Of a DNA stretch of 64,000 nt, positions 1-64,000 are shown in pieces. A model generated the notes under the pieces. That model did not search any database. It was not told the origin of the DNA and saw only the letters and a list, made by a program, of their open reading frames with translations. The stretch is from Antedon mediterranea. Its lineage: Eukaryota > Animalia > Echinodermata. Where the stretch lies: positions 28,306,912 to 28,370,911 of the forward strand of contig NC_092675.1 of assembly GCF_964355755.1 (NCBI RefSeq). The letters are read 5' to 3'. The stretch's first letter is position 1. Each line of letters begins with the position of its first letter. A program made the position numbers and the translations under genes.

Positions 1-389
1 ACAAACAATAACATTTTACCTAATCTGGTAGCAAATGGTATAAATATCTACATTTTTTTTTAATTTTACATATGCAGTTTGATACTATTTAAGGGTTATG
101 TGCAATTTAGTTTGATGTGATTGGAGAAACTTATGCATGTTTATTTGGGCCAACTTTTGTAAAGTGTGTGATGGAAATATTTAATTATGTTATGTTTGAA
201 TCTGTTATTAATTGGTTATAAATAGAAAAATGAATTTGTTGTTGTGTGGCTTGCAAATAAACTCTACATGACAATTCAAAATAATGACTCTTTCTTTATT
301 TTATTTGATTGTTTATTCATTTTAAATTACATTTAGTTAAACTTGTATGATTGCAACATAAAATTTTAATAATTACAGTATATGATAAC

Positions 390-545
390 GCTATATTTTT
401 TAACTGTATATCTAGTCCAGCCACATCACACTCTGCAGGCAGTATCTTCACTGCCTCTATAAAATGATATATTTTAACTGTTATGTCTAGTCCAGCCTCT
501 GCAGGCAGTATATTCACTGCCTCTATAAAATGCTATATTTTAACT
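390..545. repeat. Local tandem duplication (~65-75 bp x2) at the GRHPR stop and 3'UTR
   Basis: TATATTTTAACTG..TCTAGTCCAGCC..CTCTGCAGGCAGTAT.TTCACTGCCTCTATAAAATG occurs twice; each copy has a small GGCAGT-N6-ACTGCC hairpin. Confidence 0.75.
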
Positions 546-3500
546 TGGTGAGGCATGGGTGCTCCCTCTATACCAGCGACAAGGTTCTCCGCTGCCAATA
601 TCGTCATTGTCTCCCTTGTATCATCGGTTGCACTACCAATATGGGGAAGAATAACTGAAAAAGATCAATAAAAAGTGGGTAAAAAGATGAATAAAAGTTG
701 GATTACAAAAGCTACTACAGGTACTGCTGTTGTAAATGAATAATTAATTTGATCAGTGAATCAGCATTTATAGTACCCACTGCACTCTTGATATAAACTA
801 CAATATCTGCACATATGTGCCTGATGAAAAAAGCAAATTGCAGTTTTACATACCACAGTTACGAAGACTAAGAAGTTGATGGTCAGTTGGAAGGGGCTCA
901 GGAGTGGTCACATCCAGACCAGCTGCTTTGATTTCACCTGTCTTCAATGCTTTGTATAAATCATCTTGTTGGACAACACCACCTCTGAAACAAACGCAAT
1001 TTAAAAAATGTTTTATATTGTAATACTATTTTGTTGATTCTTTGAGGTGAGTTGAATACTCTTACAGTGTTTTTTAACCTTAAACATTACAAATAGTTAT
1101 ACAACCATACATGCCAATATCTAAAGGTAAAAAAACAGGAAGTGGTGTTTTAGGTTTTTAGGTCGCCCTCTATCTATTATCGAGAGCTAAGGAGTGCAGT
1201 GTGTGACATCACAAGTGGTATTGCGTGGTGGCTATGTGAGGAAAATTCCCTTTCCGATCAAATTATGACCGCAGATGGCTTAAATATCGTAAATTTGCTT
1301 GTGTGTAAACATTTTTGTTATATTTTAATGCAGAAAACAACACATATACATCCAAATTCAGTTATCTTTGTAATCCACGAGAAAATGTGGAAAACCCGGA
1401 GCAAAATGTTAGGCCGGGAGATGAGTCTAGAATATGGGAGACTCCCAGCCAAAACAGGAGTGTTGGTATGTATGATACAACGCATATATACTTAAAGGGG
1501 GGTTCCGGGTTTAAAATGAATAGTAAAAAATGTAAAATATATTTGTTTGTCTCTTGAACGGTAAAAGTTTCAATTTATATAAGCGCCCAGTGAAGCAGAA
1601 CGAAGGCTGTGAAATGAGGCCAGATTACAAGTGCAGCTACGGCAAAATCACACTGTGGTTACAGAATACGAAATTCGTGAAATGGTCAATCTTCCGACGA
1701 CTCGTTATCATTAACCATATCAATTACTTTTGTAAAATTATACTTATCTTATGTAATTTTAGTCGGTCTTCCCATTTATAAAATCAATTTTCTATGAAAA
1801 TCCATCAAAACAGTGAAATATTAGATAAGTTTGCACTTTACGTTTGCCGATTTTCGCACTGACTTAGGGAAAGCCTTCAAAATCAATGAAGCGTAACGTA
1901 TACAATCCTGCACCACCTGCTGAGCGAGGAGAGCGAGACGACGATACACGTGCTCTCTCTGCCCATGCCTGGCATCGTCACGTGATAAGCAGATACAGTA
2001 TACAATACCAAACTGGTCGGGTCGAGTATACCCCGTCTATATCACAACATGAACGATGTACAGTATTTGATTGAAGGTCGACTCAACCTACCGGAATGGT
2101 ATAGATAATATAGCTCGAATGAGAGAGTTGGAATATTTGTAAACATAAGTACAGTATTGCTAATTTTAACAAGAGTGTAGCCTATAGTAAAAGGCCTGGT
2201 AGTATCAATTCGCATAGGGTCTACTACATTAGCTAGCTCAATTTTTAACTGGGCCGGATCGGCTAGGCTAGGCTAGCTAGGTCTCCTTCCTATCCTACTA
2301 CCGGTCTACTTGCTTGATGCAGTATCCGCTTTTTTGGAGAGTAAACTAACTAGGCCTACTTATTAGACGTGCGGACGGCGATCGGACCTTGTTTTGCCTC
2401 AATATTTACAGCCGATTTTTGTAGAACGTTTTAGGTTTAGGCCTAGATTGTTTAGGAGTTTGGTTGATAGGATGGGTTTGGAATCCACTGAGTTTTGTTA
2501 TTTATGGGCCAATCGTTTAGTAATAGGCTAGCTAGGCCCATGAATGATGGCCCCAATGCAATGTTTTAACGTAGCCATCGTGGCATGGAATCCCTAGTCA
2601 GAAATGGCTCTCACCCCGGCATGAATAAAATGATTTAGGCTAGGCCTAGCCTACTAGTACGTGAAGCCGATATACGATCTGTACTATTAATTCGAGGTAT
2701 AAAAATAGTATAATTTATGACTCCGTAATCTGTACTAAATTTTGTATTTCATTAAATGTCAAATAAATATATGCTACTACTGTTATTATTACACTTTAGG
2801 CCTAGCTTAGCAAATCTACAAAAAAAATGTATTTCACAATGATCGGGTGGTCATCGTTTGACAGAGGAGAGAGAACATAACGTACAAGCTTGACGTCGCG
2901 AGTTTGGAATCCACTGATGACGTGATTTTGTGAATATCTCATGAATATTAATGAGCTTCCCTAAGCTGCTGAAAAACAGACTTTCCATGAATTTACCCTA
3001 AAATGTATATGAAATTTAATTTTTTTAATTTCTCGTTATTACTTCTTCATTCTGACATGTCTATATTGTTATAATATTTTTTATTTAATAAATAAACGAT
3101 ATTTAAAAGCAATTTTAAACCCAGAATCCCCCTTTAACTTCATTACCTGCTTGTGTTAATTAAGATAGCTGAGGATTTCATCTTTTCAAAGGCTTTTGAG
3201 TTGAACATTTCTTTGGTGTCTGAATTCAAAGCACAGGATACAACCACAAAGTCACTCTCTTCCAGCAGTTGCTCAAATGATACTGCAAATTTAATTTTGA
3301 AAGAGTTATTTTTAAGATCTCATGATGTAACATTTGTTGCAGTACTCGTACAATAAGCCCATTTTAAAAATTGTTTTTACACCATTCAATAGCAAATACA
3401 TGACTCTTCAATTACAGTAATATGAAAAAAAAATATATGGACATGATGATGTCATACCACTACCATTATGGGCACATCACACTTTTTTGTCAAAGTAGTT

Positions 3501-5424
3501 TGGTAGTGTATACCGAGCTTAAAACCTGAGTCTATAAGGACTAGTGGTGCTGTATTGGTCATTAGAGAAAAAATACTGGAATTTTGATAGGATTTGAACC
3601 AAACACCCTGGGATTACAATTATTTGTTACTCAATTTTCACTTATTTTCCTCCTTCCTCCATCTTATATTTGTCTGTCTGTCTGTCCACTCAACCAAAAC
3701 TTACATTCATCAACAATCTATATATTCATTCATTTAAATTCATATTGCTTTTTAATTTTTAATGTATTAAAAAACCCATCTCACCAAGTTCTGCAGCTAT
3801 AAGGGGTGCGTGTTGGCTTGGAGTTCGATTGTTATACAAGAATCTCTTAACACCAAATGGTTTTAGTCTATTTGCTACAGCTAGGCCGATCCTTCCTAGG
3901 CCTACGATACCAACAGTGCTACCAGACAACCCTAAACCACACATCCAGTATGGTTTCCAAGTCCCCCATCCACCACTAAAATATATAAAAACTTAACAAA
4001 TAAAATACGACTGTAGTTTCTGTCTGGCTGTCTGTCTTTTGTGGTTGAAAACTAAAATATGTTTAACATCTTAATTTTTTTAACCAAAATCAAAATAGAT
4101 AAATGCAATTTATAATTGATGTTAAAATAATGTACGAAATAATTGAACACAGAAAATGTAAAATAATATTACATTCTATGACCTTTTCACTTCATTAACT
4201 CCTTCAACTATTCTCCGTGAAGCTGCTAGTAAGAGGGCGACAGTCAGCTCAGCTGTGGCGTCTGTAAGAACATCTGGAGTGTAGCCTACTGTAATGTTTC
4301 TGAAAAATTATAAAATCACCTGTTTTGGTAAAAAGTTTTAACTGAACGAATGATAGAGAAAAAGAATACATTTTGTGTGTTTTTCTTACCTTTGTTTGCA
4401 CATAGATAAATCAATGTGATCATACCCAACGGACATGGTACTAATTGTTTTCAAAGTACTACCTACGGAAAGAAAACATAAATTATAAAATTGAAAAAAA
4501 ATTGACATACAAATAGAACTCCCTATTAAGGGGACAATATATGTTTTAACAATATGCCAATACCTATTAGTCGGAGTAGGTACTTCAGTACGTCAGTACT
4601 TCTTTTAAAGGAAAATTTTGTTGGGTAACAAAGGACATGTCCCTTTTAATAGGTTTTTTTTACTGTCTTGTGTATTACTATATTTTCTGATGTTTAACAT
4701 GTTTCACTGATTTTGGTGTTTAGCAAAAAAAATTGCGTATTTTCTTTGTCATTACCTGCAGCTTCTATTACTTTTGCATCAATTTTATCTGACAGTACAC
4801 AGTATATACCGTCACATCCCACAATCTTCTTTAACAGTTCGTCCCTTGGCACTGGTTCATCACTGTCCCACATGGAGACATTGTATCTATAAACAATTAC
4901 AAAAAAAAACAGTACATGTATTGCAAAATAATTAGTAGGCTGCATATCCAAAACAAAATGATATTGATGATCAATGTTTATTGTTGTTTATTTATTTTAA
5001 AAAAATTGTTGACAGTGTGGAGGCCAGATAGCAACATAGCCATTAAGGCTGGTGACTAATTTAGCAGCCTCCCCCTTAACTAATCTGAATTATATACAAA
5101 CAAATTTACTAAAAAGTAAAGTATTAGCGTTTAGTTGGACAATTATAGCAATCTCTTTAAATCATAGTAGTATTCATAGCAGTGTTAAATAATAATATAA
5201 TAAACGTATCAAATTAATTTGATTGGCGTTTGAAACAAATGATTTGAGGTGCAACTTGACAATCAAATTAAAAAATCAGTGCGAACCGACCAGAGTAAAC
5301 ATGGAAAAAAACACTGTAGGCCTAGAAGCCTATCCACCCAGCCCAGATAAGCGTGTTACCTATTTTTTAGAATATCTAAACCTTTTTGAGATATTCTCCT
5401 AGTTACATATATGTTTCTGGCCAT
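533..5424 (-). CDS. GRHPR: Glyoxylate reductase/hydroxypyruvate reductase (D-2-hydroxyacid dehydrogenase), 8 coding exons, ~321 aa
   Basis: Exons (minus): 5360-5424, 4756-4886, 4390-4462, 4183-4299, 3785-3975, 3147-3282, 854-984, 533-654; all GT-AG, total 966 nt, in frame. Motifs: [54 protein letters not shown], Rossmann [42 protein letters not shown]. Confidence 0.96.
1106..1474. mobile_element. Non-autonomous DNA transposon (MITE) with CATAC...GTATG termini and a 7-bp TSD, P-superfamily-like
   Basis: TIRs CATACATGCCAA (1106) and TTGGTATGTATG (ending 1474) match 11/12; flanking direct repeat ATACAAC at 1099-1105 and 1475-1481. The superfamily call is inferred from CA..TG ends plus a 7-bp TSD. 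Confidence 0.7.
1496..3133. mobile_element. ~1.64-kb non-autonomous DNA transposon with TTAA TSD and AG...CT termini (Kolobok-like)
   Basis: Left end TTAA|AGGGGGGTTCCGGGTTTAAAAT; right end ATTTTAAACCCAGAATCCCCCT|TTAA; 22-bp TIR with 2 mismatches. No long internal ORF. Purine 5' termini with a TTAA TSD fit Kolobok rather than piggyBac (CCY termini). Confidence 0.8.
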
Positions 5425-5915
5425 ATTTAATTATATAAATTAGGTTGTACTAATCGGAGACAGGTGTACACTGTTCACAATGTTCTCCACTTCTAGCTAT
5501 CCGTCGTTCCGGTCGTTGTCAACTCTTATCTCTCTCCTCGATGTTGTTGGACGATTTGTACCTTCCTCGTTGTATGGGCGCTTCCATTTTGTCGACTGCT
5601 TTACATATTGAATTATCAAACTTTCATTGTAGACACGCAAATATAATTATTTTATTTTAAATATATTTAAATCATATAAAAAAATTAAATTTATTAAAAA
5701 AATATTAAAATAAAAATTATTAGTATAATATTATTTGGATAGAATAGGAAATACATAAGCGTTAATTTAAATATTGTACGCCTTTTTCTAAAATTGTTTA
5801 AAATAGTAGAGGGCGCGCTAACATTTTTGGACAGTACTGTTTTATTTTTCGCAAATTTAGCTCTTTAAATTCATGTTGTTGTCGTTTTCTACGAGCTTAT
5901 AACTATAAAAACACA
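5425..5915. promoter_or_regulatory. Putative bidirectional promoter between GRHPR and PFDN1
   Basis: Divergent start codons only ~490 bp apart (5424 minus, 5916 plus), with an AT-rich core flanked by CpG-containing patches. Confidence 0.6.
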
Positions 5916-7815
5916 ATGAATGTTGATCTAGAACTTAAAAAGGTAAGTATTGTTGACCATGGCAATTGTATTGAGACCAGGGAGACGTATATAGTCTAGG
6001 CCTAGCCTATACTATATACTACTACTAGCTAGGGGCCCCTAGTCTAGGCCCTCTAGCTAGGCTAGGCCTACTACAAAGGCCTACTGTACAGTAGAATACC
6101 GGCCGGCCTCCAGCCTGGCCTTCAGGCTTGCTCCACACAAGCTACTCTTTACCTAAAAAGCCTACAATGGAAATAAGTTAGACCTTTGGTTGGTTACTTT
6201 TTTTTGTGTTACCCTGAATTCATTCTTTGTATTTTATATGTTGTGTTTTTGTGAATTTGAATAAAGAAAAAAAAAAAAAAAATACCGCAATGAAAACATA
6301 ACATTCAACATTTAATGCTAAATTAAATGTAGGCCTAATTAATAATTATTAATATTAATTATTATTGAAAAATTAAATGTTGATTTATTTTCAGTCACAT
6401 TCAACATACAGCGGTGCACGGAAAATCCGCCACTAACAGCAATATATATATATAGGCCTATATATATAACAAAGTAGCCTGAAATATTTAAAAAATATTA
6501 TTATAACAAATTTTATTGAAATTCAATTTCACAAACACTTTATTTTTTCACTTAGGCTTTCCAGGAGCTACAAGTAAAGATGTTAGAAACAACCCAACAG
6601 GTTAAAGTAGCAGACACACAGATTGAGTACCAAAAACGATCGCAGCAACATGCCAAGCTGACCAGCTCAGAAATTGGAAAGTACCCACAAGAAACAAGGG
6701 TCTATGAAGGTGTTGGCAGGATGTAAGTTTACGAATAACTGTTGAAAACTATTAAAAATAAACTTTCTAAAATCAATAAACCTTAAAAACAAGAAATTGT
6801 TACCAGTTATTGAATTGTTAAGCTATTTATACAAAAAAGTGTTATTTGCTGAAATATGGTAATGATATGACATCATCATGTACATAGAGGCACATCACAT
6901 TTTTTTGTCACATAAAGTTTGATAGTGTAGACAGAGCTTTAGATTCTAAGGCTCTGTTTACACTACAAACTAGTTTGACAAAAAAAGTGTGATGTAACCA
7001 AATATGGTAGTGATATGACATCAGCATGTCCATATATGAGCACATCACATTTTCAATAAAGTTGATAGTGTGGACAGAGCTTTAGATTGTTGATATTATA
7101 TTTACAGGTTTATTTTGCAAGATATTCCAAATATTCAAAGTTTACTGTCAGAACGAGTGAAGAAATCTGAAACTAAAATCAAAGAATTAGAAGTAAGTAA
7201 TATTGGATTTATATTTCAGATTTTACTATTTATTTTGTCGTCAATTCAGTATGAACATATTTTAAGTATGTTCATGCATTTTAGGATATCATATCTAATC
7301 CACTGGAAGTAAGTCCAGATTAGATTGATATCCTCCTAAAATTAATATTACCTGGATGAATGAGAATATGCATATCTGTATTCATATATATTTCTAAAGG
7401 AAAAAAACTGAAAAACAAAAAAAAATCAAAACGATTAAGTAAAACAGCCAGGAAAGTTAGCAGAGCTTTCTAAAATTTTATAAGAAATCAAATATTAAAA
7501 TATGAACATGAATAATAACTACTATCTATAACTATCAAAAAACATTAAAGGATAAGTCACAATTTAAAAGAATTTTTAAATTTTCTCCTTTTGTCTGCCA
7601 AGGTTGACGTTTGTTTTTCAAAGACTAAGAAATAATGAAAGTAATAAATATAGTAGTTGTCTTTCAGTTTGTTTTTCCTATTTTCTTTTCTCCAATATTA
7701 TAATTATGGTATTTTATTTTTTAAGTCAAAGAAAACGTACCTTGAGCGTACATTAAAGGAAAGTGAGGACAACTTACGTGAGATGGTAGCATCAAAACAA
7801 GCAACATTAAAATGA
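5916..7815 (+). CDS. PFDN1: Prefoldin subunit 1, 4 exons, 122 aa
   Basis: Exons 5916-5942, 6556-6722, 7108-7192, 7726-7815 (369 nt). Translation MNVDLELKKAFQELQVKMLETTQQVK...TRVYEGVGRMFIL...KIKELESKKTYLERTLKESEDNLREMV carries the prefoldin-1 signature YEGVGRMF. Confidence 0.96.
6850..7083. mobile_element. Two adjacent copies of MITE family A (TIR AGCTCTGTCTACAC, Harbinger/Tourist-like) in PFDN1 intron 2
   Basis: Core AAATATGGTAGTGATATGACATCATCATGTCCATAT..GCACATCACA and end GATAGTGTAGACAGAGCT-TTA. Related copies at ~3435-3520, 16636-16720, 22075-22160, 24258-24356, 25430-25570, 35433-35667, 37310-37440, 42733-42852, 47335-47440, 51227-51330, 62279-62383. Confidence 0.85.
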
Positions 7816-8288
7816 ACAAACTACGTTAAGAGGCAGTATCGCGATAAAGAGGGCGCTATATTCAGCTATGTGGGGATGAGGGCGCTACAGTAGAAAAACT
7901 ATAAATGTGAGGTGCAATTGTAAATGAATTGTAGAAATACAGTGAAGAAAGCTTATTTTTTGTGTAAACGCAACGCAATGGTCTTGCATGCATACACCCT
8001 AAACAAAATCCAGACTTATTACTATTATTTGGATGTTGATGGTCAATAAATTGATTAATTACTATGGGTTTGTAAATTGTAGTCAATTAAACTGTTTTCA
8101 CTATTTATTATTATTAAGATTAATAAATAAAAGGCATGTAAATGGTAATTGTTATAGTTTCTTGAAACAAAACCTGTCCAAATATTTTTAGGAATAATTA
8201 TAAAAAAATTCACTTGAATACCGTATATGTTCACCATTCCAAGGTTCATTTTTAACCTACTCCTCCGATAAAGTAAAAGCCTGTTCTA

Positions 8289-8707
8289 GAGCTTGGTTTC
8301 CACGAGTAATTTGACCAATCATGACGCGATGGAACACTCGAACTGTCAGGTTGTTGCATTGCGTTCTAGTTGGAACCAAGCTTAATAGTGTAAAAGTACC
8401 AAAATCGGACATAGATTTTTACGATGTTTGCTTGTTTTGTAGAATAAAGTCTTGCTACAGCATCAAGTACTGTATCTGGTTTTTTTTTGCTACTCTATGC
8501 CAAGATGTTAAAGCGACAATACAACAAGCGACGCAACACAAGGCCGCAACGCAAGTGAAGTGACCAATCACAAGTGATGGCTTATTCGCTTGTCATTGGT
8601 TAAAACGCCTGCGTTGCGTTTACGTCCTTGCGTTACGTTCTAGTGGGAACCAAGCTTTACGTTGCGTAGATTGCGTTACGTTGCGTCGCTAGTGGGAACC
8701 AAGCTTT
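8289..8707. mobile_element. Cluster of MITE family B fragments (TIR AGCTTGGTTCCCACTAG / CTAGTGGGAACCAAGCT)
   Basis: Three right-hand termini ...GGAACCAAGCTT at ~8383, ~8656 and ~8705; internal GACCAATCACAAG and GCGTTGCGT motifs shared with the other copies. Confidence 0.75.
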
Positions 8708-9220
8708 AACACATTAAGAACGTGCCGATTAAAATATCTTATTTTAAAAGCAGCATTATTAATTTTAATTTAAAAAAAAAGAACAACAAACTAATACTTT
8801 GCCTAAATACCTTTAAAAAAAATACCATCAACTATATCAATAACATCTATTCAATTAGTATTCACTGCCCTACATCTTTGGTATCATGCTAGCGAATAGA
8901 AAAAAAACGACACGCTCTACACGCCGCGTCAGTGTACGCATTTTGAAAAGTTCAATAATAGATAGGCCTAAATGTAACTAGAAAACAGTGTATCTAGACT
9001 AAACTCCTTTTAGTCTAGATAATATTGACGTTTCGCCCGCATCAAATAATCCATTTACAAATTTACAAGTATGACACTATATAGTCTATAAAAACTATAT
9101 TATATAACGGAAGTAGAAAAAAGCAGGTGTTTAACGGAAAGAAAGACAATTTACGCTGACAGTGTTCTAACGATGCGTTGTACCGTATACCGTGGCGCAT
9201 CTTCCAAACCACCCAACTTA

Positions 9221-9342
9221 AGCTTGGTTCCGACTAGGACGCAGCGCAAGGATGTAAGTAGCTGAACCAATCACAAGCGATGGATTATCCGAACTGTCGC
9301 CGGTCATTGGTCAATTTGCTTGCGTCCTATTGGGAACCAATC
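9221..9342. mobile_element. MITE family B copy
   Basis: AGCTTGGTTCCGACTAGGACGCAGCGCAAG...CCAATCACAAGCGATGG...CATTGGTCAA...CTATTGGGAACCAATCT. Confidence 0.75.
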
Positions 9343-11086
9343 TTAACGCGTGCACACCCGGCTCCGTACAAACTAACCAATACGTCCAAACATAACGTTA
9401 ATGTTAGTGTAATGTTGAAATTATTGGGGTGCATGTGCATATTTTCAAACTTTTCACTTCACTATAGATGGATCGTACACATTAAGCAGCAAATCCGGCC
9501 CAGTAACTGTAATTCTTTTACATCATTCATCCCAAGATGAAGCACCTCACCACACCCAAACCAGCTAACGCCTTGCGTTATGGAGCCATATTTGATTTCG
9601 TTAAAAGTAAAGAATGGAATGAATAACTGACCTTGTTTAGTTTTAGCTAGCCTACTCTAGGCTCATTTGTTACAATGAATGAACCAGCTGAGTTGACAAT
9701 GCCGTAACAAATCCATCCTTGTCAGCAGTCTGGATACCGATTGTGTCGCTTCTTCACATTGTTGTGACGTGTACACGTGTGCGGAAATGTCTTGAGCGTG
9801 TTTACACGGGACACATACACACTGCACACGCCGCGCATGCCCCCTTCTATAAGAGCTTTTTGTTAGCATCGATTGTGAGCTATTGGTAGCCTAGTAGTTC
9901 AATGAACTAAAAAAGGGGTGTTTTGGGGACCAACCGCTACCCGATAACCTTTAGAATCCCATCGTGGGATTTCCACCATAGTTTTTGAAACTACAAGTGT
10001 TTATACTGCTCGATAGGGAACCACTTCCCCTGAGACTACTTTTTGGTTGGGACGGGTCCTTGTTTAATCATACTAAAAATGAAGCTTCCATCTCTATCAA
10101 ATAGCATAGAACCACTTCCCTGACAACCTTTAGCTAGTACTGGTTTTGTACCCTCTATACACCGTCAAAAGCCTCCTGAATCCGTCCTTTTTGTAATTAA
10201 AATAGGGACACAACATAATTACAAATCACAATTATTTAAAAATTCATTTTTCTTTATTTTCAGAAACAAAATGTTAATGCTCAACTAATTAGTTTTTCTT
10301 AAACCTATTAATTATTGAATCCACGGGTTAACTCCCCTACTATACAAAGACAAAATAAATTTGTCATTGAACGGCATCATGATTCCTACTTAAAATGTTG
10401 AAATTAGGCAACCGGTATATTTAAGGGCTCAATCTCTATTCTCCGTTTATGTTTTTTTAAAATTCAACTTCTATTTGTGTATTGCATTGTTCTATCGTAG
10501 TGGTATAACATTCTTAATGTGTCCTCACAGTGTCTAGGACCATGTCCATTTCTAGAACATGACAAACAAATAGACCTAAATGTCTTAACGTTCGTCGCTT
10601 TTAAACTAATCGCACAACGAACGTAACAAAAACAAACGTACGTAACGTCTAATTCAGTTCGTTTCCCATTAACTTGTAACATCATATTTACTGGTATGGT
10701 ATTTCTTTTATACACATTTTCTAAAATAACAGGGTATTCTACAAACGATGTCACGTGGGTTGTTATAGATCAAACACGACCACAGCTACTGCGTATTAAT
10801 TCTATATTTTAGTAGAATTTGTCTGTTGTAAATAAATGATGGCGGGTGGTGATTCAAATCTATTCTCTACAAGTTAAATTGTACTTTTTGTACATTTACA
10901 AACGAATACGAGGCAGACGGACGTAAGAGACAAAGGATTGACTTACGATGTGGGTCATGACTTTTGATGAGAAGAAAAACGGTGGTTTTGTGAGCCAACG
11001 AAGAGGTTAAATGCCCAATTATGATTCAACGTGATACAACGTATTGTTACGGGCGATTATGTCCCTGACACGCATCCTGTTGGTAA

Positions 11087-11222
11087 AGCTTGGTTCTCAC
11101 TAGGAGGCAACGCAATGACGTAATGCAACGCGAAGTGATTTGACCAATCAATAACAATGGATTATTCGAACAGCGTGTGAATGATCAACGCGCTTGCGTT
11201 GCGTCTCTCTATTGGGAACCCA
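11087..11222. mobile_element. MITE family B copy
   Basis: AGCTTGGTTCTCACTAGG...TTTGACCAATCAA...GCGTTGCGTC...TATTGGGAACC. Confidence 0.7.
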
Positions 11223-12711
11223 GTGTAATATTTAATGGATATGACTACAGAGCTTATATCAATTAAAGTAAGAGTAGATATTTGTCCGACACAAAACACA
11301 TTTCGCCTCGTTTCATAATTCAGGAGAAAGTGTGAGGTCGTTGACGATACGTCACGACCGTGAGCCCGTGTCCATCACTTGACCATCACACCTACGAAGA
11401 CGATTCTGCACAGTTGTTAGCAGTTGCAATTTGCTTCCCCCTCACAACACCTTACTGGCGCGTGTGACTGCCTAGCTAGTGTTCTAATACACCTGTGTAT
11501 TATGCAGATGTGCATGCAAAGTTTGCATTCTATATCTTTAATACGTAAACACTCATTTGTTTCATTCAAAAGATCGGACCACTCGTTCTTTGTCTCCGAA
11601 TAGTGTAACGCTGCCTTGACCGTCAGACATTTAAATCATATTCAATACATATTTCAGAATGGGTTTTGTGTAAAAGGAACAAGGATTCTTTGTGACCTGG
11701 TGCCAGCCACGCGCACCCATTCGTCATGACGTGTGTCGACACGTGACACGTTCTATGGCCTGGATCCATTTCTTGATCCAGTATGATTTAGACCTGCAAT
11801 ATAATCATGATGTCATCTATCATGTATTCTGTTTTTCGATCAGTTAAGTACTTACTGTTTAGAATATGATACAGTGTGTAAAGCATTTAACTTTTAAGGC
11901 AGCAGTACTATTTGGTATTTTAGTAAATAGTGGACTTAACACGATATTACTAAGACTTTTTTCATTCTAGGTAAAAATTAATAAAGAAACATTATTTTAA
12001 AACAGTACACGTACGTGCATAAGCCTATATGGCTATATTCAATAACATGAAACAACTAAATAAAACAAAAATTTTGTCAAATAGATAATAAGAGAAATAT
12101 AAACTGAGTTTATTATGGTAAATTTAATTATTAATTTACGTAATAAGATCAGCTTAACATATATAAGAACCAATGTAGTTTAGAAAATAAATGAATCGCA
12201 CTTTCATTTGCAATGAACAACAGCCGTTTTATCATAACGTTATATTTGACTAAACTAATGTTGGCCTCCTACGGCATTCATTCAATAAGTGGTACGGTAC
12301 AGTCAAATTATTAAACAATAATTTTATGAAATAATAATAAAGGTAGATATATATACTCTCAATTTTCTTTCTTTCACAAACATTTTTATTTGTGATGGTT
12401 TGTAATCTGCAAGATAGTTGAGTGGATGTGTTTCTTTACGTATTAATTTTTATTGTTACACATTTTATATTATTTATTTTTATATTATTTTGTACATATT
12501 GTTTTCATCCTGCTGCTATTCCTATACAGTATTTAGAATAGAAACCTTTATTTATTGAATAATTAAGAATTCACTGTATAATTTAAAAATATCTTTTTCC
12601 GGACCTAATATCTCTTATAACTTTAAAATAATATTAGGGGGGTTACATTGAGATTATTTATATAATATATACAATAATACATATACATTTGTCTTTCTCA
12701 ATTTTTTGTTT

Positions 12712-13631
12712 ATTAGTTATGATAAAATCAAGACGTGTGATCACCATCATTTTACCGTCGCTTTAGTATCTCTAGGTCGTGGTTAGTCCAGCGTATGTAT
12801 TTACAGTGTCGTATTTAGCTATGATAAAATCAAGACGTGTGATCACCATCATTTTCCCGTCGCTTTAGTATCTCTAGGTCGTGGTTAGTTCAACGTATGT
12901 ATTCACAGTGTCGCATTAAGTTATGATATAATCAAGACTTGTGATCACCATCATTTTCCCGCCGCTTTAGTATCTCTAGGTCGTGGTTAGTCCAGCGTAT
13001 GTATTCACAGTGTCGCATTAAGCTATGATAAAATCAAGACGTGTGATCACCATCATTTTCCCGTCGCTTTAGTATCTCTAGGTCGTGGTTAGTTCAACGT
13101 ATGTATTCACAGTGTCGCATTAAGCTATGATAAAATCAAGACGTGTGATCACCATCATTTTCCCGCTGCTTTAGTATCTCTAGGTCGTGGTTAGTCCAGC
13201 GTATGTATTTACAGTGTCGCATTAAGCTATGATATAATCAAGACGTGTGATCACCATCATTTTCCCGTCGCTTTAGTATCTCTAGGTCGTGGTTAGTCCA
13301 GCGTATGTATTTACAGTGTCGTATTTAGCTATGATATAATCAAGACGTGTGATCACCATCATTTTCCCGTCGCTTCAGTATCTCTAGGTCGTGGTTAGTC
13401 CAGCGTATGTATTTACAGTGTCGCATTAAGTTATGATATAATCAAGACGTGTGATCACCATCATTTTCTAGTCACTTTAGTATCTCTAGGTCGTGGTTAG
13501 TCCAGCGTATGCATTCACAGTGTCGCATTAAGCTATGATATAATCAAGATGTGTGATCACTATCATTTTCCAGTCGCTTTAGTATCTCTAGGTCGTGGTT
13601 AGTCCAGCGTATGTATTTACAATGTCGCATT
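12712..13631. repeat. Minisatellite, 9 copies of a 102-bp unit derived from the 3' end of the 620-aa CDS
   Basis: GATAWAATCAAGA..GTGATCAC recurs at 12721, 12823, 12925, 13027, 13129, 13231, 13333, 13435 and 13537 (period exactly 102). The rightmost copy is the real CDS end. Confidence 0.97.
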
Positions 13632-15406
13632 GACAGAAATAGAGGCGAAATTTGTACGTCATCCTTTAGAGTGATTTGCTGTTTTTGTGGCTTTCTTGTT
13701 TTATTCCAGTCTACACATTTGGTAACAAATGGATTATTGAGCGGAGGAAGCATTTCTGGCAGGAGACCTATACCGCGAGTTGAACTTCGTCGTCTGCGAG
13801 GACGTCGTGGTTGCACATCTTCTGTAGTGTTCTCTTTGGTGCTGTGAATATTGATGGGTAATTCCTTGTCTAGAATGCTCGCAACTTTATACTTTAACTG
13901 CGCGTCTGTTAAGCGACCATGCACCCTTTCTCCAGTCACAGTTTCTTCATAGAAACTTCCATTTGGCAATGTTCTTATAACAATTTCAATTCGAATGTAA
14001 TCTTCTTTGTTTAACTTTGGGTTATTTATTTCAGAATGTAACACTTTTTTTATCTTAGCTTCATCTTCTTCAGATATTGTATTCATTTTAAGATCGTGTT
14101 TATCTGTGATTGCTTTAGGCATTGGACTGTCTGGACGTTTCTCAACTGGAGCAGACGACACTTGGGGAATTTTCTTACGTTTAAATTTTCTTTTTGATCT
14201 CAACATTTTACCCAGAATTCTCCATGGTGCGTTTACTTGAGAAGTTTCATTTCTCATTGCTTCCTTCTTCAATTTACTGACCACAATATCCATATTGGTA
14301 GATGTTTCTCCTAATTCTGTTTCAATTTTTACCCCTGGAGCAAATTCTCTCACTTCTTCCAAATGATCATCGTCTGCGAATGTGACGCGTTTATTTGGTC
14401 CATGACTGCTTCCGGGTCGTGTTGGTTGACCGCTAAGAGTACCGATAGATTTCAGACGTTTAATAAGTTCATCACAATCATACGAACCTGAAACTGTATC
14501 AACGTTTGTTTCTTCTGTTTCCTCGGCAATGGAAGACAGTGGAGATGACGATTGATAGGCGCTATCTTCATCTTCGCTTTCAAGTTCGTTTATTGTGTCC
14601 AGTTCATTATCAGACGCATTTTTGTCGTCAATAAACTGCGAGTCTACAGCAAGGTGGATATTGATGCCTTTTCTCTTTCCATTCGTCCTTTTCATTTTCT
14701 TCTTCTTAAGTCTATTCTTAAGACGTCTCTGTATAGATTTAGTATCGCTCTTTTCTGAGTCGTTCGTCTTATTTGATGTTTTAACTATAGATTCCTCGAT
14801 CTTAAATACAGTCTCACGAGGGTTTCGTGTGACATCCTTATTAAATGGAGGCGCGAGTATTGGCAGACGATATCTGGTTGTTTTATGATCCATAGATTTC
14901 TCATGATTGTTACTGTAATCGTCTTTTACATTGTTAACAAGATTGTTATAGTTACTTTCGTAATTTAAAGTTTTTGCTATGTTCTTAACGTCTAAAGTCG
15001 GTACACTATAGCCTGCACATAGTTTAAATAAAGATCTATTCCTTAAGTTATCTTGGATGATTTCTCTCCCAACCTGCTGTCTTGGTCTGTTGTATTCAGA
15101 TCGCCTGAATGGCCGTTCACCTAAGGCACGAGGATAACAAAATCGACGCTTTGCATCGTAAATATCAAGATCATCAAAGATCTCACTGCCAACCGAATTA
15201 GATCTTCTAACATTAGACAAAGTTACAATATCGTTACCACCTCTTTCTTGTGCCGAATGTTCTCGTGTGTAATATATTTTCGGTAGACGATTGCTTGTTG
15301 TCTTCGTGTTACGGATTTTGTTGAAAAACTCATTTTTGAAATCACAGTTAATAACTGGTATTCGTCGTACATACATATCATGATTTTGATATAAGGATAC
15401 AGGCAT
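13544..15406 (-). CDS. Intronless uncharacterised, largely disordered 620-aa protein with a PP1-binding RVxF motif and a basic NLS-like tract
   Basis: 1863-nt ORF in AT-rich DNA is far longer than chance. K/R- and D/E/S-rich; motifs KRVTFADDDHLEEVREF, RRLKNRLKKKKMKR, C-terminal MRHCKYIRW. No domain recognised. Confidence 0.8.
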   Translation of the reverse strand: MPVSLYQNHDMYVRRIPVINCDFKNEFFNKIRNTKTTSNRLPKIYYTREHSAQERGGNDIVTLSNVRRSNSVGSEIFDDLDIYDAKRRFCYPRALGERPFRRSEYNRPRQQVGREIIQDNLRNRSLFKLCAGYSVPTLDVKNIAKTLNYESNYNNLVNNVKDDYSNNHEKSMDHKTTRYRLPILAPPFNKDVTRNPRETVFKIEESIVKTSNKTNDSEKSDTKSIQRRLKNRLKKKKMKRTNGKRKGINIHLAVDSQFIDDKNASDNELDTINELESEDEDSAYQSSSPLSSIAEETEETNVDTVSGSYDCDELIKRLKSIGTLSGQPTRPGSSHGPNKRVTFADDDHLEEVREFAPGVKIETELGETSTNMDIVVSKLKKEAMRNETSQVNAPWRILGKMLRSKRKFKRKKIPQVSSAPVEKRPDSPMPKAITDKHDLKMNTISEEDEAKIKKVLHSEINNPKLNKEDYIRIEIVIRTLPNGSFYEETVTGERVHGRLTDAQLKYKVASILDKELPINIHSTKENTTEDVQPRRPRRRRSSTRGIGLLPEMLPPLNNPFVTKCVDWNKTRKPQKQQITLKDDVQISPLFLSMRHCKYIRWTNHDLEILKRLENDSDHTS

Positions 15407-15519
15407 CTTTCCTTCTTGCAGTAACCTACGTTAGGCCTAACGTCTTTTCTTTCCTCGTGTATCTTCGCTAATAAAAACGTAGACACGAAAATAACATAAT
15501 TTACATGTTTACGAATATA

Positions 15520-15629
15520 GTAACATGGCAACTTATATACTTATAAATCTGTGTTATAAACACTGACTTTCTGATATAGAGATGTACAATAATTGGTCAA
15601 CAGTGGTCAGCCATTGTGTGGTTGATTGG
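15520..15629 (-). promoter_or_regulatory. Candidate promoter of the 620-aa gene: RFX X-box-like site plus two CCAAT boxes
   Basis: Minus-strand GTTGCCATGTTAC at 15520-15532 (X-box consensus GTTNCCATGGNAAC, one half imperfect); CCAAT on the minus strand at 15592-15596 and 15625-15629, 33 bp apart. Confidence 0.45.
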
Positions 15630-17829
15630 CGCTACTTAATCAGGACCCCATAAGACGTATCTACGGCATGTGCTCATTGTTAGCGATTGGAGTTGTTCAC
15701 GCCTAGGCCAACATGAAAGCTGGTAACATAATATTTTACATAACGGATATAAGCTAATGGTACATACATTGCGTAATAAAATGATTAAGTATTTAGTTTT
15801 AACATTAAATGATGATTCGATGCTCGTCGGATGTGTGACACAAACACCATTTATTTCAGCTACATTTTTAATACATAAGCTATAACATACATACATTACA
15901 TGATATTCTATATCACAAATTCTATACTTATTGTAATAGAGATAACGATTTTGGTAGACTCAACAGGGAAGAGTGAACTTACATTAATTAATTTCACTCT
16001 TCCTTGGACTCACATATTGTTAAAAATTAACATGACAGAATAAATACTACAAACTAAGGTTTACAGTATAATATCCTGCTTTTTACGGCTCAGCAATGGA
16101 TGCAAACTGAGGATTTTTACTCCGACATTTTTAATGTACACGTCCGTATTACCAGTTTGTGGTCCATGGGCTTTTGTATTATTTTGTATTGTTTTATTAT
16201 GTAATTATGTATATTAGTTAATGAGCTTTGTATCTGTAATGCTGTATATATGTACATTTTGATTACGAAATAAAGAATGAATGAAATTAATTACGCGTTT
16301 CCAAAAGGAAGTAAAGTACAGTTCTTTTATTATCCATATCATTTTAAAGAGATATTAGTACGTGATGTGTTTTATTACTCTTACAAGGCATGAGTTCTCT
16401 ATCTAATTATATATTAAATTAAATCATCAATGCCGGTTTCATTGAAAGCTCTATGTATATATTTTCATTTCAATAAATACTCGTTTTGAAACATCTGTGT
16501 ATTGATGTCCGCTAATCATGTATACAGTAGGAATTATTTATATCCTTTATTATTATTATTATTATTTTCCTATTCATAATTGTGTGTGAAATTATTAAAA
16601 ATCGGGATTATAATAAACCTTAGCAGAATCAGCTAAAGCTCTGTCTACACTATCAAACTAGTTTGACCCAAAAATTGTGATGTGCCAAATATGTATTTAT
16701 ATGACATCATCATGTCCATATTATGTATACAAATTACGTATGAGTAGGGCAAATGTCTCCCTAATTTGAATTAAGTTTGAGTTTATTTTAATTCTTTATT
16801 AGTATCGTGCAAACGCGACTTTACATCTCACTATGTCGGTCTGTTGGTCGGTTGGTTGGTCGGTCGGTAAACACTAACTTAAATTTTAGCACGCGACTTG
16901 TTTTATATAGTTCATGTTTAAGTTAGGTTTTTGTTTTTTTAGTTTCTAACTTGTTCTTATCATTCACGCACGACCATAATAAAAACTAAATGAAAAACTA
17001 TTAAATTTCGGTGCTGTATTTTCATGAATAATAAAAGTTTATTTATACTAGCTTGTTACTCTGTACTGGGTATAATACAATATCTTAATCACCTATCTAA
17101 AATGACAAAACTTGCACGGAAGCGTGCTGATTTGGTTGTAAGTTTGAATATAGTATCTAAATTCCTACTGTATATCATTGTATACCATTTTCAGCCCTTT
17201 TAACTAACACAATTGGCACTCTTCTGAATATTATACATTAAATAGATTCAGATTTTCCACATACCACAATATATTCTAATAATCATTTTCGTTCTGCTTC
17301 AACAAGAAAGGAAGGTCATTGTTATAGTGCCAAAAAATAAACCAGAGATTTATTTTACGGTCGAAAAATTCATGAAATAATAGAATTGAAAGGTGAATTG
17401 TTTACGGGAAACTGTCACGTTTAATAGGAACCGTGATGTCAAAGCACAGACATCTCTCTATATCATTTACTTAGAAGTGGATTAAAATAGAATAAAAGTA
17501 AGTTACTTATGTAAGTAGTTATTTTAATCATACATGTTTATTACACATGTACATTATTCTCGTCTAGCCACAATCATTAGCAGTGTCGGTATGTAGGCAC
17601 AAATATAGCTAATATAATGATATCCTAATAGATATTATGTTTAGCTTTGTACACGCCCCTACAAAATGATCATGTCACATGCGACAGAAACGGTAATGTG
17701 TGAACTGAAAGATGGTACGCTAGTTATTATAACATTTTGCTAACGTCTACTTTATTCGTCTCATGCAAAACAGTTATAAGATTCGAACAATGGCATATTT
17801 GCCAGAGTCAGATTACAGACCATCCTATC

Positions 17830-17978
17830 CCCCGATGTCTATCTATTTCTGATGTATCATAGGAATATTTGGTAATACAGCATCTCATTTATATCACATG
17901 TGGTGCCTGTATTATGTAAGGTTATGTAAGTATTACCAAATATTCCTATGATACTTAGGAAATAGATACAGACCGAGC
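17830..17978. mobile_element. Inverted-repeat element, family D
   Basis: TATCTATTTC..GTATCATAGGAATATTTGGTAATAC ... GTATTACCAAATATTCCTATGATAC..GAAATAGATAC. Related copies at ~38827-39055 and ~48898-49088. Confidence 0.7.
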
Positions 17979-18788
17979 ATTGGATGATCTTATTGGAAAT
18001 GCAATTACTATCCGATCGCGTCGTCCACCTATCCATCCATATAGGCCTACTTTAAGAACTTTATCCCCTTGATTTTAAGGGTTTTACTCGTTTCAGTCTT
18101 TGCTTGCGAAATAAGTCGAATCAATTCGGTCTACTAGTATTGTGGTAAATAACACACATACAACTGGCTATGGTGTGTAAAGTATGGGATATTGTCTTCG
18201 TCCAGTACAGAAAGAAATTTACGACATAAGCGAAATGATTGCTATCATTGTATCAATATTTGTGTTAATTTACTGACACTTGAGTTAATTATATTTAGTA
18301 TAAAATCTTTTATATATATTTCTATTTTTTGACTTTGTATTATTACAAATCGTATTCTCATTTCACGGTCAAATAGATCACAGTAAATGCATTTATTGTA
18401 CAATCGAAGGTATGACCAACTGACTCCAATCCACGCATGACCAATCGCCATTTGTCTAATCTCGCTACAAACAACACTGTTACTACAAAATAATTGCAAA
18501 AAAGTATAAGGATTAATATGGTGGTTCACAACTATTTTTGTTATTTACAAAAGATGACAAAACAGATAATTTGAAAAATATAAAACAAGTTTCACTCGAC
18601 CTCTCTTTCCACAATGTTTGGATTAGCGATAGGCACATCTTAATGCACCTGTATACAGCTCGATAATTACATATAGAATTAAACACACTATCGCACTTGG
18701 TCATTGTGTCATCATCTGCGCACGAAAACGCGCGTAGTGACCGCGCAGAGTCACTAAATGATGTTGATGTTTATTATTTCAGATAAAG

Positions 18789-21700
18789 ATGTCAGTTCAG
18801 GATAGATATTTTGAATTTATTGGCAATGGGAGTATAGCAGATATGGAGACGATGCTGAACACTGCCAGTGATATTGGACTAGACGTGAACGCATTGGACG
18901 CCAATGGACATAATGCCTATGTTATTGCAATAAATGAGGGATTTGATAGTAAGTAAACAAAATACATGTGTACCTTTATCTAAATCCTACACTGGCAATC
19001 GTTTGTTTTCTCAAACTGCAAGTTTGGCAAATAAAAAGTTTGAAGTTTGCTGGTCTAGGCCATCAGTTGACAAACTTCGCTAAACTGCAAACAACAAGTT
19101 CGTAGAAAGAAGTGTAGGCCCAACGCTAGTTTGCTAGTATTATTAAGTATTAAAGACTAGTTCGGTAAAACATTAATAGGCCTACACTGTAAACAATGTA
19201 AACACATTGGGTCAAGTCTGTTAGGTTATTGTTCCGTATTCTTAATTTAATTGGAGGCCTTTTTATGCATGTTTTATGGTGAATAACTGTACATGTATTG
19301 AATAATACTAAATACTGTTAATATTATTGTGTTTTAGTTATTGTCAAAGTTCTTCTGCGGTTTCGCGTCAAAATAGGCGATGCTCTTCTCTATGCCGTTG
19401 AAAATAACGCAGTAGAGGTCGTCAAGATGATATGTTCATACGCCATTACTTTACCTCAGAAAGTGAGTAAGCAGTTATCATTTTCTTAGTAATAATATTA
19501 TCTTTTTAAGCATATTTTCTCCATAAAAAGACCTTCAAGATTTCAAGCCTATTTGTGTTGTAAAATTGCGTTTGGATTTCATTGTCAGTGAAGCGAAGTA
19601 TGCCAATCATCTTTTGTATTCAACTATTATTTTGTAAACCAATTTTCAAATTATTTTGTCAAAGTAATCTAGTGTGATTTGATGAATAAATGTATTTCAT
19701 TTGTTCGTTACATTTACAGAATTGTCAAGAAATTATCGACTGTCGGTGTTCAACTGACGAATTTCCGAAAATATCAACTCCCATCATTCAGGCAGCATTA
19801 AAAAACAACTTCACAATTGTAAAGGTATTATAAAACAAACCTATCAGAAATGATTTTGTATAGGCCAACTTGCATTCGGTACTAGCTATATCATTTAGGC
19901 GTAATACATTATTAGAAATCCGTTAATTTTTGACATAAGCTCACAATTCTATTGTTATCTCGGGTTATGCTGTCAATAAATATATCTGCACTATTCAACA
20001 TAACAAATTTGCTCTCTCTGTTACAATGCGGATTACAAATTCATCCAGAGACCGCACAGGTTTCCATGTTTTTTTAAAATAATTTATCGGCCTAATACTA
20101 CTAGAGTTGGGTAAAAATGAATTAGTATGCGCTCCTGTTGGAACTACCGCTAAATATTAACCAATACCGTTATATTATTACATATTATATAGATCCTTCT
20201 TGAATACGGAGTTCGAATTCCAGATCCTAAAAAGGATTTAGAACATTTTACCGCTCCACCGGAAACATTGGAACGTTCAAAGGAAATGTTGATTGTATAC
20301 CAGGCCCTGGCAAGTGATGCTTACATCACAGGCAGTAGCATTAACCCTTTACAAGCAGCTTTTGATCTTACTAACGAGCTGAGAGGTCTCAGTGAAAAAC
20401 TTGAAGAATTCAGAGATGAATTTAATGATCTAGCACATCAAGTGGAAGCTTATGCAGGGAAGTTATTGGATCAAACTCGAGATACAGAAGAGGTGAGTAT
20501 AGGCCTACAGCTTGACATTGATAAAGTGAGTAGGCCTGCAACTTAACACTGATAAAAGTGAATAGGCCTACAACTTAACACTGATAAAGTCAGTATGCCT
20601 CCAACTTGACATTGATAAAGTGAGTATGCCTACAACTTGACATTGATAAAGTGAGTAAGCCTACAACTTGACATTGATAAAGTGAGTAGGCCTACAACTT
20701 GATAAACTTTCCCTGCACAAATCAAAAAAGGAGTCGCGATACAGCCAGAAACGTTCATGAATGTAACAAGGAATTGAATTAATTATTTATTTCAGATATT
20801 AACGGTTCTTACGTTTACGGACGGACAGAATACTGAACCAGAAATCTCGCACCTGGCGATGGTGGATTATGCATTAGATTGCTCGCAGAAAAATGTAAGT
20901 TATTTTATCGTGTTTAGCACAAATTTACGCTTATATGTCATCTTGTCATAATTGTTGATCGAAAAGAGGCAACATTTAAACAAAATCAGAGTATAGAATA
21001 TGTTTGTTTTGTGACAAACGGAAGCCATTTACTTTTTACTTTCCTTACTTTAAATAAATAAATTCTTGATTGAAATGGAGACACGATATAAAATGTGTTT
21101 AAAAGGGAAGTACATAAAATTAAGCCTTTTACAACTTCACAAAGCTTAATGACAACGACAAAAAAGAAAGATGTACAAAGTTTACGTTTTATGTGAATGA
21201 AATGGGACCGGTTGCTATTGTTTATTGTAGTAAAAGAAAGATAGTCATTTTAGGCCAAATAAAATGGGTGGTGGTAACATTGAAGATGAAAAAATGATTC
21301 AATTAAAGATGTATTGTCCCAAAATCAGACGTTGAATATGTTATTTGTAGTTTTAATAAAGTTATTCACTTTCGTAAAGGAGGACAATACATCTTTAAGT
21401 GGTGCAAAATAACAGTAACAGTAGTCCTGTACTTTGTTTACAAGATGATAGTTATTACGTAACCGTGGTTTCGTTTCTTCACCAGTTTGTTGCTCACCCA
21501 AACTGTCAGAAAGTAGTCATCAATCAATATTTTCGTCACTTGATTCCGTTGAGAGATGCGTCAACAATGATACAGATGTTGACGCAAATATTGGTAATGA
21601 TTGGGTTTCCGTTTCTGTCAATTGCGTTTCTTGTGTACCCGTCAAAGTATATCGTTCGATTCTTACAAGTACCGTGAGTAAACCTTAATTATTATATTCT

Positions 21701-24700
21701 TTGGTCTGTGGTAGGCTATAGTAGGCCTATTACCTACACTTATTTTCTGGGGTACGGTAAGCGAAGAGGTGGAAGTCGGTGGGTCTGAGATACTAGGCGA
21801 TGAACAACTAATTTTGTGTTTACGTTAATGTATGTTAATTACCGATAACTTGCTTTTGAAGGTATGTCAAATTCTTCATGTCAATCGGATCTGAAATAGT
21901 CTTTCTTGCACTTTTGCTGTATGATACAGTGAGTGATATTCGAGAGGGAGCACCTTACATAGCCACTCAGATTTTAATTTCGATTTGGATTTTAGGTGAG
22001 TAGAACCAGAGAGTTAAGTTACAACTTCCGGGTAGAACGTTGTACTTATATCGTTATTGTTTGATATCAAATATCACTACCATGTCCTGGCATATCACTA
22101 CCATATTTGGGTACATCACACTATTTTTGTCAAATTAGTTTAATAATGTAGACAAAGCTTAGACCTACATTTCGGGAACTAACAATATCAATACAACTCC
22201 AGATTCATTTTTTTAATATGATCATTTTCTTTTTCTAGGAAAAACCTGGGCTGAAATACAACGAATGATAAACGATTACGAAACTTTCTTTGGTAGCGAT
22301 TTGATGACTAGTATTTACAACTATTTGCTCTTGGTTTTATTGTTTTCGGTTTTTATGCTGAGATTTGTTGTTTACCTACAGGTACGTTTAGTAATATTTA
22401 GTAATTAATTAATAAGTAATATTTATGAGTGAGAGAGAGAGAGAGTTGACTCGTGAGATTGTGCAAGTATGTTATAATGGAAGTTCTGTGATGGCGCTAG
22501 TTACAATCCGTTATGCATGATAACAGAATGACGTCATGTATAGAAAGTTAAAAATGTAGAACGATTGGTAATCGGGGTACTGGACTGGAGGGAGACCAGT
22601 GTATGTTATGCTACTGTAACAATCAGACGTAATGTAAATAAAGTACAAATGAATTTAGCTAACTTATGGTTATTTTGTACTTGAAAAGAACAGAACAGAA
22701 GCTATATTTACCGACATCATAGTTTGACAAATATATTAATTTATTACCATAAATTACTGTACAAAATGTAATGTATACGTAATCATTTTAACTTTTACTC
22801 TTTATTTAGGATCTGGATAGGTCTTCTTCAACGAGTCAAATGCAAAAACGTGCATTGGACGATGCAATGTTGCAAGAATCGCAATTCCTCACCAACTCTA
22901 TCCCAAGTTTGAAAAGTCACATCTTGGTTTCTCTTAACGAAACGGAAGGTGACGTCAACGCTAATCTAGATGAAAGTCTTGATGTATTTCTCGCTGACCT
23001 CTTGGGGAAATTGACCTGCAAAACTCCAGAGCAGACTACACCTGAACAATGTGCAGAATCCGACACTCGGTTGAGTCTCGATTCTTACAATCCAGTTCTA
23101 GTCACTGAAGCTATGTACTCCTTTGCTATAGTTTTAGCCTTTTTACGTCTTTCCTCAATCGCTGTTATTAACGAATTTGTGGGACCGCTTCAAATTTCTC
23201 TTAGTGGTATGGTGAAAGATATTGCTGTATTTGGTGGAATATTTTTCGTTGTATGGCTTGCCTTCTCCATTGGTATGAATCAGTTGCACAACACATTCCA
23301 AGCCATTGAGTACGATCAGTGTATTCGAGCCATGACAGAGGATTGTCATCGTGGACCATTCAGCTCGTAAGTTTGATCCCAGCCGGTTTAAGTACCGATA
23401 GTATAACTAAAGCTTTGTTCCCACTTGCGCACCTACAAACGAATTTGACCAATCACAACGCGATGGCTCATCCGAACTGTCGATAGTGATTGGTCAACTC
23501 AATTGGCTACGTAGCTGCGGTGTGTAAGTGGTAACCAAGCTATTGTTTCTAGATTTTTCTGTTTTTGCTATTATTGCTATTATGTTTTTATGCGTAATAT
23601 TCAAGTACTGTATAGGCTATTCATACACAAAACGAACAACTTCAACATTCGACCAAACAAATCAAGAGAAATTCAATTACACAAAATTACAAACAACATT
23701 ACCAAAAATGTATTAATTCTCTGAGAGACAGAATAATTTCCATGAGCCAGCAAGCAGATAGTTGCAATGTTATATAATTCATTTTTTAAAGGTTTGCATG
23801 GATGTGAAATAAACACTAGTAAAGTTAGGTTTGTGGTAGACCAGTTTGTAGGTTTCCTAAAGGAAAACAAAAACATGATTGTTTCAACTTTTCGGTTGTA
23901 TGGAGAGAAAAAGACGGTAGCCTAACTTTACCACACTGGAATATTTTTTCAGATGTTTTGTCAAATCCTAAAACTAGGGAATATTACTGTAACTGGTATT
24001 ATTATTGTTTGTTATTTATCTATTTATTAAAGTGTACGGGCATCGTTGGAAACTTTTTACTGGGCACTATTCGGAAACATAGGCTTTGGTTCTTCGTTTA
24101 TTGGAAATGGTGATTTTCTCTTCAGTGAATTGGTCTCTATAATCTTCTTTGCAATTTACATTGTTGCTGCTGTCATTATCTTGTTGAATGCTTTAATTGC
24201 TATGATGAGCAGTACATATTGTACCGTTGAGGTAGGTTTTATGAAATAACGCTTTTAAAGCTCTGTCCACACTATCAAACTAGTTTAACAAAAAAGTGTG
24301 ATATGCATGCCCATGGTAGTAATGCTTAAATATGGTAGTGATATGACATCATCATGACTTTCAGTTTGGTATACTTAATGTCCACACATAGTTGGACGAG
24401 TCGTAACCAACCTATTCGGCATTAATATTTTTTTTTCAAAATTGTTAAATCACAACATTAATATATTTATGTACACTGTATATCAAACAGGAAAACGCGG
24501 ATATTGAATGGAAGTTTTCGAGAACTGCTACGTGGATGACATTTATGAATCCATCTGTTTCACTGCCTCCGCCATTCAATCTAATCCCGTGTGCTTGGAA
24601 CATCTGTAAGAAGGAAGACACCGAACACGATACACAGGTTACATTTCATTTTGCAAATCATTTTTATGTGAAAGTGGCTGTTGTTAATACTGAAAGTTAA

Positions 24701-26294
24701 TGATAATAATAACCATCATTATTTAAATACCATTACCGAAGTTTGCCTTGGATCCAACAAAGGCAATCTAAGAACAGGACGCTGGGCTCTGACTGAAGAT
24801 CAAATGATTTATTATGTGGCTGCGACACGATCAGTTACACGCTCCTTAGACTATGCACATACCGTAGTACAGTGCTGTTGGTAGTTTCGCAGCAAGACAT
24901 AAAATGTTACGAGTTTCTATTTGTCCTGTTGTTAGATTGTCTTGATCCAACTATGCTTTAAAAACTGTCATAATAGTTGATAATGTTTAATTTCAGGGTT
25001 TAAAAGACGAAAATTATTTCAAACGAAAATACCAGGTAATGTTGTAGTTTACATTTACGATAATACATACAGGCCTATCGAAACGAGAGCGAAATCGAAA
25101 AATACACCTGATATGAATTGATTTTAATTTTGTTTTGTTTTTATAGAAAGTGGTTGGGAAGTTAGTTGAACGATTTGCACACGAAGTTACGGCTGAAGAA
25201 ACGAGTACTGGGGGCGGTGTTTCTAAAAGGGATATACAAAGCATTAAGAGTGACATCATGGCTTTCAGGTGAGTTTTATTTACGAAGGCCCTCGTAAAAG
25301 AAAAAACATTCCGTTTTTACGAAGGCCCTCCTAAAGAAATTCCGTTTCGTTTTATTTGTCTCTCTACACAATACAACCGCACAATATAAATATGCATGAT
25401 AGTAAAAACATTTGAAAGGATATCCTTAAAGCTCTGTCCACACTATCAAACTTTAAGTGACAAAAATTGTGATGTGCCCATATATGGAAATGATGATATC
25501 ATATCACTACCAATATTTAAGCATATCACTACCATATTTGTAAAACTAGTTTGAGAGTGTAGACAGAGCTTTGGAGGACTTGCCTAGGTACACATATGAA
25601 AAGAATGAATAAATGGTATTTGTATATTTATAAATAACAGTAAGATAGATGTATATACCAGTATTTAAGTTATACATAAAATGATCTATAGCTCTTACAT
25701 TTTAAATGTAGGTTTGTAACAGGATGTTTAAATAATCAATGGTGACACAAAAACCTTTTACTAGAATATTGTACATGGTAACTGGTTGTTATTTTTTTCC
25801 TATTATGTTAAGGCAGAAACTATAGAGGCCGTGTATATATCATGAATATTTATGATACCGGCCTACTCATGACGTTTTCTTAATTCTTGTACTGTTACCT
25901 TACTTACTAAAATAACCAGTCTTGTACGGTACATTATCATTACAGATACGAATGCAATAATATGCTGAATTTTCTGAATAAAGAAATGGAAGGAACGACG
26001 AGGCAGACACTGTTGACTAGAGATAAACTTGAAATCACTAAAGACATCAAGTCTAAGGCGGAGGATATTAGAAACAGAGTGGCTGAACACAAACAAGGAT
26101 TCACAGAACTGCATGCAGATCTAACAGAAATTCATAAAGAGATTCAACAGAGTGAACGAACAAAACCACCGCCAAAGCAGCAGCCGTTGAAACGCACAAC
26201 TAGTAGCAGGGTGTCGATGATGTCATCATTCTTTGACACCGCTGATGAGACTGGGGGAAATTTAACTGAAGAAGCAAAAGATTTATTTAAATAG
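18789..26294 (+). CDS. Divergent TRPC-family (canonical/short TRP) cation channel, 14 coding exons, ~888 aa
   Basis: Exons 18789-18948, 19338-19462, 19720-19824, 20193-20492, 20796-20894, 21486-21673, 21862-21995, 22239-22381, 22810-23366, 24033-24231, 24491-24637, 24997-25035, 25147-25268, 25946-26294 (2667 nt, in frame). TRPC motifs: ankyrin IGDALLYAV and TPIIQAALKNNF, YQALAS, LLDQTR, FVAHPNCQ, GPLQISLSGM, pore FYWALFG, LLNALIAMMS, TRP box ADIEWKFSR, LPPPFNLIP, coiled coil IKSDIMAFRYE. Confidence 0.93.
20493..20705 (+). repeat. ~31-bp minisatellite (about 7 copies) starting at the exon-4 splice donor of the TRP gene
   Basis: Unit GTGAGTAGGCCTACAACTTGACATTGATAAA repeated with few substitutions. 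Confidence 0.9.
23410..23541. mobile_element. MITE family B copy in a TRP intron
   Basis: AGCTTTGTTCCCACTTG...TTTGACCAATCACAACG...GATTGGTCAA...AGTGGTAACCAAGCT. Confidence 0.75.
25430..25570. mobile_element. MITE family A full-length copy (reverse orientation) in a TRP intron
   Basis: TAA|AGCTCTGTCCACACTATCAAACT...AGTTTGAGAGTGTAGACAGAGCT|TTG. Confidence 0.85.
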
Positions 26295-27182
26295 GCTATT
26301 GAGTATTTTCCCTATAGTTTTTTTCGGACATTTTGATTTTACCCGATATGATCGGTTATAGCGACTATAAACATCCTACCGTTGCCACGCATCTTTCCGA
26401 CAGCAATCTACATCACATAATACTGTCGTGTGTTAATAAAGGCCAATTTACACAGACGAGCAGTAACGGTAATAAAAATATAAAATCTATATTATTTCTT
26501 CCTTTACAAACGAGGAGCGGACGGGCGGTTTCCGCCCAGGATAGATACAGGTTCCATGTGAGACAAGCTACGCGGTATAAATAATTCTTTACTCCATGGC
26601 CTTAATGAGAGATTGTTTAGATGGTTAAGAATTAACAGGAGTTGTATTCTGTTTGTTGCCATCAGTAGACACGATATTTAATGTTTATTGTCGCTAGGCA
26701 TGATACCGTATGTGAATCGGCTGCCGATTTGGGCTACTGGACAGGCTTAAAGCTGCGGTCATATCGAGTTGTTCGTGAACGTAGATGGCTAGCTTATTTG
26801 GCATCTTTTTAAAAACCTTTATTCCTTATTCTCATTAATTTTCAAATTGCCAATAATATCCAAAAGTCATAAACCATGTTCACACTAGACGAACGAAGAT
26901 ATTTACCGCTTATTAATTCGTTGGGAGTTGGTTTGGAATCATGAGAATAAATCATTAAAACATGACCCAGGGATCGGTAGCCTAAATTAGCCTTTTTACC
27001 TACTATTTCGCTATATATTTTAAAGCAACGTCTAAAGCTTGTTCCCACTTGGATACAACGCAACAACGTAGCGTTGAACATTTTATCACAAGCGACAGTT
27101 CTCATGATCCAACGCTTTTTCAAATGATATAATACATGTAAATATAATTAACCGTATCAGTTCATTAATTAGTAATTGATTA

Positions 27183-27330
27183 ATCTTGGTTCCCACTAGG
27201 ACGCAGCACAACGACTTAAGCGCGACGCAAGCGTGTTGACCAATTACAAGCGACAGATCCATCAGCGTTTGTGATTGGTCAAATGACTTGCGTTGCCCTT
27301 ACGTGTTGCGTCCTAGTGGGAACCAAGCTT
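27183..27330. mobile_element. MITE family B, well-preserved copy
   Basis: CTTGGTTCCCACTAGGACGCAGCAC ... GTGTTGCGTCCTAGTGGGAACCAAG: ~25-bp near-perfect TIR. A degenerate copy lies at ~27036-27120. Confidence 0.85.
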
Positions 27331-30164
27331 TAATGGTGGTGAAGGGGTTGTGTAATACGTAGATTAAAATAGTAATTAATACAAGTTGATGATCCAATGT
27401 TTTTTACCTATTTCGATTAACGTATATTGGATCACTTTTATTATGTTAACCGCATTGAATATAATAGCAATAAAGATATTGATGATATTGATGCGTTGAA
27501 TAATGTAGCCATGGGCATTATGAGCAGTAAAACCAGAGGTTCACAATCCCATATATAACAATACCTATGTGTGGAGGTTAACACGGGACAGACATGCGAT
27601 TTACCTTTCTTTTGTATTCAATACACGTATTCTTATGCAAATCACTGGTGTTTATCCATTCGGAAAACCTGGTTTTAAGACCCGATGGTCCATGGATATA
27701 CAATTAATTGTCGACGGTGTTCTCTTCGAAATCTAACAACAAGCATTTCACTGAAAAGTGAAATCCACAGTTTCAGCCTTACAATTTCTACACCTGATCG
27801 AACTGCTCAGTTATCTAAAAGGTGAGATTTCTTTTTAGTTTACCAGTTGTTTTGGGGACATGTGTGTGATTTGTGCAGTGTCATGTCATATGGAACAGGC
27901 ACTGGGTCATGATTTAAATTGTCATACTGTTTAGGCCTATGTATTTATGATAGCAGTGAGTAAAAAAGTCTGCAATTGTGGCGGACTATTGTGATGACAT
28001 TAACTCAAACATTGTAGGCCTACAGTGTATTAAATCCGAAAGAAAACACGTATGTGCTCCCCATATTATGACGTCTGTAAATTGCGTAGTAAACACTATC
28101 TATTAATAACCCCATTATTTTTTTTACCGTACCGTATCCTTAAACCGTAGATTGTTGATTAAATCTTGTATTTATGATAGATTGTTGAACCACAAACATC
28201 TGTCATTGATTGTTTAGCCCTATGGTGGTACTCCTAATCGATATTTATGGACAATAGCTGTGACAGTAATTCACAATCCCTTTTATTAATTATCTATTTG
28301 TTTCTGTAAACCCCGTATGGTTTTCATAGACGGAAATGAGGAGGAACTACCGGGACCCTAATTTAACAATCAGAATATAATGGACTAGGCCTACTACTGT
28401 ACAAAACATAGTTCAGTACTTAGGTATCCACAGCCCCATGTTTTGTGGTCATTTATCACAATCGGGTAAACTGCCTTACTTCAGTAGGCCTATTTCTTTA
28501 GATCTATTTTGTAGTCTATAGGCCTAAAGGAAAATCGCATTGTTCCCTGGTTACGGTATACAAGTAGGCTATAGCACGAACGCACATCCTGCATCGCTGT
28601 TTGTTTCTCATGATAATTACATCGCTCGGATCGAATATCTTAATTCGTTTCAAATTCTATTGTAATTCAAATACCTATTTGTCAATAGTACGGTTACTGA
28701 ACAATAATCACATCTTAAAACAGATACATTCAAATGTACTGTATCTGTATTCATATTCTTGGTGATTCTGTTATCGACAGCTGTATCGAAACGATCAGGT
28801 TATAAATTGATACAAATATTAAAATACTTTGCAGTTTCAATACATAACAAGTGCACGCCTAATGTTTAATATATACAGTACGTACTATTTATGAAGTATA
28901 GAATAGGTAACCAGCTCGATCTTCATAACAAGAGATACCCTTGTTCATAGCATGTTGACGAATACAATAATAATTATTCATTAGATTTGAATGACATGAA
29001 TATTAATTGGATTTGAAGAATAACATGAATATTAATTGGATTCAATACATAGATCACTTAATTATGTATAAGACTCAGATCTCATAAAGATAATAAGCTG
29101 TATTGATGTTTGTTGATTTTACGATGTAAGCCTACATAGCCTGCTTTTCGTTGTGCATGATTATATATCATTAAGCATACCACACAGCTCTGTGGAAACC
29201 ATAGGCCCAGTAGTATACGTTCTATCATCAATGTTGTATTGGTGATAGAACGTGAGAATTTAAGATGTAAGCAGAACGTTCCTATTTTTTAAATACAATT
29301 GACGGTGACTCATAATCACATTTCAGGTTATTATTTTTAGAATAGAATAGAATATAGAAACGAACGTCACCCATGTGTGCTATACAAATAAGTTCATTCT
29401 ATTCTTTCATAACCATTTTGAACAGGTGAAATCAGGCGTTATCCAGGGGGACGTTCTACCGACGCCTCCCCCCGCCTCCCCCACACACTTTGTTTATCCT
29501 ACAGTATATTATATACTGTAATACAATTTTTTTTAAATTTATCTGAATGTTAAAAGTACATGTACCTATACTCTTTTATTGCAAACAAGAATTTATTCTT
29601 TTGTTTATCTACAGTAATATCAAATTACGTAAGGGCAAGTTTCGGTCAATCGAAATCGCAATTACAACTCAAAAGAATGCGTATTACATTAAAATGGAAG
29701 AGATATAGGGGGAGGGATGTCAATCATTCCGTAGGTAATTTACCATTTTTAACAAAAATCACGATTTCAAACATATTGAGAAACCGATTTTCCTGGTAGA
29801 CATGAGTTGACATAACGTTTATTCTGCTACTAATAATAATTATAGTACACTATACCCCCTATATACATACAATGCCGTATACATTTGCACAATAAATCTT
29901 CTACTTAATAGTAACTGGGTTGCAGGTTCGGGTTTATTGTGTAAATAAGTCAAAACCTCATGATATGAATACAATGGCATTTCATGACTCACTCTAGGTA
30001 CACAATACATACAAGATTGAAAGCGAAGTTTATAATATTATACATATAATAAGACTAAATCTGGTATAAAAACGTTATTATGTATTTGCAATAATACATA
30101 TAGGTTGGTTATTGTTAGTTTTCGTCAGAGAAAGTGAGTTGCGAAATTTGTCAAAAGTTGGTTA

Positions 30165-30198
30165 AACCATGGAGAAATAAGCTTATTTCTCCATGGTT
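30165..30198. repeat. Perfect 34-bp palindrome
   Basis: AACCATGGAGAAATAAG|CTTATTTCTCCATGGTT with no spacer. Confidence 0.9.
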
Positions 30199-31419
30199 AA
30201 ACTCTGTTCGTCGAAGTCTTTTGTTCAACAACTACTATTGCAATTTTCACTTACATTCCCAATTTCCTCGACTCTCTGAATTCTCACTCCTGATGACGAT
30301 CAAATTATATTGATAAAAACGTCGAGAAACTCAACGGTTCTTTTCAGAACTATATAGAAACTATTAAAACAAAAACTATCCCGATTTCAAATGTCTATTT
30401 CTACATTAACAACAGGTTAAATGTATTCCTCAGCAAATCATAAACAGGTAAATATTTGTTTGTCTATTCTACATTAAACCATTTACTCTGCAGACCTGGC
30501 TAATAAATTTAAAACAAACAGATGAAAGAAAATTCTCTGTGCGTGTTCTTTTTCTCTTTAATTATGCCTTGTTCACAACTAAAATGTCATGTATAGGCCT
30601 CCTACCGTACCAGTTGCAAACGGGACAGTATCTTTGTTATCTGTTAGAACACATTAGACAAACGAAATACAATGAATGTAATCAATATTTGTAATTATTA
30701 TTTTGAGTTAAAATAACCTAGTAAACTGATTTCTGGGTTATGCTTTTGTCGACAGTTTAAAGGTTTTTACCATTAACCATGATATTTAGTTATTTTAGCA
30801 CGGGAGCTTAGTATGAAGTTGCCTTTATAATCGGGTTTTATGGACATCCTGGTTTATTGACTAACTCAAAGCAAATCCAATTAGCGAAATAATGCAAGAG
30901 AAGAAAAAATAGAAGATTTGAGAGTTTTATTTTAGGCCATTACTTAAAACAAAACTATAGGAAAGTTAAATACAGTGCTGATGACGTTTCCAGTTTATTC
31001 TGATACAATGGTAATCCTCTACAGTACAGTCTACAATACTCTAAGATATGAAACAATGTTAAATCTTCTTACTTGATATGAAATAAAAAAAAAAGACGAT
31101 CCCAGATAAGACATAAACATCATAAAAATAACTACTGTATAGGCATTAACATTCTTAAACAACTCTTAAGTATCAAATTCAAATTTATTTTACTTTCTTC
31201 TTTCTTATCTCGATGTACCATTTAGGCCTATTGCTGGGAGTGTTTCGTACCATATTTGATGTTTGTAAGATAGTATAGCTTTCGGTTTCTTAAATCACTA
31301 TGTTTTCGTATTTATTCGATTAACATGTTCTTTGTAGGGCGCCATAAAAACTGTTATAGAATAGAACATTACTTTTGTTATTTCTCTTATTAAAGAAGTA
31401 TACCGTATCTTACGATACG

Positions 31420-34400
31420 ATGTACCGACTTATTTTTCACATCGGACTCCTTTGTTGGATGGTAAGACAAAGTCATTCGCAGGCATGTGGTGTCAATGCT
31501 CGACAGGGGATCATAAATGGCGACATAAGTATTGGATTTATTTTCCCATTTTCTGGGCCTAGTGAAGACGGAGTTGGTTGCAACACAACGGTACAGTCTC
31601 CAGATAATATTCAACTAATAGAAGCGGCAATACACATTGTGAATTCTATCAACAGCGACCAGATTCTTCCTGGAATAAGCATTGGTATGTAATATTTATT
31701 TTGCTTTAAAACTTTACACTTCCCTGGTTTTTAGTCAGATGTTTCTAAGAAGTTGGTTCTGTACGGAAAGATCCCTTAATTCTTCTTGCATAAAATTCTG
31801 TGAATTCTAGTATAGAAAAGAATATATATATTTTTTTCAGATCTGATAGACGGTTATACTGACGTACTGATTTTTTTTTATAGTAACGATACCGAAACGT
31901 AATGAATGATTGATTACTACAGTATAGATAGATCTGACGAGTAACGTAATGAATGATTGATTACTACAGTATAGATAGATCTGACGGGTAACGTAATGAA
32001 TGATTGATTACTACAGTATAGATAGATCTGACGAGTAACGTAATGAATGATTGATTACTACAGTATAGATAGATCTGACGAGTAACGTAATGAATGATTG
32101 ATTACTACAGTATAGATAGATCTGACGAGTATTAGGCCTAAATATTTACTTCTTATATTCTTCTATCCTTTGCTCTTAAAGGTTTAGAAGCATGGGACAC
32201 CTGCCATCTTTCAAGTGTGGCAGTAGACAGAAGCATTGCTTATTTAAATGAACAGGTGTCGTACACCAACGATGATGGAACAGCATGTTCTTCAACCAGC
32301 CTTTTGGCAGGTAAGTACTGACAAATGTTGATCATCATTGGCAGCATACACTGTACAAGATCCTTCCCCAAGGTATTTCTTCTACATGCAAAACACCCAG
32401 AACTACCCAGCATAGTCATCGGACACGTTGAAGATAGCCAAAGAAGAGAAGAAGTAGATCAACTGTACTTGTATAGAGAAAGCATTTGGAAACTAGTTTG
32501 TCTCTATGATGCACCATCGTTCGCTAATCTCGCATGGCTAACGAAATGAAGCAATTTTATTACGTCAAAGTTGGCGAAAACTTCTGACCAATAGAAATGA
32601 TAAGCAAACATACTAAAGTTACAAGATAACACGATAATGATACCTTTTTATTCTCGTGTTAGGTATGATTGGGTTGTCGGATAATGGACCAGCAACTGCT
32701 GTGACGTCACTCTTAAACGAGGCAATGGTCCCATTTGTCAGTTATGGGGCGTCTTCATCAAATTTGCAGATGTATGATTACTTTCTAAGGACGGTTCCAT
32801 CAGATTTTATGGATGTGGAGGTAAAACTTTCGACTTCAATTGTCAAGTAAACGATCACGATATGGCATAATTCATTGTATATTTGAACTTAACTTAACAT
32901 TCTTGTAATATAACATGTACAATATGAAATTCTGATGAAAATTAATCATATTTTTGTATTTTAAATTCCTAATTTAATAATTAATATAATTGAAACGAAA
33001 ACTCGTGAGGTGGTTTCCCGAATGATCGTAAAATCAAAACGGTACTGGGTATGACCAACTAACGTTCTTGTCACCAACTAGCCATCCATTCATATAGACG
33101 TACTGATGTTGCAGTCTATCCTACCCAGTTTTGATTTTAAAAATCATTCGGGAAACCACCTCACGACGATCACAATATGTATGTATGTATGTGTCATTCC
33201 ATTTACCGTACTTGTTTACTCGCTTTCAGGTAATAGTCAAAGTACTCGTGGAATTGAGGTGGACCTATGTTTACACCTTCACCTCAGCTGATGAATCGAA
33301 TATGGCAGCAAATGAATACTTCCAAATGTTGGCAAAGAACAACGGAATCTGTGTCAGTGACTCGAAAACTGTTTACACGAACTCGAACGACAGTGACTAC
33401 AATTCAATCATTTCTAGCTTTACAGATGGTGGTCCCAATATCGTAGTATTGTTTTCTTCTACAGCCGATTCTATTAGGCTTTTTCAGACAACTCAGAGTA
33501 TGTCAAAGGGTTTGCAATGGGTCATCGGGCGCGAGATTTTGAAAGATAGTATTGGTTTACAGAAAGACACCATTAACGTAACAAGAGGAATGCTTGGTGT
33601 TGCCCCGAGCGTGCTGAGTTCCAAAGTTGAAGCCTTTCAATCCGTCTTCACTGGTGACAACTCACTCAACAGCCAGGCTGATCCATGGTTCGTGGACTAT
33701 AAACTCTTACAAAAGACGAATGTCACACAAAACATGTTTGTAGCACCGTTACAGAATGCCTTCATGTTGTATGCAAACGCACTCCACAATGCGCAGGCAG
33801 ACCAATGCAGTGGAAACGGAGTTTGCGATACTTTAAGAAACATTTCTCCTAATGATCTTATGGGTTATCTAACCAAAGCAGAGTTTGTCGGGGTTGATGG
33901 ATCAAACGTGTCTTTTAGTAGTAATCGTCAGTTGATGAACCAATCCTACGACGTCTTCAATATTGGGTTTGCTAGTGAAACCCAAAATAAACGTTTTTCG
34001 GTAGGTAAAACAATTCATTCACAACACGGAGACACACATAGTTAAATGAACAATTTTAGAGAAACTCTCAACTAAATATTCATATTATGATTAGCCCGTG
34101 TCTAGGAATTGTGCTTTCATTAAAATCATTCCTGTGGGCCTAGTTATATAGGTATTCACTTATGGTACACTATAAACATCATTGCATATTTTTTTGGTGA
34201 TCTGTGTATAGACACTGACCGATATATTATATTTATTTTTAAATCTTTAGGTTGGAAATCTTACAAATAACAATCTTACATTAGAGAAAGATTCGATTCA
34301 TGTTTGGTGGCAAGGTAAGAAAGAGAGAGTATCCGATGTAAACGCCACGTGTGGTAGTCCGTGTCGAGATCTTGCATGTGGAGAGGCAGAGGATTTAACA

Positions 34401-37400
34401 AAGGTAAGCCATTCTTATTCGTTCAGAAGTAATTTCAATTTAACTTCATACACTTATTCCAATAACTAATATGCATAGTGCCTACACTACAGTGCACAAT
34501 CGAGTGATTGCGAACATTTTATTCGTTCAGAAGTAATTGTAATTTAACTTCTAAATCAAATAACTATTATGCGTAGTGCCTACACTACAATACACAATCG
34601 AGTGATTGCGAACTGAACAGACGATTTATCCATTAGGCGCGAAAATGTTGTAGACCTACTGACGTCAATCTGTTCTTACTTGCAGGTTTATATACCAGGC
34701 AACATTATTCTGGGAGGAATGTTCGGAGTACACGATAATGCGCCGTACCCTTCTTCAGCAGGTTGTGGCAATATAAACAACGAAGGAATCCAACAGTTAG
34801 AAGCTCTATTTTACGGTCTTGATTTATTAAACAGCGACAGTTCAGTACTTCCGAATATTACTGTCGGAATTGATGCTTTTGACACTTGTAACTCTCCTAG
34901 CCGAGCTGGGAACATAGCAATTAAACTTGTCAGTGATGCCGAATTTGGTGGTACCGGTTCTGGACAACGGACAGATGCATCGGGCAATATAGAACATGTT
35001 TATGGGATAATAGGTCCTGGATCTGATGATGAGTGTTCCGAAGTTTTGAAAGTGTCCGGCATTTACGATGTTCCTGATATTTCGTACTCTGCCCAATCAG
35101 CGAGTCTTAGTAATACGTATAATTATCCAGAGTTTGCGCGTACTGTATCCGTGGAAACCATGCCGATTGCCGCCATAATTGAAATTCTGGTAGCAAAAAA
35201 TTGGAATTTTGTGCAGGCAGTTATCACTCCGAGTTCGTACGGCTGGAACTCATACAGTGTTTTATCTCAGCAAGCACCGCCTGTAAGTTCAAATTTCATT
35301 TCTAAAGTTCGTAGTAAAGTTGGGCCTAAGAACCCAAGTTCAGTGGTAAATATCGTTCTACAACCTTGTCTCTTTCTTTGTCTAATGATTTCTTCGCGCC
35401 TTTGATAATGTTTGATTTAATTTAACACATTAAGCTCTATATGCTCAAATATGGTAGTGAAATGCTCAAATATGGTAGTGAAATGCTCAAATATGGTAGT
35501 GAAATGCTCAAATATGGTAGTGAAATGCTCAAATATGGTAGTGAAATGCTCAAATATGGTAGTGAAATGCTCAAATATGGTAGTGAAATGCTCAAATATG
35601 GTAATGATATGACATCATCATGTCTATATATGGGCACCTCAAATTTTGATAGTGTAAGACAGAGCTTTATAAACTTCTGCACATTTGTTATGTTACAGAA
35701 AGGAATTTGTGTGACACAGAGAGTGATGCCTAGCAATGCAGTGTCTATGGATTCTCTTATTGAAGATATGACCCAAGGTGATGCCGCTAATGTAACGATT
35801 CTGTTGACTGAAGAAGGTGACACATACCGGTTCTTAACAGAGATTACAGCCAGAAATTTAAATGGAAAATTCTACATAATTGCAGCAACCAAATGGCCAG
35901 TAAATACTGTTACTAATGACATACAAAATGGACTTAAAGGTACATAACAAAAATGGAACTTTTATCAGTTGGCATAAACGTTTCTAATTGTTACAATTCT
36001 TTATGTTATTATATTCGTTTATTTGTAGTTTATATCTTATCGGATTTATTCTATTTTTCAAAGGTTTAACTGTTGTTAACATGAGAGATCGTGACGTCAC
36101 AGGGTTTAAGCAATATTTCAGCAATCTGAAGCCTTCTACAAACCTTCGCAATCCTTGGTTTAGAGAGTATTGGCAGAATGTATTCAACTGTAGTTTTGAG
36201 GACAACAAACAGATGTGTAATGGTTAGTTATTTTAATTTAACGTACATTATCCCAACATCAACATATACGCCATTGTGTTCATCGTTATCATCATCCAAG
36301 GCATAACAATATTTTGTATACAGTATTTTTAATTTTGCAATATTTTTGTTTTGTCTGTATAGTATTGTTTTATATGTATTTAAATATCTTTCATCTCAAG
36401 TGGCCAAGGAGGACAATTATTATATTACATTTATGCTGATTACAGTTCATTTCCAAAAATAAGACTACTTTTACTTCAATGTTTCAAATAGATTCCATGT
36501 CTTTGAAACCCGCTAATGTCACCAATCCGTACGTTGGTGAAGTGGTTGATAGCTTGTATGCAATGGCGTATGGACTTCACACTCTACAGGGTAACAAGTG
36601 TCCTCTGCAAACGTCTGTATGCTACGACATGACCCAATCCACTGGAAATGAACTATTCCTAAATATGAGAAGTGCTAATTTTGAAAGTAGAAATGAAGAT
36701 AAGAAAATGGTGTATTTTAACTATCAAGGAGATGGCAGTTCTGATTATGACATATTTAACTACCAACAAGTTGGTGGAAACCCATTTGAATATGTTAAGA
36801 TTGGCTCTTATACAATGAGCAAATTAGATATAAATGCAACGTTAGTGAAATATTACGACCAGTCTGGTAGAGAAGCCCCTAACGATGGTAATGCTTGCGT
36901 GGGTACTTGCGACAACTGTGAGGCAGTACAGAAAGAAAAGGTGGCGGAGGTACGAAATGGTGATGTTTGGATCGGAGGTAGGCATGTAATTTTTATATAC
37001 ACTAAGATGAAATAGGCCATAACCCGTTACATCAACCAATTGATAGCAGTTAGGCCTACTAAATTTAATTCGGGTATCCTATATTATGCGATAATTGAAT
37101 TATGATACGAAAGCAGAAACAATTTTTTAAAAGTGTGTGTTAACTGTTTTATTGTTCTATAATGTTGATGATGATTTAATCTCTATATCTTTTGGAATGT
37201 CAATATTATAATCTATTTATTCTTTATACAAAAATGCATAATTCTTTGTTTAGGCCTAATTGAAACATTATGGAGTATACTTCGTGTTGCAGCTATAATT
37301 ATTATTCTAAAGCTCTGTCTAAACACTATAAAACTAGTTTGACAAAGAAAGTGTGATGTGCCCAAATATGGTAGTGATATGACATCATCATGTAAATATA

Positions 37401-40400
37401 TGGGCACATAATTTGTCACATAAAGTTTGATTTTGAGCTTTAAAAAATCATTGTGTTCTGATTTTTAGGATTTTTTGAGCTAAATCAACCTGGCAACGAC
37501 CGTATCAATTGTTTAGACGAACTTCTGCCTTACAATATACAGCATCTAGAAGCGTTTATGTGGGCGATTGATGAAGTCAACAAGAATATATCTATATTAC
37601 CAGATATTAACATAGGAGCCATAGCGTTTGATACATGTGGCCTTCCTGAAAAAGCTCGACGCGACGTGACAAACTTCGTCTCAAAGGCGGTTGAATATCG
37701 CTCAGGCTACCCCAAGGATAGCATACGAGTGACTGGAATTATTGGCGGAGAAACTAGTGATTCGTCCATCGAAATCGCAGACGTTATAACACCGTTAAAC
37801 ATTTCCCAGATAAGCTATGCTGCAACCAGTGAAGTTTTGAATGACGTAAACAAGTACCCGTATTTTATGCGCACCGTTTCTACAGATTCAGACCAGGCAC
37901 GCGCTTTGGTTGATATCATAACAAGCTTCGGTTGGACATACGTTTCTGTATTGTATTCTGATGACGAGTATGGTATAGATATGCTTCGTGAATTCAGTAA
38001 AATTGCTCAAAACTCCGACATATGCATCGCAATGAATCTGAAAATTCAGATAAATTCGACAATAAATGACTTTGACCAAAACGTGAAGACGCTGCTAACA
38101 AACAGGCAGTCAACGATTGCTGTTCTTTTGACGTCTGATATTGATACAAAGCAGATCCTTGATGCTGCACAACGTCAGGACGTCTCCAGCATTCAGTGGT
38201 TAGGAACCGAAACATGGGGATCAAGAGGTTATATTACACAGGCTGCTAGAAATACTTCTCAGCGTGCTATAACAATACAATTTCAAGAGACAGTCGCTAA
38301 AGGATTTAAAGAATACTATACTAATTTGAATCCTTATTATAATACTCGTAATCCATGGTTTAGTCAGTTTTGGATGGACAACTTCCAATGCAATCTAAAT
38401 TTGTGGAATGTAGAGAAAAAGTATGATAGTCAATGTCATTGGGATCTAAAACTTGAAGACGATTACGTGGAAGAAGCAGAAGTTACATACATTGCAAACG
38501 CTGTAAAGGCTTTTGCAATTGGACTTAATAAAACTATGCAAATAGTATGTCCTGACGTCACAAAGTAAGCAATTATTTTAAGTTGTTTTAAACAGTAATT
38601 TCAATGAATGAATGTAACATCATAACTTAACAATCTGTACTATTTTTTTAGCTATGTATGTCAGGCTGTTTACAACAATTCGAATTTGCTTAAAGAAAAC
38701 ATACGGTCTGCACAATTCATTGGATTCGGAGGAAAAGAATTCAGTTTCGACGCAGAAGGAAATGGGCCACCCAAGTATGATATTCTGAACTTTGTTGGCG
38801 ATGCCTATAATATGGTAAGATAAAAACCCGATTCTCTGTATCTCCACATATGACCATATTTGTCTAGTAGAATATCATAGGAAAATTCCGAAATACATCT
38901 CTTGTGTATCACATGTGGTGACGGTATCATGTAATGATAGGTTAGTGGTTAGGTTATGGTCTATGTTAGGCGATACATGTGAAACACATGTGATCCTATA
39001 TCATCGCATTTTCCTAATATACTAGACAAATTTAGATACAGTACCAAGTATCGGCTCTTTGATGAGAACGATGATTATAATGACAAACGAATATTAACCT
39101 ACATAGCAAAGTTGTAATCATTCTTTAAATAGTGTTTATAAATCTGACAACAAAATGCTACAATAGCATTCGAAATCAATAAAACAAAAAAAAATCGGAT
39201 ACCCTTAATTAAAGAGGACACTCTCCACTGTATATGTAAGTTTTAAAATGTATTTGTATTCAAAAATTTGTGATAGATTGGTTCATGGGTTAACGGTACG
39301 TTAACCTGGAATGGAACAGACTGGAAAACAGCAGTTGACAACGTAAAATCTGAATGTGTTGGACGATGCACGGAGTGTACAAGAGATGATGAAATTAAGG
39401 TAGCAAATGTATCGGGAGAGTTGCAGATTCCAGCTTTCTTCTCCATTCATGAGCATGCTAATTACAGTGATTGTGGAGCACTTCGTTATTCTGGTATAAT
39501 AAATCTAGAAGCATTTTTGTATGCGTTGGATGAAATTAACCACAGTGAAACTTTGCTTCCCGGTGTCAAACTCGGTACGAACGCGTTCGATACTTGTATG
39601 ACTAGTTCGCGAGCAGTGCGAGAAGCGTCATCTTTACTTGCAGGACTGCTAGACGTTGGAAGTAATGGTTGGTCATCTGTTGTGGGAATGGTGGGGTCTG
39701 AGACAGATGACATAACTAAAGGCTTAGCAGCAGTATCAAAAGAACATCAATATACACAAGTAAGTTTTTAGGAGAGATTTTTGAAAGAGATTAAAAGAGA
39801 TTTGTTTCTTCATTTTATGTGGAACTTATTGCGGCGTTGGTCTTGTTTAACGCAACACGAAGAAACTGGCTGCTGTTAAACTATTTTATCGTCCTTAAAG
39901 AAGAACTTATTTATACTAAATTAGTGTTATTACATTAGAAACTTTTTATTTTACTAGGTAAGCTATGGAGCATTCTCGAATTCCTTCAACGATTTAGATG
40001 AATACCCGTACCTTCTGCGAGCGTTACCGCCATCTTCTGTTTCAATACAAGTCATAGTGGACATCCTCAAGCTCAATAAATGGAATGGTGTCTTTGTGAT
40101 ATACTCAAATACAATGGAAAACAAAACAAGTAAGTAGCATTATGCAAACAAATAAAGAAGTTCTAGAATTAGGTTGATACGGTGGAAAATTCAATTTCCT
40201 TTTTATTTCATTTATAAAATAAGAAGATTCATTAATAAATAGGCTAGGTCTGCTGGGTACTTTTTTATTTAAAGTGTTTAAAAGTTTGAATTGAGTGAAT
40301 CAATGCAACGTTTGTCTGCCACATACAGTACATACAAATTGTTTATTGAATAATACCCAATTTTTCTTTGTAAAATAGATGTAAACGTATTTACTGAAAC

Positions 40401-43275
40401 TGCCGTAAAAGAGGAAATCTGTATTCAGCAACAGTTGATAGTTCCACGTAATGCAGAAGACAGCGAATATACTGAAATAATAAGTGAGATTGCCGGCGAC
40501 CCAGACTCACCAATAGTAGTGTTACTCTTTACAACGTTAACAGATACAAACAAACTACAGCTTGAAGCGACTAAATCAAAGCGTCACATGACATGGATTG
40601 AAGCAGGAGGTATCGGTAAGAAACCTCTAAAGAAAACTGATGTCAGTAGTGCCGTGTCTGGTAGTTTCTACGTGGCACCGACAGCACCTGGGTCAATCAA
40701 GCGTTTTACGGATTATTTCAATATTTTAGGAAAAAACAACAATCGTAATCCATGGTTCGAAGAGTACTTGGAACAAATTAATGGAGGGTGCGATCCTACT
40801 TCTGGAGTAGCATGTACATCGCCTGCTCAGCTCTCCCTGAACGATGCCGATCAATTAATGGTAGGGGCTATATTTGACAGTGTGTTCGCTATTGCGTACG
40901 GGATAGACTCATTGCTGAAGTCAACATGCAGTGGTGGTGATGGTTCTGGAATATGTGCAGAATTCCTCAATCTAACTCCTGACGACCTTTTCAAAGTAAT
41001 TCAAAAGGTAAATGGTAAAGGTATTACTGGTGGAGATTTGGCATTTACTACTGATGGGTATATGATGAGAGATTTTGATGTATATAACTATCAAGAAAAA
41101 GACGATGATTATTCGTTTGTCAATGTAAGTTTCATTAATTCAATTGTTTGTTGTAATAATATTTCTCTAGTAATCATAGGTAATGGGAAATAAAGAAGGG
41201 TCTAGGAAATATGTCCTTTCAAGCTCCCTCAACCTTACCCAACTTAGAGACATCTTAATTGATATCAACAAACATCTTTTTAACTACTACTTACGTCTAA
41301 ACTGTTCATTTATACTTTAAGTTGACAATATTTTAAACAAAGTAATCTACTAACGAAATGATCTTACGCTTTGTAGGTTGGAACATGGTCTAATAAGAAC
41401 AACTTGATCCTTGATTCTGTTGAGTTTTATGGTGATGACGGAAAGACAACCGAATCACTAACTTCAACGTGTAAAGAACGAGTTGTTACTACTGTAACAT
41501 ATCCACCAAAGATGACGACAGATGAATCCGAAAAGAGCCATAATAGTCAGAAACTCACGTCTGAAAAATCTGTAACGGGTAATTTATATTACGTCATCGT
41601 GTGTCTTTGTCTTGTGGGTATAGCGTTAACATTGGCAACAATGCTATATTTTTTCCTTAAGCGAAAGACCTCATTGGTGTCGAAATATTCCTACAGTCTA
41701 TGTACACTACATCTGATTTCAATCCTTTTCTTGTACATTCTGCCTCTTCTCTTTGGAATTGAAGCTTCTGATTCGGTATGTGCTGTACAACATTTTATTA
41801 TTGGACTGGCTTTCGCTGCACGCACAGCAAGTGCATTGTTGATGTCTATTCGGTTGTACCGCACCGGGAAGCACGAGAGAAGGATTTCTGGCGAGAAAAC
41901 AACCCACACAAACGATAGTAGTCAAACAATATTGTTCTGCTGCCTGATGTTAGTTGAGGTGATGTTGATTGTGGAGTGGGTCGTTATTGAACCTCTGGAG
42001 AAACTCTACGTTACCGGCTCAGACGAGACCTTAAAATGTTTTTACGACATGGATGCTCTGGCGATTTCTTTTATTTACATCTTCGTGATGTTGCTGGTGA
42101 CACTTGGTGTAACAATCTGGGCTAGGATGAAAGTGGATTTGGCATACCATCCCCAGATATTTGGTGTCATGATTTCGACTATCGGTAAGAACTTATTTCT
42201 TAAGTGTTCGGTACCAATAAACTGGTATTTGTATGTATATTGAATTAGATATTTGTCACAAAGACAGCCCATTTCACTTGTGGACACTGAGAAGACTCTG
42301 TTAGCAGACTGAAAGCTAGTACAAATTACATTTTATTTTAACTCACTCAATTTACGAAAAACTATTTTGTTGTTGCTATATTTAAGTGAAGTTACCAATT
42401 CATATATATTCATATCTATTGTTTTCCTTTATTTAAATTAAAACCCCACTTTCTTTTCCAGGAACAATGGTGACGTTCATCATATGGATTCTTGCAGCAA
42501 ATATGACCGACAAAGAAGAAGACATTCCAACTTTCATTAGCTTTGGTGCTATTGTCACAGCGACAATTACTCTTATAGTTATCTTCCCGCCAAAAATTGC
42601 TCATATTTACAAACGATATGATCCAAGGTTTGACGATACTGCCAGCATCCTTTCAAGAAGTTCCTCCGTTACTTCAAATGCAAATCGATACGTGGAACCT
42701 CGTAAGTGTTTTAAGTAAATGTACAGTTATCTTAAGCCCTGTCTACACTATCAAACTTTATAATGTGCACATATATGGACACGATGACATCATATGACTG
42801 CCATATTCGGACACGTACACTTCAAGCTAGTTTGATAGTATAGACAAAGCTTTACAGTAAATTACATACATTTATATTACGGGAGATAATATAACTATTG
42901 ATCGAAACAAGCTGTGCGACTGACTTTTCTCTCGGAGAACATGCGGTAATATTATGTTGCCTCTTCTTATAAATGTTGCTGATTTGCACAACTCAATATA
43001 ACACTATCAAAACAAATACACTCTGCTCTATTTCTAAATATGGACCGTTCTTTCTGTACCTGTGTTATAATGTTATTCTACTAACTTCTCAACCCACTGT
43101 GAACAATATAATGTTCGGCTACTGTACTTTACTTGCTAATTGTAATTAAATTGTTAAATATATGTCTGTTTTTCTTTTTGTAGGCAGCACTAGCGCATCA
43201 AACGTAGTTGTTGAAAACCCAGCTGCTCTTGGTGTTTTGGCTGAAGAAGAAAAGGAGGAAAACACTGGCGTATAA
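31420..43275 (+). CDS. Class C (glutamate-family) GPCR with four tandem Venus-flytrap domains plus 7TM, 17 exons, ~2252 aa
   Basis: Exons 31420-31684, 32182-32310, 32663-32820, 33230-34000, 34251-34403, 34686-35282, 35699-35939, 36064-36222, 36492-36977, 37469-38564, 38652-38814, 39277-39759, 39958-40129, 40379-41124, 41377-42184, 42462-42701, 43184-43275; all GT-AG, 6759 nt, one frame. Signal peptide MYRLIFHIGLLCWMVRQSHS. Four copies of the VFT motifs G(D/N/E)xxIGxxF, LPxIxIGxxAxDTC, xSYxAxS, YxxFxRTV, (RN)PWF. 7TM has the TM3 Cys (SVCAVQ), ECL2 Cys (LKC) and TM7 IFPPKI. Confidence 0.92.
31896..32131. repeat. Minisatellite, 5 x 47 bp, in the first coding intron of the GPCR
   Basis: AACGTAATGAATGATTGATTACTACAGTATAGATAGATCTGACGAGT at 31896, 31943, 31990, 32037 and 32084. 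Confidence 0.95.
33003..33166. mobile_element. Inverted-repeat (MITE-like) element in GPCR intron 3
   Basis: TCGTGAGGTGGTTTCCCGAATGAT..AAAATCAAAAC pairs with GTTTTGATTTT..ATCATTCGGGAAACCACCTCACGA (24-bp perfect outer arm). Confidence 0.75.
34415..34613. repeat. Two-copy ~100-bp tandem duplication in GPCR intron 5
   Basis: TTATTCGTTCAGAAGTAATT...ATGC.TAGTGCCTACACTACA..CACAATCGAGTGATTGCGAAC occurs twice. Confidence 0.85.
35433..35667. mobile_element. MITE family A copy with an internal 21-bp minisatellite (about 8 copies)
   Basis: (ATGCTCAAATATGGTAGTGAA)n at 35441-35603, followed by the family-A tail ATATGACATCATCATG...GATAGTGTAAGACAGAGCT. Confidence 0.9.
37310..37440. mobile_element. MITE family A copy in GPCR intron 9
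   Basis: TAA|AGCTCTGTCTAAACACTATAAAACTAGTTTGACAAAG...GTCACATAAAGTTTGAT..GAGCT|TTA. Confidence 0.85.
38827..39055. mobile_element. Inverted-repeat element, family D copy in GPCR intron 11
   Basis: CCGATTCTCTGTATCTCCACATA...GATACATGTGAAACACATGTGAT...AGATACAGTACCAAGTATCGG; shares blocks with 48898-49088 and 17830-17978. Confidence 0.7.
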
Positions 43276-44514
43276 AAAGTACGCTTAGTTTGCCTACTAC
43301 TGCGGTCGAACCATTCAATCTAGAAATATAAGTTTACGCGTTTGAACGTTTTGCTTATATCCATTCCTCTATATTTATCTTCTGTTTGGATTTTGTATTG
43401 TTTGAAATGGTGATGATTTCAGATATATTTTTTATAACTAAAACGTACTTATAAAGTATTTTGTATGATGATAAATTTCGGAGTTTCTAAAACTAAATAT
43501 GATAAGATATGATGATATTAGATAATTCGTATCATAAAGAATTTTAGTTTTTTAAACAGTTTTTCAAAGTAACGGAGAAGATCCGTTTTGTCGAATTGTG
43601 GAAGTAAAACAAATAATGGCAAGACTCGCTCCCACTAAATGTCAGAGTTTCTCCATTTAAAATATGTGGGAAAAGTCGACATCCTAAAAATATTAAAATA
43701 GATTATACCTTTCAAAATAATGAACGAGAAGAAAATAAATCGTTTTTATTATGAACGTAATTTGTAAACACGTATCTACGTCACTATGGTTTCAACTATG
43801 TGATGGATTAAATAGTTAACGTCTACTAATATAATTTTTACCGGTGAATGGGTTATAGAAAATATATTGTTTATATCTTTAAAAAATTATACTTAAGTAT
43901 AGGCCTACGGTACTTAAAGCATTCCTTACTACAGTACTTTCGAGCTAATACAATATTTTTGAAGTTTTATTATTGTAAATGCTTTATGTAAATTGTAAAC
44001 GTTTAATGTGCCTTGAGCATGACCTTTGGCGCATGACATTTGGTAGAGTTAATACATTATAATACATCGTTATTATTATAAATTTATATTATATGAAAAT
44101 CTTAAATTTTAACAATCATTATATAGCTATTATGATGGTGTAAATGTATTTTTTACGATTTTGTAACATAATGTTTTTTAGTAATGTATTTTGTCACTTT
44201 TACTACAGTTTTAGAATGGTTTCCTAATATGATAAATTGATTACATTTTATGTAGCGTCTGTACAGCAATTTCAACATAGTTGAGACAACTATTGTAAAA
44301 TATAACAACATATATAGTATGGTTTCTTGTACTTTTACTTAAGTGTTATTTGGTGTTAAACCATGACAAGTCGTTATATTGTCGATTAATTTCTCTATCC
44401 CTCTTTAATTATTATGCAACTATGGTATTGCATTATCTTCTTCTTTCGAGTGCTACACTATTACGTCATTTCATGACTGGTACGTCGACTAGCACATTTT
44501 TTAGTGGCAGCTTA

Positions 44515-44719
44515 AGCCTGTTTTCCTGTCGACGTTATTCGACGCTATCGTCGTTGATCGTAACAGTTCAACGACGATCGTTTGAAAACGATCAAGTTGG
44601 AATGATACCGATAGCGAGTACCTTTTCCTGTAAATCGTTAACATTTCAATGTTTACGTAGAAGATTGCCGATTATTGTTTACGATAGCGTCGACTAACGT
44701 CGACAGGAAAACAAAGGCT
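44515..44719. mobile_element. MITE family C (Harbinger-like, TTA TSD)
   Basis: TTA|AGCCTGTTTTCCTGTCGACGTTATTCGACGCTATCGT ... ACGATAGCGTCGACTAACGTCGACAGGAAAACAAAGGCT|TTA; ~36-bp TIR and an exact TTA duplication. Confidence 0.85.
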
Positions 44720-46651
44720 TTAGCGTTCGCTCTCTGGCATGAGTAAACGTATGACGTCATAACACTTCAAAACCAACTTTTATGGAAGTTGGAGAGGACC
44801 GAAATGTGGCTAATATTTGTAAAAACGTCTGAGCTATAGCTCAGGGATTTTTATAAACCACCCAACTTTTGCACTAGACTATAGCAAAATAATACAAATC
44901 GCGAATATAGATAAATGCGCGCATATTTATTGCGTTATCATTATTCTATGGCATCGCAGTACTAACTAAACTTTTAACGAATGAGAAGGTCGACATTTTC
45001 CCTTTCGTAAAAACTCCTGAGCTCAGAAATTTTCAAAATATCACCCAAAAAATGATGTTGTAAGTTTCAATATTATGAATATTCCTTAATATGCGCATGT
45101 ATTGCGTTAACATCTTTTATTGAAATATAAGACATGGAAACATAATAACGATAACATTGAAATGAGGAATTTACTACAAATATTGAAAAATACATATTTT
45201 ATTAACAAATTGACACAAAATCATAGGAACACAAAAAGAATATTATATGTATACCGATATGAAGACGACGGTATTAGTTCATTTTGTAGCAATAATTACA
45301 AATATGACAATCGTGTTTAAATAATGATTAATAAGAAATTAAATGGTTTATAATATTGAATAAAGTTTTTACACGTAAACTCGCACCTGTGTTGGGCTGG
45401 TTTGTTGAAATACGCGATGTACTGGATTCCTACTATTGAAATTCGACAGAGGGAAACTTTGTTAGCTGAGTCACTAATTCCTCGAAAATGTTTGAATTGT
45501 TACCAATGGTTGGCATCTAGAAACGTGGGTTCGAGTCCCACCTTAGACTTACTTGAGTAATTATGGTGTCAAAATATTGATAAAAATATCACCACAGAAT
45601 TTACCCAATGAAGCACAAACATCAATCTATCATTATGTACAATGTATTTCTTCTACAAAACATATTTTCCATACCATCTTCAAGTACTGGCCAGAGTTAG
45701 CCAAACATTCCAGCACCTTTGAGACTGTTTTGAAACACTTTCTAAAAGGAAACCCGTCCACTTTTAAATGAACTTTCTTCCATAACTCAACACACTTTGA
45801 CTTCTTTAACCAAGCACCAATTATTAATATCTTTATATTTGTTATATACCATTGTATAATTAATTAGTAAATATATTTCATGATTATGTTTGAGAAAACT
45901 ATTATATATCCACAATTATAATATTATACTATTAATTAAAAATTTATGCATTTTCAGGAATGCTGTTAGATTAGAGATTTACATTTAAACATATACAAAC
46001 TCGACACTCATTATACACGTTTATATACATATTTACATAAACAATTAGTGGAGTGTATTTACGAGGGAAGAGTTATCACATACTATACATGTAAATAAGG
46101 CAGATAATTATGAGATTTGTAACTTAGATTAAATATTAATAAACCTGTCTTAAACAAATTATTGATTTGAAACCAAGTTAAGATGATTTAACATCAAGAA
46201 AATCATGTTTTGTCAAAAACAATGTGTAACGTTATGTGTATATTGAAAACTAATCATACATGGTTTAATTAGGGAAGAGTGAATTACAATTTCACTCTTC
46301 CCTGATTGAATGCATAGTAATCAATCATTACATATTTAGTACAAAATAGCCCATTGTTACTTAGGTCAGTTATACTACACTATAAAAATAGATCAATATT
46401 CAATGTATTGACAAAATATAATATTCTACAAAAATTAGGTATTATAAATTTATTATAGAAACATAACAATTAAAAATAATATGATTATAATTTATTTATT
46501 TGAATTAATTGCATATTATATATCTAAATCTAATGATTAAAATATATATTTTTTAGATATAGTAATATTCCTTCTCATGCCGTTGCATTGTTTAGTAGAT
46601 CATACTTGGTAGTACAGACTAAAGAGAAACACCACAGACAAAGAAGCCTTA

Positions 46652-46849
46652 ACCGTGGTTCCCACTAGAACGCAACGTAGTGACGCATCGATGCAAAGTG
46701 CTGTATTGCGTAATCATAAGTGGGAACTGACGACGCAACAGTGCTGCAAACATCACAGGTTTGATTTCACGCAGGCGGGGGCAAACATAATTATTGGAAG
46801 GGCATTTTCTTACGTTTCGTAGGTTGCGTGTCTAGTAGGAACCAAGCTT
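46652..46849. mobile_element. MITE family B-related element
   Basis: GGTTCCCACTAGAACGCAAC ... GTTGCGTGTCTAGTAGGAACCAAGCT|TTA. Confidence 0.75.
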
Positions 46850-47092
46850 TAATAAAATTGTTAGCACCTTCACCACAGCCTACAACTACTTAATATCAAA
46901 ATGATTTATGTAAGCCTACATATAGTGTATGCTCCTTGGATTCCACCTTTCATCACCACTGTTCAACAGCCTATACCTTGCTCTGAATTGGTTAATAATA
47001 TTCACATCCTTTCTACTGCCTTTTACTGAAGGTACCTCGGATATTAGACACAACCCTGTTGCTCTTTCAATGACTTATCATGTTGCACATGT

Positions 47093-50000
47093 TCATTTTG
47101 GACCGTATTCTGCATAGAATGTATTCACTCTTTGAAGAAGATGTCGGTTACGTTCATCCGCTGATCTTCTGGCAGATTCCTGTAAACAAAATGATTTTCA
47201 AAATAATTTAATAATAATAATTTAATAATTTTCTCAGCCGAAACGTATACAAACATATTTATTAATACAGTATTCAGTTTTAATACAATTTGTCTTGTCA
47301 TGTTTTCAGCCAAATACATAATATATCTTCTGGACTTGTCTACGATATATCAAACTAGTTTGACAAAAAAAGTGTGATGTGTCCAAATATGGTAGTGATT
47401 TGATGTCATTGTGACCATATATGAGCAAATCACATGTGAGCTTATGGTCAGTATTTTATTGACCTTCAAGCAATAATAAATAAGTTAGTATGAAATTATT
47501 AAATTTATAAATAATATATCCTACCTCATTCAAATATTTTATCTCCAATGCATCATATTTCATTTGCATTTTTGTCGTTTTCTGCTCATATTCTTCTTTT
47601 TGTCTCTTTAATTCCATCTTCAACATCTCTACCTGTTGTTGAAGATGTTCATACGTCAGGGTGTGATCAATCACTGGTGCTACATCCGGAATATTCGCAT
47701 TTATCTCCTGAGGCGGTTTCGGTGGCCGTTCCGGCACTGGGTGAACGTAATTTGGCGGGATACCATTTGAATGAGGTGTAATAGCATCGTTGTATGAAGA
47801 GAACCTTGGTATGTATGCTTCATCATCGATAAGAATTGAGTTGTTACGATTTGGTTTAGCATACTGACCATTAGATTTTGATGATGCAGATATTACCATT
47901 TGATCTACACTTGTAATAACCTCTTGGGTAACTGAAAACATTTCATCAACGCTAGGATTTCTCGTTTTGAATTTCTCCCGTTTCACTACAGGTCCATCGT
48001 CAATATCTATTAATTTACCTTCAGCGACAGTGTTGTAGCTATCCTCGTTGGCTTTTACCTCTTTTATGAGGTCTAAATGCACGTTTGTGGGCGGGTTCTT
48101 TTTTCGTGGAGGCGCTACGGGAATGTTTGTTTGACGGTATGGTTGAATTGGTACCAATTTCTGTAAAGCTGGAGCAGTGTTTACATTAAAATCTATCATA
48201 TCATTCGGTGGGAACATCTCTTTATGTTTTTCTATAATTAAATGCACAAACTGTTGACTAAGTGATGTAGACTGCATCAACGATGCTGGACTATCTGTGT
48301 TTGGCCGAATAATATTTGGTCCGAAAACTGTAGCGATGTTTTGGACAGTCATTTTATTTTTATCTTCATGTAATGATACGTTATGTAGAAAAATACACAT
48401 GTACCGCAAAAGGTTGTAGTTAGTACGTGGCAAAAGAGCCAGTTGCTTTATAAGTTCTTTTTTGCCCTTTTCGGAATTCTGCAGGAAAAGTTTAATACCG
48501 TTCATGATGTCATCATAATGTGCCCACGGTATAACTGGTTCCGGTAACTCACGTAGATACAGTTTTAATAGAGATGCGACTGTATGTATATCAACATGTT
48601 GTTTGTCAAAATCTGGCTTATCTCCACAATCAAATGAATCCTGCAGTGTTTTGATCATGCTTGACCGACCTGGCAACCTATTAACAAAAGCAACAACAAT
48701 AATTAAAATAAATATAAATATGTAACAAAAATTTAGAATTTCATCTTTGATTAAATTAACTTTTTCACACAGGATAAAATATAGCCTCCCCTTGGGGCTT
48801 CTGCTACTCATCCTATTTTTGAGACAGCGATTTTGTTTAAATTAACGAAATCTTGTGAAATGTCCTTTTAAGAACATTTCTCAAGATTTAAAAATCACCC
48901 GATTCCCAGGGCTGTATCTCCACATACTATATATTTTCTAAGTAACAAAGGAACAGTTGATGTGGTAGCTGCCAGTATCATATAAGGTCAGAGGTTAAAG
49001 ATTACTACTAGATACATGTGAAACACATGTGATGTATTAGCAAATATTCCTGTGATACTGAAGAAATAGATACAGTATCGAGAATCGTCTGTTTAACTAC
49101 AGTATAAGGAAATTGAAAACATTTTTGACTCACTGCTATGTTTTTCACAATACTACAGTCTCTCAATACAGTCTCTTAATATACTATAGTATGTAAAAGA
49201 ATAGTAAAAGCTACCTGAATATGCCTTCTTCAAGGAGTCCATTTTCTACTATGTAATTAACACACTGCTCTACTATTGATGGTATCATCTTGGTAGACGT
49301 TGTACTTTCATTGGTTATAATGTCCAGTAGACTTTGGCCAAACACACCTTATTAAAACAATTAAAAATCAAATCATTTTAAACTTTGAATAGATAGGCAC
49401 GGCAAGAAAATTTCTCAAACGAAAATGAAAATGTTTTAGGGTAGAATTATACATGTCTTAACATGCATAAAATTGCAATATATTTGTATTTAATTTTTAA
49501 TGATATTCGGAAATTAAATGAGGGTGGCTTATCCAGTAAAGGAACTGATCATTAAGGGCCCTTGATAAAACATATAGGACTAGTACTAGTACATCACAGT
49601 CACTGATCATCAACTGGGCCCTCTGGGAGACCAGTCTTTGACTGAAGAGGTCGCCCAGTATAAATATAAATAAATAAAGGATATTCATAACAAAAGCATT
49701 AAATCTCTACATTAAAAATTATAATAATTTTAAATTGTTGACGGATACAAAATATAGAAAAAATTTTACTTATCTAGAAATAAATCATTTAAGTTGGATT
49801 GTGAAGGAGTTAAATGGCAACAGAAAGTTTTATGTTAACAATATGGATTTTGGTAAAATACATCTAAGCTAACTAAACAATTGTTTTCTTTCTTTTATTT
49901 AATTTGTCACACTTTAAATACAAATGTTTGTATTAGTAAGCAGGTATCAGAGAAATAATAAATGTAGTAATCAAATTAATTATAAATAGAGATAAAAAAA

Positions 50001-53000
50001 AATCTCTAAGAATATCCTCTTCTTTGAAAAGATATAATTGAAAACCATTACAACAGTAGACTTTCTATTTGCCAGGGAAGTCGGCAGTAAAATTATACTA
50101 GATTCAGTACGGCATTAAATAAACAAGACATGTGATTTTCATTATTGATTGAAATTTACATTCATGTGACAGAAACCAAAAGTTGTTATACAATATCTAG
50201 GGCAAAGGTGAGTGACCTTTGGCATACTTGTATGATTGACTGTCATGATAAGATTTCATAATTAATAAATAATTAATTTAGTGATGATAATTGATATCAA
50301 TATGGCAGTTATTAAACATGTAAATCCATAACATACTAGAATCATAACATAGTTGCTTAATATTCAGTTAATCTGGGAAGTGTTGAATTTTAAGTGTAAC
50401 TTTATATAAAAACGATTATCATAATATACTTCCAATTTTTGGCTTTCGTAACTGGAAGTAGCAGGAAACTTTTGATATTAATGTTTAAAGAAACACCTTT
50501 TCACCATAGAAACCATGATACGAACAAAGCACATGTATGACAGTGCCAATACAATTGATGATCATTTCTTAAATTATTGACCAGTAAAGTAAGTAAGTAC
50601 TATTGATCTCTCACTCCGACCATATCTTTATTGTATTTGAATTCACCCCTGATTTGTTCAATGGTAGAAAGGCGCATTCACTCGATCAACAATGTAATTC
50701 TAAATAATATATTCTCTGATTTTAAATTTAAACTAAAAATCTGTGAATGTCACTATGATAAAGAATTGCACCTTTAATGATGTTTGATTAATTTCTGAGA
50801 TTTTCAATTTTATTTTATTGTCTACAAGTTTCATATACTCATTTTAAAGTTTTGTTTGAATTTTTTGTAAATCAAAAGATAATTTGAATTAATTGTTGTA
50901 GTTATTGTATACATATAGTAATATCAGACTTTTATTGTATATTACGTCCCTGTCGATTAAACAAAAATATTATATTATTATGTATCAAGTAATAGTTTAA
51001 CTTGTATGTTACATCTATAAATAAGTAACTTGCCTTTGAAACTAAAATGTAACAGTTTGTAATTTAATATCCTACTTTAATAAGCTTTCTGCTAAGATTA
51101 ATAAATAAGTGCAAATATACAGTAATCCACAGTGTAACATATCTATCAGGCAAGTGGTTAATTCGCTGAAGACATTATTTTACCTAGCTTTAAATTATAA
51201 TAAAGCAAGCTCTGTCCACACTATCAAACTATTTTGACAAAAAAATTGTGTTGTGTCCAAATATGGTGGTGATATGACATCATGTCCATATATGGGCACA
51301 TAACGTTTGATAAGTGTAGACAGAGTTTAAGAAATCAGTAAACAAGTTTTCATTACTTTACTAAGAGCTGATAAACTCATTTTTACTTCAAAATAATAAT
51401 AAAATAATACTTTGCACTTGAAAGATTGTGTTATACTAATAAGGAAAACATTACTGTGATCAAATTTATTAAATAATGTAATGGAATTTTCAATAATTTA
51501 AATTCTTGTTCTTGTTTAGTTAGCCGTTCTCGATTTAGAACATCAGGCCGTCATTGACAGAAGTTTGTTAATTAATTAATTAATTAATTAATTAATATTT
51601 TAAAAAGAGAGTCTTCAAAACAGAAAATGTAAATAAAATCGTACATTGAAACAACAAATAAGGTAAATTATACAGACTACTTTTTTTAGGAATCAAATTT
51701 GAAGTTAAAACACTTATATACACCTTCGTAAGATCCCTAAATAAACATAAAAATCATAAACAAAAGCATATATAAGTTGACATATGCATTGACTTTTTGT
51801 GAGAGAGACCAGTAACTTATGTGTATCTTTAATAATTTATTTTACTCTTTTTATTATTTTTAGGTAATATCATTAGTTAAATCACTCTGGATTTCTTTAG
51901 AAATGTGTCGCTGTTTATGAAGCAAAGCTTCAAAATAAATTATTATTAAATTAAACTTTCAACAGGTGAACATTTTGTAAGCTTTTAGTTAGTTTTATGT
52001 GGGAGAACAAGAAACTGTTATAAAACAGCTATCCGGTATTCTTCTTTATAGTTTTGTTGCTATTTTTAGAGTTTTATAGTGTAAAATGGTGTATTTCCCT
52101 TTTCAATCAACACAGACTGTTATCTATCTTCTACCTGTCATTATTGTTTAAGAATAGACAGGTATATCAATGAAAAGTATTTACACTTCAAATCAAATTA
52201 ATTTCAAATTTATTAATTTTGATACTTATAGTTATTAGAATGCATGCAGTATACAGTTTAAGAATTGTTTTTATTTAATTTAAATTCTTATTTTTTTTAC
52301 CTGTCATCATTGTTTAAAAATAGACAGGTATTACAATGAATCTTATTTTACATTTCAAATCAAATTAATTTCAAATTAATTTATTTTGATACTGAGTCAA
52401 TAAGAATTGTTGTCATTTAAATTCTTATTTTTTAGACTTCTTATGGTTTAAATGATTTCCTTCATTTACATTTTGTCTTTTCTTGCAATGCTTATTTATT
52501 TTTCAGTAATTTTGATTTTAATATAAATATATTTCTTTTTCCTGGTGGAACTAGCCTTGGTTTGTTCAAATTCTGGGAAATTTTAATAAATTGAATAATT
52601 TGTTTGCAAAACTATGTACTAAATTTTCAAATGAAAGTCAAATTTAATTTAATTTCAAGTGAACAACTGCTTTCCCATATGGTAAGTGATTTAATGCTCC
52701 TGTTTGCTACTGAATGGCTTTTCAAAACACAAATTATTAGTAATTGGCACACAATAATAGGCCTATGTAAAACAATTACCTCGGCCAACTTTTGCATACA
52801 TAACTCTCTGTATCTCCTGGATCCATTTGTCCATATCAATCTGTGTAGACGCCAATAGTAAGAAAGTGTCATGATTACCCGCTAACCTTCCGGTGTGTCC
52901 CTCACCTACGAAGGAAAAAACAGCATTATTTCATAAAAAATCATGAACTAAATTTATTTCAGAAAAGATAAAAAATGACTTTATACTCGACATGAAAATA

Positions 53001-54374
53001 GGTAATAGAATATTAGGTTAAGTGCAAACTTCCATTTTTTTTAAATGTTTTATTTAATTAATAGGGGTGGGGAGGGGCAGGTGGTGCACAGCCAAATGCC
53101 CACCTCCAACAATACCTCCTTGAATCCACCTATGACTATTATTACCATTTTATCTATGATATTTTTTTTAAATTTATTGGGTTTTACAAGACGTGATATA
53201 TGGAAAAAGTTTATTGCACATGCACTACTTGAATCAGATTAAAATTTCTTTAAATTGCTTCACTTTATCATATTATTCTCATTTACTCCTATCAATGGCA
53301 ATATAAAAATATCTTATAATTGTATCTTAATTCCCATTCAAAATAAAATTTGATAACAATTATCACTAATGGCTAGGCTGTGCCGTCAAAACTAATACAC
53401 TTAATATTTACATCTAATTCATTTTGCTATTATTGACTATAATTGCAATTAATTATCTCAATTAAGAAACTATGTACATATTTCTTATCTCCACCACACA
53501 ATTTATGAAGGAGTGAATCTACAAAATTTAAGTGTGGGCTTAATTTATTTGTAGACGTTGATTGGCAGACCCTGTTTTTTGTTTGCTTTTACAAACTTAA
53601 ACATCCGTCGTCGTAGCAATTCCAGCTTTGCCATGTATACTACCAGACAGCATGGATCCCAAAGGACTTATACAACTGTCATACATGCCGATTAGCGGAA
53701 ACATATGACTATACTTTTATAGAAGTATTGTTTGCATAGTTATACACAATAGGGTAAAATAAAATCACCAATGTAGAAACCATTATAAAATACAATAATT
53801 AATCTATTTTGATATTTAAAATAATCCCCGTGTTTTTTTTGATTTCTCAAATTTTAAATTTGTTTTGAAAATGTAACAATTTGGTTGCATAATGTCAAGT
53901 TGTTTGTTTCCACTTTATCATTGTTTTATACAGTAGAACCCATCCTTTAGAATACCATATTAAGAGGATACATTCCAATAAAAACGAAAAATGAATGTTT
54001 TAATGATACAACCAATCCTCTATTGAAAGGAGGCTTTATTGCATCCTAAAAGTGTCTTCTTAGTAGGGGCTATACTCTAGTTCACAAAATTTCAATTAAG
54101 ATGTTGTATAAGCTGATTTTCATTATGTACCGTTTGAAATCTCGAACAGAAACTTGTTGGGATCATCTGGATTATGCGCATGTTTAAAGACCTTGTTTCC
54201 TTTCAGTGGAATGGCTCCAAGATGCCGTTGATCATCCTCTCGTTGATAGTAGTACAGGTGATCATTTACGAGGATAAAGAATCGTCTTTGCCATGTTTTG
54301 ATCACGCCTCCTTGTTTCTTAAGCCAGCCCTGGTGGATGATGCTTGAATGGTTGAATGGGCGACTTTCAGTCAT
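47093..54374 (-). CDS. ARHGAP24: PH-domain RhoGAP of the ARHGAP22/24(FilGAP)/25 family, at least 5 coding exons, ~580 aa
   Basis: Exons (minus): 54131-54374 (the exon is open up to an acceptor at ~54402), 52780-52905, 49215-49347, 47525-48677, 47093-47179 (1743 nt). PH domain GWLKKQGGVIKTWQRRFF...NHDTFLLLASTQIDMDKW; GVFGQSL; arginine finger EEGIFRLPG; DIHTVASLLKLYLRELPEPVIP; NKMTVQNIATVFGPNI; C-terminal coiled coil ending SADERNRHLLQRVNTFYAEYG. Likely a pro-orthologue of ARHGAP22/24/25; further 5' exons are possible. Confidence 0.92.
48898..49088. mobile_element. Inverted-repeat element, family D copy in a RhoGAP intron
   Basis: CCGATTCCCAGGGCTGTATCTCCACATA ... AAATATTCCTGTGATACTGAAGAAATAGATACAGTATCGAGAATCG. 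Confidence 0.7.
52134..52430. repeat. Degenerate ~165-bp tandem duplication in a RhoGAP intron
   Basis: ACCTGTCAT.ATTGTTTAA.AATAGACAGGTAT...TTTACA.TTCAAATCAAATTAATTTCAAATT at 52134 and 52299. Confidence 0.75.
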
Positions 54375-54729
54375 GTTGTGTCTCTGTACTGCAAATGAAA
54401 GCTGTAAGACAAAAATAGTGAATTATGTATAAACATATAAAGGTTCACAGTATTTCTACTTAAAACTGTTTGCACTCCTTTCAAATTTTCTCGATTAACA
54501 GTTCTAAATCAGCCTTTTCCAGTTTACGGTTTATAGTAAACAAGACTCCTTGTAGAGTTTTTTCGGTTTTTCCAACGAGATTCACCATCACGTTTGCTGC
54601 TGGTCTCTACTTGGAAATGTGTACAGTACTTTCAATCGCAAGCTACAGGCTTGTTTTTCAATGTTTTCTTTTTTTTTACTTCTACAGGTTCTGCTATAGA
54701 TACGATTCAATGTCAAACAGACCAAACGT

Positions 54730-55140
54730 CTGCTCTCATCCTCACTATCTGGAATGAAGTCTGCCAAACTTTCAACAAGCTCCTAATAGAAAAAAGGGGT
54801 TTCATTTGCAAGCTACAGAAAACCTCTTGAAACTTCTAAAGAAATAACTCATAATAAATAAAATCTTAAATATGGGGTTGATACTAAATCCCGCCTTCAT
54901 CATCACTGTCTGGAATAAATGGAAGTCTGCAAAACTTTTAACAAGTTCCTAAAGTAACTCTACTTTGAAAAGGGCATTCAAGAAAATAGGGTTTATTCAC
55001 AAGCTACAAACATCTTGTAACTGCTAAAAGAAATAACTAATAACAAACAAAAGCTTTAAATATGAGGTTGATACTAAATCCTGCCCTCATCATCACTGTC
55101 TGGAATAGGGTCTGCAAAACTTTCAACAAGTTCCTAATAG
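54730..55140. repeat. Three degenerate ~160-190-bp tandem copies upstream of the RhoGAP PH exon
   Basis: C.GCYYTCATC.TCACT.TCTGGAAT...GTCTGC.AAACTTT.AACAAG.TCCTAA at ~54730, ~54890 and ~55080. Confidence 0.75.
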
Positions 55141-58100
55141 TAACCATGAACTGAAAATCAGACAACCTAGAAAACAAAGAGTCGTAGGCGTTTGATTCAT
55201 AAAGTTCCCTTGCTAGCATCATGGACATTTTCCACCAGACAAGCTTTCAACACACTAGCATTAGCAACACACTGGCAACAATTACAATGCAAAATGCATA
55301 CAATACTGTTTAACTATAATCAACTGAATTGAATCACACTTTCACATTTCCGCACAGTTTCATGAATTCAATCATTTTGTATTGTTAACAATATTACTAT
55401 AATTATAACTTTCAATCAAATTAACTGCAGAATTTCCGTATGTAAAAAATACATAGTACTATGGTTTAGAATTTCCGCACATAATAAACAATCAAATTAA
55501 ACGCATGTTTCCGCACTTCAAACTCTCCGCATTGCCTAGAGAACTTTTAAAAGTCTAATAACCACAAATGTGATGGAAAATCTGAAACAAATCTTAAGTT
55601 GTTCATAATTCACATCCTCTATTAATTTAGCTTATTATCAGGTGTCAAACAGATAAAGACTTGAAAACAATTCAATAAAATAAGTCATCAATTTGATTAG
55701 TTGCAGCAAATGATTTGAGGTGAATGCCCACCTATTTGTATTGGATGTTGTAGGATAAATCTACACAGCCTTCTGGTACTGTGTAATTAGTTTGAATAGA
55801 TTAAAACACACTGGTGCTAGTAAGCAACTGGTTCTATTAAAGAGTGTAATTGTAATATTATTGCCTACCTTCCAAAAAATCAAATAACAAATTATTTTTG
55901 TACTTGTATCAGAAGAGAAAAACAATTTTGTTTAAATATGGATACAAATAATACTGATAATTTGTAAAAAAAAAAAAATTAAATATTCAAAAAATATTTA
56001 ATTTCTTTCATCCATCTCTCTATGACAAATTCAAATGTACTATTAAGGTATAGTGTATCAAGGTATGAAAAATTGAAATTTATATATTAAATATTAGATA
56101 TCTAATTGAATAAGTCATCAAAACAGTTATCTTGGAAACTCCTTTTAAAGTTGAATGTCCAGCAAACTTGAGACCATTTTAGATTAATTTGCTTCTAGCG
56201 GATTTCAAACTATATAGCACAGTAGTTTCAAATTAAAATTTCTTTTGGATTCAATTAAAAACAAAATAAGTCATCAAATTCATCTGAATTGTCATCATAT
56301 TATATGCTTTATTTCCAAATTTCCGCTAATTATAATGATCAAAATCAAAAATTTATAAATCACAGATGAGGATAACTCAATTTAAAAAAAAAATGAGATA
56401 AAGTCATTAATAATCATTTTATTAAAGGTGAATGGCCATCTATTTTCAACTAAAATTCACCTACAGGGAGAAACAATCTACCAAAATCACGAGTCAAAAC
56501 CAGCTATTATCTTCTCTTACCTGTACACGCCTTAGAGCTGTGAAAACTCAATTTATTTTTGACGCAATTTTCTTGACCAATGCGTTAATATTAATTTTCT
56601 TTTTTCCATGATTGACAGAGCTTAGGGACTCAAATCTCATGAGAGGCAAGAGCTTATAAAGTAATTGAGTAATCAAGACCTCAAAGTCATACACCGACAA
56701 TTAAACATTTCCTTGGCTTGAAAATGACTGAGCGAGTTCCTTTAGCTTCTAACAATGGCATCGAGTGAAGCATAAAGGATACTTCAATTAGCAACGCATA
56801 AATTCCTACAACAGGTAAAGGTGTGTGCCTGTATTGATTGTAAACAAAGGCACAATGTGTAAATTAATATCAGATTACATTTACTAATTAATGATTGAAG
56901 TTGCTAATCCACTACACATTTTGAGAGTTGATCAAGTACCTGGAACACTGTGGTACTTTGTTTTATCCTAATAATAAATAAGAATATCTTTTAAACTGAA
57001 AGAGAAACAGTATAGTGGCACTGTAGGCTGGTGCCAAATATTTGTGCCTTCCAGAGTTAGGTTTGGGTTCAAATCTGAATTGTTCCTGTAAACTCACTGA
57101 AGAACTGCATGAAATTTTAAATAAGATGCCTTACATTATATTCCTATAGCACATTTTTGTTAAATGTGTTTGTAAAGGGAATTGAACCTACACCTTTTAT
57201 TAAATGCACATAGCATCTCTATCAACCATGTTGATTAACATGTTTGATGATATCTAAAACTGCATTTTATTTACATGCACATAAATATACACACACATAA
57301 AAAATGTGAAAAATAAATTACAAACTGGACATACTGTACCATTACCAATAACGACATTTTTCAGATGTCCTAAATAATTTTAAAGGAAATGTAGCTCACC
57401 ACAACCACTTTGTAACGTTCCACGTGATCATGTGATTGATTAGGTATGCAATGACCAGAATAAGGCAATTATAAGAGAGAGATACAAACACTGATAGTTA
57501 ACGTGGCCTAGAAATTAACGTGGCCATAATCAGGCAGCCTGGTGTCAACAGCTTGGACTAAGGGTCAGTCAAGAGGCAAAACAAAACAAAAATCTTGTAA
57601 TTAAATCAATATACTTAAACATCAAAACAACTAATTTGACAGGTTTTTCCAAAGTATCATCAATTTCACATCCATTTTTGGTCAAAACCTCAGTAGCCTA
57701 ATTAATCCTGACAAATATCCGAAAACAGGGTATACTTATTGTTGATTACACGATGACAGAAATGTGGAAATATTGACAGATAATAAACTCTGCACTTTTG
57801 ACTTATTATTTTACATAAAGTTTTAAATATGCCTGCATATTTATCAACACACTATTTTATGTGACTTATTGTTGGCCACTTTTTTCATCAAAGGGTTAAA
57901 CAAGACAGCGGTTATAGGACGAATTATATGAAATTATCGAACAACACACTAAAAATGAAAACAAAAATAACACCAAACTTTAAATTTAGTTTTGAGAGCT
58001 ACACCCGACAGAAAATGTCAGTGTTGAAAATAATAATGTCTCTATGGGTTGAACTTGAGACAAAAAAATGTCATGCACATGAAACCAGTCAACCACTCCC

Positions 58101-61100
58101 AATGGAAAACACAAGTACTTTCAATCTGTATCAAATGCATACAAATCCATGTGACAATTCCAAGAAAAAATAGCATTTTCATTTTTGCAAAGAGTACAAT
58201 AGCCTATATTAGGCCTGGGAAAGAAAATGACATAATCTTTTTTTGCAAGATCATAATGGAAAAAATCTTGAAGCGATGAACAAAAGGCCCGGAGTTACAA
58301 AAGATATTCTTTGTCATATTCTACCAAACAGGAAATGCTGTCATGTCCAATTTGATACAGAGCTTAAAACTCCGCAGACGCTGAATTGTACGCTGCAGTT
58401 GACACGCATCTTTCAACAGTTTGTATGATTCACATAACTCCACATTTCAGCCACTGGTGTGTGCGAACGAAGAACAATATTTGGTTTCACATTTTAGGTA
58501 TTGTAGATAAGATGCTTAGTAGATTCAACAGTTAATGCATTATAAAAACGTTTATGTTTCATATTTGACAACAAAAACATCAATATTACAGTATAAACAA
58601 TTTGTTCATGTATTATATTTATTTACTACAGAAATAATTTGCAATATCACAGTGTATATATCAAGCATTTAGCTAGGATTTTTATAGGAAGTTCATTTTT
58701 TTCAAAGAGGTGAAAACATCATCATGAGCTAGGTTAGCTAGGCTTAGCCTACTTCCACTACTGTGATCGCTAGAGTTTGAAAAGGAGTTTTCAAAACTTG
58801 ACACATCTTTTTGATTGACCATAATTGATAGTGATTCTCTCACGTTTAAAAATTGTGGATTCGCACTGAATTTATTAGAGATCAATTTTCAATATTTGTT
58901 TACAAATGAAAAATTGTAATAATCTACTAAATTTATTTTGATTATTGTTGCAACATATCATAGAGATAATAGTTAACTATGAATGATTATGAACATATTA
59001 AACATTAAAAATGTTATAAAAATAAGCTCCTAAAAAAGCAATTACTGGTGGACCTCCTTTAGAAAACTTGAATTTCATTTATGAATAGATTAACAATCAT
59101 TAAACTGTTATGTTTATCAAACAATACACATACATTACAACAATTATCATAAAATTTCTTTTAACCAAGGCCTATTCTGTAAATAGTTTCAGATTTTAAA
59201 ATCATTATGCAGTATGTAATCAGCTTTTTTCTTGGCTGTCCCCATTTTTTTTTTAATTACTCCAAATCTCTGTTGAATTACATTGCTTAATTAAATTACA
59301 CTTTCATGTAACTTGTTTTAAGGTTTTGAGAATGTTTGATAATGATATTATTCTATCATTTAAAAAAATAAATATCAAAGAATGTTTTACAATACTAAAT
59401 TATTAGGTTATCGTTTAAGAGAAACAAAATGGACCAAGGGGAATGAACCTGATATGACCAATGTGTTGATAGAGACGTCAGCATATTACGTCATTGCTTT
59501 GAAATTAAATTAAGAAACTAATTTACTTTAAATGAAATACTAATTTTAAATTGAACAACCCTTTGACAATCAAAATATTTGTAATACAATTTAAAAGTTG
59601 ATACTTATATTGTTAAAAAAACACTTAATATCAAAATAAAAAATACAATTAATTTAAAAATTGACTTTATAAACAGCAGTTTAAAGTTAATATATACAAA
59701 ATAATAAAGTGTTAACGTAACATGTGACCATAAGTGCTTGTTACGACGCCATGCACTTCCTATTTCGTCCGCTGGGCAATTTGTAAAATAAGGAGTAGAA
59801 GCCAACAAACTAAACTTCCAATTATAATTTAAGAAAGCTTCTACTAGACTATATTTAAAAAATGCTGATTTTTATCCTACCTTTTGTGCATTCAATTAAC
59901 TAATTAAGATCTTTTAAATAGATTTGACAATTCTGTGTGACCCTGATGTCAAACTTACAGAAAACATTAATTAATGTTGGCAGTGTACGTAATATTCACA
60001 CTTAACTAAAAGTTTTTGGAATTTGAGTTCTAAATTAACATTAGTTATAGTCAAATACAAGAATTGCTCTCGATTGCAATGTGGAAAAGATGTATATAAA
60101 ACTGATGAGAATATTGGCTATGTGTTTTAGGAGGATCAAGAAGTTTTACGTTTTTGGTGTTTTTAATTTTTATTGTATTTGTTTATTAAGAGGACCCAAA
60201 ACAGAAATGCCGACAATATATAAATATAACAAATATGGTATACTAATACTATAATATTGTTTTGTTTATATGAAATTTATGTTTTTTTTAAGAACTATTA
60301 AGTTGGTTTTCTCATCTCCTTTTTTCGTTATAAGAACACAGATCATTCTGGATGTGGTTGCTAAACTAAAAAAAAAACTTCAGGATTCCCAATTTTTATG
60401 AAAATTTATGCAAATATACGGACATACAGAAATGGAAATAGCTACAGAAATTAATAGAACTATAATGAATAAGATATGGCCTCAAATTATGGGACATCCC
60501 AGGTAAAATAATAAGCATCAAATCACAGGGTGGTGGTCTTTCGTTTTTTCATGACGCACCACCGAGCATCAAAAATCTTGTAAAGTCAGAAATTATGCAC
60601 AGAATGAGGGATGTGTAAAAAAACGAGTGACATTTTCTATTTACTACGGAAATTGTTTATCAAAACTATTGGAATTAGAACGCTGAAACATAAAATGCGA
60701 CAGTAGTTAAAAGATTTTGGTGACTTAAGATGGCCAATCCAAGTTTCAAGAAGCTGCCAAAATGTCTGGTGAAGAATTGGCATGAGATTGCAAAAAACAG
60801 TACAAGTCTTGAGAACAACTTAACGGTTTCCACCACATATACCTAATTAAATTAAACTACTCAATTACTAATACTAACAAAACTGTTGTATGAAAAAGTC
60901 TGAGTAGATTAATCACGATTAGTTGTCTGATAAAGATGATAATTTTGTCATACACTATATATTCTTAGAATTTTAAAAGAAGCAGGAAACTTCTAAAGTT
61001 GTTTGAACCAATAATAATTGTTGACATACAGTATACAAACAGTAAGTGACAATGTGCAGTGTCTTGCTGTACTTGTGTGTATTTTTAGATGCTATAATAA

Positions 61101-62278
61101 GATAACATTTTGCCATGCTGAATTACAAGAAAGAATTTTAAAAATGTGAAATAAATATTCTACAGCCCATACATGGATTTCGGTAAAGACATTATAGATT
61201 CAAATGGAAAAAGTTGAAGTTATCTAATCTGTAGGTTAGATAACAACTTATCCTACAAGGTAGAAACATATCACTCCTTTTACATCAAACTCCAAAATTT
61301 CTCCATCCAGAGTTTTGTTAGTTGATGTGAAAGGGGTATGATCTAAACTTGTTAAAACCTACTTTGCAAATATACATACAAAAGTTGTAAAAAAAAAACA
61401 CCCTATATTTTGTATTCATATTTGTTCATGTCATAAATAATTGGTTATTAACAAGGTTGTCTGGCTCCCACCAAGGCTTAACCCTTTGTGGGGACCTTAT
61501 GTATCCCCACTTCTCCTTGGGCGAGGACTTGCAGAAAAACCTCCTTAAAATACTACAATACTACAGTACTACAACAATCAGGATTAAATAATGTAAAATG
61601 CACAACAATCACCAAACGCTACCATGTGACATTATTTATTAACATCAAATTATTACAGTATTTATAGTTTAATACTTTAAACCACAAATTACACAATCTT
61701 TTTTAACACTGGTCATTTCCATGTCTAGCCAATGTCAATAATTTCTATTAACTATGGTCTCATGTTACCCAGTTTAAAACATGGGTACTTACCTGGAAAA
61801 TTAACATTTAACAAATGTTGGACGATTGATACAAGAAACACTTGCCTGGGGAACTGACATATTCCATGGCTATTCACAAACAACTCGAGGAAATAATGTT
61901 AACTAAATATTTGCAATCCAATAACGGACACTTTAAAATTAATATCAAAATGTATATTAGGAAAGAACAGCTTCCCTAAAACAATGTCTTCAAGTAATAC
62001 GAAACCAGTACCACATCTTAACCTGTACATTTGATCACATCTGCAATATAATAAGGAAGTCCGGAAGCCATAGCAGCTTTCTATTGATATCTACAAACTA
62101 TTTATTACATGCAATATTCAATTCTTTTCCTCGTTCGACAAAAGACATAACAATACAACACGATAACATTCAATATTTGAATGCAGATGTTTTCCTTTTA
62201 TAATATATCCTGTAAATTTTACAAGTGGCACCTAAATGCACGAATTAATTAATTAATAAAAAGACAGCACTATTATTA

Positions 62279-62383
62279 AAGCTCTGTCTACACTACCAAA
62301 CTTGATGTGACAAAAAAATAGGATGTGCCCATATACTGTATGGACTCGATGACATCTTACCACTACCATATTTGGGCATATCA
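62279..62383. mobile_element. MITE family A partial copy
   Basis: AGCTCTGTCTACACTACCAAACTTGATGTGACAAAAAAATAGGATGTGCCCATATA...CACTACCATATTTGGGCATATCAC. Confidence 0.75.
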
Positions 62384-64000
62384 CTAACAAAATTAATTTC
62401 AATAGTTCATCACTCGGTTCCCATTTGGTTTTTCTATAGCTATAGTTTCTACAGCAAATGTTCGATTTAAGGAAATAACTATCATAAAATAATTCATTTA
62501 TCCAGGGTAGTGATATTCCGCAACCCTGAACACAGGATATGTGAAGAGTATGGTAAGCCTCAAAGAAAGGCCATTTAAGAAAAAATGGAAAGAAAATCAT
62601 AATTGATTCATGAATTTTAGTATCAAAGCATTATCCCCGGCAAGATGTAGATAGCTATCAACTTTACAAAGAATTAAGTTCACTGAATATGCAATCCAGT
62701 CCAAGAATGAACAAAATAAAAACAATTTGAACATAATATTTTGATAGAAAACAGTAAAACTATACACTTGATGTATTAAACCAACTCAGCAGACAATTAA
62801 GATGACATTGTCCATCTGACAGAAAGGTGAAAACTTCTTGAGACAAGTGAATCAGACATCAAAAGGCCACCAGCCTATGCATTTCATAAATATTCTGTTA
62901 ACGTGATAAATTAGAAATACAGTGTTTGACAAATCAAATTAATTAATTATTCCTTCACAATTAAACAATCTTTATTAATTAATCTAATTATACAAGTATA
63001 ATTTGTCTTTGGTTAAAAAACAAAACAACAGTCTTACTAACAGAGTGAATCAGCTAATTAAATAACATACAATCTCTACATCACTGTGTTTAATCTTGAA
63101 ACGTGCATTAACGTTAGTGAATGCAATCATAGAGAAGTATTTATAGTAAACACAGATTTATGACAATTTGTAGGAGGTAATTCATTTAAAAAGAATGTTG
63201 GCATCCTTAATAAGTATGGTTGATTGACTGTTTTAACCACATAGTGCGCCTATACTGATTAAAAATGATTTCTGTTAAATCAGTATTTACCTATGCATCT
63301 TTGTATACGAAAATTTGATTTCGTTTGACAATATTTAGTAATATCAAAGTCACATATACATAAAAATACAATATAATTGTTTTTTATGATTTAAAATGTA
63401 GCAATTCAAAGACATGTTTCAAAGAAATATATTTCCATTGGGATCCTGGAATCAATACGGTAATTATAATTGTACAAAAAAATGTATCAACATTAAATAG
63501 GATTTAAAATTATTTGAGGGACATTAAATTGCTATATATTGTATAAAAAGTATTATTCTGTACACATAATTAATATTACAGCCAACTGACCAAACTAGTG
63601 AACAAAAAGAGCCAACATAGCATTGAACCCAGAACCATCACGAGTCAACAACAGACTTTTTGACAGCGGTTCTTACATCATACAGTATAGTTATTACAGA
63701 AATTAGAAAATCAAACCTGTAATTGAATCACTGGGATTTTATTTTTCCTTTCAGAGGATATATACCATCAAACCATTACGTTATTGAATCAATAACTTTA
63801 TATAATTAAGAACCATTTAGTTGGTGACATTTCACTGTTGATTGGTAACTTTCCAAATTGCTAGGTGACATTTCCTGTTGGTATGTCAAAACTTAAATGG
63901 TATAATTTGTTTTGATAGAATTTCCAAACCTTTAAAAATAAGGTAAAGCTATTATTATTCATTTCATTTCATTTATTTCATCATTTAAAAACATGATAAT

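Follow-up and report, generated by a model that had tools for sequence, protein, structure and literature searches.

A single gene on the forward strand of the window (the whole 64,000-nt stretch of Antedon mediterranea DNA that was analysed) encodes a class C receptor with four tandem Venus-flytrap (VFT) domains on one seven-transmembrane domain (7TM), and both the gene and this four-flytrap architecture are virtually certain. The receptor belongs to an old and apparently undescribed bilaterian family of multi-VFT class C receptors with 2-5 flytraps. Because VFT3 alone has the pocket and VFT2 alone the pairing surface, the flytraps likely divide the work between them. The features of the gene are listed below, with the pocket (of 5) and dimer-patch (of 4) scores described later in the text.

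27788..27821 (+): 3' end of a first exon without coding sequence, with donor GT at 27822, spliced to 31396
31420..31479 (+): start codon, opening a likely signal peptide (aa 1-20, judged by hydropathy only)
31507..34319 (+): VFT1, aa 30-464, coding exons 1-5; pocket 1/5; putative distal cap module, grouping with the first modules of protostome relatives
34350..34403 (+): linker 1 (C475, C479, C484), a three-cysteine stub of a cysteine-rich domain, ending at the 34403>34686 splice
34686..36868 (+): VFT2, aa 493-950, exons 6-9; pocket 1/5; the only module with the full hydrophobic LB1 dimer patch (I571, V615, I618, Y619)
36896..36946 (+): linker 2 (C960, C964, C967), within exon 9
36947..39345 (+): VFT3, aa 977-1429, exons 9-12; backbone pocket intact (S1083, T1106, D1126, Y1154, E1234)
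39355..39402 (+): linker 3 (C1433, C1437, C1440), within exon 12
39403..41442 (+): VFT4, aa 1449-1895, exons 12-15; pocket 0/5, dimer patch 1/4; likely spacer
41470..41568 (+): stalk, aa 1905-1937, Ser/Thr/Pro-rich with one cysteine; 9-94 aa among orthologues
41569..42607 (+): class C 7TM, aa 1938-2191, from exons 15-16; M2029 in place of K3.50, R3.53 retained, 6.35 not acidic
42608..43275 (+): cytoplasmic tail, aa 2192-2252, exons 16-17 with the stop codon, from the spliced model

The earlier note had joined 17 GT-AG exons into one frame of about 2252 aa with one signal peptide, one 7TM, and two flytrap junctions inside single exons, and all of these points were confirmed, the signal peptide as a likely one. 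When the gene was built from GT-AG sites within 31201-44700, the same 17 coding exons at 31420-43275 (+) were obtained, with 16 of 16 introns GT-AG and a coding sequence of 6759 nt, which translates in frame to 2252 aa with a single terminal stop. The spliced model showed no difference in any of 2252 residues from P0204, a database entry under the name 'uncharacterized protein [Antedon mediterranea]'; the gene model is therefore already public, without a name. Pfam analysis of P0204 revealed four ANF_receptor stretches and 7tm_3 at 102.6 bits (cut-off 33.5), and the 16 exon translations analysed separately gave four passes through ANF_receptor, then 7tm_3. No NCD3G was detected by Pfam on the whole 2252-aa protein. 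Hydropathy analysis showed one hydrophobic N-terminal leader and seven transmembrane segments at aa 1938-2191, and no leader-like run was found before VFT2-4 (peak hydropathy of 1.51, 0.82, and 0.95, respectively, versus 2.14 for the N-terminal leader). The VFT2/3 and VFT3/4 junctions are located inside exons 9 and 12, respectively. Shared intron positions were considered as a trace of module duplication and rejected, as one phase-0 intron is common to VFT1, VFT3, and VFT4, and the other introns lie at differing positions.

Splicing was assessed in X1, a sequencing run that is RNA by a software guess only; none of the five runs with this stretch is recorded as RNA. One spliced X1 contig of 7065 nt carried all 17 coding exons, which places the four VFTs and the class C 7TM in one gene as previously proposed; X1 represents one sample of one study, and its short-read contigs are not proof of a single molecule. 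Introns 1-5 appeared in X1 as GT..AG skips of 497, 352, 409, 250, and 282 nt, exactly the predicted lengths, and the last of these bears out the 34403>34686 junction predicted by the earlier note in what is presumed to be RNA. Depth was zero across most bins of introns 1-5, including that intron. In the DNA-like run X4, introns 4 and 5 were read through unspliced in one contig and the X1 skips were absent; the DNA-like runs X2-X5 come from one sample, possibly the source of the window, and so are not independent. Introns 6, 9, and 14 were directly bridged in X1 (by a loose end or adjacent record coordinates), and the remaining 8 introns were derived by arithmetic from record coordinates, with every listed X1 piece at CDS position +28. 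In addition, X1 revealed the non-coding first exon, which ends at 27821 and is spliced to 31396: the loose end before 31392 matched the window once, at 27788..27821, with 0 matches in 100 shuffles. The contig runs about 278 nt past the stop codon into the 3' UTR. An additional low-depth unspliced contig upstream of the start was observed in X1, indicating that this run contains some DNA or pre-mRNA.

In an AlphaFold2 model of the VFT3-VFT4 stretch of Anneissia, both flytraps were well folded (pLDDT 86.8). The pTM was 0.56 and the linker pLDDT 47-70, from a 36-row alignment with some rows misaligned, and thus no fixed VFT3-VFT4 arrangement was found. Foldseek with this model returned mGlu1-8 domains, those of mGlu3 and mGlu5 among them, with a TM-score of up to 0.91 over the mGluR domain. 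Exon 15 folded from its single sequence was uninformative (pLDDT 54).

When 1.84 billion representatives were searched with exon 10, 5695 matches were obtained at E 0.001, and the best 150 of these include many multi-VFT proteins, in line with the uncharacterised relatives that the earlier note had suspected in other invertebrates. Of 19 long matches scanned, 14 had 3-5 ANF_receptor stretches with a single 7tm_3 and lacked NCD3G. The other five had NCD3G within arrays of partial VFTs, and the three that were looked up bear the label Polypterus 'CASR, partial'; such NCD3G-bearing arrays are likely fused V2R-type models and were excluded from the family rows. A previous homologue search limited to 638-2000 aa, and blind to 2250-aa proteins, had given 2 single-VFT matches. 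The family is represented in echinoderms, hemichordates, amphioxus, molluscs, nemerteans, chelicerates, crustaceans, and several insect orders (source labels Anneissia, Saccoglossus, Ptychodera, Branchiostoma, Tubulanus, Argopecten, Babylonia, Limulus, Centruroides, Procambarus, Schistocerca, and Anabrus; further members from Glandiceps, Acanthaster, Amphiura, Diadema, Lytechinus, Holothuria, Lineus, Mytilus, Penaeus, a cockroach, and thrips), and no member was present among the vertebrate matches examined. The database entries seen call these proteins 'uncharacterized', 'hypothetical', or 'mGluR-like', or name them after a generic domain. The relatives, including XP_033109263.1, XP_002735016.2, XP_035691717.1, XP_074641006.1, and XP_067137488.1, have 2-5 VFTs, three-cysteine linkers, and one 7tm_3, with five VFTs in spiralians, four in arthropods, and two or three in amphioxus. 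The four-module order is common to 11 colinear echinoderm and hemichordate orthologues. The features that define the family, namely at least two VFTs, short three-cysteine linkers, one 7tm_3, no NCD3G, and a 7TM in one clade, are all present in the Antedon gene.

In a 48-row 7TM tree, 32 multi-VFT rows fell on one side and 16 others on the other with SH-aLRT 100, and the same division, for 30 multi-VFT rows, was recovered in a 62-row tree under a mixture model; both trees were quick searches without bootstrap. The 7TMs of the family stood apart from those of mGluR and V2R in trees where 'mGluR' labels on unnamed rows were assigned here from architecture and pocket, V2R-type rows alone stand for the CaSR/GPRC6A/T1R/V2R clade, and GABA-B, GPR158, CaSR, T1R, and named class IV rows are absent. 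The 11 four-module ambulacrarian proteins clustered within the multi-VFT clade (85), hemichordates beside echinoderms, and a clade of three-VFT echinoderm paralogues (P0081, P0134, and P0039) was their sister. In a tree of 151 modules, retained after those covering <300 profile positions were dropped, VFT1, 2, 3, and 4 each grouped with the same-numbered hemichordate module (0.96, 1.0, 1.0, and 1.0, respectively). Protostome first modules joined VFT1 (0.99), and the inner modules of spiralians (0.99) and arthropods (1.0) formed separate groups. These patterns suggest that a multi-module ancestor existed in early bilaterians and that module number then changed independently from lineage to lineage, the inner modules having multiplied anew in each.

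No description of a multi-VFT class C architecture was found in literature searches outside subscription journals. The accessible part of PMC12716839 gives single-ANF architectures for metazoans and one of its supplements gave no match, and the accession and gene id of the Saccoglossus orthologue were not found in 12 supplements of PMC6307864. Drosophila CG32447 is listed simply as a class C GPCR in the available portions of PMC1192796 and PMC6829134; no fly protein was present among the 9 insect matches (search range 1307-4160 aa). What appears to be new here is the deuterostome four-module form, together with the evidence for separate module jobs.

The pocket of each module was scored at five backbone-binding positions mapped from the VFT3 alignment to mGlu3, which we take to be S151, T174, D194, Y222, and D301. 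Amino-acid pocket residues given in the accessible part of PMC4977154 are S147, S170, Y218, and E297 of CaSR and S165 of mGluR. VFT1-4 of this gene scored 1, 1, 5, and 0 of 5, respectively, and 15 of 16 single-VFT controls scored 5/5. The VFT3 pocket was complete in 8 of 11 ambulacrarian orthologues and 4/5 in the other three (T>S twice, Y>F once), and those of VFT1, VFT2, and VFT4 were 0-3 of 5 in all 11. Over the same orthologues, the mean identity of VFT3 was 44.7% versus 31.8, 36.4, and 31.9% for VFT1, VFT2, and VFT4, with 61 invariant columns versus 24-30 in the other modules. The glutamate-specific Arg and Lys are replaced in VFT3 by H1012 and E1324, and neither residue is found in any of the four modules; across the orthologues, the Arg site of VFT3 is lost in 11/11 and its Lys site is Glu in 8/11. 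The acidic residue at the mGluR Lys site suggests that the side chain of the VFT3 ligand may be neutral or basic.

The earlier note had also considered that the receptor may integrate several ligands or relay ligand to the membrane-proximal module. For this gene, neither several amino-acid ligands nor such a relay is supported by the pocket scores of VFT1, 2, and 4, the last being the membrane-proximal module at 0/5, and the pattern holds across the 11 orthologues. Multi-ligand sensing would fit some relatives better, such as that of Tubulanus, whose five modules scored 5, 5, 5, 5, and 4 of 5. Arthropod members scored 0-3 of 5 in every module, and amino-acid sensing is thus not universal across the family.

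The pairing surface was scored at four sites on helices B and C where mGluR-type dimers have hydrophobic residues. These sites presumably correspond to L112, L156, L159, and F160 of CaSR (PMC4977154, accessible part). The patch was 4/4 in 14 of 16 single-VFT receptors but in only 3 of 131 multi-VFT modules (131 of 135 being gap-free at the sites), all of them ambulacrarian VFT2. The mean patch scores of VFT1-4 over the 11 orthologues were 2.0, 3.45, 1.73, and 1.91, respectively. The VFT2 patch was weaker in two sea urchins and Holothuria (2-3 of 4) and absent in protostome relatives, and no module of the three-VFT echinoderm paralogues had the full patch. An initial five-site version gave 3, 3, 2, and 1 for VFT1-4 of this gene without setting VFT2 apart, and the outcome thus depends on which sites are chosen; as the sites were cut to four to match the presumed CaSR positions, the VFT2 result is post hoc.

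Each module ends with S/T-x-C and two further cysteines, comprising a truncated start of the cysteine-rich domain; linkers 1-3 of this gene have 3, 3, and 3 cysteines and the stalk has 1. An LB2 cysteine was present in 139 of 151 modules. Among the 127 modules with a scorable linker, which are related sequences and not independent, the linker-cysteine count was odd in 110 of 116 with the LB2 cysteine and even in 10 of 11 without it. Eight of those 11 are VFT3 modules of the arthropod clade, where the loss was probably one event. This parity fits an LB2-to-linker disulfide like the C236-C561 bond that fixes LB2 to the cysteine-rich domain in CaSR (PMC4977154, accessible part). In 31 ambulacrarian links, the next module began 16-24 aa after the first linker cysteine. 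The stalk between the last module and TM1 was 9-94 aa with 45% Ser/Thr/Pro, versus 62-65 aa in 11 single-VFT controls, and one orthologue gave a weak Pfam Mucin match below the cut-off.

The 7TM was the least conserved part of the protein, with 29.6% mean identity and 11 invariant columns over the 11 orthologues. C2008 and C2094 align with the mGluR-type TM3-ECL2 cysteines, C2094 being invariant in a 25-row alignment, and may form the corresponding disulfide. The ionic lock K3.50-D/E6.35, which is usual but not universal in class C, is absent, with M2029 at 3.50 and a non-acidic residue at 6.35. Position 3.50 is Met, Gln, or Leu in 9/9 echinoderm proteins and Lys in 2/2 hemichordate proteins. 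R3.53 is kept in 11/11 orthologues and the ICL2 motif R-x-I-S/T/A-G in most. According to the accessible part of PMC11621567, class C receptors as a rule have the lock, and GPR156, which does not, shows constitutive activity; GPR156 misses the 6.35 residue and retains K3.50, and K3.50 replacement with Glu strongly altered its basal activity. The loss of K3.50 here could thus also mean poor coupling.

The mechanism we favour, tentatively and with somewhat less than even confidence, is a homodimer held at VFT2 that would sense a non-glutamate L-amino acid or amino-acid-like molecule at VFT3 and signal by proximity. All of its steps rest on residue patterns. VFT2 would pair with VFT2 of a second chain via the mGluR-type helix B/C patch, and VFT3 would close on a ligand bearing a free alpha-amino-acid group. 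If an LB2-to-linker disulfide pins every module to its own linker, VFT4 would be shifted when VFT3 closes. The role predicted for VFT1 and VFT4 is that of structural spacers. Because the stalk appears too variable for a rigid lever, the signal would reach the membrane via the changed closeness of the two 7TMs. These, having no ionic lock, would likely be basally active, and the ligand would turn the activity up or down. Against this mechanism, the floppy stalk fits poorly with any coupling of VFT3 to the 7TM. A broader proposal, which we hold with more reserve, is that an undescribed pan-bilaterian class C subfamily is built of 'flytrap + three-cysteine stub' units, which in ambulacrarians would have been fixed since the common ancestor as cap, dimeriser, amino-acid sensor, and spacer. 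In this subfamily, a floppy mucin-like stalk would lead to a lock-free 7TM, with activation unlike the rigid VFT-CRD lever.

Alternatively, the ectodomain may serve mainly as a long tether to a protein of the matrix or of another cell, with the lock-free 7TM on by default and tuned by contact or force and the VFT3 ligand a mere modulator. The mucin-like stalk of such variable length, the loss of K3.50 in all nine echinoderm proteins, 31 N-glycosylation sequons, and the four modules that arthropod members retain despite degenerate pockets are consistent with it, as is the default-on state held by the tandem VFTs of BvgS (PMC4352136, accessible part). The tether or mechanosensor idea of the earlier note finds some support in the variable Ser/Thr/Pro-rich stalk and the lost lock. 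However, the strict pocket and top conservation of VFT3 speak for a small ligand, and Pfam detected no Ig, cadherin, EGF, or GAIN domain; this alternative appears unlikely.

It is quite improbable that the receptor is an integrator that sums the inputs of separate ligands, one for each module (in VFT1, 2, and 4 these would be, e.g., ions or metabolites other than amino acids). The four modules are all full-length, and amino-acid changes are depleted among the 26 coding variants listed (16 synonymous and 10 non-synonymous; pN/pS 0.18). The pockets retained in all five Tubulanus modules and the acidic residues frequent in the VFT2 and VFT4 clefts of the orthologues also agree with this reading. 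A dedicated second site should nevertheless be conserved, and in the 11 orthologues the residues in the clefts of VFT1, 2, and 4 show no constraint, except for the VFT1 Asp at the D194-equivalent site (11/11).

GABA-B1 is the ligand-binding, poorly coupling half of a heterodimer. A similar role for this receptor, with a partner such as the echinoderm three-flytrap paralogue, is about as improbable as the integrator. The weakly conserved 7TM, the lost K3.50, and the sister three-VFT clade in echinoderms would suit such a role, but most orthologues retain R3.53 and the ICL2 motif, and the paralogue modules lack the full dimer patch. Finally, an artefact in which adjacent receptor genes or fragments were fused into one model is practically negligible, for although such fusions exist, as in the five NCD3G-containing arrays, it is refuted at the contig level by the single spliced contig covering all exons and opposed by the two module junctions inside exons, the 11 colinear orthologues, and the mere 23-28% identity among the four modules.

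In the accepted picture of class C activation, each chain carries one flytrap, the flytraps dimerise, and a rigid link connects them to the membrane. The four-flytrap receptor keeps the class C parts, spreads them over modules, and drops the rigid link, and thus offers a natural test of the requirements for signalling. The residue map provides one pocket (VFT3) and one patch (VFT2) as experimental targets for the favoured VFT2/VFT3 mechanism.

Among known systems, the bacterial sensor kinases BvgS and EvgS also have tandem VFTs with different roles over one signalling unit (PMC4352136, accessible part), but they are histidine kinases with two VFTs and the likeness is analogy only. GPR156 and GABA-B share with this gene a class C 7TM without NCD3G, and GPR156 also the lock-free state accompanied by constitutive activity (PMC11621567, accessible part); however, GPR156 has no large ectodomain and loses 6.35 instead of 3.50, and the 7TM match to GABA-B2 is weak (E 0.013). 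The amino-acid pocket of CaSR, GPRC6A, T1R, and V2R is broad and includes Ser, Thr/Ser, Tyr, and Glu, and VFT3 likewise has Glu at the last site. These receptors differ in having one VFT with NCD3G; the VFT3 match to CaSR is weaker (E 5e-36 versus 3e-61 for mGlu3), and V2R-type 7TMs lie outside the multi-VFT clade. In class IV mGluRs, the Arg78/Lys409 equivalents are replaced and the fly member is unresponsive to glutamate (PMC6307864, accessible part). Similar to these receptors, including Drosophila mXR, the backbone residues are kept and Arg/Lys replaced here, but in VFT3 only. Class IV receptors are sisters of classes I-III with a single VFT plus CRD, unlike the four VFTs and separate 7TM clade here, and in the accessible domain table of PMC6307864 each protein is given a single column for the VFD and another for the CRD. 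The closest likeness by sequence match was to mGluRs of groups I-III: the best PDB match of VFT3 was mGlu3 (2e4u; E 2.7e-61), mGlu7 being 2e4z, and that of the 7TM was mGlu1 (E 1.7e-06). Like these mGluRs, this gene has the flytrap fold and keeps the LB2 cysteine together with the beginning of the cysteine-rich domain. In contrast to the one VFT and NCD3G of these mGluRs, it comprises four VFTs and no nine-cysteine domain, with neither the glutamate Arg/Lys nor the ionic-lock Lys, a variable stalk, and a 7TM in a separate clade.

The receptor, a class C GPCR gene with four Venus flytrap modules (VFTs; Pfam ANF_receptor) on one 7tm_3 domain, lies in the window with the following neighboring genes and repeats.

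3762-4987, minus strand, exons of a D-isomer 2-hydroxyacid dehydrogenase
13547-15430, minus strand, open frame of 628 codons with basic and acidic low-complexity stretches
20193-26291, plus strand, fragments of a TRPC-type channel gene (TRP_2, weak Ion_trans), directly upstream of the receptor's first exon
47459-54422, minus strand, PH and RhoGAP gene, convergent with the receptor's 3' end
31896-32131, intronic tandem repeat, period 47, 5 copies
34410-34613, intronic tandem repeat, period 98, 2 copies
35441-35603, intronic tandem repeat, period 21, 7.8 copies
about 33000-33170, 35560-35650, 37340-37430, 42730-42830 and 44500-45000, short high-copy dispersed repeats in the introns and downstream

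The 628-codon frame gave no Pfam match. The period-21 repeat prolongs the frame of receptor exon 7 upstream and is not spliced in, and the summed contig depth over the short dispersed repeats ranged from thousands to hundreds of thousands. At 43550-44540, contigs with a depth of 322-1086 from X1, a one-sample sequencing run guessed to be RNA, extended beyond the 7065-nt receptor contig; they may come from an extended 3' UTR or from the final part of the opposite-strand gene.

Among the database proteins compared with the receptor, a second family was observed (P0049, P0068, P0070, P0072, P0097, P0100, P0044, P0045, P0116, P0117, and P0135). These 11 proteins comprise two VFTs of the three-cysteine type, as in the receptor, followed by a single TM helix, after which comes a long tail of low complexity, and 7tm_3 was absent from all of them. 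The source was molluscan for those members looked up. Most of their modules retained 3-5 of the five pocket residues, and in the module tree their first modules clustered with VFT1 of the 7TM multi-VFT family.

The 7tm_3 protein P0102/P0190 (ENA, Logan) has three VFTs, and its 7TM was placed on a long branch outside the bilaterian clade of multi-VFT receptors; this architecture perhaps had a separate origin. In P0079, a protist protein labeled Rhodelphis marinus, ANF_receptor occurred four times, together with a weak match of the ephrin-receptor-like type.

In the arthropod members (P0020, P0021, P0164, P0031, P0034, and P0037), the pocket was degenerate in every module, and the VFT3 modules had two linker cysteines, not three, and were missing the LB2 cysteine, the presumed linker disulfide partner.

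Paralogues with three VFTs in echinoderms and two in amphioxus were also found (P0081, P0134, P0039, P0028, and P0043). Most are named 'mGluR3-like' or 'mGluR8-like' in the database; however, unlike mGluR, the paralogues have no nine-cysteine domain (NCD3G).

What the first reader, a model, noticed from the sequence alone, without database searches (positions are those of the whole stretch)
34340..41580. Nine-cysteine domain replaced by mini CxxxCxx(x)C linkers and a Ser/Thr stalk
Seen: the three inter-VFT linkers are ATCGSPCRDLACG (exon 5), ACVGTCDNCE (exon 9) and ECVGRCTECT (exon 12). After VFT4 only one Cys remains (LTSTCKER), followed by a ~35-aa S/T/E/K-rich stalk to TM1. Known: mGluR and CaSR relay VFT closure to the 7TM through a rigid 9-Cys domain beginning S-x-C-S-x-x-C; GABA-B uses a short stalk instead. 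Inference: each linker is the N-terminal stub of that domain re-used as a disulfide hinge. The apparently flexible last stalk implies a non-canonical VFT-to-7TM coupling.
Basis: partly seen in the sequence, partly recalled or inferred. Interest (0 to 1): 0.7.

Follow-up and report, generated by a model that had tools for sequence, protein, structure and literature searches.

The report
Four-flytrap receptor with three-cysteine caps
This gene encodes a cell-surface receptor with four ligand-trap domains in a row, in which the rigid nine-cysteine rod of glutamate and calcium receptors is cut down to a three-cysteine cap likely stapled to its own trap, above a stalk predicted to be floppy, so it likely signals by pulling two copies together rather than through a rigid lever.

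Summary
Observation confirmed. A spliced 17-exon gene encodes a 2,252-aa class C GPCR: four Venus flytraps (VFT), a 7TM, no nine-cysteine domain (CRD). It is identical to an uncharacterised crinoid database protein and belongs to a bilaterian clade of receptors with 2-5 VFTs; this scan already noted a five-VFT octopus member on other DNA. The first linker Cys is CRD Cys1, but the motif is a cap on its own VFT, not mainly a hinge: it also follows the last VFT in 26 of 34 relatives, and its three-Cys form occurs in 165 of 173 VFTs that keep the lobe-2 anchor Cys and 0 of 16 that lost it (five losses). The lone Cys after VFT4 is a derived reduction. The stalk is predicted disordered, 26-95 aa in orthologues, unlike GABA-B's rigid stalk. 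Only VFT3 keeps an amino-acid pocket (8 of 8), and the 7TM lost K3.50 (7 of 8). Likely mechanism: amino-acid sensing with dimer-proximity coupling (inferred, untested). Ten paper searches found no description.

The parts
31420..43275 (+). 17-exon gene, 2,252-aa class C GPCR: signal peptide, 4 VFT, stalk, 7TM, 62-aa tail. Exons 31420-31684, 32182-32310, 32663-32820, 33230-34000, 34251-34403, 34686-35282, 35699-35939, 36064-36222, 36492-36977, 37469-38564, 38652-38814, 39277-39759, 39958-40129, 40379-41124, 41377-42184, 42462-42701, 43184-43275
   Evidence: splice sites, ORF; spliced contig; identical to P0264; 4 ANF_receptor + 7tm_3, no NCD3G
31519..34259 (+). VFT1 (aa 34-444): pocket degenerate; keeps lobe-2 Cys225 (33350-33352) and the helix-B-loop Cys124 (32286-32288), the site of the intersubunit disulfide in mGluR/CaSR
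34338..34382 (+). Three-Cys cap 1 (Cys475, 479, 484)
34698..36814 (+). VFT2 (aa 497-932): pocket degenerate; lobe-2 Cys695 (35708-35710); helix C keeps the most mGluR-like hydrophobic dimer residues of the four
36887..36922 (+). Three-Cys cap 2 (Cys960, 964, 967)
36959..39288 (+). VFT3 (aa 981-1410): the only intact alpha-amino-acid pocket (S1083, T1106, D1126, Y1154, E1234); glutamate-selecting Arg and Lys replaced (H1012, E1324); lobe-2 Cys1172 (38023-38025); most conserved domain (44.9% mean identity)
39346..39381 (+). Three-Cys cap 3 (Cys1433, 1437, 1440)
39415..41391 (+). VFT4 (aa 1453-1878): pocket degenerate; lobe-2 Cys1639 (40420-40422) kept
41458..41481 (+). Reduced cap with the single Cys1905 at the CRD Cys1 site; likely re-paired with Cys1639 (inferred)
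41473..41580 (+). Ser/Thr-rich stalk (aa 1906-1941), predicted disordered over aa 1915-1938
41581..42604 (+). Class C 7TM (aa 1942-2190): TM3-ECL2 Cys pair and R3.53 kept; K3.50 to Met, E6.35 to His, W6.50 to Met; basic ICL2 motif conserved

Best explanation
This is a four-flytrap class C GPCR whose nine-cysteine domain is cut down to a three-cysteine cap that likely staples onto its own flytrap, and which likely senses an L-amino acid in VFT3 and would signal by dimer compaction across a predicted floppy stalk rather than through a rigid lever. Shown: the architecture, the loss of the CRD, the conservation of the caps, the covariation of cap Cys number with the lobe-2 Cys, the single intact pocket in VFT3, the variable stalk and the altered 7TM switches. 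Inferred, well supported (about 0.8): cap Cys a pairs with b, and c pairs with the lobe-2 Cys, which keeps the VFT-proximal knot of the CRD (the CaSR C236-C561 bond) and drops the distal rod; after VFT4 only a is left and likely pairs with Cys1639. Inferred, moderately supported (about 0.7): VFT3 binds a non-glutamate amino acid while VFT1, 2 and 4 are structural. Inferred, speculative (about 0.45): two chains are held together distally through VFT1/VFT2, VFT3 closure re-packs the stacked ectodomains and draws the membrane-proximal parts together, and the two 7TMs, whose K3.50-E6.35 lock is gone, re-associate.
For: Cap: exactly three linker Cys in 165 of 173 VFT units with the lobe-2 Cys and 0 of 16 without it; five separate losses on the VFT tree, Cys a kept wherever any Cys is left, c the lost one in 3 of the 5. 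In the AlphaFold model of the hemichordate orthologue P0096, the end of the aligned range puts Cys c within one residue of mGlu Cys3 in 18 of 23 mGlu2-5 rows that reach the cap (mGlu numbering recalled). Cys1905 sits at the Cys1 site. The canonical anchor bond is C236-C561 (PMC4977154, passages). Ligand: S/T/D/Y/acid pocket intact in VFT3 in 8 of 8 orthologues and 0 of 8 in each of VFT1, 2, 4, matching CaSR S147, S170, Y218, E297. Stalk: pLDDT below 50 over aa 1915-1938; last Cys to TM1 26-95 aa in the 8 orthologues against 11-16 aa in 94 canonical receptors. Proximity: the same cap plus a 17-37 aa stalk sits on 18 of 18 two-VFT single-pass relatives examined, which have no 7TM to lever; VFT1 keeps the helix-B-loop Cys in 8 of 8 and VFT2-4 in 0 of 8. 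7TM still constrained: TM3 and ECL2 Cys 8 of 8, R3.53 8 of 8, basic ICL2 motif in 6 of 8.
Against: No disulfide, ligand, dimer or G-protein signal was measured. In 2 of the 5 loss events the lost Cys could be b or c. The five single-Cys caps keep a together with the lobe-2 Cys, which also fits an a-VFT, b-c pairing. Six of 189 units break even Cys parity. Helix B/C dimer residues are partly degenerate in all four VFTs, and VFT1's loop Cys could pair in cis with the equally conserved Cys23. A dead VFT4 lies between the live pocket and the membrane. W6.50 is lost in 8 of 8 and the TM7 motif is degenerate, which fits a non-signalling 7TM as well. pTM 0.69 for VFT4 plus 7TM is higher than I would expect for two free domains. 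Many protostome members have no intact pocket by my five-residue rule, so amino-acid sensing is not family-wide.
Confidence: 0.47

Rival explanations
1. The ectodomain is uncoupled from the 7TM: the protein is an amino-acid-binding scaffold, decoy or adhesion-type tower, and the 7TM is either constitutively active or only an anchor.
For: Floppy, length-variable stalk; K3.50 lost in 7 of 8 and W6.50 in 8 of 8 orthologues; long 7TM branches; pocket-less VFT4 next to the membrane.
Against: VFT3 pocket intact in 8 of 8; R3.53, the TM3-ECL2 Cys pair, ICL2 and a C-tail Ser motif are conserved from crinoids to hemichordates.
Confidence: 0.22
2. It is the ligand-binding subunit of an obligate heterodimer, like GABA-B1 or a T1R, and a partner such as the three-VFT echinoderm paralogue carries the G-protein output in trans.
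For: A paralogue clade (P0123, P0166, P0217; the last from the same species as P0264) lies next to the four-VFT clade and mostly keeps K3.50 and E6.35. Heterodimers are established for GABA-B and taste receptors (PMC4977154, passages).
Against: No partner or co-expression data; VFT numbers differ, so the tiers would not match; the paralogues have an intact pocket of their own in 2 of 3.
Confidence: 0.15
3. VFT4 docks directly on the 7TM, with a short strand after Cys1905 pairing with the ECL2 hairpin as in GABA-B, and the Ser/Thr stalk simply loops out, so coupling is rigid after all.
For: The model shows a short strand at aa 1911-1913, an ECL2 hairpin and pTM 0.69. Protostome members keep a conserved pre-TM1 segment. 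GABA-B forms such a sheet (PMC8163086, passages).
Against: The strand has pLDDT about 65, its partner is unknown, and it is not conserved among the 8 orthologues; ECL2 and stalk vary freely in length.
Confidence: 0.11
4. One reading: each linker is a disulfide hinge that joins one VFT to the next.
For: All three inter-VFT linkers carry the motif; Cys a is CRD Cys1.
Against: The motif also caps terminal VFTs with no next domain (26 of 34 and 19 of 19); its Cys count follows the preceding VFT's lobe-2 Cys; confidence drops after, not within, the Cys cluster (pLDDT 74 then 57).
Confidence: 0.04
5. The four-VFT chain is a gene-prediction fusion of neighbouring mGluR-like genes.
For: Such fusions exist among the hits: three Polypterus 'CASR, partial' models with scattered VFT and CRD pieces.
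Against: One spliced contig spans the gene; same architecture in 8 of 8 echinoderm and hemichordate orthologues, each VFT position forming its own clade.
Confidence: 0.01

Closest known systems
Metabotropic glutamate receptors (mGlu1-8) and CaSR/GPRC6A/T1R (VFT + CRD + 7TM)
   Same: VFT fold (VIA-align Z 43.7, rmsd 1.9 A over 424 residues to mGlu3 3sm9); best PDB sequence hits for VFT3 and the 7TM exon are mGluRs; lobe-2 anchor Cys, CRD Cys1 and the alpha-amino-acid pocket of VFT3 are kept.
   Different: Four VFTs instead of one; no NCD3G; three-Cys cap and variable stalk instead of the nine-Cys rod; glutamate-selecting residues gone; K3.50, E6.35 and W6.50 replaced; 7TMs form a separate clade (35 rows, SH-aLRT 100, quick tree).
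GABA-B receptor
   Same: Class C receptor with a VFT and no nine-Cys domain.
   Different: GABA-B's stalk is a relatively rigid three-stranded sheet with ECL2 and it keeps the K3.50-D6.35 lock (PMC8163086); here the stalk is predicted disordered and the domains are mGluR-like. GABA-B was not in my trees.
Venus kinase receptors and other single-pass VFT receptors
   Same: A VFT signals across a membrane without a CRD lever (VKR seen in search listings and abstracts); two-VFT single-pass relatives carry the same cap.
   Different: This protein has a 7TM and no kinase; the single-pass relatives scanned have no Pfam domain in their tails.
BvgS-type sensor kinases with tandem periplasmic VFTs
   Same: Several VFTs in tandem on one chain (PMC4352136, abstract in listing).
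   Different: Bacterial histidine kinase; no Cys caps, no 7TM; an analogy only, not tested.

Membership tests
Class C GPCR | 7tm_3 membrane domain with the TM3-ECL2 disulfide | tested here: met
   PF00003 E 3.7e-29; seven helices predicted; both Cys kept
Class C GPCR | N-terminal VFT of the ANF_receptor family | tested here: met
   four stretches, E 8.6e-195; fold match to mGlu VFT
Class C GPCR | Obligate dimer | tested here: inconclusive
   VFT1 keeps the loop Cys in 8 of 8; helix B/C patch only partly kept; sequence signs only
Class C GPCR | G-protein coupling | not testable with these tools
   needs a signalling assay; K3.50 lost, R3.53 and ICL2 kept
mGluR / CaSR / GPRC6A / T1R / V2R branch | Nine-cysteine domain (NCD3G) between VFT and TM1 | tested here: not met
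   no PF07562 at E<=1; own CRD profile best domain 2.3 bits; no hidden exon
mGluR / CaSR / GPRC6A / T1R / V2R branch | One VFT per chain | tested here: not met
   four
mGluR / CaSR / GPRC6A / T1R / V2R branch | Lobe-2 Cys that bonds the cysteine-rich domain (CaSR C236) | tested here: met
   Cys225, 695, 1172, 1639 align to it; the bond itself is inferred from covariation
mGluR proper | Glutamate-selecting Arg78 and Lys409 with the alpha-amino-acid pocket in one VFT | tested here: not met
   VFT3 has His1012 and Glu1324; mGlu1 numbering recalled
mGluR proper | 7TM groups with mGluRs | tested here: not met
   separate clade of 35 rows against 25 canonical rows; midpoint root, quick tree, no GABA-B outgroup
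GABA-B | Rigid linker-ECL2 beta-sheet stalk | tested here: inconclusive
   24 stalk residues below pLDDT 50, one short strand of unknown partner
GABA-B | K3.50-D/E6.35 ionic lock | tested here: not met
   Met and His in this protein

The most novel reading that the evidence does not exclude
An undescribed, bilaterian-wide subfamily of class C GPCRs stacks two to five flytraps, each closed by a new three-cysteine mini-domain, and its echinoderm-hemichordate branch transmits amino-acid binding in a flytrap two tiers above the membrane to a lock-free 7TM with no rigid link at all: a class C receptor that works like a single-pass proximity receptor.
Probability: 0.4. Interest if true: 0.8.

Novelty: new variant of a known kind. 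Interest (0 to 1): 0.62.

Why it matters
Textbook class C activation needs a rigid relay, either the nine-Cys domain or GABA-B's beta-sheet stalk. This family keeps only the VFT-proximal knot of that domain, and the echinoderm-hemichordate branch adds a stalk that varies from 26 to 95 residues while strictly conserving one ligand pocket. It is a natural experiment on whether rigid cis coupling is required or dimer proximity is enough. It also defines an unannotated mini-domain shared by multi-VFT GPCRs and single-pass VFT receptors, a large orphan family in echinoderms, hemichordates, amphioxus, molluscs, nemerteans, flatworms and arthropods that databases label 'uncharacterized' or 'mGluR-like', and names one testable ligand site (VFT3).

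Tried and rejected
No whole genome was held. The first gene model was one base off and gave nonsense (fixed). Word-index searches limited to 2,000 aa missed full-length orthologues (84 hits, one cap-bearing; none of 2,857 candidates). The ESM Atlas gave only generic 7tm_3 clusters. My first idea, that linkers 2 and 3 are the central C3-C4-W-x-C5-x-x-C6 motif of the CRD, came from 2.3- and 1.2-bit matches and was inconclusive on single sequences (best p 0.02-0.08 over several registers); the family profile rejected it. Complex prediction of VFT4 with the 7TM gave no verdict (score 0.00, alignment not used). No listed run is on record as RNA. Variation of the stalk in the second organism was not obtained. 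PMC1820657 was not held, so mGlu disulfide numbering is recalled. The careful 7TM tree did not finish; the quick tree is reported. Polypterus multi-VFT hits were set aside as fused models. P0187 and P0165 are multi-VFT proteins without the three-Cys motif and were left out of the unit counts. GABA-B was not among the 26 PDB hits of the 7TM exon nor the rows shown; that does not exclude it. Earlier-finding look-ups by place and by sequence found nothing.
Full report
GENE. The + strand from 31420 to 43275 gives a 17-exon gene with 16 of 16 GT-AG introns and one reading frame of 2,252 aa. Pfam finds four ANF_receptor stretches and one 7tm_3, and no NCD3G at E<=1. A 7,065-nt contig of run X5 lacks the introns: seven exons are listed as pieces, and the gaps between them in contig coordinates equal the other exons of my model to the base; exon 15 follows exon 14 directly. 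The tool only guesses that X5 is RNA, but an intron-free contig is what a transcript gives. A second organism (X9) has a spliced contig from exon 9 onward. Database protein P0264 (Antedon mediterranea, 'uncharacterized protein') is identical to the model.

FAMILY. A full HMMER search with the VFT3 exon listed its best 150 of 5,719 hits, led by multi-VFT proteins. Names were looked up for 30 of them and 17 came. Four-VFT orthologues occur in crinoids, an ophiuroid, an asteroid, two echinoids, a holothurian and a hemichordate; five-VFT forms in molluscs and a nemertean; four-VFT forms in chelicerates, a crayfish and an insect; two- and three-VFT forms in amphioxus and echinoderms; a partial one in a flatworm. 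On a 7TM tree of 60 rows, 35 multi-VFT rows form one clade (SH-aLRT 100) apart from 25 rows of mGluR, CaSR, GPRC6A and V2R-like proteins; this is the quick tree, midpoint-rooted, without GABA-B. The unrelated three-VFT protein P0187, which has no linker Cys, falls outside that clade on a long branch. Three Polypterus hits are fused gene models with CRD pieces. This scan had noted a five-VFT octopus receptor on other DNA (e1-8666125); I treat that as a lead and found the breadth independently.

WHAT THE LINKER IS. I cut the family into VFT-plus-linker units: 56 proteins picked by hand, incomplete units filtered by HMM coverage (number not printed; 163 kept), 30 units added from 7 proteins, 4 truncated tails dropped and 1 boundary reset by hand, leaving 189. 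In 137 three-Cys motifs the a-b spacing is 3-5 in 124 and the b-c spacing 2 in 110; Ser precedes a at -2 in 68%. The columns round a match CRD Cys1 (6.3 bits; Cys3 -5.6; Cys4 -7.3); those round b fit Cys2 best but weakly (2.55, next anchors 2.1-2.3); c falls where CRDs have Gly in 86%. The first Cys lies 26-33 residues after the last VFT strand, against a median of 29 for Cys1 and 47 for Cys3.

It is a cap rather than a hinge. The three-Cys form follows 120 of 136 internal VFTs, 26 of 34 VFTs next to a 7TM and 19 of 19 other terminal VFTs. In CaSR the lobe-2 Cys236 bonds Cys561 of the CRD and fixes their orientation (PMC4977154 and PMC11252437, passages); that Cys561 is the third CRD Cys is recalled. 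All four VFTs here keep that lobe-2 Cys. Across the family, 165 of 173 units with it have exactly three linker Cys (5 have one, 2 have two, 1 has four); of 16 without it none has three (11 have two, 3 one, 2 none). The rows are related, so I counted events: five losses on the VFT tree (Diadema VFT4 against its Lytechinus sister, two Lingula paralogues, P0217 against P0166, P0123 VFT1, arthropod VFT3). Cys a stays wherever any Cys is left; c is the lost one in three events and b or c in two. In the AlphaFold model of the hemichordate fragment P0096 (pLDDT 85.9, pTM 0.64), structural alignment to mGlu2-5 ends at the cap in 23 of 50 rows shown, and extrapolating from the last aligned pair puts c within one residue of Cys3 in 18, and b on Cys3 in 2 (numbering recalled; local pLDDT about 54; rows not independent). 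Both lines point to a-b and c-lobe 2 bonds. Against: the five single-Cys caps keep a with the lobe-2 Cys, which would fit a-lobe 2 pairing directly, and 6 of 189 units have odd parity. For linker 3 the Cys block scores 74 and the next ten residues 57, so any hinge lies after the cap.

THE LAST LINKER. One Cys is seen in both crinoids, the asteroid, the holothurian and one scorpion; three in Amphiura, Lytechinus and both hemichordates; two in Diadema, which lost the lobe-2 Cys. The single Cys is therefore a repeated late reduction. In the model of this protein's VFT4-stalk-7TM (pLDDT 85.0, pTM 0.69) Cys1905 is at the edge of the ordered part (88, then 65), aa 1915-1938 are below 50, and Cys1905 sits at the mGlu Cys1 position. 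Among the 8 distinct orthologues the stalk has 13% mean identity, 26-95 aa from last Cys to TM1 and 38-56% Ser/Thr/Pro, against 11-16 aa in 94 canonical receptors. Protostome members have stalks of 22-55 aa, mostly less Ser/Thr-rich, with a conserved pre-TM1 segment, so the mucin-like stalk is a feature of this branch.

LIGAND AND 7TM. By a five-residue rule (Ser165, Thr188, Asp208, Tyr236, acid 318 in recalled mGlu1 numbering; CaSR S147, S170, Y218, E297) VFT3 is intact in 8 of 8 orthologues and VFT1, 2 and 4 in 0 of 8 each; the nemertean protein has all five intact, and 59 of 189 units overall. VFT3 is also the best conserved domain (44.9% against 29.8-36.0%) and lacks the glutamate-selecting Arg and Lys. 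In the 7TM, K3.50 is lost in 7 of 8 orthologues (kept in 26 of 34 family rows and 94 of 97 canonical rows), W6.50 in 8 of 8, and E6.35 is His here; TM3 and ECL2 Cys and R3.53 are kept in 8 of 8, and a basic ICL2 motif in 6 of 8. K3.50-E/D6.35 is the conserved class C lock. VFT1 alone keeps the helix-B-loop Cys (8 of 8; 63 of 63 canonical receptors), the intersubunit disulfide site in CaSR (PMC5979557, passages), though a conserved Cys23 could take it in cis. Helix B/C dimer residues are only partly kept, best in VFT2.

MECHANISM. I commit to a distally tethered dimer in which an amino acid closes VFT3, the stacked ectodomains re-pack, and the 7TMs respond to proximity across a floppy stalk. 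The cap chemistry is well supported, the ligand site moderately, the coupling step is inference. That 18 of 18 two-VFT single-pass relatives examined use the same cap and a 17-37 aa stalk shows the module is used where no 7TM lever exists. Rivals are an uncoupled ectodomain, a heterodimer with the three-VFT paralogue, and direct VFT4-ECL2 docking.

LITERATURE. Ten full-text searches (seven aimed at the family, three at known mechanism) found no description of multi-VFT class C receptors or of the cap. I read term passages in PMC12716839 (lists ANF+NCD3G, ANF-only and Cache+EGF as the metazoan architectures), PMC9138782, PMC6267866, PMC6307864, PMC6408891, PMC2246102 and PMC7042368; none of the passages shown mentions it. 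The Saccoglossus orthologue appears once, as a consistently misclassified 'mG' entry in PMC5568607 (table passage and Discussion). No supplements were read, and those of the repertoire papers may list these proteins; most subscription journals are not in the library.

VERDICT. Real, well conserved and apparently undescribed: a new architectural variant of class C GPCRs with a new mini-domain. Not an mGluR, CaSR or GABA-B by membership tests. Interest 0.62.

Noticed in passing
P0066, P0126, P0141, P0153 and 14 other hits: A family of two-VFT single-pass proteins (named ones are from a brachiopod and bivalves) with the same three-Cys caps, mostly intact amino-acid pockets and Tyr-containing tails of 21-514 aa without a Pfam domain in those scanned; a possible undescribed receptor class.
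   Followed up: partly
window 34686-35282 and 37469-38564 (helix-B loops of VFT2 and VFT3): These surface loops are strongly conserved in all 8 orthologues, which suggests fixed contacts between tiers of the VFT stack.
   Followed up: no
window 42462-42701 (C-tail, aa 2199-2210): An aromatic-acidic-Ser motif right after TM7 is kept from crinoids to hemichordates; a candidate phosphorylation or adaptor site.
   Followed up: no
P0217: A three-VFT paralogue from the same species as P0264, labelled mGluR3-like in the database.
   Followed up: partly
P0187 and P0165: Multi-VFT proteins without the three-Cys motif (P0187 is an unnamed ENA record with three VFTs and a 7TM), likely a separate origin of tandem VFTs.
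   Followed up: no
P0086, P0088, P0089: Polypterus 'CASR, partial' models of 2,500-3,900 aa that look like fusions of a tandem receptor array.
   Followed up: partly
window 39277-39759: The spliced contig of the second organism (X9) is 12 bases shorter in exon 12 and 3 shorter in exon 14; the places were not resolved.
   Followed up: no
window 35441-35611, 37320-37431, 42730-42830: Copies of a very high-depth dispersed repeat in introns 6, 9 and 16, with a 21-bp tandem array of 8.1 copies in intron 6; other tandem arrays at 31896-32131 (47 bp) and 34410-34613 (98 bp).
   Followed up: no
window 20193-26291 (+): Exons of a TRPC-like channel gene (TRP_2, Ion_trans).
   Followed up: no
window 47459-54422 (-): Exons of a PH + RhoGAP gene.
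   Followed up: no
window 13547-15430 (-): A 628-aa open frame with no Pfam match at E<=0.01.
   Followed up: no
window 4697-4987 (-): An exon of a D-2-hydroxyacid dehydrogenase-like gene, weak match.
   Followed up: no

What the first reader, a model, noticed from the sequence alone, without database searches (positions are those of the whole stretch)
37469..38564. Only the third flytrap keeps the canonical amino-acid-binding signature
Seen, by eye alignment to mGluR1 S165/T188/Y236/D318 (CaSR S147/S170/Y218/E297): VFT3 has GGETS, QISYAATS, DEYG, GTETWG, so all four positions are kept or conservatively changed. VFT1 has GLSDN, SYGASS, DESN. VFT2 has GPGSD, SYSAQS, SSYG, AATKW. VFT4 has GSETD, SYGAFS, TMEN, EAGG. 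Inference: division of labour, with VFT3 as the likely L-amino-acid sensor. The membrane-proximal VFT4 has a bulky Phe at the Thr position and may be ligand-blind, like GABA-B2. Asp at the Ser position in VFT2 and VFT4 could suit cationic ligands.
Basis: partly seen in the sequence, partly recalled or inferred. Interest (0 to 1): 0.72.

Follow-up and report, generated by a model that had tools for sequence, protein, structure and literature searches.

The report
Four-flytrap receptor, one amino-acid site
This gene encodes a spliced cell-surface receptor with four ligand-trap domains in a row. Only the third keeps the full amino-acid-binding signature, here and in its feather-star, sea-cucumber and acorn-worm relatives, so the third trap is likely the sensor and the other three likely have other, mainly structural, jobs.

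Summary
Observation confirmed and strengthened. The gene is a spliced 17-exon, 2252-aa class C GPCR with four Venus flytrap (VFT) domains and one 7TM. On the published 8-residue amino-acid motif VFT1-4 score 4, 3, 8 and 1. Orthologues in a crinoid, a sea cucumber and two acorn worms repeat this: VFT3 is 8/8 in all, the others 1-5. VFT3 is also the most conserved region, so the pattern is old and selected. VFT3 lacks the glutamate residues R78 and K409, so a non-glutamate L-amino acid is likely. The Phe in VFT4 occurs only in this species. The Asp at the Ser site is often Asn. VFT1 keeps half the motif. Family-wide the pattern varies: mollusc 5-VFT receptors keep 0-4 intact sites, arthropod-type 4-VFT receptors none. 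How closure reaches the 7TM is open, because VFT3's dimer face is eroded, a 3-Cys linker replaces the CRD, and crinoids lack the ionic lock. No binding was tested. No paper on such receptors was found. The scan noted 5-VFT octopus relatives before, on other DNA.

The parts
31420..43275 (+). Coding span of a 17-exon class C GPCR gene, 2252 aa: N-terminal leader, VFT1-4, Ser/Thr-rich stalk, 7TM, short tail
   Evidence: One open frame of 6759 nt. A 7065-nt contig of run X5 joins the exons with offsets that match the model. Four GT..AG joints are shown directly in run X9.
31507..34367 (+). VFT1 (aa 30-480, exons 1-5): motif 4/8 (N139, S162, R174, D179, D182, S207, N208, E286 at 33533); keeps an mGluR-like helix B
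34350..34379 (+). Three-cysteine linker VFT1-VFT2 (C-x3-C-x4-C), a cut-down CRD
   Evidence: coordinates counted back
34686..36913 (+). VFT2 (aa 493-965): motif 3/8; Asp606 (35025) at the Ser site, Gln629 at the Thr site, Tyr677 kept, Thr755 at the Asp site
36896..36919 (+). Three-cysteine linker VFT2-VFT3 (C-x3-C-x2-C)
   Evidence: coordinates counted back
36947..39369 (+). VFT3 (aa 977-1437), the only domain with the full amino-acid motif
37469..38564 (+). Exon 10 (the finding). Motif codons: S1083 37756, T1106 37825, R1121 37870, D1126 37885, Q1129 37894, Y1154 37969, G1155 37972, E1234 38209. Distal pocket: H1012 37543 (R78 site), E1324 38479 (K409 site), R1239 38224
   Evidence: mGlu3 is the best PDB match, E 7.5e-62
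39355..39378 (+). Three-cysteine linker VFT3-VFT4 (C-x3-C-x2-C)
   Evidence: coordinates counted back
39403..41484 (+). VFT4 (aa 1449-1909), membrane-proximal: motif 1/8; Asp1550 (39706), Phe1573 (39973, this species only), Glu1621, Gly1701
41485..41583 (+). Ser/Thr/Lys-rich stalk without a cysteine-rich domain; poorly conserved between classes
41584..42604 (+). 7TM (Pfam 7tm_3, E 6e-26): Met2029 at 3.50 (41842), a non-acidic residue at 6.35 (near 42154), FPPK kept in TM7

Best explanation
This is a four-flytrap class C GPCR whose third flytrap alone keeps the complete amino-acid clamp, so VFT3 likely binds a non-glutamate L-amino acid and is predicted to relay its closure through a likely ligand-blind VFT4 to the 7TM. 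Shown: the gene, its splicing, the motif pattern and its conservation in crinoid, holothurian and enteropneust orthologues, and the loss of R78/K409. Inferred: S1083/T1106/D1126 (lobe 1) and Y1154/E1234 (lobe 2) grip the alpha-carboxyl and alpha-amino groups and close the lobes. Also inferred: the lobe-2 Cys kept in every VFT bonds to the three-Cys linker, as the mGluR VFT bonds to its CRD (recalled), so each flytrap is tethered to the next and VFT3's closure moves VFT4. VFT1 and VFT2 would act as spacer, assembly or modulatory storeys; VFT1 keeps the most mGluR-like helix B.
For: Motif 8/8 in VFT3 against 4, 3 and 1. Orthologues, VFT1-4: Anneissia 3,3,8,2; Apostichopus 3,3,8,1; Saccoglossus 5,4,8,3; Ptychodera fragment -,-,8,4; unnamed fragment P0052 8 (names). 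Domains cluster by position with SH-aLRT 97-99, and VFT3 has the shortest branches. VFT3 is the most conserved region in 6 of 6 pairs of full-length orthologues: 41-48% between classes against 28-39% for the other VFTs and 23-31% for the 7TM. VFT3 motif columns are 7 of 8 invariant (p 0.0006); those of VFT1, 2 and 4 are 2, 1 and 0 of 8, no better than background. In a near relative (run X9) exon 10 has 31 differences, dN/dS 0.27, and none changes a motif residue. In goldfish receptor 5.24, mutating any of the 5 core residues cuts activation (PMC1764893, passages). Class IV mGluRs that lose R78/K409 but keep the backbone contacts do not respond to glutamate (PMC6307864), and DmXR responds to L-canavanine (PMC9138782). 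The AF2 model of exon 10 (pLDDT 90.7) matches mGlu3 at TM 0.89. The three-Cys linker is at every inter-VFT junction examined.
Against: No binding or signalling data. An intact motif need not drive activation: T1r3 binds an amino acid loosely and plays an auxiliary role (PMC5457512). Motif loss need not mean blindness: most V2Rs lack it, and human T1r2 has Ile at the Thr site. The route to the 7TM is doubtful. The lobe-1 dimer face has 2.3 of 5 large hydrophobic residues in VFT3 against 4.8 in 30 single-VFT receptors (site numbers recalled). The stalk is unconserved. K3.50 and E6.35 are both lost in this species and Anneissia but kept in 31 of 36 multi-VFT 7TMs. One unnamed VFT3-like fragment (P0093) has N and H at the D and Q sites. 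The rule is not family-wide: five-VFT receptors have 0-4 intact domains, 11 of 11 arthropod-type receptors have none, and a Lytechinus three-VFT paralogue has its intact site in the N-terminal domain. Homologues were found with VFT3 as query (best 150 of 5696 listed), which favours those with a conserved VFT3.
Confidence: 0.6

Rival explanations
1. Multi-ligand integrator: VFT3 reads an amino acid while VFT1, VFT2 or VFT4 have been retuned to other cues (amines, sugars, peptides, ions), so one chain acts as a coincidence detector.
For: The Ser site is Asx in VFT2 of 5 of 5 sequences, with the aromatic Tyr site kept in all five and Asp at the D318 site in three. That would suit an amine lacking the carboxylate. 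VFT2 is 72% identical between this species and Anneissia, with 7 of 8 motif residues the same. VFT1 keeps R203 and D208 in 4 of 4. Asp at the Ser site recurs in Branchiostoma multi-VFT proteins. Many mollusc receptors keep 2-4 intact sites.
Against: Motif columns of VFT1, 2 and 4 are not more constrained than the rest of each domain across four orthologues (p 0.34, 1.0, 0.60). Asp alternates with Asn or Gln, so no charge is conserved. The Thr site of VFT2 is Q, Q, D, G, G.
Confidence: 0.22
2. VFT3 binds an amino acid, but as a structural or permissive cofactor. The receptor is constitutively active or uncoupled (decoy, scavenger or scaffold) rather than switched by VFT3 closure.
For: The ionic lock is lost on both sides in the two closest sequences and on one side in Apostichopus. 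GPR156 lacks the 6.35 acid and is constitutively active (PMC11621567). The 7TM is less conserved than VFT3, the reverse of fish OlfC receptors. The dimer face is eroded and the stalk looks flexible.
Against: Saccoglossus keeps K3.50 and E6.35 with the same VFT pattern. R3.53, the ICL2 R-I-x-G, the TM3/ECL2 cysteines and the TM7 Lys (Arg in Apostichopus) are kept. GPR156 itself needs K3.50, so its case does not carry over directly.
Confidence: 0.13
3. No division of labour: after tandem duplication the domains drifted, and VFT3 is simply the least diverged copy.
For: VFT3 is the copy closest to single-VFT receptors overall (397 bits against 239-335), and its 8/8 is within its own scaffold rate (p 0.19).
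Against: Loss in VFT1, 2 and 4 is concentrated on ligand contacts. The same domain is intact in crinoid, holothurian and enteropneust orthologues, with invariant motif columns. The other domains keep their frame, cysteines and scaffold, and the gaps seen in VFT4 of the near relative are in frame (12 and 3 nt).
Confidence: 0.05

Closest known systems
Metabotropic glutamate receptors (mGlu3 is the best PDB match, 2e4u/5cnk) and class IV mGluR / DmXR
   Same: VFT fold (TM 0.89), full amino-acid backbone clamp in VFT3, 7tm_3 domain. Like class IV, it has lost R78 and K409.
   Different: Four VFTs per chain; no nine-cysteine CRD; eroded lobe-1 dimer face; the 7TM falls with other multi-VFT receptors, apart from the mGluR-like set (35 of 36, SH-aLRT 100; CaSR, T1R, GABA-B and GPRC5 were not in that tree).
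T1r2/T1r3 and GABA-B1/B2 heterodimers
   Same: Unequal roles of flytraps within one receptor: one main site and one auxiliary or blind site (PMC5457512, passages).
   Different: There the roles are split between two subunits side by side; here between domains of one chain.
Fish OlfC / receptor 5.24 / GPRC6A / CaSR amino-acid sensors
   Same: The 8-residue motif, Glu allowed at the last site, with a free distal pocket (PMC1764893).
   Different: Single VFT plus CRD; lower sequence match (CaSR E 5e-36).
BvgS/EvgS sensor kinases and trypanosome adenylate cyclases
   Same: Tandem VFTs. In BvgS a mobile distal VFT1 and a closed proximal VFT2 have different roles (PMC4352136, abstract; PMC6027212, passages).
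   Different: Not GPCRs; two VFTs; kinase or cyclase output.
Five-flytrap receptors of molluscs (scan notes e1-8666125, e1-8670868; P0013, P0015-P0018)
   Same: Same 7TM clade, same three-Cys linker, N-terminal VFT in one clade with VFT1 (SH-aLRT 97). The second domain from the membrane is the most conserved and intact in 9 of 14.
   Different: Five VFTs, often several intact sites, ionic lock kept. One-to-one orthology of window VFT3 with their penultimate VFT is rejected (AU p 0.0016, on a 26-row set).

Membership tests
Class C GPCR | 7tm_3 domain with seven helices | tested here: met
   Pfam 7tm_3 E 6e-26; seven hydrophobic segments
Class C GPCR | Extracellular VFT (ANF_receptor) fold | tested here: met
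   Pfam hits in exons of all four VFTs; AF2 and Foldseek for VFT3
Class C GPCR | K3.50-D/E6.35 ionic lock | tested here: not met
   Met and Gln/Pro; common but not universal in the class (GPR156)
Class C GPCR | Obligate dimer and G-protein coupling | not testable with these tools
   No complex prediction was obtained; needs cell assays
mGluR (classes I-III) | R78 and K409 glutamate side-chain contacts | tested here: not met
   His1012 and Glu1324 in VFT3; the reference row has R and K
mGluR/CaSR/T1R group | One VFT followed by a nine-cysteine CRD | tested here: not met
   Four VFTs, three-Cys linkers, no CRD motif; canonical layout in PMC12716839
mGluR/CaSR/T1R group | Hydrophobic lobe-1 helix B/C dimer face | tested here: inconclusive
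   2.3-3.3 of 5 sites against 4.8 in single-VFT receptors; site numbers recalled; no structure of the dimer
Amino-acid-binding VFT (8-residue motif) | S, S/T, R, D, Q, Y, G, D/E in VFT3 | tested here: met
   8/8; motif as given in PMC1764893
Amino-acid-binding VFT (8-residue motif) | Same motif in VFT1, VFT2, VFT4 | tested here: not met
   4/8, 3/8, 1/8
Amino-acid-binding VFT (8-residue motif) | Measured amino-acid binding | not testable with these tools
   Needs ITC or thermal shift
GABA-B2-like blind subunit | Ligand-free VFT acting as dimer partner of a binding VFT | not tested
   VFT4 is in the same chain; no test of VFT3-VFT4 pairing was run
Bilaterian multi-VFT class C receptors (undescribed) | Two to five tandem VFTs with three-Cys linkers, no CRD, one 7TM of a shared clade | tested here: met

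The most novel reading that the evidence does not exclude
An undescribed bilaterian GPCR family activates without the class C lobe-1 dimer switch. The ligand is read one storey above the membrane-proximal flytrap and passed in cis down a disulfide-tethered chain through a blind flytrap. Lineages have independently chosen how many storeys sense amino acids (one in Ambulacraria, up to four in molluscs, none in arthropods), and the remaining storeys bind new chemistry.
Probability: 0.3. Interest if true: 0.87.

Novelty: new variant of a known kind. Interest (0 to 1): 0.64.

Why it matters
Class C GPCR activation is explained by one flytrap per subunit, a lobe-1 dimer and a rigid CRD. This receptor has four flytraps, no CRD and an eroded dimer face, yet its lineage has kept one intact amino-acid site since the echinoderm-hemichordate split. 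That names the domain and residues to test first when deorphanising an apparently undescribed invertebrate receptor family, and it gives a natural case of division of labour within one chain. It may bear on nutrient or chemosensing in echinoderms, whose chemoreceptors are mostly orphans. The tissue of expression is unknown.

Tried and rejected
No genome is held for this window. Word-seeded homologue searches with exon 10 found only 2 and 1 distant proteins; their length ranges excluded 2250-aa orthologues. A single-sequence AF2 model was useless (pLDDT 41). The aligned model resembles closed, agonist-bound mGluR forms best, which I do not count as evidence of binding. phmmer of the two short exons found nothing at E 1e-4, so those sites rest on multiple and profile alignments. 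The ESM Atlas gave only generic ANF_receptor clusters. The metagenome scan gave 8 loci, none multi-VFT. The long Polypterus, Pelobates and Actinia hits carry several CRDs or 7TMs, look like fused gene models, and were used only as single-VFT references. Rejected: that the penultimate VFT is orthologous across phyla (AU p 0.0016; p 0.03 for the proximal domains; run before the ambulacrarian orthologues were in hand), and that Phe1573 is a conserved block. Monophyly of the four window VFTs was not rejected (p 0.094) but is not shown. No RNA holder is listed on record, and tissue and level cannot be read from contigs. dN/dS could be computed for exon 10 only, because 34 differences were not displayed. 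The complex predictor was not available, so no dimer was tested. Literature: searches found no description of multi-VFT GPCRs. Term-matched passages of PMC6267866, PMC2246102, PMC7042368, PMC6408891 and PMC4302439 did not mention them. Supplements were not read and subscription journals are not covered, so a mention there is possible.

Full report
The gene. The finding's coordinates are coding exon 10 of a 17-exon gene on the + strand (ATG 31420, stop 43275). The exons join into one frame of 2252 aa: four VFTs, a Ser/Thr-rich stalk and a 7tm_3 domain. It is not a fused gene model. One 7065-nt contig of run X5 runs through the exons, and the offsets of its 8 listed pieces match the model to the base, including the lengths of the unlisted small exons. 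A contig of a related organism (run X9) shows four GT..AG joints directly. The four VFTs are only 23-27% identical to each other. Three share a phase-0 intron at the same column, as expected of old tandem copies. The closest named protein is from the crinoid Anneissia japonica (59-75% by domain), so the host is probably a crinoid (inference).

The observation. I scored the published 8-residue amino-acid motif (S150, S/T173, R188, D193, Q196, Y221, G222, D/E307 in OlfCa1; PMC1764893, passages; its match to mGluR1 numbering is recalled). VFT1-4 score 4, 3, 8 and 1. This holds in phmmer alignments to solved mGluRs and in MAFFT. It also holds in a profile built only from 31 single-VFT receptors, with high posterior at each site. 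One MAFFT run gave VFT1 3/8 through a one-residue shift. Loss in VFT1, 2 and 4 is aimed at ligand contacts: 3 of 15 core sites kept against 87 of 126 scaffold sites (p 3e-4, alignment).

Conservation. A HMMER search of 1.84 billion representatives (best 150 of 5696 listed) and cluster look-ups gave orthologues. Scores for VFT1-4: Anneissia 3,3,8,2; Apostichopus 3,3,8,1; Saccoglossus 5,4,8,3; Ptychodera fragment 8 and 4 for VFT3 and VFT4; unnamed fragment P0052 8. Of two further VFT3 fragments that cover only part of the motif, P0108 keeps 3 of 3 sites and P0093 4 of 6. A VFT2 fragment (P0097) scores 6. The domains group by position (SH-aLRT 97-99, quick tree of 66 rows). VFT3 is the most conserved region in all 6 pairs of full-length orthologues. 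Its motif columns are 7 of 8 invariant against 119 of 453 others (p 0.0006); in VFT1, 2 and 4 they are 2, 1 and 0 of 8. In the near relative, exon 10 has dN/dS 0.27 over 31 differences with no motif change. The pattern is therefore old and maintained.

Ligand. VFT3 has His at the R78 site and Glu at the K409 site; orthologues have H/L/Q and mostly E. Loss of these two residues marks class IV mGluRs, which do not respond to glutamate (PMC6307864, passages); DmXR responds to L-canavanine (PMC9138782, passages). An invariant Arg sits at the R323 site in 7 of 7 sequences (its role is recalled), so the distal pocket is mixed and no specific side chain can be named. A non-glutamate L-amino acid is the best reading.

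The other domains. Phe1573 in VFT4 is replaced by S, V, S and T in orthologues, so it is no conserved block. The VFT4 pocket does drift faster than its domain (0.19 vs 0.34), which fits a blind domain. The Ser site is Asx in all five VFT2 sequences with the aromatic site kept, which leaves room for an amine-type ligand. But the charge is not conserved and the columns are not unusually constrained. Motif loss does not prove blindness (V2Rs and human T1r2), and an intact site can be auxiliary (T1r3).

Family view. Of 163 proteins parsed, 35 (window included) have two to five VFTs, no CRD and one 7TM. With Apostichopus added, 35 of 36 such 7TMs form a clade apart from 26 mGluR-like ones (other class C groups absent). 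The N-terminal VFTs of ambulacrarians, molluscs and arthropods group together. Every inter-VFT junction examined carries a three-Cys linker. Intact domains (7 or more of 8): in 14 five-VFT or mollusc-type proteins, 9 of 14 at the second position from the membrane and 6 of 14 at the first, 0-4 per protein; 0 in 11 arthropod-type proteins; 31 of 31 single-VFT receptors (automatic alignment, partial domains included). One-to-one orthology of window VFT3 with the mollusc penultimate VFT was rejected. So 'one sensor, second from the membrane' is fixed in this ambulacrarian group and common in molluscs, but it is not a family rule.

Transduction. The usual class C route looks altered. The lobe-1 dimer face holds 2.3 of 5 large hydrophobic residues in VFT3 and 3.3 in VFT1 against 4.8 in 30 single-VFT receptors (three orthologues; site numbers recalled). 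The lobe-2 Cys is kept in all VFTs beside a three-Cys linker, which suggests a disulfide tether to the next domain (inference from the recalled mGluR VFT-CRD bond). The stalk is unconserved. The K3.50-E6.35 lock (PMC11621567, PMC11437087, passages) is lost in this species and Anneissia but kept in Saccoglossus. I favour relay in cis through VFT4 (0.6), ahead of a multi-ligand integrator (0.22), an uncoupled or constitutive receptor (0.13) and drift (0.05). No dimer model could be run.

Novelty. Tandem VFTs with unequal roles are known in BvgS (PMC4352136, abstract) and trypanosome cyclases (PMC6027212, passages). A recent survey lists only single-ANF layouts for metazoan class C receptors (PMC12716839, passages). 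Seven searches found no description of multi-VFT GPCRs, and most database entries for them are 'uncharacterized'. Supplements and subscription journals were not seen. The scan had noted five-VFT octopus receptors before. Verdict: a real, conserved, testable division of pocket constraint in a new variant of class C GPCR. The ligand and the relay are untested.

Noticed in passing
P0063, P0064, P0068, P0077, P0087, P0089, P0091, P0114, P0116, P0119, P0124, P0135, P0136, P0140, P0155, P0160, P0167: A sister family of 17 proteins with two VFTs, the same three-Cys linker, one transmembrane helix and a tail of 65-570 aa, six ending in -ISRV (PDZ-ligand-like). Both VFTs mostly score 7-8/8. P0068 is from the bivalve Sinanodonta; the tails were not scanned for domains.
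   Followed up: partly
P0039, P0040, P0041, P0042, P0050, P0053, P0054, P0056, P0075, P0125, P0170: Four-VFT receptors of scorpion, mite, tick and cricket type have lost the amino-acid motif in every domain (0-4 of 8) but nearly all keep the ionic lock, which suggests a wholly different ligand class.
   Followed up: partly
window 41842 and 42154: Both partners of the class C ionic lock are lost together in this species and Anneissia, one in Apostichopus, none in Saccoglossus.
   Followed up: partly
window 37469-38060 versus 38061-38564: Differences to run X9 are uneven within exon 10: 4 in the first 590 nt (1 nonsynonymous) and 27 in the rest. Synonymous rates differ five-fold too, which is unexplained.
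   Followed up: no
window about 18770-26290 +: A multi-exon TRP (TRPC-like) channel gene lies just upstream on the same strand (Pfam TRP_2 and weak Ion_trans).
   Followed up: no
window 47456-48841 - and 13544-15430 -: A RhoGAP-domain ORF downstream, and a 628-codon ORF with no Pfam hit upstream.
   Followed up: no
window 31896-32131, 34410-34613, 35441-35611, 37320-37430, 42735-42850: Intronic tandem repeats (47, 98 and 21 bp units). The 21-bp array and two other spots belong to a very high-copy interspersed repeat with depth in the hundred thousands.
   Followed up: no
P0012, P0014, P0019, P0020, P0021: Long Polypterus, Pelobates and Actinia entries look like tandem single receptors fused by gene prediction, a trap when counting multi-VFT proteins.
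   Followed up: yes
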